From Ruditapes philippinarum (lineage: Eukaryota): a DNA stretch of 64,000 bases. The notes under the pieces were generated by a model, which was not told the DNA's origin, ran no database searches, and worked only from the letters and a program-made list of their open reading frames with translations. Shown one piece after another: positions 1 through 64,000 of the stretch; position 1 is the first letter of the stretch, and every line of letters begins with the position of its first letter. The DNA lies in contig NW_026855418.1 of NCBI RefSeq assembly GCF_026571515.1, forward strand, positions 62,001 through 126,000, written 5' to 3'. Both the position numbers and the translations under genes were made by a program.

Positions 1-54
1 CGATTTTTTTTAACCAGCTTCCCGTTCATAGGCTTTGCCTAATTTCATATGATA

Positions 55-480
55 CTGAGGATATTAATTGTTTAGTTCATTGTAAGAACGGGATTATATT
101 TCACCAAGAGGTATATTTCACAGGTGGCGCATCCATAAATGTAATATGAATTTTTGGTGTTCACAAGATGAAATATATTTCGATCATACACTAAATTAAA
201 GTAACAAATTTTCTTTTTATCATATGCAAATAAATGTTTTTAAAAGACATTTTAAGCTAATACTTAATGGAAAACAAGCGGGTCCGAAAACAAGCCAAAT
301 AATAATAAAACTTGACCTCATTTACGACATCACATCATTTAGTTGGTTTCCAGTACTGTGTACACTAGGTATTTCATTAAAACAAGGTAACAGGCTTAAA
401 TTCAAAACAGTGAAAAATTTCAATTGATAATTTCACTGTTTCAGACAGTAATTTTTTTTTTTTATTTCACTGATGTTATG
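55..480 (-). mobile_element. Hairpin-ended non-autonomous element, opposite orientation to 42869-43281
   Basis: ggtgttcacaagatgaaatatatttcgatc and aaaacagtgaa..ttcactgtt are shared in reverse complement. A decayed relative ends at ~2088. Confidence 0.7.
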
Positions 481-2183
481 TTATTTTAACGACACAAAAT
501 AAAATACGCATTTACGACATTCATATAATTTTGAAAAGTGCCGTATGGCTAGACAATACAGCATATACAGTGTGTCTTTGCTAGCTTTACATGACTCACA
601 TACGGCTAGTATGTTTGGCTACAGTAGCCGTACGGGCCCGTACGGCTAGCCACTTCCATTCATAAACCACCGAAAACATGTATTAAAATTACTGTATACG
701 GTACCTCATACATGTACGATAAATTAATCATTTTGATTCTTTGAATTTAATTCTGATGAAGAATCAGATATGTTCGAAACTGGTAGATCTTAATTAAAAT
801 ATTGTCCATATTTATCCGGTATTGATGTGTGGTTTCTTTACATTCTTCCGTTTTAACCAATAATTTTAAGATAAAACTTCCCGGCACTTCCAGACACTTT
901 ATGAGTTTATCTCCTCCGGACAAAAATATTAACTAAAACACTATGAATATCATATGAACAGATAAATATGAGCCAATCTGACTCAAGCTTAACGTGTATA
1001 GAGTTGACTTAGGGCAGACTTATTTGAAATTCAATGGTTGGTCATGCCCTGATTCAATGCTGTTAATTATTACTTTAAGCCAAACTACTAGATCTTCAAG
1101 AATAATATCATGGCAGAATTTGAATATCTTAAAATAACACATGGTAATTAATTTATATTAATTCAAACAAACTTACCATGTTATGACTAGTCTAGAGTTG
1201 TATCCTTTTACGGTTTCACACACTTTAATATACAATCCCAGCTTGAATAACACTCCTTGCACAGAATTTGTTGAATTTAGGTATATTTATGTTCAACCAA
1301 ACAAAAACTGTAATGGACAATTCATTCACAAAACAGTATATTGTTCGGCAAGTAAACAAATACCCCATCTTTTTATTCAGTGCAATATTTGATGACAATA
1401 TTTTACATGTGTTAGTCAAAATGATCCAATATCCGAATTAATGCACAGTTTCACGGAAATAAAAATCAATCAAATTTCGGGAAATTGTTTGTCACTGCCA
1501 ACCAATTCTTATAAAATCAATGTATCCGTATGCCGTAAAACAAATTAAATTCCATGATTAATAGAATAACACACTTAAATCCCACATTTGAATTATCCAC
1601 GTTTCATCGATTCACATTTTCATTATGGCGGCTTTTATGAAAATATGAAAAGATCAATGGATTACCGAGTATTACTTCGCCGAATCTAAGTAAATAATAC
1701 TTTTACAAAATGATGCAAAAATGATTTTTTCATCAAATTCATGCAGTCCATATTCGAATTCAAGAAGATGAGACCACATTAGTGGTGTATAAATTGAAAA
1801 TTGGGCAATAAATATCCGAACACTTTTTTTTAACGTATTAGTAAATATTAACTCAGACGCGTACATATTGGGGCTCCAAACGGGAAAACATGAATCGCCA
1901 AAATGTTGAAAGTGTACTTAATTTATACATTCCCGAAAAAATAGCATAAAATAAAAAGAAAATGTGTTTGTTTTTAGTGTAAGATGACATTTTATTTATC
2001 TTGTGAGCTTTAAAAACAGTATTCTCAAAATTCTCAAAATATTGTAAAATTTCATCTTACACAAAAACAAACAAATATCCTCTATATAAACATTTTTGTT
2101 CATACAGGTACTTTGAGATACAAGTGTATATAGCTTTATAGACTAAAACAAACAAAGTCCCATTTTTTCTATAGAATACTTAC

Positions 2184-2621
2184 AACTTGAGGAAAGAGCA
2201 CTCCTTAGACTCATAGGTTCAACTTTCCATGACAATGAGCACGGGAATCTAAGTAATACACTGACGGTTGAAGAAATTTTTGATAAACATTGTTTGCTTT
2301 GACTGTCATCCATATATTTCAAAAGCGTGAGGATGCCTGTAACCGAGGAACAGGAAATTGGTAAAATGATACTCCCTATAAGAGGTTTGCCAACTCCGTC
2401 AGACAGGTCTTCTATATCACTGAACCATTCAATTAAATCATCTAGCAATTGTAGTGTAGGTTCTCCGTACCATTCAACCCTTTGTGTTATTATTCTTCTA
2501 ATTTCATCGCTACGAATTGCAGTATCACTATATATTATCTCGACAAACTCAAACAGTAAGTCGTTGGCTTTCCTTTGCTTTTCTTCAGTATCACATTCGG
2601 CTTGTATGATTATTCTTAACT
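2184..2621 (-). CDS. HEPN gene paralog (copy A), coding exon 3: TRADD-N-like domain
   Basis: cttcag|AG...AGTT|gtaagt, 438 nt, open. By hand count 18 of 146 aa differ from copy B. Downstream exons were not found in the window. Confidence 0.8.
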
Positions 2622-2839
2622 CTGAAGGTGATCATAAAATTTCCGAAATAGAAAAGAAATTACACACAGATCATTATAACATCATTATATCATTATTTAT
2701 TTATTTAGAAGCATGCGTATCGTACTTTCAGTGTGTGGATTTAAGGAAATATTAAAGAAATGAGCATTTTACAGCCAATATGTTATTTTTCACATTAGGT
2801 ATTTGAAATAAATATTAAAACATCAAAATGGTGGATTAC

Positions 2840-2920
2840 CTCGTGAATATTTATATTTTGTTTTCCGCAAGTGTTTGTTTTGCAAGTCGGTTAATTTCCG
2901 AAGTATTATTTCCTGGTTTC
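2840..2920 (-). CDS. HEPN gene paralog (copy A), coding exon 2 (GNQEIILRKLTDLQNKHLRKTKYKYSR)
   Basis: tttgacag|...CGAG|gtaatc, 81 nt, phase 1-1, homologous to 47456-47536. Confidence 0.8.
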
Positions 2921-2995
2921 CTGTCAAACACATTATTGTAATGTAGTGAAATCGTGAAAGTATATTAAATGGAATAAAAGGATATATCAATATTA

Positions 2996-3400
2996 TACGA
3001 GGGGTATTCAAATATGAATGCAACTGAGTCAATTTGTAGAAGTGCTTAACAAACAGTGCCAAAATAAATCTCTAAATCCTTTAAAATATATACCACCATG
3101 TGAAATACAGAGTCCAATTTCTTAAATGCGTTTTCATAGTCTTTTCGGGGTATACTGTTTAGAAAATGGAAAAAAGCCGGACAGAGATTTTTTCGCATAC
3201 GAGTTTTTCTTCAATTAAGGTGTTTTTGAGACTCGAAAATAGGAACAAATCACTAGGGACTAGATATGGCGAATAAGGAGGGTGAGGAAATCTACAACCG
3301 TTTCCCTGTTTCAGATATTCTCGTACAATGGCCGCTTTTTTTGACGAAACATTGCCATGCAACAACCTAACCAGTTACTTGTCGACCAGTTACCTGTCGA
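2996..3400 (-). mobile_element. Mariner transposon relic (3' end)
   Basis: TACGAGGGGTATTCAAA terminal sequence at 2996. The translation LHGN...HPPYSPYLVPSDLFLF is a decayed HDNA / HPPYSPDLAPSD mariner motif. Absent from the paralogous intron. Confidence 0.85.
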
Positions 3401-5641
3401 TTTGCACTACCTGGATCCGAGGCTTGAATATTATTTAATGTGAAATATAATGAATTGGTACTATTTGATACTGTTCAAGTTATGACTACAGCTGAAATAC
3501 TAAAATATTCTGAAAAATTTAATATATGGCGGCCATCTTTGATTTTGGCTGCCATATTGGATTCACACAATCCGGATCCCAGGCTTAAATCAAAAGTATT
3601 GTCTCAACCAACAACTGTGCCAAGTTTCATGCTTTTCACAAGAGGTCACAATTCCTTCTATTTTATGCATAGATTTCTTGGAGTATTTGGACTCCATATT
3701 ATTTGAAACTTTTGTAGGAGGAAAGAGCATCTGAGAATTCCAATGTTATTCTACCAAATAAAATCGAATGTAGGTAATGTGACTTTGGGAATGTTTGAAT
3801 TTTTACCCTTTGGCAACAATAATACACTGTTCTCAAACATGTTATAAATGTGATATAACACAAAATTCACAGACGTGGCTTATAATGTCAATGTAATCTG
3901 ACATTGATCTACCATTATATGCTAAAATACTTATCAAATGCAATTATTCAGAGAATGTTGACATCCGATGTCTTGTTATCGAATTGTTATTAATCTTTCT
4001 TTGGTACAGAGACTATCGGAAAGATCAAAACAAATGTCAAGCATATATGTGGGAGAGTAACTCATCTAGAACGTTGCGTTAATGGCTGACCTTTATTTTC
4101 TTTAAATATGTGGCACTTTTTGACATTTTTTTTAATTAATGATTTTGATAAATTGAGTTAAAGTTTTTTTTAAACCACACTTTAGAATAAATTAAAAGAA
4201 ACGCAAAGGTCAGACAAACAAAATTTAAAGTCGTTACCGGATCTGATGTAATATGTGATCCCGTTCTGGAGCTACTTTGATATCTATCAGTTTCAGTTTC
4301 AGAATACTTCTCTAAAGCCTACTATATTGACGAATAAACTGATTAAGCAACAACAACAGAAAACTGTGTGTACGTGCTTTATGACAAATATGTGATTGAT
4401 ACCAATAAGCTTTGTTGCACTTATTTATCTTAGCTGTTGAACATAAAATGCAATATTCCACAATTGTCATATTGTATCAGTCCCACAAGTTATTTAAATC
4501 TTTAACAATTTAAGTTCCCTAAAAACCTTTTCCATACGGAAACTATTAGATAAAAAGGTATGAGCATTACTAGGATAAATGTTTTGTATACACACCAAAA
4601 TTCATAAATAGCAACAATTTTTCACAGCAATCCTGCAAGTTTTTGATTACTTGCTTATGCCCTGATTATTTAGTGATCCTGACTTTGTTTGAAATAAAAA
4701 AACAAAATGCAAATTTAGATATAAACTTTAAATTTGATTAAAAAAATGTCATCCTTGTCGTACTGACAGTAAAGTCAAGCTACTTCTATTTTTAAGTTTA
4801 GCAATATGCTTGCTGATTAATACTTATCGTACCTCTTTTCAAGAAATTGTTTGTTTGTTTGTTTCATTTTACACCTTTTCCCAACAGTATTTCAGTCATA
4901 TAGGCGGGTAGTTTCCCAACCATCGTTCCTGGAGAGTTACAACAGTACTTGACTACCTTCCTCCGCGCTAAACTACCAAAGCATCTCCCGCCAGAGAGGT
5001 AACTGGATTAGAAGTCATCGACTCTAACCCCTCGACCTTCGAGACGGTTTTCAAGAAATGTATGCACAGTTACACACTACTTTGCAAGAATTGTACTATT
5101 AATATTTGTATTAAGAGTAGGGATGTCTTAAAATGAAGGTTTTAGCACTTTAAAAAATGAATTTATGTAAGATTATTTTAAGTTATCGAAATAGAGAAAT
5201 TAAATATATATTCAAAATCTATAAAGGAAGACCACTTGCAAAAAGTATCAGGTGCATACATAATGAAACTAGATAGTCTAGTAGAGTTTCTTGTTGATAT
5301 GCCAAATTATCGGTATAGTGAAATTTAGAAAAGGAAATTTCACAGGAACGAATTTAAATAAGGTTACCTAGTGAGGATACCAAGTTCTTTGTACCGATAT
5401 GTTCATATGCCATGCTTGAAGCTTTTGGTACATGAAAAAAATTATTCTGATAAAGGTGTTTAATCAAATTTACCGTAATACAATAGATACACTTTTAACC
5501 CATTCTGACAATATAAGCAGTTAATTGCTATGAAATGGTATTTGTCTTTGTAAGCAAGTATGTAGAATGTATTAATTTGTATAGTTCAAAATAACAATTA
5601 GACCATTCTGGAGTCATAACAATGAAAATTACGTGCATTAC

Positions 5642-6236
5642 CTTGAATAGAAGAGACTTTTTCATTGACGCAGTGTACCATGTCTTCCATAGCTGACAAG
5701 AAACTTGTCTTGAAGTCATAAATCTCTTTAATGAATGTAAAGATGAAATCTGAATCAATTCTGCCTGTTGCCGTTCTTTTGATAATATTTTCGATTTCAA
5801 CTATCCCATTTATTCCTGATGCAATTTGTCGTAAAGCCTGCTCTAGTAGCTGTCGATTGCTAGAATAATCTGATGCATTCATAGACAATTGTGTCGGATG
5901 TCCTTGGAAAGCATTCCGATAGGTCTTCAAAGATTTCAGATAAGCACTTTCTGAAAGGGACAGACCTTTCCAAAAAAGTCGTTTAAGCACAACAAATATT
6001 AGAGTCATATCCCAAGTGTTAATATCTGCGTTTACTGTCGTAGGGGTAGGAAACAAACGATTTTGTTGTTCCTTTAAAACATCGTTAAACTGAGCTCGTC
6101 CATTATGCAGAAGAGTATCGAGTGTGCTACCGCTCTTTGTTGCTTCTCTAAATACAACACCTCGTAATACAAACAAACCTCCCTCGCCTAGCAGCCATAG
6201 GTATCTCAAATACCTCTCTTCATCTAACGATGCCAT
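5642..6236 (-). CDS. HEPN gene paralog (copy A), coding exon 1: DZIP3-like HEPN domain
   Basis: ttgtag|AATG, donor CAAG|gtaatg, 595 nt like copy B. RNAFQGH motif at 5898-5918. By hand count 47 of 198 aa differ from copy B. Confidence 0.85.
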
Positions 6237-9200
6237 TCTACAAGTTAAATTTAAGATGCTACAGTATGACATTATGTGCTTTTTGTATTTATCAGATATT
6301 TGTGTACAACCGAGATTTTAAGAAACGGCTTTTTTCATTTTTGAAAACAACGCAATACAGAGTAATTCTTTGAAACTATTAGCAAAGTGTAAAACTGATA
6401 TAGAAATAAATATTAACTGAAAAATGTACCTTTTAATACATTTTATTATTATTTTGATAACTATGCACACTCAAAACGACACAACACTTAATATTTGTTT
6501 CCATTTCCCGAAACAACGCATTTCTACTTTTCACCTCATAGATCGAGGAAATTATTATAGACTTATACACATTTTAATCTACTATCGATAAAAATATAAA
6601 CATTCCCTACACACTTTGTAAAATCCATTAACTTCAGTAAAGTATTGAAGAGATCTTTTGCCAAATCCTTATGTTCTATAGAAGAACTGTATTAGGACGA
6701 TGTCATTCCATTAGAATTGTAAAAAGCCTAAATAAAACTTTGTATCTTATATTTTAGACCGTTATCCTTATAACATGTTGAATAAAGTACTTATTAGGAT
6801 TGTATTCATCCTAATTAAACTCTTATGTAGTAGTAACAAATTCTTAATAGGAAACAACGCCCTAATTAGGATTAAATTTTTCCTTATAAGGATTATTCAT
6901 ATTTATAAATTTTTAACAGGAGAATTATAGTTACTTCTTCTCATTAGGCTTTTGAAATGTTCGATTACGGGTTGATAAGATCTAATAACTTAAAGGCTTT
7001 TGCAATTTCTAATAATGAATTCATTTTATAAAACATTGAGATTTGGCACCAGGACGGTCCCGTAGTTAGCTATGTGATTATATATAAACAGACAAAATGT
7101 TTAGATATAAGCGCTTTGATTTTATTTATAAATGAAATCGTTGAATACCTTTACAAGAAGCACAGTCCTGCATATACGGTAAATGGCAAAATTATGTCAA
7201 CGATAACAACTTCCTCTTCTTAAATGCATTACTGTTGTTAATACAATGTATATTATAATCCTCGTTTTTTGTAACTTCAATATTTTGTCTTGTATCTTAC
7301 ACTGTATCTCACAGCAGAAACGAGGTCATTAAAAGCGGAAAGTCTTAGCTAATATTATAATAATTGATACATTTGTACACAGCACAACATATACGATATC
7401 GCAAATGAATTTAACTCAAGACATTCAAATATCATTTTTTTGTTGTTGAAAGATTCGCGATACCATTTTGATGTTATAATAATTTTACTTTTATTTAAGA
7501 GTTGCAAACCCTAATAAAAATCTTAACGTAGAATCTTTTGGTTTGCTTGCGATTTTCCCCTGATAGCTCATTTCGAGTAAGCAACATACTCGATTAGGTT
7601 AAGAAAGTTTTTGGGTTCAGATTCTTGTCCAGACAACTCAAATTTTAAATGTCGCTTTAGTGATGTTAACATGTTATCTGAAGAACTTCCTATTCCTATC
7701 CGTTATCCATAAAAACGTATAAAGGTCAAGAATGTTGTGTACAAAGTAACGAAATATTTCATCTTTAAATAGAAAAATACAAGAATTGTGTTTGTATTTG
7801 CATTGTTCAAATATCAATTTCATACTAATTTCATTAACTTGCTAACTTACTTTATTCCATGTGCATATTATTTGCTTCGTAAATGAACATGTTAAACTTT
7901 GTTTGTCTTTATGTACTCGTCATATTTTGCAAATTATAGTAGTTGTTAGTAGTTGTCCTTTTGGTATCAGTATTATTTCATACCATGCATTTTGTTACTG
8001 ATTTGGTATAAATGTTAGATAAAGCAGTTATATTTATCGGCAACAGAGGAAAATAAAATTTCATATAATGTTCAAGACACATTTTCATAGAAACCTTAAT
8101 TATTAACGCTGCACCTACACTTTAATTATAGATATTATTGATTATTGGCTTGCAGCCACGGCTGCAAGCCATCTGTTTTGGAAAAGTTGTTCCGGTTAGG
8201 TGGTTTCCTGCTTACATTTGTTAGTGCATGATTGAACGGGAAACCAGCTACAATCGTACCAATCGCAACTTTTCGGCCCTTTCCGTCACTCTTCGGATTA
8301 ATGATAACAGCCGATGTAGTTCCGATTGCAATCGTGACAATTCGGGCGATTCCGTCATACTGCGGAATCAGACGAAGTAATACTACGGAAATCTAAGCTA
8401 TTTTAGTTACTTCGGTAATCCCAGTTTGTTTATATAAATAGAATTTCTATTTTTACTTGATTTATCGGTTTTAACCGTAATAAATTGTAAACGAAATTGT
8501 TCCGTTTCAATTCTTTTTCAAGACGCAAAAGTTAGTTTCTTTTATAATTGTTTTTTTTGTCTGTATTAGTTTTATACAACAGAGAACGGTTACTGTAGTA
8601 GTATTCCGTCTCCAAAGGGTGGTCCTGCTTACCAAATCACACAGAATATTAGTGCATGATCGAGTTATATTTAGATCTACTGAACGCAATTCAACGTCTT
8701 GGTGAGGTAATCTAAAAATAGCCCATGCATATCATTAACCTTACCACGTGCTGATCTACAGATAGCGCATCGTATCTGTGATCGTGTAACATAGTTGATA
8801 CATGCTTATTAATTGGTACCACGTAACGAAGTATTTTAGTGCATTTACTTGTCTATAAAGCTGCTATATAAATGAAATTAGCAACGATTGATTATTTTCT
8901 TTATTAGTTTTATACAGTAGAGAAGAGATTTCAAATCGTTTTGACAAAAAATATTCGTTTTTACAAAAAACAAACAACTTAATAAACCCTTTATGATATA
9001 TATACCGTAATTCAAAAAAATTGTGGTAAGAAGTTGAAAAAAAACAAACACAATTTTAAATGGTTGGGATGAAGGCACAACTGACTTTTAAAAGGAAACT
9101 TTATTTTTTTATTCATTTGTAATGTATAAGTTTCATTTTACTGTACCTGAGCAAGGTATTTTCGTGGGAGATGTGACACATAAAACATATATATCATCTG

Positions 9201-9439
9201 TTCTGTCTCTGATGCCTTACTTGAATGTTTTTATAGACCATCCTAAATAATCTCGTTTAAGCATGCGAATATGTCAGTATCACAGACAGAACCTGAAAGC
9301 ATTGACAAATACACATTAAATATCATCACCCATTTTGTGTCTGTATTTATACTTACTTAATGGCTATCAGAGTATTATTTTGGAAGATATGCATCTAATC
9401 CTTGCACGTCTGCTGAAAGCAACTCTTTATTGACTCATC

Positions 9440-10790
9440 TTTTGTATCTTCTATCTCTGAACTTATGAATAATGGGCTAAATATTATGTGTTTAAATATT
9501 TAAAGACCTAGGCAAAGGCATGATATACTTGAACTCGAAACACTACCATATGATATCCTTATTTTTAAACCTGGTTGCGTCATAGAGCGCACGCATAGTT
9601 ATGAACTTGATTTACCAAATTTTAAATGCCCGGTATGTTGCGCCAGTACAGACAGGCTCGGTGGTGGAGTAGCGATTTATGTCAGACAAGGCGTAAGATT
9701 TCATGCAAGATCTGATTCATATGAATATGGTATCGAATGTGTTATGTTGAATATTCGTAAACTTCTTCTACGTGGTATTTATAGTCCCCCAGACTCTTAC
9801 AATCAGCATTGTCTCCGTCTTGAACAGTGTATAGATCAAGCATTATCTGAGAAACCTGACAATCCTCGTTGCCGGCGATTTTAACATAAACATATTAAAT
9901 TTTAATTTCAAAGAAACTTTCTAATCTTATAACCTCTAAAAATGCAGAACAACTATTACTACACCAACCCACTGTACAGAAAGCTCTTGTTCACAACTCG
10001 ATGTCATTTTCGTAAAGAACACAATTCACATCTGGAGACTCATTAATACTATAAGTTATTCGCTTTCACTGTCAAATTTTATTACTAATGAGTTTTTCGA
10101 AACCAAAGGGTACAACAAACAAACACAAAATGGCTTAACGATAGGGGTGATTACTCTGGCTACAGAAATATAATTAACTCAGCAAACTGGCAATCCATAA
10201 CAAACACTGACAATAAAATACCAGGTAGATGAAATAGCTAACCGAATAACAAATATCATTTTTAATGCCGCAAACAAACGTATTCCTTACAAACTAGTAA
10301 CAATAAGACCACATTCCATTGATGAAGAACAAAATTTATTAACTAGTAAGAAAACGCTAAAGGGAAAACTGATGAATACGCAGTGATCTTTGAAACGATT
10401 TAGAACAATCAGAAATTCGGCTACCACACAAATCCTTTTGCACATGATCAAATATTGACGTTCTTTACTCACAACTCCTAGATCTAAACTTGCGATCAAA
10501 CTCCTCTCTTCCACAAATTTCAATAACAGCAGATATGATAATGTCAAAGTTGCTATATCGTTAATTGACCCATCGAAAGCCAGATCTTAGTGAAAGAATG
10601 ATCGACTATTCTATCAAAACCACTGTATGACTTTTTCAACATGTTACGTTTACAATCTACCTCTCCTACTTATCGGCAAATGGCCAATTTCACTGCTTTA
10701 TTTATAACGAATGATCCATCTAAGCCTTCGAACTATCGACTAATTTCTCTATAAAGCTGCATATGTAAACTAATGATTCTGTTACACAAC
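9440..10790 (+). mobile_element. Decayed CR1/L2-like LINE (APE endonuclease + start of RT)
   Basis: Motifs in order: DRLGGGVAIYVR (9651-9686), GIYSPP, AGDFN (9871-9885), LDVIF, NYRLISL (10731-10751). Many stops and frameshifts. Confidence 0.85.
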
Positions 10791-11350
10791 ATTTGGCAAT
10801 TGGATACACCATAATTTATTTTTGAATAATACGACAACGACGGTAATATTTACAGAATACATATATAAGATAAGCGGTACATTTTTAGGTATCCAACAAG
10901 TTACTGAGTCAATCCTTTTTTTACGGAGAGAAAAGATTAGGGACAGTATAGAGGAAGTATTTGATCAAGCAAAATATATTAAATCCATATCCCAGAATGC
11001 GTTTTTGAATTATTTAAATACTGTAAAAGAAACAAAGCTTAAAGATTGTCAGTATAAGACAATAAATTGATGCTTATGAAAAATGCGTTTTTTAATATCG
11101 AATATATATTAAAAATAATGATTTATGCTGATATTGTAAAATTGATAGAGAAAGAATTGAACATTCATTCTATAAATGCCCGTACACCAATACTTTTCTT
11201 TTAGAATTGAAAGAGTAAGTATTTAGTCGAATTTGATATTTCAGACATGAAAGGCATACTGTTCTCCTATTATGGAAAAACATTCTACTTCGAATTATTA
11301 GCAATGTGGTATGTTTATATAAAAAAAATAGAGAAAATTGTCAAAATTTA
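10790..11350 (+). mobile_element. Possible L1/Tx1-like LINE 3' relic
   Basis: ERIEHSFYKCP near 11150-11182 resembles the E..EH.F..CP zinc-knuckle end of L1/Tx1 ORF2. Otherwise highly decayed. Confidence 0.35.
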
Positions 11351-11782
11351 TAAATAATAATTATGTTTTTAATATTACACGCACGCCTTCTTCGTTTGGA
11401 TTGTTGCTTCCTGAACTTTGATCTTCATAACAAGTGAATTATCTAGTCTGTTGTGAAATAGAGACAGTGCAACACTTTTTCTTTTACGCCTTAGATTTTA
11501 CGATATTATAAGAAGCATGCATTTACGCCCCCTACCAGGTCCCCCTGACACTTTACAATCTCTTGTACAGGGATGACCGCATGAGCTTTAACCTGAACGA
11601 AAAATTCATTCCTAAAGTTCATCAGTTTAAACAAGCTCAAAAACGTTTTACCAACTAATAACCACTTTTTCTGTTATTTCCCTTAAATATTGTGTGCCAA
11701 CTTATATTTTCTATTATTTATCTTAAGTCTTAACTTAATATAGGAATTTTTAATTTTTTGTCTTCTTTTTCTTCGAACATCT

Positions 11783-11833
11783 ATAGATAGATGGATGGAT
11801 GGACGGACGGACGGACGGACGGACGGACGGACG

Positions 11834-11875
<42 letters not shown>

Positions 11876-11880
11876 TAGAT
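11783..11880. repeat. Compound tetranucleotide microsatellite (GATA)-(GATG)-(GACG)-(GACA)-(GATA)
   Basis: Read directly from the sequence. Confidence 0.97.
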
Positions 11881-13074
11881 CTCCATTTGAATAATTAAAT
11901 TATTTAATCCTTGTTAAAACAATATTTTATTGTGCAATAGAAACTGTTTGGAGTAATCTCCTTATATTATAGATAATCGACAAAACTATTCTACTTCATT
12001 GAGCTCTAGGCAACAATGTTTCAACAAATTAATTTATTATAATTATTTATCTGATTTGCTTTTTACTGTATTATTCTAATCAAATATGGGCACAAGTACC
12101 TTAGGTATGGAAAGGAATTTACATAATTCATGCGTGATTTGTTTCCATACATTACAAATTATGCTTTTTTGAATTTATAATATTGATAAATCTTTCACAT
12201 TTATGATATAAAGTTATAAAAAATTGATTTACTGGATCTTCAAACCAATCTCATGGTGTGTTTTTTTCCCTTTTTTATTTGTTATTTATAAAAGGAGCCT
12301 CACCGAGGTATAAAAACGGAACACATAAATGTTTAATTCCAACATACATCTAGTGAATAACTTGAATTGAAAGATCTGTGAAATATATTAAAGGAAGATA
12401 TTCATAATCATATCAACTTCGATTTGTTTGAGTGATTCCTTCCCCGATATAAATGCAAAGCGTTTCTACGCCTTCCATTGGATGTCATTTTGCAATATAA
12501 AAATATTATTCTGGAAAGAAACAGAGCTAGGAAATGATATAAAAACTTGTACACAAGTTATAATGGTTCAGACTTACACAATCAACATAATTCTCTTAAA
12601 ATAAGGACTATAAGAAACAAAGTAGAGTGGTCCCTTTAGGAAAATATATAATTTTACCATTTTTGCGAATATGAAAATAAATATATAATACAACTCACCA
12701 AACACTTCACATCACATCACAGATATTTTAATATTTCTTTTTCAGAATACCTGTTTTGTTTTTAAGATAATGTTTAGTTTTATGACCTAAATTTCTTATC
12801 TCATTTATTTGTATAAATCCCTGACTGAAGTGATCAGATTATTTATCTATTCAGTGTCATACCGTTTAACATATGATCGGATAAAACAGCTCGACGAAGG
12901 AATGTTTTCAAATACATGACATTTATGTTTTACATTTGCAAATCACTTAAAACCTACAAAACGTAAATACATTTCTCCCGGTTTTTAAAAATGACTTCAG
13001 CTTTCTAGTAGAATATAAACATGTATAAAGATAAAGTACGAAGATGAGCTTTAACATGAATGAAATTCTTTATG

Positions 13075-14325
13075 AACAAGAATTTGTAACAGAGTTACCA
13101 ATGTCCCCCGCCTCGGGAAGTTTTATATGAAGCATAGAATTGTGCTATTTCAAAAGATTGAGGTATGGATCTCAGGACATTCAGTCCAAAATTATGATCA
13201 ATGCTAGATCTGCAAATGCAACAAATTGTTAAAAAAGTGAAACACGGAATTTAAAAATATATCATGTTTAGCTTTAACCTCTAAGTGTGACCTTGACCTT
13301 GGAGGTAGGGGAGCAGGTGTTGTGCATGACATAACGTCTTATTATTGAGACTATTTGTGCCAAGTATGTCCAAAATCTCTTGAACTATGAAGAAGTTATA
13401 GATTGGACACAAAATATACCCTATAACAGACTATGTAAAACTTTGACCTCTAAGTGTGACCTTGACCTTGGAGGTAGGGACACAGATGTTACGCATGACA
13501 TATCATCTAGTAATTGTGACTATTTGTGCCAAGTATTTTTAAAATCCCTTTATCTATGAAGAAGTATTGGACGGGACACAAAATATACCAAATAACATAC
13601 TCTGTTAACTTTTAACCTCTAAGTGTGACCGTGACCTTGGAGGTAGAGGTGCAGGTGTTGTACTTGACATATCGTCTTATTATTGTGACTATTTGTGCCA
13701 AGTTATTTCAAAATCCCTTGAACTATGAAGAAGCTCTAGATCTAACACAAAATATACCCTATAACAGACTATGTTAATTTTTGACCTGTAAGTGTGACCT
13801 TGACCTTGGAGGTAGGGATGCAGGTGTTGCGCATGACACATCCTCTTATTATAGTGACTTTTTGTGCGAAGTATTTTCAATGTCCTTTGATCTTTGAAAA
13901 AGTTATGGACCAGACACAAAATATACCCTGTAATAGACTATGTATATATTTGACCTCTAAGTGTGGCCTTGACCTTGGAAGTAGGTGACCGGTTCTAGCG
14001 CATGACACATTGTCTGATTATTGTGAACAATTATGGCAAGTATTTACAAAATCCCTTCATAGATAAGAAAGTTATTGACCGGACACGAAATATACCATCA
14101 AATAGACAATGTTGACCTTGAATGAGCAAGTGCGACCTTGACCCTGGAGGTAGGGGTCTGGTTGTTGCGCATGACACATCGTCTTATTAGAATAAACATT
14201 TGTGCCAAGTTATTTCAAATTCTTTTCATAAATGACAAAGTTATGGACCGGACACGAAAGTGTGACGGACGGACGGAGCCTATTTCTATATCCCCCTTTT
14301 TTCTTCGAAAAGGCGGGGGCAATAA
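13075..14325 (+). mobile_element. Non-autonomous Helentron/HINE-like element carrying six 169-bp tandem units
   Basis: Starts AACAAG. The unit core ctaagtgtgaccttgacc recurs at 13281, 13450, 13619, 13788, 13957 and 14126 (period 169). It is followed by a GACG microsatellite and a terminal hairpin (cccccttttt..aaaaggcggggg). Confidence 0.85.
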
Positions 14326-16427
14326 ACATAACTTACCTGTTACGTCGTCTTCCTTTCCATGTCGATACTTATATACTATAACGTCATTTGTGGAAAAAAA
14401 GAACAAGCGTGCCGCTTACGCTTACAAATTCTTAATCGAAACATCTCGGCTATTATAATATTTCATAATAACCCGGACTTATTACATATTAAAAGTGTAT
14501 CACGTGGTTTAAAATGCAAAGATAAACAGAGGGTGTTATATTTTATAATGTATATAACGAATGTATATATTTGAAATATAAAGGGAAATAAAGTCTTTTT
14601 CTGTAAAATTATGACTGCAAAAATATCTGACAATTATAATCAAAATACCCACCGATGTACATTTATAATTAAATCCGAACTATTTCAGCAGGTAGACATT
14701 ATATATGTTATGTTTCTACAATTATGATCATAAATATGTAAATAGATAAATACTCTTTAAAGTGTGTAAAGCTATATATATGATGCAAAAATTATTGCTT
14801 GAATTAAAAAAAAGTTTACTCCCAAAATGCTTGTATGAAATAAATATGGTAATATATTGTCTTCAAAGTGAATGGCGTATGCACAAAATCACTGCTAAAC
14901 GGATAAAACCCTACTTAAAATAAAGTTAGTTTGCATGTCTTCATCTGCTTATAACACAAATTTAAGTCATTGCAATCATAGATCAAATGGATACATTTTA
15001 CAATATATCATCAGTTATGCAACCCATAAATTAAAATTATATGTACATAAGATATTTATGTATTGTTATATGTCAGTGATATGTAATTTTGACCAAAAAA
15101 AAAAAATACCGAAATCACATGTGAAAACATTTGTTACTATTATTCCTAAGTAAAGAACACCACAAGAAGCGGCAACAATTGGTAATTCTTTATTTTCAAA
15201 CGCTAAAAAATGTAATGTTTAACGTTAAAGGAATTTTATCCAGTCCATTTTTATTTTTGGGATATATTTTAATTACACCAAATGAGAGTTTCGTCCTTAG
15301 TGTATTATCCTAGTATAAACCAAATTAAACGATAATTTGTTTTAGAAAATTGATTCATACTTTTTTAACAGCTTGAAATATGTAAAACCTTATCCAATAA
15401 TAATCAAATTTTGCCATTAATCGAGGTCATACTTGTAAAAAGGTGGGTTTGTTCTAGGTAGTGTTTTGTCGAAGTATAAATCACATCCGTAAGTAATATA
15501 ATCATATTAAGCACTTTCATGACAATTCAATGGTTTTACTTTCTGATTATTCCCGACGGACATTCTTATATCGGCGAACACATTGGCAAACGCCACTAAT
15601 CGGGCAGTGCAAAATTGATCTAAAAAAGTGATGTGTATGGTTTCTTTGTTACGTTGTTCGTGTTTTAATATATAACTTTAACATAATGTTATTAAGAATT
15701 TTCTTACCCAGATCAAAATTGTCTAGGTAAATTATTTGACAACACTATGTCGTTTACATAAAAGTTATTTTAGACAAATAAGCAACTTGATGTACCAATA
15801 TTCAATTCATGTGCATGCCATATCTTCAAAAATCATTGTTAACATATTTCAAAACTGTTACATTAGAAAAATAGTTTTATATTAAATCAATTTAATAAAC
15901 TGTTATTGTTTTTTTTGTCTTATGTAAATGCGAAAGAAAATAAAAAGGAATGCTTTAATGTATCTATTTTATTTTATTTTTTATTTGATTCTATGAAGTT
16001 AAACAATATTTTCTTGTCAAATCTGTTTGTCTAAAAATATCCTAAAAGCTATTTTCTTGTGTGTACAGGTATGAAAAATTAGATTAATAGGGTTTTAATG
16101 AATTTGATTTCAAAATAATTATATAAAAAGTAAATTTAGAAAAACGTTTATGTAAGACTTAGCAAAATGATATGAAATATATTTTATAACATATGTTAAT
16201 AAATTCAAAGAACACCAAAAATTCAAAGAACACCAAAAGACGGGGAAATCCGTTTAATTATCTTTTTAATGTATCTAACGTTAATAATATAAAGAAATTA
16301 TCACATTATGTTGGAAGCGAGCGACAATGATAATGACTTTTTTCATCTTAAAAAGTGCTAAATCTGTCGGATATCTCCGATATTGACATATATAATAAAC
16401 CTTTGCATATTAACCTTTACATAACAG

Positions 16428-18408
16428 TGGTATGAATGTATTGAAGACGGAGGATTTAGAGCAAGATAGTTGGAGGATGGTATTTAGAGGGACATCTGGC
16501 AATGGTCATAGCGTGTATCATGCTTGGATTGACGGTACTTTTATCCCTAATAGCAATGATTATCTCAACAATCCACGTTTTATTTATTATTTGCATCGCT
16601 TACTTTTCTTCGCAAATTTTATTTTCACAAAGCTGGTTTCAAATGTGGTGTGTCAGCTGTTATTAGTTGCTATGTACTTCACTTCAGTTTTATTATATTT
16701 TTACAGTCAATCGGAGTCATGAATTGCAATACATTGTATTGTGTTAAATATCTTATACACATTAAGGCGGTAAATTGACCATTTACTGTCATGATCGGAC
16801 TAAATCAAAATTGTTCTCATTACTCTTGAGGGATCTCCCTTATTCAAGACAGTAAGCAAGGCAAACAAGTAGACAGGACACTTAGAAAGTCAAATGAAAT
16901 AGCTTAACATAGAACATCTAAAATATTTAAAAAAAGAAAAGAAATACCCCGCCCCCCATTCAACAATACGAATATTTAAAACGTTATCAGTCTTCTCGGT
17001 CTACCAAAATATTATCATATCTGACTAAACAAATCTTCCTCCTAAACAATGTCATATCAACCGGAAACTCTCTTTCAAGATATCTTCCTGGTGTAGATAA
17101 ATATCTACGTTTCTTCCGTGTCATACCCATGTTAAAACTATCATAAGCTGCTTTAAAGATGTTGTATACTTAAATAAAGTACTGAAATTGATAAAACTAT
17201 AATGAAATATAACCACAATTTAAAAATGTAAATTGTTTTTAATGCTATGAATTTAATAGTGATTGATTAACTTTTTGAGCATTTTTTAAACACATTTAGT
17301 TTTGCAAATATGCATTGATGGATTCAGTTTTGTTCTTTTATCAACATTGTAAATTGAATAGTCAAAATGTATAACGAATAAAAAAAGCATTAGACACACC
17401 GCTGTAATTGTAAGCCTTTCCAATAGTGTTATTTATTAAAGTGTATAAAGCTATATACTGTATCTGCTGCAAAAATCTTTGTTTGAATTTTGAGAAAGAA
17501 GAATACTTGCAAAATGCTTGTATGAAATAAATATGGTAGTTAATTGCCTTAAAAACGAATTGCGCATGCACAAATCATTGCTAAACGGATAAAAACAGCA
17601 AAATATTATTTCGTTCCGGAACGTTTTATTTTGTTTATGTACATTATCCATGTGTATTAAATATTAGAGACATTCTATGTTACAACCTTTTTGGGAATCA
17701 ACCATATAATCATGAAACCAACATAATTTTACTGTTTATAAATTTTATAAAAATATTTCATACGATATAGATTTATACCCTTTAAAGTTGTTTCATTTTT
17801 GTATGTATGTTTACTTAATTTATCTCCTTCTTTACCAACATTTCATTTATAGCATGTTAAAAATGGACAGTATATAGAGTGTTATTTTATGTTTCGACAT
17901 TTTCAGGAAAGAATTCAAATACAGACAAACCAGTTTCCATGAAACGTTCTCATGGTTAACACTTTCGGGATAACATCTTAGACAACTGGTCAAACCTTGG
18001 TATCAAGCTGGTTAAATTTGCGTTCTATGATACTGACAGAGAGGTAGCGTACGTGATCTTCAACGGGATGGACAGCAACATACACAACTGGTTTGATAGG
18101 AAACGTGTTATTGATTCAAGCTGGACAGACCTGACGTAAAAAAGTGTCTTCAACTATTTCTCTATTGCAGGTCATTACATCGACAAGATACATGATCGTC
18201 GTTTCTACATCAACAGAAATTAGGCGGATGTCCAAATGACCGTGGTCACCTAATAGTTATTAATTCTGCTGTTGCCGCTCCCATATGTTTGTTTGACAGC
18301 CAGCCATCCAACGTTTATGTATTCAAAGTATAATTCGGTCGACTTCTTCCTGAGAAGAATGTTTGGTATCGCATACTTCATGGTGGTTTTCATACAGACA
18401 AGGGTTTA
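16428..18408 (+). pseudogene. Pseudogene of the secreted protein (exon 2 16428-16534, exon 3 17907-~18408)
   Basis: In-frame TAA at 18137-18139, a 1-nt deletion near 18220 and a further deletion near 18310. No exon 1 found: the upstream flank jumps near 15620 relative to the 53-58 kb paralogous block. Confidence 0.85.
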
Positions 18409-19012
18409 ATTGACTAAATGTAAACACCATAGTGTCAAAATACAGTAATTTGTTCAACACTTATAAGAACACAAACCATTTGCAATTGTTATTTCAATGA
18501 CATTTTTTCTGTTATTTAAACTGTTTAATGTATTGCTGTGTTACGTTTATGCAATGTTTCTTTTTTCTGATGGCATTTTATAGCATACAAAAGTTAGAAT
18601 TGTAGGACAGTTATGTTACTACACCAATTGTTCACAAAGTCTTCTATGTAATGATCTCGAATAAATGCTTAGCAACATCTTTACAATACATGATATTTCC
18701 TAGCGTAATTCAGGTTTACAACTTCTAAGCATCATAAATTGACAAAAAATGTCCACATATATCGATTAACAAGGAACGAAAACGAGAGACTAGTCAATCA
18801 AGTATAAGTTATAGAGCAATACGTGACGGTGATTTTTCATAAACTAACGGCGATACTGCAAAACTACATTACTTAATGTTATTTGAGTATTTTACAGAAA
18901 AATCTGGATAACAAATACATTTGTTTTAATTTCTCGCTAATTGAACTTTTTAAAAATTTAAACATAACCACAATTTAAAGATGTAAATTGTTTTTAATGC
19001 TTAATGAAGCAC

Positions 19013-19090
19013 AGTTGGTTTAATAAGAGTCGTGTTATTGAATCAAGCTGGTCAGACCTGACGTCTACAGGTATCTTCAACCAATTCTTT
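19013..19090 (+). pseudogene. Isolated fragment of secreted-protein exon 3
   Basis: tggtttaataagagtcgtgttattgaatcaagctggtcagacctgacg encodes WFNKSRVIESSWSDLT, matching exon 3. Confidence 0.75.
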
Positions 19091-22000
19091 ATTCAATGCC
19101 ATTCGTACGGAAATTATATTTTAATTTCCTGAACAGAAGACAAACAAGGAAGTGGCTCCTATTGTGATATAATTTTAATAGATTACCAAACAAAGGACAT
19201 TATTTCTTTCTCATTTTGTTTTTTGTATTTTTGTTAATACAGACACATCAATCTTTATTACTTACTTACTTATTTTTACGTATATTATGACATAACTATT
19301 ATGGCGACATGTTTCCAAGTGTTTGCACGTGCTGAAGATGTTTCAAAAATTGCCAGTTTATTAAATCCAGATTTTATCCATATCATGAACGCAAAGTTAA
19401 GGTTTCAAATTATTAAAAAATGAAAAGTACAAAGCGTATTTATTAAGGGATAACGACATTTGCATATTTAACCAATTCTACTGTTACATCAGTTAAAAAA
19501 ACAGGAAGATAGAATTAAGTATTTGATTACATTATGATTGTGGCACTCCAAACCTGCGTCCGAGATAAAGCAATACTTTGACTTCTGGGGTATGTTATTC
19601 TCTGACAGAGATCCTGCACTGTCGTGGTAGTTATAATAGTAAAATTCGGACTTCATTAAAGATTCCACAAACGTTTTTAAAAACATTTAAATAAACTAAA
19701 GGGCATCCGAATCAAAGGTACCTTTTTTTGCTTAAAAGGACTCGTTTTAGGTCTTATACATTTAGTCTTAATTATAAAATCTGGAATAGTTTCACACATT
19801 AATCGGTACAGTTAGGATTAAAGATTATACTTGAGTGAAAAGCGCTGCAACGCTTTATAAATTTATTTAAACTCTTGAAATGTAATTTTGTCCCCTTATT
19901 GTAAAAGAAAACCTTAATAGAGTCCCTTAAGGTGAGAATACTGATTTGGAGCACGGGAGAGAAGATACGTATTATTTAAAAATGGGTATAACGATTTACA
20001 TACGTTCGTTGAAAAACAAATTCCTTCAAATTCACGTCTAATTAATTTTAGTTTAATGTTGATTTTTGGGGATTGGCTTTTTGTAAGCATGTAATACACA
20101 TGAATGTTTGATAAAGATATATATTACGTACATGTAGATTAAACTTCTCTTGGTATGTTATACAGGTTATAATACTCTTTGACTTTGTATGATAAGAAGG
20201 ACTATTTGTAAAATGAGATTGATTCAGTGTACAGACTGATATACCGAGATCAGCTGAAGTGGTTGTTACGCTGGATTGTTTGAACAACTCATTGATAAAA
20301 AGAGATTTTTTTGTTGGGTTTAACGCCACACCAACATAGAATAGGTCACATAGATTTCCAGCTTTACTGGTGAAGTAAGAAAGACCTCAAAAAGAGAAAA
20401 AAATAATATTAATCTTATTAAATAGTGAAGTAACCGAATAAAAAAAAAAAAAAAAATGGATTTTTTTTGCCATCTCGTTGTTATCATTGTACAGTTTATT
20501 AACAAATATTATTATTTTCTTATTCTTATTAATGTAATATTGAAAAATAATGATGCAATAATGCATTTTCCAACTTTTATAAAAATGATTGTTTTTCTTA
20601 CAATCAAATCTCTACCAAAAAAAGAGTAGGCATTCGAGTTCTGTCCCTTTATGTGCTTTGTGTCTTCTTTATGTACTAGTAATGTGACTGTGTATGAAAC
20701 ATATATATGAAAAATATCTAACTTGATATTAATCGAAACTAGGCACGGCATTTAAATAAAACCTTATCCACTTAGAATAGTTACACCCTCCAAAACACAC
20801 ACAGCATAATGATTCATGTCATTAAAGCATAGAAAAGGCAAGATACTTTTTGTTATTTACTAATTCTTTTGTAAACAAATTAATTTGATATTCTTTTTTA
20901 ATCTAGCCTCATGTTTGATTTGGCAATGTTTCTTGCTTAATTAAGTAAACACGGAAGTTTGACCATAAAAAAGATATCATTTGCTTTGCTTATCTTTTCC
21001 TACAGGATTTAGGTCTATTTGCAATAGGTTTTCGCGACAATCATATTGACTTGTTATCCTGATTAAATTTTAAATCTATGTGTCAATTTATCATTTCCCA
21101 TTAAATGCTTTTAATAGCGCTTGATCATTTTAATAACATATATATGTTGGCTTTTTCCAATGCTAACAAGAGTGTATTTGTTTGTATATTATCATTTTTT
21201 AACTAATTTGTATGGTGAAAACACAATGTCTTGTGTATTTTTATATATTTGTTAGCATATAAAAAATTGATGACCTGAGTATATTTTTTTAAAAAAAAAA
21301 AGACCGATTCCAAGCAGATATCCTTGTGTTTTATGAATGGACGTGAGTTCACTAAGATTTTACAAGTATTTTGTATAATAGTCTTATGAATAGATTGTCT
21401 TACTGCAATGGTCAGGAGGTTTTCAGCACTGAACAATAAGATGATTAAATAATACTTACTTTTAAGTTGAGTGATGTAGAAAGTGTCTGTCTGCATATTC
21501 AACGAAAACGATAATGGTACAGATATGTTGTAAATTTAAATTTCTTAACACAGTACAATTTTATGTTGAATTAACTGGAGAAAAAGTATGTAATACACTC
21601 TTTGTACAGGTTTATAGACACAGTTAAGATTTAAGCAAAATGACGGAAACATTACTATTAAGGGGCAATGTGAAATGTTGAATCTAACTAGAAAAAAAAA
21701 AAAACATAATAATAAACTCTTTATACAGGTTTCTATACTCAATGTAGACTTTACCAAAATTGAGGAAACATTACTGTTAAGTAGTGATGTGAGAAGTTTG
21801 TCTTTATAAGATTATTGTAATCTTATCAACGCTTATTTTTTTCCTTTCAGGAATGTGCTGGTAATTGTGGTGTGAATGCGGTGCATTTTAAATGATGGTA
21901 AAAAATGAGATAAAGAAATTCTCGTTGATTCTGGTGTTGATCTTGGCATAAAATAATTGACGAAAAGATAAAGTCATAGTCGTTTGCATTGTCAGTTTTT

Positions 22001-22173
22001 TTGTATTTTATGATAAATACAGGGTTGAAAAGGGGCTGTACTTTGGCCAATGTTATTTTAATTTTGGCAGTGTGGTAAAAACAAAGAGGCGTAACATACA
22101 TTTTCAATGGGTGATTATGCTTCATTCTTAAACATTATATTAAGTAACGTTTTGCTATTGGTTTGAAAGTATT

Positions 22174-22179
22174 TATAAA
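22174..22179 (+). promoter_or_regulatory. Probable TATA box of the secreted-protein gene
   Basis: TATAAA ~70 nt upstream of ATG 22245. A TATAAA at similar spacing (56990-56995), followed by a similar aagcagt..aataca sequence, lies upstream of the paralog ATG at 57064. Confidence 0.5.
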
Positions 22180-22244
22180 GTTTGAAAGCAGTCGAATACA
22201 CCAGACGTTATATCGATACCTTTAGTTCACTAGAAATTTCAGAG

Positions 22245-22333
22245 ATGATTTCTTCATGGACTTTTTCCGTTTTCCTCGCTTTGGGCATTATCAAATTTGT
22301 TCAACCACATTCGTTGGAGAATTCAGCTGGCAG
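22245..22333 (+). CDS. Secreted protein gene, exon 1 (signal peptide MISSWTFSVFLALGIIKFVQPHSLENSAG)
   Basis: ATG, hydrophobic N-terminus, donor GCAG|gtaaag, phase 2. Homologous exon at 57064-57158. Confidence 0.8.
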
Positions 22334-22951
22334 GTAAAGACAAATTCTATATAGTTATATACATAACTTTGAACTTTAGCGCTTTTTTTATTAAATGATT
22401 AAGCCTCTTATGTTATTTATCTATCTTATTATTGTCAAAATCTCTCGCAGGTGTTACAGACAAGGCTGTTCATCAATGTGATAATAAGGAGATTAGTTTG
22501 AAAATATCTGAGCTAAAGGAAATAAGTCTTAGATGATGAGCCTGAACACAAAGCTTCACCCAATTTTAACTTTTGCTTGTACAAGGGTTAATTGATAAAC
22601 GCACGGCATTTTCCTCTCTAAAAGTGTATAAAGGGACAAACCTTTATTTTTTTCTTCTGCTGCAACCAATGCACTAAGCAATCTCAAGGAGTTAATGTAA
22701 TTCTATATAACATGACAACAACCATAAAATAAGTAGGATAAGATAAAAATAAATAAGTAAATAATAGATTAAAATGATCAAAACAACAATTATTATATCA
22801 TTTTGTTTAAGTTACGTTAATAAATAGTGAAGTTATGACATTGAATTATTTTGTCTCATATTTTCATATAAATGTGTTTATCATTCATATATGTCTGATC
22901 TGTGTTCATAATTGTATAATCATATTTTGATTTTCAACATTCACATCTCAG

Positions 22952-23058
22952 TGGTATGAATATATTGAAGACGGAGGATTTAGAGCAAGATGGTTGGAGG
23001 ATGGTATTTAGAGGGACATCTGGCAATGGTCATAGTGTTTTCCATGCTTGGATGGAAG
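22952..23058 (+). CDS. Secreted protein gene, exon 2 (GMNILKTEDLEQDGWRMVFRGTSGNGHSVFHAWME)
   Basis: tctcag|T...GAAG|gtaaag, 107 nt, phase 2-1. Three paralogous copies occur in the window. Confidence 0.85.
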
Positions 23059-23440
23059 GTAAAGTTGATTATATTTTTAAACCTGTAAATGTTCCTTGAT
23101 CCTTTTCGTATGAAAATATTAGTGTTGAAATATTGCTTATAAACCTTACAGCACTGAATAACTCAAATGGAAATAGAGACATATGCAAGGTTTAACTATA
23201 AATACAAGACAACTGCATACTCTTAACCTGTGATGTTAAAGCCGACGGGCTAAAGTGTTACAGGTCGGTATTACCATGTAACATTTGCAACTACGTGTGA
23301 AGAAGTCCCGACATACCTGTGTCAGTGCCTCAGATGCCTAACTAGATAAGCGTTTCGTGGAGCACTACAACCCCCCCCCCAACCAAAAAAAAAAAACAAA
23401 AAAAAAACAAAAAAAAAACAACAAAAAAAACCACAAAAAA

Positions 23441-23597
23441 NNNNNNNNNNNNNNNNNNNNNNNNNNNNNNNNNNNNNNNNNNNNNNNNNNNNNNNNNNNN
23501 NNNNNNNNNNNNNNNNNNNNNNNNNNNNNNNNNNNNNNNNNNNNNNNNNNNNNNNNNNNNNNNNNNNNNNNNNNNNNNNNNNNNNNNNNNNNNNNNN
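23441..23597. other. Assembly gap (157 N) in intron 2 of the secreted-protein gene, after a poly-C/A-rich tract
   Basis: Run of N in the sequence. Confidence 1.
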
Positions 23598-24152
23598 ATT
23601 AAAGATATGTATTTCAAAATGTGGATAACGTTTTAATGGCATGAAAAGTTAATTATAATCAAATGCTTCTAAGATTTCGTACGATAAACTCTGCATATTG
23701 AACAACCCTCATAATTGCCAAACACGCTTAAAGAAGCAAAATGTGGTTCAGCTAAATGGCCGTAGAGAATTTTATTTCAAAATAATAATAGGATACCAAA
23801 AAAGGAAAGTTTTTGAAATCATGTAATATTAGCATTTCATTGACATAATAAGCCTTGAAAAAAATCATACAAAAAGTCATTTAAGGGTTTGTTTCGACGA
23901 TTTGAATGTTCTTGAAGATAACACACATCTTTGTTTAAAACACACACCCTATAACGGTGATTGGATACTGTTTTACACATACATTTTTATCATTGCGCAT
24001 TGATAGGTTTAATATTTTTGCCCAACATTTTATGTCTTATAAGTCAACAAATGAAGTTTAAGCATTGTTATTTGTCATAACAGATTAAGTATGTTACATT
24101 TAACAAGGTAGAGATAATTGTTGTAGTTTTTATAATTTTCCATGATTTTCAG

Positions 24153-24664
24153 GAAAGAATTCAAATCAAGACAAACCAGTTTCTATGAAACGTTCTCATG
24201 GTTTACATTATCGGGATGACATCTTAGACAACTGGTCAAACCTTGGTATCAAGCTGGTTAAATTTGCGTTCTATGATACTGACAAAGAGGTGGCATACTT
24301 GATCTTCAACGGGAAAGATAGCGACATGAACAACTGGTTTGATAAGAGCCGCGTCATTGACTCCAGTTGGCCAGACCTGACTTCCAAAAGTACATTTAAC
24401 AAATTCTCCATTGCAGGACATACCATAACTAATCTACATGATCGTCGTTTCTACATCAACAGAAATTATGGTGGATGTGCAAATGACCGTGGTCACCTTG
24501 CAGTTATCAATTCAGCTGTATCTAAGCCCGTATGTTTGTTTGACAGCCAGCCATCGTACCCAGCATTTATATATTCGAAATATAATTCGGTCGACTTCTT
24601 TCAGAGAAGAATGTTTGGTACTGCAGATTTCATGGTGGTTTCCATAAAAACACACGTTGGCTAA
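24153..24664 (+). CDS. Secreted protein gene, exon 3 (terminal); total CDS 708 nt, 235 aa, uncharacterized extracellular domain
   Basis: ttttcag|GA, open to TAA 24662-24664. Motifs HYR..LDNW, WF...R...SSW.DL, FSI.G, R.F.IN..YGGC..D.G, C.F. AATAAA at 24903-24908. Confidence 0.88.
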
Positions 24665-25696
24665 ATGTAAACATCACAGTGTCAAAATACCTTAATTTGT
24701 TCAACACTTATAAGAACACAAACCATTTGCAATTGTTAGTTCAAGGACATTTTTTCTGTTATCTGTTAAACTGATTTCTAGGTTACGTTTATACAAATTG
24801 AATGTTTATTTTCCTGATGATATTGAATTGCGTACAAAGTTTGATTTTTAAGACAGTTATGTAACACCAATTTTTCAAAATGTCTTGTATGGAATGACCA
24901 TCAATAAATCTTTAACAACATCTTTACAATGCATTGTACATGATATTTCCATATGCAGCAAAATATTGACCATTGAATGTTGTTAAGCTATGTTTGTGAA
25001 CAAAATACAATATAATAACAAATAAAAACATACATGCAACGGAAACATTTTCATAGTTCTTATGATCAATTTTCTCAAACTTCTCTGGTACATGTACAGA
25101 ATAAGTGAACACAATAAGATGTTCCAAAGCACAGAATCCCATATACAATGCAAGGCGTGAAAAGCCATGTTTTTGTTCCTTCACAGAACTTTAAAAACAA
25201 AATTCTTTTCAATTTATTTTATGATTCCTATCACGATACAAACAATTATGCTACGGATTTTAGGGAGGTCAAAGATGTATACCATACCAATTTATGCATA
25301 TCATATCATAAAGCTATAATGTAATAAATTACGATAAATAAAAAATACTAAACTTACCAGTTTGTTGAACTGAATTTACAATTGTAAATATAAGCTTGAC
25401 AAGTGTATACTTGCAAACTGTCTGTACTGTGACTTATCCAAAGTATAAAAAACACAATGTGCAAAGTGAAAGAAATGAAAGGTGAGATTAAGTTTACAGA
25501 AAAATAGATGTACTGCTGTTTCTGAAACTTTTCTCAAAGGTTCCAAATCCCGTAAACTGGTGACAATTTTAATCAAACCACCATTATTCATTAACTAATA
25601 ATAAATCACCGACATACAATCTTTAAAACACTGATACCAACCAAAAGCAGTTCGGGATGATACTTGCCAAGAATCAATTAGCCATATTTCAAAATG

Positions 25697-25880
25697 TCAC
25701 AGGGTAAGAAAAAAGCCTGAGCGCGACTCGAACCCCGGCCCTTTGGAAAACTGTTCTGCGGCTTAACCAACTTACACATCTTTTCCCTTAAATAGTGAGC
25801 AGTTCTGTACCGTTCGCCTAGTGGTTAAGGCGTCCCCCTTTGGATCGGGAGGTCGAATGTTCGAGCCCCACGGAGAGCGT
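25697..25880. mobile_element. Back-to-back tRNA-like heads: minus-strand element 25697-25808 and plus-strand SINE head 25808-25880
   Basis: Minus-strand ggggttcgagtc B box. Plus-strand gcctagtggttaagg ... gttcgagccc. The first is homologous to 62963-63124 (cttacacatctt.tccctt.aatagt.a.cagttc). Confidence 0.6.
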
Positions 25881-26980
25881 TAATTGAATGATGAATGTTT
25901 TTCGAGGGAGTTGTTCCGAAATGGCCGCTTTGTGAGCTGCGAGGTAGTTAAAATGAATGGTTATCGACTTCTATCCGGCTGACGCCTGGCATATTGGTAG
26001 GAGATGAGAGGTACATGGTATACGTGCAAAAGACAAGAAAATAATGTTTGGATCGCGGATTTCATGGTGATTTTTATAAAGGCAGGATTGTAAGATATTG
26101 CATTTTCCACACGCACGCACAGACACGCTGGTCGACAATCTTTCTTGGTTAACTCTTCTAATATACATATCCATTATCTTTACCTGAAGAACGTTTTGGT
26201 ATGTTAAATTATATAATATTTCTTTTTTCTATTGAAATTATACTTAATAGTTGCATATCCTAATATCAGAACGGAATGATACATATTATATAAAACCTTT
26301 TTGTTAAAATACCAAAAATGTCTTATTTAACAATTTAATTATTCAGTGTTTCTATATCTATACACTCTCAGATATCTAATTTAACACACACAATTTTGTT
26401 ATTTTGCTCGGACGTAAGAATGTTATGATGTACTTTTCACTTTTCCTTTTGACAGACTTCAACAAAATCGACACTGCTCTCGATGGATATCATTTTTTTT
26501 TTCAGAATTCTTTTTTACATAATAGGAAAATTTGTTTCCAGTGTTCTAGCCAAAATGTGTTGACAATCAGACTGCCTTTGTATTTTTATTCCGAGAAAAA
26601 TATATTCAAATTGTTATTTTTCACAAGAATTATGTCTGAAATAGGTTTAAAACATATGCTGATAACAAACAAGGGAACAACGCCGTGACGTAAAGCCATG
26701 GTCCCTGAATTGAGAAGCAAACATCCTAACACTTGGCCTGACCTGTGTGTACATTAAGTTACAGAACAAACTTGATTGATAATAATAGGAGCATTTTGTG
26801 TCATCTACTTTGTTTGCTGTGTCTTTTGAATCATGGTATGCTCGGCTCCTTTATTCTTTGGGTCAAATGAGAGATATACATTGCTGGATGCACTCAAATG
26901 ATTTGCAAATGATTGTAACTTTTATATTTTACTTTCATACTATGCTACTACATCAAGTTTCTACCACATCATTGCGTATT

Positions 26981-27212
26981 GGCGATGTGGCCGAGTGATG
27001 AACGCGTCGGACAAGTAATCAATCTAAGGATTGCTGACCGCGTAGGTTCGAACCCTGTCTGGGGCAAGCCGTTGTTTTCTTGAGCAAGAAATATATTTAC
27101 ACTCATTACATAATACCGGTTGGTTCCAGGAACGGTTCAATAGTGTTTCAATAAGCTAAAGCTTATAGCTTCCAACACAATCGAACTAAATAAATTTGCA
27201 TAAACTAAACTT
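26981..27212 (+). mobile_element. tRNA-derived SINE with 11-bp flanking direct repeat
   Basis: A box tggccgagtg, B box ggttcgaaccc, taaa(c) tail. TTGGCGATGTG occurs at 26979-26989 and 27213-27223. Confidence 0.75.
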
Positions 27213-30200
27213 TTGGCGATGTGAATTGTATAATTATTTTTATGCCAACTAAATATTGAATTTTATTGTATTGTTAAGAAACAAATAAACATGATCAATG
27301 AAAGCTTTAACGTATCATGAAAAATTGCAAAATCTTTGTTTGTCACGTCTGGGGGATATCATTTAACGAACCAAAGAAATTTTAAGAATATGGTGAGCGA
27401 ATCTGATTCTAAAAGCACTAAATATAACAGAGATAATACATTGTGACGATATTTTGTTACCCACTCACCAAGATGCGCAATGGCATGACAGATGAATTAA
27501 GTAACATTTCATAAGCATACAAAAATGCCTATTAAGGACATCTATAAAACAAAAACTATACCAAAATATATACCGGTAACCAAAACCCTTTAACTTATAT
27601 GTCATCAAGTCGACAATCTGACAGATCTTTAAAACATTGATTGGATAGATAATGTAGACTCTCTCTCTGTAGTTTTGAAAAAAATGTATGGATTGTTTCA
27701 AAACTGATCTGAGTACGGTATTTCATTAAGATATTACTTAAGATTACAGATAACAACTTGTGAAAATATTTGTAGAAATGACATCTAAAATTGTCACATG
27801 TTGAAATGGAAAGACAGTTGCCGATGAAATAGAAACTGGTATTTTCTCAGGCACCATGTTGCACTCAAGTGGTTTTCATATTGAAATAAAGCAAATGACA
27901 AAAATGACTGACTTTGATGTCCTTTAATTTGGACGAAGGGTTTAGTTAAAAAAAAATTACACACTTTCCAAGGTATAGAGGCAGAACCGTCTGACTTAAA
28001 TAATTGAAATATTTTTAGGTAGGTTTCAAGCACGTATTGTTTAGCTTTTCTTATCGTTTTATCTAATACCCACATATACAGCGACATAAAAAGACGAAAT
28101 ATACAAAATATCTTTTCAAGTACAGTCACGTATTTTATAGGAAACAATAATTCGGAACTTGCAAGTCTTAGCTCTGAAATCATATGATAAAATTGATCAA
28201 TACAAATCACCAAAAACGGAAGCACGCAAAATAAAATACACATCAGCAACCTATAAAAATGGTGAAAACCACAAATATTCAACATAAAATACTAACTTCA
28301 CATCATCTTACCAGCTTTTAAACCATAATAATTAACATTTACATTTATCTTCATAAACAGAAAATCTACTATGAAAATCCTTACAAGACAAAATCACCTA
28401 TTACAATTCAACCAATAGCAACCAAATATATCTAACCAAACAAGTATAGCTCAACAACCAAATTCAATTCAACGACCTCATGCAATGAACCTAGATCAAT
28501 TAAGATCACCGAAATTACTTCGACCGAATTCAACAAATTCATAGAATTACATTGAAAACAACAATATTTCCTGCTCTAAAATCCTTATACATTTCGAGTC
28601 TGCCTTCCCTAAACAGATGTCAGTTTATACAAAACACTACCATGATCATAAACTAATTGTTATAATAACATATTTCCATTCAAATGTATATTTTACCTAA
28701 TTTTCAAACAACAACGGATTGAAAAGAAAAGAGAAACAAATAGCAGATTAAAACATGATATCTACAATCAACTGTAAGAAAAACATCGCTGTTGGAATAG
28801 AAATCAACAGAGTAGACAGTATGTCATAAACCGAACATACAACCTTATTAATATTGTTGTTTTTGCCATTCTTTTCGCGTTCCGTTGTCTTTATTTTCTA
28901 TCTCCAATACTGCTTACAATTTTTCCCGACTAACTTAATGAAGACTGGAGAGAGTTTTTTTTGTCAAATCAAGAAAATGTAAACATTCATCTTCTCAGAG
29001 AAAGAAAGCCTGACATAGAACATTTGGAAAGTGACTTTACTAAATCTGACATGTGGTCATGAGTGGTTCCGATAAACTCTAAATCAAGGTTGGTGGATTG
29101 TTATGAACTTTCAAGACTTTTGTTATCATATTCTAAAACCATGCAAGGTTTCTGGTTAGTTGATTCTTTTATACAGTTTTCACTCTGTTATATGTCTGTA
29201 TGTCACAGTAGCATACGCCATAAACTTGCTAACGGGTTCCGGTTTTTCACTTGCAGAATCACTTTTGTGATTTGTGCAAAATAATAGTGGGTATGAAAGG
29301 AAGTTTCTATTAAAACTTGAATCAATATCATACCAGCGTCTTGTACATTTTTAACATAATCCGATTAACGCAGTTCAGAAAAGTGTCGGTTAATATAAGC
29401 AAATATTAGGGAGCGATGCTCCGTCGTAACGAAGAAAGACCATACGCTTTTTTCTTGAGTTTGACAGTCTAACAATTGATCTAATACAAATCTTAACCAT
29501 AACAAACTAAATATTAAAAAAAATAATGCAAAGGTGCTAAATTTGATAGCCATAAAACGTTACACGTGGAATTTTAAGAATATTAAAAACTATAAAGCAT
29601 TGACAAATTCAATAAACGTCAGGTTAATCCTTGATGGATGCCTAGGTGCAATTTAAAGATCCTCATGTTGCATCACGTAGTTTCGCGATTTTATAGATGA
29701 ATTGGTAATACTTTGACTTTATAGACAATTTTTGAGCTCTGCATACAGTAAAGTGAGTTACGCACAGAGTTTAGCATATATATATATTTGTGGGGTAAAG
29801 GATTGCGGCCCTTTGTCATGTCTCGTCTAGAAGAATTAAATTTTATGCAGCCTCAATAAATTTTTAATGTACTCCTTCCTTACTTGCGATACGCTTTATA
29901 GTGCTGCAAATCAGCCTATTTTACTAGCCTATTTAGAGAGGTAAGTGGTCTATGTCACCCAACAGCATGTTTCATATACCAAAATGTTTGTTTGTATATG
30001 TAGTTTTCGGAATGGATATTTATTTGACCCGACTCCGATGCGAAGCTAAGATATCCAAGATGGCGTCAAAGATGGCCGCCAAATTCTAAATATTCTAGTA
30101 TATTTACGTTGGCTAATATTTTTCTCAGTTTTTTTAAATCAGTTGAAATTTAACATGAAATTATTTATTTTCTAACTCACTCATGCTATAAATTCTGACT

Positions 30201-31256
30201 TTAATACATTTCTTTTTAGTTTTCATCATCTTATTTTAACGAAAAAAGAAAAAAATATGTTGCAAACTGGGTGACCTTCTCTTAATATGCGTAACTTATT
30301 ACTTTATTTTTGTTTAAACTGATTAACATTCATGATTTCGTTTCATACAGATTTAAAAATGTATCTGTATATCTTTAGAATAAGTTAAATCTGCCATAAA
30401 TATATTTAATTGATCTAAACACACATACAAAGTGGGTGGGGTATTACGAACAGCGGTCAACTGTAAATTAGATACTTCTTTGTTTTATATTATAATGAAA
30501 AGTGATATTAAAAAAATTAACAATATTTTGAATTATTAAGCGATGAGAAATCTTTTCTTTCATAGATAATGCCCTGCATGTGTGTCTTAATGTTGAACTA
30601 TCTCTTTTAATTTCTTTATGCAAAGAATAAGGAACTTATTGACTGACCTGCAATTTGGTATTCGCGTTGAACTTGTGCTAGCCCTTGGTTAAGGATTTGT
30701 TTGCAAGCTTCTTTCTCCTTAGCAATAAACAGTCATTGTCAGTCTTCAAATATGATTTTGATTCACTTTTAAAGACCCAGTACTAAGCATTGATTTAGAA
30801 ATAATTATATTTCTTTATAAACATAAAAGAATTTCTATGGACAAGATTTATCTCCACAACCATTGAGGTAATGCACTTGAAACTAAACACATCTTTTGAG
30901 ATCATTATTGTAGGTTACTTCTCTCTAAATGTTTCTTCAAAGAAATTCAAAACTTTATGAATAAGAAAATTCCTTATTCATTCAGGCTGATGATTTTGAA
31001 TATTCGAGCGTGCTGTTCGATATGCAGCTCTTGTTTGATAAGTATGATAATTTATAATTGAACTGTGTTTGGAATTTTGTAATTATTGATGACGGATATA
31101 ATATAAACATGAAAATGTAAGATGTAATTTGCTAGAACATTTGAAATGGTAGGTAATTCATTTTACAGTAAGAGACTTTCCTGCTAGACTGGATCTGAAT
31201 TATGAAAAAAATAGTATATTTATAGTGAGTGAATTAAAAAAATGAGAGCAGTTTCA

Positions 31257-31816
31257 ATTTAGCTCGATTATTTGACGATTAAGGAGAACTATCCTAGTTC
31301 CCCAATCGTCGGCTTCGGCGTAACCACTTGCGTTAATGTATGCATAGCACCTCAAATATTTTCAAAGTCCATTGACAAAATAATGGCTTTGAAACTTGCA
31401 CATTTGTTTACCATCATGTCCCCAACATGAACACTCAAGGAGGTAACTCTATCAAGCATTTTGACATAATTATGTCCCTTTTTTCAACTTTGAATTTACA
31501 ATAAAGTTTGTGTACCACCTCGAATATTTTCAAATTCCATTGACTTCTGGATTTGAAACTGTGTACACTTGTTCACCATCATTCCCCCATTCTGTACACA
31601 GAAGGGGGTATCTTTATCAAGCATTTTGACAGAATTATGCCCCTTATTCGCCTTACATTGTACGTTTAAGATTGCGTACCACCTCAGATAATTTCAAAAT
31701 TTCAACGTCATATCGCTTTGAGACCTTGCACACATTTTTCCCCATTATAATCTCAATCTGTGTACAGGAGGAGGCTATATACTGTATCAAGCTTTTACTT
31801 TACAATATTATGCTCC
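31257..31816 (-). mobile_element. HINE/Helentron-like element with ~3 internal units of ~160 bp
   Basis: Begins tttagctcga, has repeated ttgaaact..cac....tt.accatca units, and ends gagcacgctgtcc...cagctcttgt. A decayed relative ends at ~31035. Confidence 0.65.
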
Positions 31817-32179
31817 ATTTTTCTACTATCCCGCACTGAACATAGTCGAGCACGCTGTCCTACTGACAGCTCTTGTATATGAATTTTGAGAAAATTTATA
31901 AATAATTTGTTTCAAACTGTTGTTAAATTAATGGGAGGAATTAAGAAGAGCTTTTTATTGGGCGACAATAGCTGAACATTTCCCTGGCGGGTACTTTAAA
32001 GTAATACTAGGTGCTGGGGGGGGGGCGAAGACGGTAACTTGCACTTTCCAGTACCGTCACTTTCCAGTACCGTCCATGAACAGGCTCAATCAAACCGAGC
32101 CTGCAACATCAGGTTTCAGTGTTGTGAGGCACGCGTAAAAAGCTGCATTTTACCTAATTTCAGTGATATATTTAATAGG

Positions 32180-32457
32180 TCCTTCGGAATGGTGGTGACT
32201 GTGTTGGTAGTTTTTGGTCCGGATCACGGCAGTAAGCCACATTGAATTTACCAGAGCGCAGTTCAGCCACCGCATCGTTCCTGGGCAGGCTGCCAAGCAG
32301 TTTACCAGTACTAGTTGCCTTCACTTTCTCAAAGGACTGAAACTTCTGTACGTTCCAGAGCAGAGGAACAGTGCGAATGACCGTAGAAAAAATTTCATGA
32401 TCATTCACAACGAAAGTGGGGAGTCATCCGCTCTACCTATTGAGCTAACCGGACGGA
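32180..32457 (-). mobile_element. tRNA-derived SINE (family also at 44180-44404 and 45140-45415)
   Basis: ccggttagctcaataggtagag A-box head on the minus strand. The shared body gcatcgttcctg..caggct...aatgaccgtagaaa..tttcatgatca recurs at three loci. Confidence 0.75.
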
Positions 32458-32574
32458 TTTTATCAACTTGACTTTTTTTTGTTCTCAAAGGATCGTCTCT
32501 TTTCCCGAAGTTTACAATCAAAATGCCAATGATATGTTACTGGCACCAGATAGCTGAGTTTCTTTTAAATTGTT

Positions 32575-33110
32575 ACGGCAGGGATATTATGTGAACAAGA
32601 TCATCAAGGAAAGGCGGTGTTCACTGAACGCAAGTCTCTCTCCTAATTCACAAACGGAGGTTATACATTGCCTTAAATAACACTTACCGCTACCTAGATG
32701 ATATCATTAACATGAATAATCCTTATTTTGATCAAATTATGTCAAATGAAATCCTAAATATATCAAAGTGAACTTAAAATGAATAAGACAAACTCTTCAT
32801 CTTTTTTAGATTTAAACATTTCTATCATTAACAATAACATAGTAACTAAAATGTATGATAAAAGAGATGATTTGATTTTAAATATCGTTAACTGTTCGCA
32901 TGTACTTCATGCAAAATCATATGGGGTATATATTTCTAAGTTAATTAGATTTGCCAGGGTCTGTTGTCGTGTGGATGATTTTAATGAACGCAATTTATTG
33001 CAAACTTCTTCAACAAGGCTATCGCTATCATAAATAACGTAAAAATTTTACAAAGTTGTATCGTCGTAATTCAGATATATTTCAAAATTTTATTGTACTT
33101 TAATAAAATT
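32575..33110 (+). mobile_element. Penelope-like element reverse transcriptase relic
   Basis: YRYLDDII (32684-32707), SSFLDLNI, KMYDKRDD, YGVYISKLIRFARVC, with frameshifts. Confidence 0.8.
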
Positions 33111-34742
33111 TACAACTATGTATTAGCAAGACTGGTTTTTGTTGATAGTACAGCTTATCTGTGATATGCAGTACTTTGGTAATGGTCATTAGGCTGTATC
33201 TTTTTGTCCATATTTACATGATGATTTATCTGTTTCTAATGTTACCATGACAATTGTTAGAATTTTATTTGGCGGGGTTACACTTATAGGAACATACCGG
33301 TAGTGGTAATTGCAAGCTACCATCCACACCCTCTAGCATTGGCTTAAGCAGAATTCTCAATTTTGCATAAACTGGCACACTTTAAAAGGAAATGAAGAAA
33401 CTTCCAAAGATGTATTCATACGAAAGTGATCATGGTATCTTCAATGTAAAATGTTTGTGCAAGTTCACGACATACAACGTATTGTCCCCAAGTTATAGAA
33501 AACAATGGGAGAAACTAAATAAAATGGCTTTATAAAACGGGATCAAAAGACAATCTTTAAAAGCAGGCAACATATCCCAAGGGTTATTATACTATTCAAA
33601 TAGGAATACTAGAATCACACAAGTCGAAAAAGGTCAAATGAAAGGAATGTAAAATATCTCAAACACAATAATAATGCCAAGCTGAACGATTTTCATATTA
33701 ACATAATGTTTTATCCGACTACCATGCATGTTTCATTAAACCGAAGGCCAATGGAGTAATGATACATGTAAATAAAGATATCTATTTTTTTTTAAATAAC
33801 TGTTTAAGCGACTTATAAGATAAAATACATTTCATTTTACATAAAAGGTGTGTAACATATAGATAAATAAACAATTTTACTTTGCATACTGTTCAATTCT
33901 TTAGGTGAACTTGCAACAAAATCATGCGTATTAAATTGGTAATACATTTTTGATAGGTTATTAACTAGATCTTACAAGAGTCCTCTAATGGTATCTTTCT
34001 TTTAAAATCAACTTAGGTGTGTTTAGTTACGTAAATATATTCATTCCATATAATAAATATATTCGAGGGATCAGACTTTCTCTAGATTTTTATTGACATC
34101 AACTAAAAATGGTGGGTGGGGTTCGATTTGAACAGTAATTCATTAAATTACCAGAAGAAAATTATCATATTCCTTGTTAATTATGTTAATATGTTACATG
34201 GACTGCACCAAAGAAGCTATAATTTGACAGAAACACAAAATAGGGGAAATAATTGATAGAACAAATAAGTACGAGTCACAACCTTACATTGTAAAACTAT
34301 TTTAATGTAGTGCATCTCATTTTATATGTCTTACTGCTTAATAACAAACAAAGATTTCTTCAGATATGATATAAATACATTAAAGCATTACTCTCATGAG
34401 TACATTACAATAGTGGAATAACAAAATAAGTAATACATAATAAGCATAGACAAGAGTATCGTAGCAAAACCATAAGTTTAGCATTATTTTGCATATTTAT
34501 GTATAAAAAAGAAAAAATGCAATCCGTTTTCTCCAGTAAAGTATTGTCGTATAAAACATTTTAAATTGCATCTTCCGTGCTAAATTTTACTTGAAATATA
34601 AAAATGGAAACAAATATGAGCCAACATTAATGTTCTAGAATATTTAGGGATTTGGCGGCCATCTTTGACGCCATCTTGGATTTCTACGCTTTGCATCGGA
34701 CTTGAGCCAAATGAATATTTATTCCGGAAACTATAGACCTAG

Positions 34743-35000
34743 ACGAACAATTTGGTATATAAAACTTGCTGTTGGCTGACATAGACCACTTCGATGCCAT
34801 TTTACCCTATGAATTTGCAGCACTATTAAACGTTTTATGCGCACTTGCTTGCCATATCAATCATAATTATATATATTTATGATTGATATGGCAAGCAAAA
34901 GCGCATAAAACGTTTAATAGTGCTGCAAATTCATAGGGTAAAATGGCATCGAAGTGGTCTATGTCAGCCAACAGCAAGTTTTATATACCAAATTGTTCGT
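34743..35000. repeat. 258-bp near-perfect palindrome (fold-back)
   Basis: Arms are symmetric about 34871/34872, with a 2-nt mismatch in the arms and a (TA)n centre. Confidence 0.95.
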
Positions 35001-35731
35001 ATGTGTGTGTTGTTAAGAGTGCGCGAGTACTCTTTTTGTACATAAGTGATGAAGTTCCGTCAAGACGTCATTCACGATACCGTTGTACACATAAGTCAAA
35101 CACATTTTTAATACCTCCAGGGAACAAATATTTACTTCAACACTTATATATTACTTGGTATACTTCGTATACTTGATATATATTATCTGCCCGTTTCAAC
35201 ATTCTTTTAAATATTCAGAAGATAATTATTATAAATCCATATTTCTCTATAAAACATTTATGGTTGCTGGCAACCATTATGTGATTTTCAAAATCGTACT
35301 TAATCCAGCACAATAAAGGCAATACAGTTTTTTCATGAGAAAAAAGCTGAAACGGTATATACAAATTTCAGCGTGACTATAAAGTTTAAAGAACAGATGG
35401 GTGGGGTTGGATGTGCGCGCGAGGTGTCAGTTCGTGTTTAACATGTATCGACAACACCAGAAAGCAATCTATGTTATATTCATGTATTACAGGTACGAGT
35501 AGAAGGTAAATTTGAGATATTTGAAGTACATTGAAACAGTTACGGGAATGTAGTAAAAAATAAAATATATTTACACACACAATGCAACTTTAAAATGTAA
35601 TTATTTTACGGGTCATAAATTATTTTTGATAATATGGTTAACATGGTCTTTAATAAAAAATGGTAACAGTGTTGTTTGGCAAGATTGTTGTGTGACTCAT
35701 TAACTTTCGGAAGCATTTTCGCTAGTTTCCG

Positions 35732-36078
35732 TAATTAAGTAATAGATATACCATTGGTGCGTTGACGATTTCTGGGTTTGCGTAAATTATACCATAATCA
35801 CGTGACCTTTCTTATGCCTTGACCTCACGAGACGAAGTCGAGTGAGGTTGTATAAGAAAGGTCACGTGATTATGGTATAATTTACGCAAACCCAGAAATC
35901 GTCAACGCACCAATGGTGTATCTGTTTTAACCTATAGCTCCGCCCAGAAACACTTACTCTTTCGATCTTCAAAACTGAAAATTATACCATAGTCTGGGTA
36001 TGGTATAATTTACGGTTATTGGAAATTATACTTGGAAGAATTTTACATAAGAAGCGCTGAAGAGCTATAGGTTAATTA
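35732..36078. mobile_element. Palindromic non-autonomous element (multi-hairpin)
   Basis: 180-bp hairpin at 35744-35923, a second IR pair at 35927-35940 / 36062-36075, and an inner hairpin at 35979-36011. Confidence 0.75.
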
Positions 36079-36499
36079 CGATTTATTTATTGATTTGTAT
36101 GAATATTTATTTACATGTGCTTCATGGTATACTAACCCCTCGATAGCTTAGTGGTGAAAATGATATTGCATAGCAATTGCGAAGTTGAAAGCTTGTATCC
36201 TTAATAAAGTATTTATCTTTCAGATTTATTTATCTTTAAATAAAATGCGATATCAGCGCCTTTCATCGTTTCTTTAACATCTTTAGTCTTTTCCTTTTAA
36301 AAAAATCTTAATTTGATAGATGAAAATGTATTCAATTTGTACAGTCGTACAATGCATGGGTGATTGGCGTACAAAAAAAAAGTTTCGCAAAACATAAAAA
36401 ACCCAAAAGAAATGATGTTCCATTTAGATTCAAACCTACAGCCTTTAATTTGAAACAAGAAACTATTAACGTCTTCTCATTGAGGCTAGTTAGTCAAGT

Positions 36500-36660
36500 G
36501 TTGTTTGTTTGTTTTGGATTGTACGTCACATCGACACCGTATAGGTCGCGACAGTCCAGCTTTACTGGTGAAGGAAGTCCCTGTCGGGATTCGAACCCAC
36601 AGCGGTGAGGGAAAGTGGTTTGAAGTCAACGACCTTAACCACTTGGCCACGGACGCCCCA
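36500..36660 (-). mobile_element. tRNA-derived SINE
   Basis: Minus strand: ggggcgtccgtggccaagtggttaagg...gtgggttcgaatccc, ending in an (aaac)n tail. Related pieces at ~4850-5050, ~20310-20390 and ~47685-47790. Confidence 0.8.
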
Positions 36661-37670
36661 TCAAGTGTTGTGTAGGTAACTTAGGTTATACAGAAACCAT
36701 ATATACCGTTTTGCCATAATTCAAAATCCGTACGATAAACCTCTGAATCCAACAATTACCGACAAAAGGTCGTGGAATATTAAAATACATCAGGCCAATA
36801 TTGCCAAACAATACATTCATATCAACAGTTCGATATAAATATATAAACAGTTTCGAAACACAATTTACAGCCTGTTTGCCGACAAAGTTTGTCGTTTACC
36901 GAATATTTTATACATAAAGTATCTAAAAGAAAAGAATACAAATTCTAAAAAAGAATACTTTTTTCAGTACAGTTAGAAAACCATGAAGTGAGAAACATTT
37001 GAAACTTTAATTATATATTAAAGCTACTATCCCGCACAAAACGGGTTTAAAACAATATCATATTTGTTTACAGTAATTAAATTTGCAAAGAAGTAAAACA
37101 TTCAGTTTTCACGAGAATGACATAACGATTGTTATGTTTCACTTGACACACATATGAACACCCCTATTATCACACCCGTTGACAGTAGGACATGTCATTT
37201 TAAAACCGGATTACCAAGATATTTTCTTCCTTTTTGTCTCTTCGTAGCAACATAATTCTGTACGATGTATTGTGAAGCAGTCGAGTGCAGGATGACAAAC
37301 TTACCAAGCGCACAACTGTTCTACCCGAAACCTACGGATCTATTTGCAACAAGTTATCGGGTATATTTATAATTTTAGTGAATATTTACTAAATAAACGT
37401 TGTAACGGTTTAAAATTACAGCATGATAAATTTTGCGAAAACTTTACTTCGTTGTTTTTCCGTCGAATAAGTCATGTATGAATCATCAAGTTCCATATAA
37501 ATATTCGAGTCGGTGGTGAATGTTTTTCGTTTGAAGTTATTTTATTTCAAAAACGCCCAAACTACAATGTGTGGGAAAGTAGCTTTTAACTGTCTAGCAT
37601 TATTTTTATGTCATATTTTAAGTTTTGATTTAGAAGTATAATAATTCAGTGCTGGGATTTGCAATAATTA

Positions 37671-37952
37671 TTAATGAGTGAGCTTATGTCTCCAGAGGTA
37701 ATATACTCCCATACCAACGAAACATATTACACACGCCATTACTAAATCAACTTCTGCTAAACTCTCACGCCAATTACGTGGCAAATAGTCAACATATTTT
37801 CGTTTCATGGCATTTTCAAATACAAATAGTAGTCTTTTAGTGATGCTCAAGAATTGCTCAGTTCTGTCCAGATCCACTGCAAAACCTGTTATTTGTACCG
37901 GTAAGACTTCCTTGTACAAGTGCCATTTGTCTTCATTCGATATAAGTTGAAC
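37671..37952 (-). CDS. Candidate distal terminal exon with C-terminal transmembrane tail anchor
   Basis: tttgccag|GTT, phase 0, 94 codons to TAA: VQLISNEDKWHLYKEV...LVMACVICFVGMGVYYLWRHKLTH*. Phase-compatible with exon 7, but it may belong to a separate small gene. Confidence 0.45.
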   Translation of the reverse strand, partial: VQLISNEDKWHLYKEVLPVQITGFAVDLDRTEQFLSITKRLLFVFENAMKRKYVDYLPRNWRESLAEVDLVMACVICFVGMGVYYLWRHKLTH

Positions 37953-38992
37953 CTGGCAAATAAATTTACGTTATTTTATTTAAACTATATAAAACAGAAC
38001 AAAAGACGAAAGTATCTCACCCTTTCAGGATACATGTATTTCATTGTGAAACTTAGGTGATGTCACTTGTGCACACAATTGATTACCTTAAAGTGGTTTG
38101 TACATCTCTGGTGTTCTTAAACTATTTTTGATAAGTTATGTAATTAAACAAAACATTTGTTTTAAATTGATAACTACTTAGACACATATAAAAAGGCCAA
38201 GAATAGGCACATATTGCTAACCTGATATTAATTGCTATCTCCACCACATGATTTCAACAAAAATGAGAATAAGTCAAGGTGTTGTGAGGGATGTTGCACT
38301 GTTCCAATATACCTTATGAATAGACTCACACAAACCGGGTTTCAATTTGCATGTTTTTCTTGTTAAAAAAGTGGCATATTTCAGCCATGGTTAACTAGGC
38401 AAGGCAACATCCTTATCATCTCTCCTATTTATCTTGTGGTTTCTGTGGAGGCTATCTTTTATAATTACTTTTTGATATATGTCTTTCTAACATTACTGAG
38501 CAGTTACGCTCCGTTCGCAGTTCAATGAATACACACGTTTCTTCACACGTAAGAAAGTGAGCGATAGCAAAACATTGGAACGATGCGCAGGAAAGAATTG
38601 CAAGCCATGTTCGATCCCAAATTACTAAGCATAACTAAAGCCCACTTAATCTAAGCTCTAGACCATTTGATGAAACAACGAGAGAAGAAACAAAGGCGCT
38701 ATCATTTTTAAGCTATGCGTACATATATTGTTCCTTTTTTACGCCGTGATTAACACGTTTGGTCATATATCGGCGATCAAGTTACTTGGCCTTTAATGAT
38801 AACTAACTTGTAATTTCTTCGTTTGTGACTGACCATTAGTTATTTATGATAAATATCCTAAGTCAGCGGTAAGACACACAAATGACTAATACTTCTAATC
38901 TCCGAGATAAATTGTCACGGCTCATTTCCCACGTCCAAAACGACTCCAAGAGTTCATATTCGGTACTCGACCAATTGAGCTAAGCTATATGT

Positions 38993-40646
38993 AAAGGCCC
39001 TGTCTAAGTAGACTGCACTTTCACTTCGTTTGCACGGTGTTGTTAAATTACACAAAGCGCTATGAGATCGCAACAAAATATGATATTTTCGATGACATGG
39101 AGACTTCACGGCGTCCTTACGGCGATCATGGTGATGGTACGGCGCTAGTCGGCGTTTTAATTGGCGATAGTCTGCGTTCGGACTGTGCTTCTACTGTGTT
39201 CTCTGCGCTTGTATGAAGCTCTCGCCGCGCTCACACTACACTGAAATCGTATAGCTCCATGAACACGCTGTATAGGCGCGGCAGAAACGCCACACAATCC
39301 AATGTCCGTGGATAACCATCGGTTCATTCGGCGTTTTTTGTTTGCTTTTACGGCGTTCCTGTTGCGTTGTAGGAGATGCTATTGAGTTGCTACGACGTCT
39401 TTTTCTGCGAGCCCACTGCGCTCTTATCAGAACACCGAATGGCGGCGTTTGTTAAACCCCTGTCACAATAGGGCGGCGTTCTCACGGCGTCCAAAGAAAA
39501 TTCAGAACGCAAATTCAGAACGCCGAGGTGAGCGCATTAAGATCGTAAACACCGCCGCAGCAGCACCACAGCATAGAAGTGGCATCGCATAGACCGCCGA
39601 CCGACGGCGCACATTTTTAGCATGCTCAAAACAGACGTTGTCACTCGGCGTTCAGAAAATAGCGCTGTGGGATCGCAGTAAGGACGCCGTAGCAACTTGG
39701 TTACAACCCCTTCAACGCAACAGGAGCGCCGTGAAAGCGCAGAGGGAACGCCGAATAGACGACGTAATTATCCATGGCGCTTGTACGGAGATTGTGCGGC
39801 ATCTCTTCGTCGCATATACTGCGTGTGTACGGCGCTTTTATTTTTTCAAAACGCTCTTATTGCGACTTTACACCACTGTCACGGCGACCAATGCACACAC
39901 AAGGCGATTCTAGTGCGTTCATCAAAATTGCAGAATACGGTTCAGTAGTACCCCTTCTTAAAACCACCCGGAATAAAGACCAACCCTTTGTTAATTATAT
40001 CCACAATTAATACCATCCGAAATTAAAACCATTTTAGTCCAGTTCCTTTGGTGGTCTTTATACTCTTTGAGGGTTTTCACTGTATATATAGAACGTGTTT
40101 GCAAGGAAATGTCCTTGGATGATGAACGACAGCAAGCTGGAAAATTGCTTGCTTGCATGCAGGTGCATTAGGTTCACGACTATTCAGAATGAGTAATCGC
40201 TGGTATATAAAGCACGATTTCAACGCAGTGTGAGCGCCGCGAGAGCGCCGTATAAAGGTTGTGAAAACAAAGTAGAAGAGCAGTCCGGATGCAGTCAATC
40301 GCCAATTAAAACGCCGTAAGAACGCATTGCAACGCCGTGGAAGCTCAGAAACAACGCCATGATCGCTTTGAGGACGCTGTTAAGACGCTGTGAAGTCTCC
40401 ATGTCATCTAAAATATCAGATTTTTCTTGCGATCTCGTGACGCTTTGTTAAATTTAACAACGCCGTGCAAACGCAGTAAAAGCGCAGTATGACAGGGCAT
40501 TCACGAGCATGCTTAAAATGCGCGCCGTCCGTCGGCAATCTATGCGATGCCACTACGATGCTACGGCGATGTTGGTGATCTAACTGCGTTCAACTCGGCG
40601 TTCTGAATTTTCTTTGGATGCCGCCCTTGTGGGACAGGGGTTTAAG
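38993..40646. mobile_element. GC-rich PIF/Harbinger-like MITE pair, one nested in the other in opposite orientation
   Basis: Ends ccctgtc(a) / gacaggg. 38995-39185 is the reverse complement of ~40280-40498, and 39453-39627 is the reverse complement of 40505-40645. Confidence 0.7.
39943..40082. mobile_element. Small Tc1/pogo-like MITE
   Basis: CAGTAGTACCCC...GGTTTTCACTG|TA termini, with an internal taaagacca/tggtcttta IR. Confidence 0.55.
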
Positions 40647-41178
40647 TTAACCTTAAATCTAATATCTGAGCCTAGTAGAAACACGGGATAAGATTGAAAG
40701 ATTAGTTAAGCTCTTTGTTATTATAGAAATATCTTTGTGAATATTACAAGATGTCTCCTTCCCTAAAAGGCATAATTTGTCAGTTTTAGGTATCATGCAA
40801 AAAAAAAAGCCAACAACTTTTTCGTCCTAATAAATGTTTCTAAGGGCGTGGCTGATATTTGATATTTTCAATATTTTAGTTACTAAGTACTACAAAGTTC
40901 TGTTATTACCAAAACAGTTTGTAACATGCATTCCTCGACTAAAGAAGATTTGATAATTAGTTTTCAATATAAGTCAAAGTAAGAAATGTATACCATAAAA
41001 CAGTACCAGGGAATAATTTATGTACCTTCTGTAGAGGTTAATTAAGAAATGCTACATAATAAATATCAAAGTCTTCAGCGTTGACATATGTTACAGTCTT
41101 ATTATAGGTGCTGTGACCTTCTTTTTTGCATGGAACCATTTATTGCTTTATTACACTGTTGTATAGATTTACATTATT

Positions 41179-41214
41179 TCATAGCTTTCTTGTAAAAATA
41201 GGTAAAGATTTAAT
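41179..41214 (-). CDS. Candidate proximal terminal exon (IKSLPIFTRKL*)
   Basis: cccctcctaatcatag|ATT, phase 0, TGA at 41179-41181, AATAAA at 41139-41144 on the minus strand. Confidence 0.5.
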   Translation of the reverse strand: MKSLPIFTRKL

Positions 41215-41328
41215 CTATGATTAGGAGGGGATGTTTGTAAAGATACCTTGCGATCACTAAAGCTCGGTTCTGAGCATTTTGTGAATCAAAACATCAATAT
41301 TTTTTAAGGGGAAAAAATGAATCGGTAC

Positions 41329-41481
41329 CTGTTGAAGTTTATTCTTTGTCTTTGATTTAATATCTTCATCCAACGTGGTACTATCCATGAATGTGTTAAT
41401 ATTCGTGAATATTTCAGTCATTTCCTTTTCCGAAATTGTGGTGTCGGGAGAATGACATAAATTGTTCCTGTGACGAATCAT
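41329..41481 (-). CDS. Dual-HEPN gene (copy B), exon 7: DUF4559 HEPN motif RNNLCHS
   Basis: ttacag|ATG...CAACAG|gtaccg, 153 nt, phase 0-0. MIRHRNNLCHSPDTTIS corresponds to the CXorf38-type RNEIMHS motif (R-x4-H at 41452-41469). Confidence 0.85.
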
Positions 41482-41716
41482 CTGTAATTCAAACAAGCTA
41501 GTTACATAGGTATATACTGTCCAAATGTTTACAAGTTGTTGTTTTTTGTCTTTTACTAGTATGTGCGTCTTAAATATAAATATTTTCCAAAACGTTTATT
41601 TATCCGCTTTTTATTTAAAATATCAACTCTTTCACTAATCCTCTTATATACATATGCCACTTTTAAAATTTTCCATTGGGATAGAAGAAATAGATAAACA
41701 ATAAACATGATAGTAC

Positions 41717-42243
41717 CTGATCTATTGCATTCCTTTCCTTAGCAAAATTTTCCAGTTTGAAGTTCCTCAACAAATTAAGTATTGCGTGCATGTCTGTATC
41801 CTTTGGAGAAGTGCTCTTCTTGTTTCCCCGTGGCATGTATAGCTTTGCGATTTTCCAGTAACTTTCCACATTACTATCTCCAATATTGTCCCATTCAAGG
41901 TTTGCTGGTTTCCAATGAGCTGAGACAAGCTTCTTCAACAAAGACCTACACTCTGGTGCGTTAACCTCCCATACAAGAGGTTCTTCAACTCGTCTTAATT
42001 TGTATACTTTGCATCGATTTTGAGCGATATCTAGCAAATTTTGAAGGTTGTTTTTCTCAGAAGGAGTCAAACTGTCGAAGAACTGTTTGAAAATTGACCT
42101 CGCTAAATATGTCATAGCTTCATCTGCTGTGATCTTAAGTGCAAGTATTGACATTACCCAATTAACCTCTTCCCTTCTGCTGAAGTCTTCCTTTCTGCTG
42201 AAGTCAAGCAATTCCGACATTTCATCTGTCATTGATAGTAAAT
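41717..42243 (-). CDS. Dual-HEPN gene (copy B), exon 6: CXorf38/DUF4559-like domain, first part
   Basis: tttttttag|AT (phase 1) ... GATCAG|gtacta (phase 0), 527 nt. NWV...LAL, W.N......YWKIAKLYMPRG....P...D..AILNL match my recollection of the CXorf38 family pattern (NWVK...WEVAKAFMPRG....P...D..ALL.L). Confidence 0.85.
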
Positions 42244-42868
42244 CTAAAAAAACAAGACTAATGGCAATAACATATGTCGTTTTTCTGCCTTTATTTGAAG
42301 TACAATATAACAACATTAAATTGTTCAAAGCAATTATAATTGATAACCCTATAGGTAGGCAATATTAAATTTTATTTATATAGATAATATTATTTGATTT
42401 AAGAGAAGGTTATTAGACACAAAAATAGTGTTAAAATGAGAATAAAACAAAGTTCCTTTAAATTATTTAAAACATTATGTAAATCCCATTTAGAATACGT
42501 TGAAAATATTTCTATATTACTATGATAAAGACTTGAACTTTAATGTTCATTGTTCTTTTGTAAGTATATTATCTATTCGGTTTATTTTTGATGTGATGGA
42601 TATGATTCATTCGGTTTTATACGTATATATTGAGCTGTCCGTCCGTTTGCCCGCTCATGCAACATTAACAACAACAACAACAACAACAACTTTTAGAAGA
42701 CTATTTCAATGATGAACAGCATAAAGGAATATATTTTCCCCTATAAAAAAAACAACAAAGGCAATGCCCTGGAGTCCATTTCAGTCAAATGTCTGTCCGT
42801 CTGCTCAAACGGTGAATATCAGTCAATAATATGATTATGACATCTTATTACATGTTTTTGGTGGTTTA

Positions 42869-43281
42869 TAGATATATATCAGTGATAAAAAACTGATAAT
42901 TTCACGGTTTTAAACAGTGAAGTTATCAATTTGATAACTTCACTGTTTTGAATTCGAGCCTCTTACGTTGTTTCAGTGAAATACTAGCGTGCACAGTACT
43001 GGGAACCACTTTCAAGACGTAACATCGTAAATGACATCATGTATTATTATTTGGCGCGCTTTTCTTTAAATGTTATGTTACAGTGTCTTTTTAAACGTTT
43101 CTTTCCATATAATGAAAAGAAATGTGTTTAGTGTAGTTTAAGATCGAAATATATTTCACCTTGTGAACACCAAAAGTTCATATTTCACTCGTGGCTGCGC
43201 CACTCGTGAAATATAACTTTTGGAGCTTACTCGGTGAAATATATTCCGATCTTACACTGAACTTAACAAATATCCTCTATA
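42869..43281 (+). mobile_element. Hairpin-ended non-autonomous element (same family as 55-480)
   Basis: Long IR around gtggctgcgccac (43191-43203). Ends aacaaatatcctctatat. Reverse-complement match to 55-480. Confidence 0.75.
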
Positions 43282-43866
43282 TCTTACTGGCTGCCGTATA
43301 TAAAATGATTTTATATGTTTCCCATTAATAACACTTTGATATTTGAATTTACCAATGAGGAATATTCATGAACGACTCATGAATATTCATTGTTATTTAT
43401 TGTAACTTTCATTTAATATAAAAATAATACATACAATTATTTCGAGTATATGCATTGAATTAGAGCGTTTAAAACGAAAATTTACTGAATAATGTAAACA
43501 AAACAGAAAAAAATCCCTAAGTATAGACCAAGCGTTAGCAAAATGCAAATGGTAAAATTATGCATTTTGAAGCATCCGCAAATAAATTTAACACAAATCG
43601 AAGCCACATCGGTACAGATTGATAGACATGCGATATAAAAAATATCTATAAACTGTATTCTAACAAAGATATGAACTTTTTTAGCCAGGATATCTAATGT
43701 GTTATGAACTCAAAGGTTTATATATACAAAGGTGATTTATATATTTTCTTGCAGTACACGTCATATCCTATTCACAAAAAGTCAAAGCAATACAACCTCT
43801 CATTTATGAATAATTATGTTGTTTATGGTAACAATATGATGTTTGGACTATAAAGATAATGTTTAC

Positions 43867-43971
43867 CTTCACCGGAATCAGACGAACTTAACTTTTTCTG
43901 AGTTCGCTTCTTGTCTTTTACGTCAGATGATTGGCCATCAATTAATTTGTCAGGTTGGCTTTCAGTATAAC
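43867..43971 (-). CDS. Dual-HEPN gene (copy B), linker exon 5b (identical tandem copy of 5a)
   Basis: Same 105-nt sequence and splice sites as 44819-44923, inside a ~955-bp tandem duplication. Confidence 0.6.
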
Positions 43972-44818
43972 CTGAATGAATGAGTCAAACAATGGAAAAG
44001 TTATAGCATAACTAAATGTACTAGTATATAAAAAGAAATAACAGTGCGTTTTCACGAAATTGTTGTTTATTGCTATCATGTGCATATCTGATAAAACTGA
44101 TATTATTATACATGAATGGGGTTTGGTACCGATTTGCCATCTGTTTAATTTTTGTTCTTTTTGTATTTTTGGTAGTGTTAGATAACCCTTTGTATCACGA
44201 CAGAAGGCCTAACGGAATTCACCAGAGCACAGTTGATCCACTGCATCGTTCCTGAACAGGTTGTGAAGCAGTTTACTATTTGACATACTGCCTTTTGTTT
44301 TGCAAAAAAATGATAACAACTGTACATGCTAGAGCAAAAGTAGAGAACAAATGACCGTAGAAAGCATTTCATGATTAATCAGTATGAAAATGACCAGCAC
44401 CGTCTTAAATGCATTGAATTTAAAGCGTTTTAAACGAATATTTACTGAATAAGGTAAACAAAACAGAATAAAATCCCTAAGCATAGACCAAGAGTTAGCA
44501 AAATGCAAATGGTGAAATTATGCATTTTGAAGCATCCGCAAATAAATTTAACACAAATCGAACCCACATCGGTACAGATTGATAGACATGCGATATAAAA
44601 ATATCTATAAACTGTATTCTAACAAAGATATGAACTTTTTAGCCAGGATATCTAATGTGTTATGAACTCAAAGGTTTATATATACAAAGGTGATTTATAT
44701 ATTTTCTTGCAGTACACGTCATATCCTATTCACAAAAAGTCAGCAATACAACCTCTCATTTATGAATATGTTGTTTATGGTAACAATATGATGTTTAGAC
44801 TATAAAGATAATGTTTAC

Positions 44819-44923
44819 CTTCACCGGAATCAGACGAACTTAACTTTTTCTGAGTTCGCTTCTTGTCTTTTACGTCAGATGATTGGCCATCAATTAATTT
44901 GTCAGGTTGGCTTTCAGTATAAC
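44819..44923 (-). CDS. Dual-HEPN gene (copy B), linker exon 5a (GYTESQPDKLIDGQSSDVKDKKRTQKKLSSSDSGE)
   Basis: ttcattcag|G...GAAG|gtaaac, 105 nt, phase 1-1, open, S/K/D-rich and probably disordered. Not in the ORF track. Confidence 0.7.
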
Positions 44924-45482
44924 CTGAATGAATGAGTCAAACAATGGAAAAGTTATAGCATAACTAAATGTACTAGTATATAAAAAAGAAATAACAGTGC
45001 GTTTTCACGAAATTGTTGTTTATTGCTATCATGTGCATATCTGATAAAACTGATATTATTATACATGAATGGGGTTTGGTACCGATTTGCCATCTGTTTA
45101 TTTTTTTGTTCTTTTTGTATTTTTGGTAGTGTTAGTTAACCCTTTGTATCACGACAGAAGGCCTAACGGAATTCACCAGAGCACAGTTGATCCACTGCAT
45201 CGTTCCTGAACAGGCTGTCAAGCCGTTTACTATTTGACATACTGCCTTTTGTTTTGCAAGGAAATGATAACAACTGTACATGCTAAAGCAAAAGTAGAGA
45301 ACAAATGACCGTAGAAAGCATTTCATGATCAATCACTACAAAAATGACCAGCACCGTCCGAACACGGGTCGCTCGATTCACAGTTCAACGCTCTACCTAT
45401 TGAGCTAATCGGACAGTATTTGTATTTTTTCTCTTTACTTATATTAATCCTTATAAATAACAAGCTAATGTCCAAATGTTAC

Positions 45483-45713
45483 CTTTTTCATTTACAATAC
45501 TCCGTAACTGATCATTGTCAACGTTTGTTTTAAGACTAATGGTTTCTCCGAATATTTTTGATAATGAAGTGGATATCTTTTCCATATTACTGCTTCTCTC
45601 TGCTTCGCCGAACATTTTACAAATATCTGTCAACTGTTCTATATTAATGGCATTAATAGGTAATACTAAATTCTTCACTTCTTTTGATCTTTTTCCTTTT
45701 CCAGGGCTTAATA
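45483..45713 (-). CDS. Dual-HEPN gene (copy B), coding exon 4: diverged second TRADD-N-like repeat
   Basis: tgtttcag|TA...AAAG|gtaaca, 231 nt, phase 1-1. LVLPINAI...KISTSLS...SL...V....LRS aligns without gaps over 59 aa to the C-terminal part of exon 3. Confidence 0.75.
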
Positions 45714-46690
45714 CTGAAACAGATATTACAAGTAAGTTAACGTCATTAAATGAAAGAAATGTAAGAAACATTTTGAAATTTCTTAACTCTTTTAAATTGC
45801 AATTTGACCAATTAAAACATATCAAAATTGGTCATGATTTACAAGCAGCACAGTTTGAAAATACAGAAACGAAGAAAAGAGCAAAGACGCATCTATTTCA
45901 ATTGGCACATGTCTTCCCAAGAAAGACAACTGTTCCATCCCGTATCTAATTTTTATTGTAATCGCGTACGCCGACATTGATAGGCTCTGTTTAAGAGATT
46001 TTTTATTTCAATTGAATATCCAAACAAATCAAGGGAAAACAGTTTTTAGTATTATAAACGTCACTTTCATCAAAAATACATTGCGAATACTCTTGATATA
46101 TTTTTATCTTTTTTGCCAATGTGTACGCTCAAAGTACTTAACAAATTTTGGTCTTTGGAATTAAAAACACTAAAGTACTTAGTACATGTATATCAATATC
46201 ATGTCAGAACGACTTTTATTTGGAAGTATAAATTTTCTAATAGAAGAGAAAGCGATTTAGCTAAAAAGCTGAACTCTTTGAAAATAATTCCATCGGTAAA
46301 ATATTTTGAGCATTTTTCGAGCGTACTTTATTTTCAAAATATTTCCCTTGTTCGTACTTTGAATTTTTATAAGAAATCTAAACTTATGCTATTGATGGTT
46401 GGAGCTTAAACAAATTGTAATCGTATTATTATTCTATCATTAATCTTATGGATATAAAACGAAAACAGAATAAAATGTTCCGGATAATGCTGCAACTGTA
46501 AGGAGAGTTTTATTTAACCGTTGAATGATTTTGAACATGATAATTCACGTTTAAGGAAATACAAACAACAGTTACTTTGAGTTTATTCATTTTCAAAATT
46601 ATAGCAATAAATGTTGTAAATTATGAGATGCAGATATAACGTTTTATAGACTTAAACAAACGAAGTTCCCTATTACTAAATAATACTTAC

Positions 46691-47128
46691 AACTTGTGGG
46701 AAGAGCACTCGTTAGACTCATAGGTTCAACTTTCCATGATAATAAGCACGGGAATCCAAGTGATACACTGATAGTTGAAGAAATTCTTGATAAACATTGT
46801 TTGCTTTGATCGCCATTCATATATTTCAAAAGCGTGAGGATGCCTGTTACCGAAGAACAGGAAATTGGTAAAATGATACTTCCCAAACGAGGTTTGCCAA
46901 CTCCGTCAGACAGGTCTTCTATATCACTGAACCATTCAATTAAATCATCTAGCAATTGTAATGTAATTTCGCCGTACCATTCAACCCTTTGTGTTATTAT
47001 TCTTTTAATTTCATCGCTACGAATTGCTGTATCTCTATGTATTAACTCGACAAACTCAAACAGTAAGTCGTTGGCTTTCCTTTGCTTTTCTTCAGTATCA
47101 CATTCGGCTTGTATGATTATTCTTAACT
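46691..47128 (-). CDS. Dual-HEPN gene (copy B), coding exon 3: TRADD-N-like domain 1
   Basis: ctttcag|AG...AGTT|gtaagt, 438 nt, phase 1-1, no stops. Contains GSIILPISCSSVTGILTLLKYM, which resembles the GS(I/L)IL.V.C.S...L..L signature of TRADD-N-like domains. The domain name is inferred by eye. Confidence 0.8.
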
Positions 47129-47205
47129 CTGAAAGTGATAATAAATTTTTCCGAAATAGAAGAAAAATATGTACATATTATAATTACTTGTTTTTCATTT
47201 AATAT

Positions 47206-47240
<35 letters not shown>

Positions 47241-47455
47241 CTATTTATTTATTTATCTATCTATTTTTACATTTATATGTTTTTATTAATTTATTTAGTT
47301 ATCATTTATTTATTTATGTATGAAGAAGAAGAAGAAGCATGCATACCGTAGTTCAAGTGGGCATCAGGAAATTGTCATTATTGAGCTTTTCAAAGGTCAA
47401 TATGTTATGTATCATATTAGGTATTCAAAAATATAGTATTTAAAGTCTGAATTAC

Positions 47456-47536
47456 CTCGTGAATACTTATGTTTTGTTTTCCGAAAGTGTTTGATTTGCA
47501 GGTCAGTCAACTTTTGAAGTATCAGTTCCTCATTTC
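47456..47536 (-). CDS. Dual-HEPN gene (copy B), coding exon 2 (81 nt, GNEELILQKLTDLQIKHFRKTKHKYSR)
   Basis: ttttgacag|...CGAG|gtaat, phase 1-1, open frame. The paralogous exon at 2840-2920 keeps both splice sites and differs by several synonymous changes. Confidence 0.8.
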
Positions 47537-49281
47537 CTGTCAAAACACATTATTTTAATTATTTCAATTCCTTTTCTTTGAAAAAGTGAATCCATAAATG
47601 TAATAAAAAATGTGACAATATCGATGCACAATTCAGTTAAACACGCTTGAATATAACTAGGAATTCCAGTATAAGCTGATTACAGCCGGGACATATGTTG
47701 TCGAGTGGTAACGTTCATTCAAACCACTTGTCATTCCCCGATGTGGGTCTGAGTCCCGGCATGTAAGGAACCTATTACCCTAGTTTACGGAACATCGACT
47801 GGAATCGTTCTGACATCAGAACTTAAATTTTTGAAACACTACCATGTTCTATGGAAACAAAAGCAGCAAGAGCTTTTATTATATGCTTACTGTTTCTTAA
47901 ATTCTCCAGTGCAAGGGACCAAATATATAAATTATCGATGTCATTTGTATTTTAACTATCACAATATGCAGTTATTTGAGTTTTTAAAGATCTATCTACA
48001 AGGTCTGAATACATTTTCGAATTACCCGAGTGTACGGCCTCAAAAAATAAAATATCAGCTTAATATCAACTTAAAACGATTTATTTTAAATTGGCAAAAT
48101 CTGACGGTTTCATAGAAATGATAAGCTGGTACAGTATCGGAAATACATGTATGCCGGTCTCGTGTCCGAGCTTCTATGCTGTCTGTCAGTGTTGCAGTTT
48201 CTTAGGATTACTTATGTCAAAAGTCATATATATTTTGTCGAGCTTTATATCACAAATATGTATTTGATATCAATACATATTGTTGCACTTCTTTGTTCTT
48301 CAATTGGACTAGGTTGTCGAATAAAAATGCAATATCTAAATCTTGCCATATACTACCAGTCTTTCGAATTATTTAAAACTTTAACAGTTTTAGTATAACG
48401 ATTTTTTAAAATAAATGTATCGAAAAATATGATTAATGTTTGCTATACAAACATGACCATAATTAGTAAAATAGTAACCATCTTGCAAGTCTTTGATTTC
48501 TTGCTAAGGTTGTGATTATTAAATAAACCTGATTTTTGAGCGTTAATATATGCAACTTTAAATGTTTTATTCGATACAAAAAAGTCATATCTTTTGTACT
48601 TACAGTAAATATACAAAGTAAAGATATTGCAAATTTTGCAGTTCAGAAAAATGTTTGCTGATTTTAAGTACTTATTGTACCTCTTTTCAAGAGCATTAGA
48701 GTAAATTAACTACGGAATTGGATGCACATGTACGCAATTTGCAATAATTAATAAATGTATTATGAGTCAGACTGAATGGTATTGAAGGATTTAATACCAA
48801 AGCAAAGTGCATTTGTTTTGCAAAAACATTGAACAAAGTTATCAAAATAAAGGAACCAAATATATATTCAACATTTGTACAGGGAGACCACGTGCAAAAA
48901 ATGTATACATAATAAAACCAAATTTTGTGATAGAGTTTCTTTTTTGATATGCCAAATTATTGAAACTTATCTATCTTTAAAAACTATATGCTTCAATAAG
49001 GTTTCCCAGGTAGGAGAACGTTCTTTGTACCGATATGTTCATATGTTCTGTTTGAAGCCTTTGGTACATGTAGAATATTTAATCTGCTAAATGAGTTCAA
49101 TCAAATTTACCATAATACCATTAATACAATTTTAACCAATTCTGAGAAGATATGCAGTTAATAACCATAAAAAATGTATTTGTCTGAGTAATTAATCGTG
49201 TAGACTGTATTAAAATAATTTATTTTACAACAACAATTATAACTATTTAAAAAGCATAACAACGGAAATTATGTACATTAC

Positions 49282-49876
49282 CTTGAACAGAAGAGAATTT
49301 TGAATTGACATGTTGTAGCATGTCTTCAACGGCTGTTAAGAAACTTGTCTTGAAGTCATATATCTCTCTTATGTGTGTAAAGATTGAATCCGAATCAATT
49401 CTGCCTGTTGCCGTTCTTTTGATAATACTTTCAATTTCAACTTTCCCATTTATTCCTGATGCAAGTTGTCGTAAAGCTTGCTCAAGACGCTGTCGATTGC
49501 TTAAATAATCTGATGCATTCATAGACATTATCGGAGGATGTCCTTGGAAATCATCTCGATAGGTCTTCAAAGTTGACAAATCAGCTCTTTCTATAAGGGA
49601 CAGGCCCGACCTAAAAAGTTTCTTCAGCACAACAAAGAGTATTGACATATCCCAAGTGTATGTATCTGCGTTTACTGTCGTAGTGGTAGGAAAAAGACAA
49701 TCGCGTTGTTTCTGTAAAACGCCTTTGAACTGAGCACGTCCATTCTGCAGAAGATTATCAAGAGTGCTACCGCTCTTAGTTGTTTCTCTCGATATAACAC
49801 CTCGTAATACAAACAAACCACCCTCGCCTAGCAGCCATAGGTATCTCAAATATCTCTCTTCATCTAACGATGCCAT
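49282..49876 (-). CDS. Dual-HEPN gene (copy B), coding exon 1: DZIP3-like HEPN domain
   Basis: ATG at 49876 is preceded by the acceptor ttgcag|A. Donor CAAG|gtaatg; 595 nt, ends phase 1. The translation has the DZIP3-type HEPN pattern (Q..LFP...WDMS.LF.VL...L..LK.YRDDFQGH). The R-x5-H motif is at 49538-49558. Confidence 0.85.
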
Positions 49877-51969
49877 TCTGCAAGTTTAATTAAAAATGCT
49901 TATGTATGACATTATGTATAATTTTTGTATTAACGAAATATTAGTGATGCCTGAGAATTTACGGGATTTCACGATCTGGAAGTCTCCATTGTCGAAAACA
50001 TCGAGTAGTTCTTTGGAACTTTTTGCAAATGTGCCACAATGTTATAGCAATAAATATAAACTGAAAATTGTACCGTTTACTTTTATTGAAATAAGGATTA
50101 TGCTGATAACTATAGACACACAAAAAAACACAACAATTACTTATTTATATATTTTTCGAAAATGCGCATCTCTACTATCATTTATATCGAAATGTGATAG
50201 AGTTAACACATAAGCAGTGTAAAATGCCCAAATAGGACTTTGTTACTCCTACTTAATAAGTTAATAAAGAGTTTAAATTAAAACTTTAATTTTTATTTAG
50301 AATTTTAACAAAGTGCTTGATAGGATCTTATTTATCCTAACTCTTATTTAGGAGTAACAATGTCGGTATAAGGTTTTTACTATAACTGCTAATTGGAAGA
50401 TACAAAGCCCTAAAAGGATTTTATTTTTCCTTATAAGGTTTATTGACCTAATGTTACATTTATAAACTCCTATTTAGATTTTTAAAATTCCCAATTATGA
50501 TTTTCGTCTCCTTATCAGTGTTTTCAAATGTTTAATTATGGGATGTTAAGTCTTGATAAAACTTTTATAATTCCTAATTAGGAGTAATTTTATATAAAAC
50601 GTTGGCACCAGGTCGGTTCCGTCGTTAACTGACACAATGCATAAGTGATTATACATACACGAAAAGACTATTAAGATATATCTCACAAGTCAAAACTTCA
50701 GTGCATTTATGCTTTGATTTAATTGATATGTGAAATTCGTTGACGACGTTCACAATAAGTACAGTTTTGCATATACATAAAAAGGCAAAATGGCGTCAAG
50801 GATATCTTTCTCTTCACAAATTTATTACTGCTGTTAATATATTATAATAGAGTAAGAGCAAAGGGTCATTCAATAAATTTTTTTACCAAACCTGAAACTT
50901 AAACCAAAGTAAGTATAAAGTCTCTCCTTTACAAAAATCCAAATTGTAAAGAACTTTGCTTTCACAACGCTTCAGAATCCAAGATGGCATCCAATATGGC
51001 CGCCGATTTTATGAAAAACAGGTATATATCTTATTATTTTAAATTTTACTGCATAAATTATGCCGTTTTTGATAAAAAAAGGTGTTCAAACATTCCAGAA
51101 ACAACAAAGTTATGATAAGATAACAGTGAATGATATAGCGTTTAAGGTTTTTGTCTTAAATTTTTCAAAATATCAAATAAAAATGCCTATTTTTTGCACC
51201 TTTTTCTATTATGGTTGCCTAAAAATGACAAAAATAATCCGAGTGGCTACTTTGTTTGTCATAAACACTACGTGCGATTAAGTTGTTGTAATAAAAAGGT
51301 GCAAGGCATTGCATTTTTTTTTATATTTTTATACTTTGTTATAGTTGGTGGGGTAATTTCACCGAAAAAATCGAAAACAAAAATCTCCGAAACATGTTGA
51401 TTTTATTTCTCTGCTTTTTTATTTTAACCCTCGGCTACTTTTTTGTAACTTCAATATTGTATCCTCCTGTAAAGTGTATGACAAAAGAACTGTACAGTTT
51501 ACGTCAAAAGAATTTTCTGTCTGTCTGTCCTACACTGCATATCTTAGCATGAAAAAGTTGAATTCGGTAACATTCTTTTATTATCATGTCTCAGTGTATC
51601 AGATTTAAACGCCTTTGGATATTTAAGATTTACTGTATCATTTTGAAAAGGGTAATACATCTATGTGTATTAAGATATGTGTTAAACCAAAGAATGCTTC
51701 TAGTTGCATTATTCGTACATAAATTCAGTGTTGATTTATGATTTATGTTTGGTCTGGGTTTCTTTTAAAAATTAAATAGCTTACTTTTCCTTAATTTAGA
51801 AAATAAACCAAAACTACTACCCAAGTACTTGCCATGCTCTTTACTTCAAAATTGTATATATTTCCTGTATAGTTTTAAAAGTTGAGTTTCGTTTTAAAAT
51901 TTGAAAAAAATTTTCTTATTTCATTTATTAAAGTAATATCCGTGTACTTGTATGCTATACATAAAATGG

Positions 51970-64000: not shown

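Follow-up and report, generated by a model that had tools for sequence, protein, structure and literature searches.

The window, that is the whole 64,000-nucleotide stretch of Ruditapes philippinarum DNA analysed here, carries on its minus strand one gene whose domain order is a DZIP3-type HEPN, a helical linker, a TRADD-N-like domain with a half-repeat, a charged linker, a CXorf38/DUF4559 HEPN, a helical region and a predicted tail anchor. Minus-strand exons of the lengths given in the first-pass annotation were located by script, with AG/GT at every border and an uninterrupted reading frame. The exons are as follows.

Exon 1, 49282..49876, minus strand: 595 nt, begins with ATG, GT donor checked; DZIP3/hRUL138-type HEPN domain
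Exon 2, 47456..47536, minus strand: 81 nt, phase 1-1, AG/GT borders and open frame; short charged helical linker
Exon 3, 46691..47128, minus strand: 438 nt, phase 1-1; TRADD-N-like alpha+beta domain
Exon 4, 45483..45713, minus strand: 231 nt; putative diverged half-copy of the exon 3 domain
Exon 5, 44819..44923, minus strand: 105 nt, phase 1-1; linker rich in Ser, Lys and Asp, upstream member of a duplicated pair
Exon 6, 43867..43971, minus strand: 105 nt; downstream copy, identical to exon 5
Exon 7, 41717..42243, minus strand: 527 nt, phase 1-0; N-terminal two thirds of the CXorf38/DUF4559 HEPN
Exon 8, 41329..41481, minus strand: 153 nt, phase 0-0; catalytic helix of the DUF4559 HEPN
Last coding exon, 37671..37952, minus strand: 93 codons and TAA; helical region, then predicted tail anchor
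Claimed 36-nt ninth exon, 41179..41214, minus strand: absent from the transcripts seen

The middle exons are all of phase 1-1, and the frame is preserved across them. Both HEPN motifs lie at their claimed places on the minus strand, RDDFQGH (an R-x5-H motif, exon 1) at 49558-49538 and RNNLCH (exon 8) at 41469-41452. The nine-exon model thus stands in its lengths, borders and frame; its ninth exon does not, its 81-nt exon is 47536-47456 and its duplicated 105-nt exon was counted twice.

Splicing was followed in three runs presumed to be RNA (X1, X2 and X3), whose contigs are de Bruijn assemblies that each cover part of exons 1 to 9. These contigs support the junctions of exon 3 to 4, exon 4 to 5 or 6, exon 5 or 6 to 7 and exon 7 to 8, the last (41481->41717) being present in all three runs. 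X2 contig 8 reads exon 3, exon 4, a single 105-nt copy (exon 5 or 6) and exon 7, while X1 contig 1 reads exon 5 or 6, exon 7 and exon 8. The join of the adaptor half to the DUF4559 half is therefore found, exactly at the predicted junction, in contigs from two independent studies (42243->43867 in X2 and 42243->44819 in X1, both CT..AC, which is GT..AG on the minus strand). The junction 43867->42243, singled out earlier as the critical one to look for in reads, is accordingly seen in RNA, and 44819->42243 equally so. The observed joints, drawn from three studies, are all GT..AG; one weak joint in X3 omits exon 4. The two halves are spliced together into one RNA and the gene is transcribed.

Two 81-nt candidates for exon 2 are compatible with the frame, 47536-47456 and 48158-48078. 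A 22-nt overhang preceding exon 3 in X2 is an exact match to 47458-47479, and exon 2 was placed at 47536-47456 because of this match, the same overhang also matching a paralogue at 2842-2863. The candidate at 48158-48078 was found without RNA support and was rejected. Exons 5 and 6 are identical over 105/105 positions and in their splice sites, and lie in the two copies of a tandemly duplicated unit of about 952 bp (43447-44300 versus 44406-45254, 96.8% identity by blastn). As the copies are identical, the placement of a contig on one or the other is arbitrary. The contigs hold one 105-nt copy between exons 4 and 7, and the transcripts seen do not bear out the claim of two separate 105-nt exons in one transcript; the 756-residue model therefore counts this exon twice.

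At the 3' end of the coding region, no contig of runs X1 to X3 lies on 41214-41179, where a 36-nt ninth exon had been proposed. Exon 8 splices to 37952 instead: contigs of X2 and X3 leave it into sequence mapping to 37950 and downward, and the X1 contig also extends about 20 letters beyond it. An acceptor (cag followed by GTTCAACTT) is present at 37952, from which 93 codons run to the stop codon, TAA, at 37673-37671. Conservation in paralogues and in P0002 covers the opening 47-57 residues (about 50) of this exon. A hydrophobic segment of 20 residues (37751-37692; Kyte-Doolittle mean of 2.1 over 19 residues) ends 6 residues short of the C-terminus; it is predicted to be a tail anchor, and the protein is probably membrane-anchored. 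The true last exon and the tail anchor were missing from the earlier model. The RNA-corrected model is an open frame of 803 codons and the supported product is probably of about 803 residues, not 756, with the join of exons 1 and 2 resting on splice borders and frame.

Exon 1 encodes a genuine DZIP3-type HEPN, as had been proposed, by Pfam, conserved R/H and fold. It scores 26.7 bits against PF18738, 0.3 bit under the cut-off of 27, and 19 of its 21 paralogues match this family (best E 6.5e-13). R107 never varies over the 21 paralogues, whose identity goes down to 31%, and conservation of H113 among them is at least 90%. The AF2 model (pLDDT 88.6) has the Csm6 HEPN 4rgp_B as its top structural match (Z 8.2 over 114 residues), with Swt1, 2hsb, HepT and AbiF next in rank. 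Exons 7 and 8 are likewise a CXorf38/DUF4559 HEPN with an intact canonical motif, in agreement with the original assignment. Exon 7 scores 42.3 bits against PF15112 (cut-off 27) and contains the conserved core W..C..H..W.N..AK.(Y/F)MP.GN, while exon 8 scores 22.2 bits at profile positions 151-184, and its RNNLCH(S) is the canonical RNxLxHS of the family. CXorf38 has been published as a HEPN family (PMC3710099).

Between the two lies the module described earlier as two TRADD-N-like domains. The assignment of exon 3 as TRADD-N-like has moderate support from several weak-to-moderate lines. Its fold order is beta-alpha-(two inserted helices)-beta-beta-alpha-beta, and the Gly-Ser of the beta2-beta3 turn (G82, S83) is invariant. 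The structural matches of its AF2 model (pLDDT 77) are ferredoxin/RRM-like folds, among them TRADD-N 1f2h at Z 5.0 across 105 residues, a match tied with other ferredoxin-like folds. In the ESM Atlas it scores 0.94 and has 220 of 256 features in common with PF20694 clusters; hhalign against the genome's own PF20694 matches gives E 4.8e-4 at a probability of 32%. Exon 4 reads as a diverged half-copy of it: in hhalign, residues 10-73 of the exon 4 family line up with residues 79-142 of the exon 3 family (probability 89%, E 2.2e-6). An ESM Atlas search with exon 4 found nothing. The Pfam TRADD-like_N model matches neither exon. Among the three profiles named in the first-pass annotation, PF15112 was hence recovered, PF18738 fell just short of its cut-off and TRADD-like_N remained unmatched.

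In the clam genome at least 109 DZIP3-HEPN exons and 13 exon-3-like exons were counted; about 10 DUF4559 loci occur without a DZIP3 HEPN and more than 100 DZIP3-HEPN loci without DUF4559. The same exon order is present at C3905:51-68 kb and C14702:82-95 kb, where the exon 7 acceptor is conserved. Two Mercenaria RefSeq predictions, P0003 and P0013, likewise pair an N-terminal DZIP3 HEPN with a DUF4559-like C-terminal region. In the literature searched, no paper was found that describes the HEPN + TRADD-N-like + DUF4559 architecture. The claim of an uncharacterised architecture thus holds for the literature, whereas unnamed Mercenaria predictions share the domain order. Bivalve HEPN-TRADD-N fusions and DZIP3-HEPN expansions have been described (PMC8195603, PMC9646362), and the combination, in which two unrelated HEPN domains, both predicted RNases, flank an adaptor, is undescribed yet within a known fast-evolving bivalve family of immune-like genes.

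We consider it about 70% probable that this is one expressed venerid clam gene for a membrane-bound RNase effector of the bivalve immune/cell-death repertoire. Exon structure, the joining of both halves in one RNA, domain identities and motif conservation are shown by the analysis, whereas origin and function are inferred. A member of the large clam HEPN + TRADD-N-like family would have been spliced onto a formerly independent gene of DUF4559 and a membrane tail, the start codon of which would survive 4 codons inside exon 7. The TRADD-N-like module would serve to recruit chains or gather them into clusters. In a cluster, HEPN domains of the same kind on adjacent chains would come together as composite R..H sites and cleave RNA much as RNase L or IRE1 does.

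It is improbable that there are two neighbouring genes, HEPN-TRADD-N and DUF4559-tail-anchor, with the joined RNA a minor read-through or conjoined transcript without a function of its own. The in-frame ATG 4 codons past the exon 7 acceptor coincides with the start of the stand-alone DUF4559 relatives, which end in a TM or Gly-zipper tail; the C14702 paralogue is modelled in RefSeq as a 280-residue DUF4559-only protein; and the exon 7 acceptor is lost in two further paralogues. There is also some RNA coverage of the intron preceding exon 7, low in depth, with an X3 contig extending 57 nt into it, and an internal start may yield a DUF4559-only product. However, the joined form was assembled in two studies at a depth equal to that of the flanking exons (about 5.8 in X1 and 10.3-10.6 in X2), the phase 1-1 exons preserve the frame, the acceptor is conserved in two paralogues, the order is identical at two diverged Mercenaria loci, and no terminal exon or stop was found following exon 4, 5 or 6.

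We also give little credence to a non-catalytic scaffold or sensor, in which one or both HEPN domains would bind RNA or partner proteins but not cleave, and the protein would be a membrane adaptor. Inactive HEPN domains are common (PMC3710099), the exon 1 Arg is followed by Asp where most relatives have Asn, and in each of the four close paralogous DUF4559 exons the C-terminal Arg has given way to V or S, with the His mostly gone as well, which shows that the fold is retained without catalysis in close relatives. Against this, the window copy retains both motifs in canonical form, R107 and H113 are conserved as given above, and RNNLCHS equals the family consensus.

These same paralogues bear on a Cas13-like arrangement, also unlikely, in which the DZIP3-type and CXorf38-type HEPN of a single chain would pack into one asymmetric site (RDDFQGH + RNNLCH) gated by the TRADD-N-like module. 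Some single-chain enzymes do carry two HEPN domains (Cas13), and for human ERMARD (EMARD in the preprint) a HEPN pair within one molecule has been proposed; both motifs are intact in the window copy and the order of N- and C-terminal HEPN is kept in Mercenaria. Such a composite site is disfavoured because the C-terminal catalytic Arg is lost in 4/4 close paralogues. At two of these loci, which keep the fusion acceptor, the upstream HEPN exons retain R and H; the two motifs are therefore not co-dependent. The C-terminal motif of P0013 lacks its His, and about 500 residues with a disordered linker separate the two domains. Moreover, each HEPN family occurs without the other in the clam and therefore presumably pairs with itself.

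The preferred reading, a clustered membrane-bound effector, can be set beside known systems. Cas13 and the proposed dual-HEPN ERMARD likewise have two R-x4-6-H motifs per polypeptide, but the Cas13 domains have been shown to form one site, whereas the clam paralogues argue against dependence. A working analogy is offered by the KEN-type HEPN RNases RNase L and IRE1, as their site is formed on chain oligomerisation, for IRE1 on a membrane; the clam protein lacks their kinase, ankyrin and lumenal sensor, the HEPN families differ and the analogy is inferential. Human CXorf38 belongs to the family that the clam copy matches at 42 bits (PF15112) and shares the RNxLxH motif (human RNEIMH), being an RNase by prediction, not proof. 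According to the sources it is stand-alone and soluble, whereas the clam copy is extended at its N-terminus by a HEPN and an adaptor and has a predicted tail anchor; its Zn-ribbon insert is at best vestigial.

The Mercenaria mercenaria predictions XP_053380981.1 (P0013, 1105 residues) and XP_053406940.1 (P0003, 634 residues) are computer predictions named 'uncharacterized protein'. As in the clam gene, TRADD-like 'C.s' units separate the N-terminal DZIP3 HEPN from the DUF4559-like region, which is only 28-46% identical to that of the clam. In P0013 the N-terminal HEPN unit is present twice and the C-terminus is a Gly-zipper tail; P0003 breaks off ahead of the catalytic helix. The DZIP3/hRUL138-like bivalve expansions (PF18738; Anantharaman 2013, PMC3710099; Takeuchi 2022, PMC9646362) share the HEPN family, R-x4-6-H and more than 100 copies per genome; their published partners are NACHT, TPR, RING, ankyrin, CARD, Death and LRR, and a CXorf38-family partner is unlisted in these papers. 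The HEPN + TRADD-N expansions of bivalves, cnidarians and brachiopods (Kaur, Iyer, Burroughs, Aravind 2021, PMC8195603) resemble the clam family in being large, in evolving fast and in forming tandem arrays in a sessile marine animal, and place a HEPN before a TRADD-N adaptor and a variable, predicted C-terminal effector. Unlike them, the clam gene has neither DED nor Ig, its TRADD-N-like domain has diverged beyond the reach of the Pfam model, and the place of the C-terminal effector is taken by a further HEPN, from a different family, joined to a predicted tail anchor.

A script located exons of the lengths proposed in the first-pass annotation on the minus strand of this AT-rich genome (1.4 Gb, about 31% GC), all of them bordered by AG and GT and open in frame. 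By the same length, border and frame criteria the 81-nt exon and the 438-nt exon each had two alternatives. The RNA evidence covers the region 41140-47135 and comes from contigs of three sequencing runs (X1, X2 and X3) of three studies and from one raw RNA-seq run (X21); it consists of assembled contigs and not of single molecules spanning exon 1 to the end of the gene. The three contig runs were only 'guessed' to be RNA, and since their contigs are spliced at GT..AG they can be taken as transcript-derived. X2 contig 8 (644 nt) joins 46843-46691, 45713-45481, 43969-43867 and 42243-42089, which are exon 3, exon 4, a 105-nt exon and exon 7, and X1 contig 1 (806 nt) joins 44922-44819, 42243-41717 and 41481-41327, which are a 105-nt exon, exon 7 and exon 8. 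Because both contigs cross the fusion junction into exon 7 (43867 to 42243, placed in X1 on the identical exon copy as 44819 to 42243), which had been singled out for checking against RNA, this junction is recovered in two independent studies, and it is as deeply covered as the exons on either side. All three contig runs also have the joint between exons 7 and 8. In a sample of about 4% of run X21 almost no reads fell on the exons, and it is uninformative on strand, ends and level. One X3 contig runs 57 nt into the intron before exon 7, and some thin intron coverage is present, so there may be an internal start, which would give a DUF4559-only product.

The contigs leaving exon 8 do not agree with the ninth exon placed earlier at 41214-41179; their overhang after exon 8 maps to 37921-37950, and 41214-41179 was rejected as the last exon. 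The acceptor of the last exon, cag/GTTCAACTT (two ambiguous bases included), lies at 37952 and is followed by 93 codons in frame and then TAA. The first 47-57 residues of this exon (about 50) are conserved in the paralogues and in the relative P0002 (XP_060573980.1), which maps to C14702, another contig of the same genome, at 98% identity. Upstream, a 22-nt overhang before exon 3 matches 47458-47479 and therefore places exon 2 at 47536-47456, so that the candidate at 48158-48078 was rejected. The two 105-nt exons are both present with their splice sites as annotated, identical in 105 of 105 bases and in the splice sites too, and they sit in a tandem duplication (43447-45254) whose unit is about 952 bp long, at 96.8% identity. 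Counting both of them in one product did not hold, as the contigs carry a single copy between exon 4 and exon 7; since contigs drop rare forms, a two-copy isoform of 838 aa may exist beside it. Counted by script up to the stop codon, the open frame of the supported product comes to 803 aa and not the 756 aa proposed before. One weak X3 joint leads from a 105-nt exon directly to exon 3, and skipping of exon 4 would shorten the product to 726 aa; as the middle exons are all of phase 1-1, any of them can be skipped with the frame intact. The duplication itself may be a very recent event or two haplotypes assembled in tandem, and a Mercenaria mercenaria relative, P0003 (XP_053406940.1, 634 aa), likewise contains a linker of about 45 residues repeated in tandem.

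The introns hold several further features. In intron 6, depth of RNA contigs and reads over 42740-43340 reaches hundreds to thousands on both strands, 94% of the reads run on into unlike AT-rich sequence and strand-switch joints are many; this stretch looks like a dispersed, highly transcribed repeat and not a part of the gene. A second repeat-like stretch lies in intron 4 (45140-45540, RNA contig depth up to about 77), for which neither ARAGORN nor Rfam returned a match, and Rfam and tRNA scans of the locus were empty. GC content over 38000-40000 (intron 8) rises to 0.425, the rest of the window being at about 0.31, which may mark an inserted element, and the 91-aa ORF at 39638-39913 is without Pfam match. 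Farther off in the window there is a run of 157 N at 23441-23597 (assembly gap or masked stretch) and, at 24185-24664 on the plus strand, a 159-aa ORF from ATG, protein-like and rich in Trp and Asp, which is without Pfam match. Five other long ORFs of the window gave no Pfam match.

Domain searches and fold predictions were run for each exon separately. Exon 1 is, from profile, residue conservation and predicted fold, a genuine DZIP3/hRUL138-type HEPN domain, as first read. It scores 26.7 bits against PF18738 (E 5.3e-6), which is 0.3 under the cut-off of 27, and the same model matches 19 of the 21 exon-1 paralogues with a best E of 6.5e-13; BLASTP against the HEPN of P0013 (Mercenaria XP_053380981.1, 1105 aa) gives 3e-11. 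The R-x4-6-H motif RDDFQGH (49558-49538) lies on a conserved helix, and among the 21 paralogues, with identity down to 31%, R107 is invariant and H113 at least 90% conserved; the Asp following the motif Arg recurs in several exon-1 copies. The AlphaFold (AF2) model of exon 1 is all-alpha with a pLDDT of 88.6. An exhaustive VIA-align search over 48,161 chains, alone in giving informative structural matches for the exon 1 and exon 3 models, placed the Csm6 HEPN 4rgp_B at the top (Z 8.2, 114 residues), 2.2 ahead of the next match, with Swt1, AF_0298 (2hsb), AbiF, HepT and another Csm6 further down the list. A Foldseek search of the PDB with the exon 1 model had no significant match.

The CXorf38/DUF4559 assignment of exons 7-8 also stands, on profile matches and an intact motif. 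Exon 7 scores 42.3 bits against PF15112 (cut-off 27, profile positions 5-135) and exon 8 scores 22.2 bits (positions 151-184). RNNLCH, followed by Ser, matches the RNxLxHS of six stand-alone relatives (RNRLMHS, RNNIMH, RNTLFHS, RNSLFHS, RNALFHS and RNDLMHS), and its counterpart in human CXorf38 is RNEIMH. CXorf38/DUF4559 was defined as HEPN within a Swt1-like group by Anantharaman et al. 2013 (PMC3710099), and in the relative P0006 one stretch is matched by both PF15112 and HEPN_Swt1. A Zn ribbon is inserted into the CXorf38-type HEPN domain (PMC3710099); in the clam subfamily this region has one invariant Cys and one invariant His only, and the Cys-rich insert of the relative P0018 is absent from the clam copy.

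The two TRADD-N-like units of the first-pass annotation fared less evenly. For exon 3 there is moderate support, from turn motif, predicted fold, ESM Atlas and hhalign, whereas the Pfam TRADD-like_N model (PF20694) fails: it matches neither exon 3 nor exon 4 nor their paralogues, with nothing at E <=5 in 12 exon-3 paralogues, and in a whole-genome scan its matches fall elsewhere than these exons. The homologue P0024 reaches only E 0.063 against the TRADD-N model, and hhalign of exon 3 with the genome's own PF20694 matches gives E 4.8e-4 at a probability of 32%. Strands and helices of the exon 3 model (pLDDT 77) follow the beta-alpha-beta-beta-alpha-beta order of RRM-like sandwiches, with a pair of helices inserted. 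Against TRADD-N (1f2h) it gives Z 5.0 and rmsd 4.2 over the longest aligned stretch (105 residues), level with many ferredoxin-like folds (Z 4.5-6.4) in VIA-align. Foldseek of this model against the PDB found nothing significant, and the exon 3 profile against PDB sequences gave chance-level matches only. The TRADD-N signature is 'uS' (tiny-Ser) in the beta2-beta3 turn, with Ser sometimes Cys (Kaur et al. 2021, PMC8195603), and exon 3 has Gly-Ser in this turn, G82 being invariant and S83 at least 90% conserved, with Cys in one paralogue, directly before the strand 84-89. In the ESM Atlas exon 3 shares 220 of 256 features (score 0.94), and among its 30 matches 15 are clusters carrying PF20694, a likeness that serves as a lead and not as a defining feature of TRADD-N. 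Exon 4 had no usable ESM Atlas match (score 0.76); by hhalign (probability 89%, E 2.2e-6) it matches exon 3 in the C-terminal half, of which it is a diverged copy.

The new last exon adds a predicted tail anchor at the C-terminus. A hydrophobic segment of 20 residues (37751-37692, Kyte-Doolittle mean 2.1) is located six residues before the stop, and the N-terminus of the protein is charged and helical, without a signal sequence. DUF4559 relatives likewise end in a transmembrane or Gly-zipper tail.

DZIP3-HEPN exons number at least 109 in the clam genome, which also has 13 exons resembling exon 3 and 5 close DUF4559 exons. The order of HEPN exon, adaptor exons and DUF4559 exon on one strand recurs three further times, once on C3905 (the contig holding the window) and twice on C14702, and a HEPN-plus-exon-3 pair is therefore found upstream of four of the five close DUF4559 exons. 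Two paralogues, at C3905:51.5 kb and C14702:85 kb, keep the exon 7 acceptor. The copies discussed here are:

Window 2143-6272 and, outside the window, C3905:51518-52015, minus strand: tandem paralogue of the gene
C14702:120067-120561 and 126150-126638: DUF4559 copies without the exon 7 acceptor (ag changed to aa, or absent), one also without the ATG

The tandem paralogue has identities of 76% in exon 1 (motif RNAFQGH) and 88% in exon 3; the DUF4559 exon follows some 12 kb farther downstream, past the window start, with the fusion acceptor kept. The two C14702 copies without the acceptor probably stand alone or are decaying, and at C3905:27-29 kb there is a degenerate copy containing stop codons.

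An exhaustive HMMER search with exon 7 over 1.84 billion representative proteins gave 21 relatives, among which only two Mercenaria proteins have an N-terminal HEPN; homologue search gave 4 proteins with P0003 as query and 2 with the C-terminal part of P0013. These two diverged RefSeq predictions, P0003 and P0013, share the domain order of the clam gene, P0013 with two N-terminal HEPN units, and the architecture thus appears to be older than the split of the two clam genera. Stand-alone DUF4559 proteins begin at the position of the in-frame ATG of exon 7; together with their transmembrane or Gly-zipper tails, this makes the fusion look as if a neighbouring DUF4559-tail gene had been captured whole through an acceptor lying 11 nt before its start codon. 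P0026, a SAMHD1-like protein of Ruditapes philippinarum (845 aa), has a similar N-terminal HEPN (RNDLVH), a weak TRADD-like unit ('GSILFKFTC') and an HD domain, in keeping with an N-terminal module that stays constant while the effectors vary. The module seems to be paired with a dNTPase-like effector elsewhere in the genome.

HEPN-TRADD-N fusions with wide architectural diversity (PMC8195603) and DZIP3-HEPN expansions (PMC9646362) in bivalves are already published. Neither the combination of DZIP3-HEPN with CXorf38-HEPN nor the tail anchor is in PMC8195603, PMC9646362 or PMC3710099, and literature searches found no paper on them. The earlier view of the architecture as uncharacterised therefore holds for the literature searched, but the same order is already present in the two Mercenaria predictions. 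As a counterweight, it is a further permutation in a family known for combinatorial domain shuffling. The gene is real and expressed, and its function is a prediction from sequence. The locus corrects the gene model, the C14702 paralogue being recorded in RefSeq as a 280-aa fragment only, and it offers an RNA-supported test case of one chain in which two HEPN families are combined with a TRADD-N-like adaptor and a predicted membrane anchor. It could reveal how animal HEPN effectors switch on, whether CXorf38-type domains cut RNA, and how new immune architectures come about when an entire neighbouring gene is spliced onto one that encodes an adaptor.

How the two HEPN domains would work together is a separate matter. 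The first-pass annotation read the protein as a single-chain, adaptor-gated RNase. On this reading RDDFQGH and RNNLCH would form an intramolecular, asymmetric Cas13-like site, opened or closed by the TRADD-N-type adaptor; such a membrane-anchored RNase switch would be the first animal enzyme of its kind, with the window copy, the sole one of the five-member subfamily keeping both motifs, as its only catalytically complete representative. We regard this as possible but disfavoured, indeed quite unlikely, because in all four close paralogues the C-terminal Arg is replaced by Val or Ser and most lack the His, while at the two loci where the acceptor survives the upstream HEPN exons retain the N-terminal motif; in the tandem paralogue the catalytic helix reads CHVNYLLRT, with Arg and His both gone. 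The C-terminal His is also missing from P0013, and each HEPN family is widespread without the other. Complex prediction with exon 1 and exons 7 and 8 as separate chains (score 0.00) gave no answer and counts neither way. The inactive paralogues that have lost the second motif are natural 'mutant' controls.

HEPN RNases play a central part in the defence of bacteria (Cas13, Csm6, toxins) and in the antiviral and stress responses of vertebrates (RNase L, IRE1), and to our knowledge the bivalve HEPN expansions are still wholly unstudied at the bench. Beyond what is established for the clam gene, namely its splicing into a single RNA, the identity of its domains and the conservation of the motifs, it seems plausible by analogy that the protein is a tail-anchored RNase effector in which the TRADD-N-like module would recruit or cluster chains. 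In the clustered chains, like HEPN domains would pair with like across chains, and this pairing, in the manner of RNase L and IRE1, is our working model for the clam protein.
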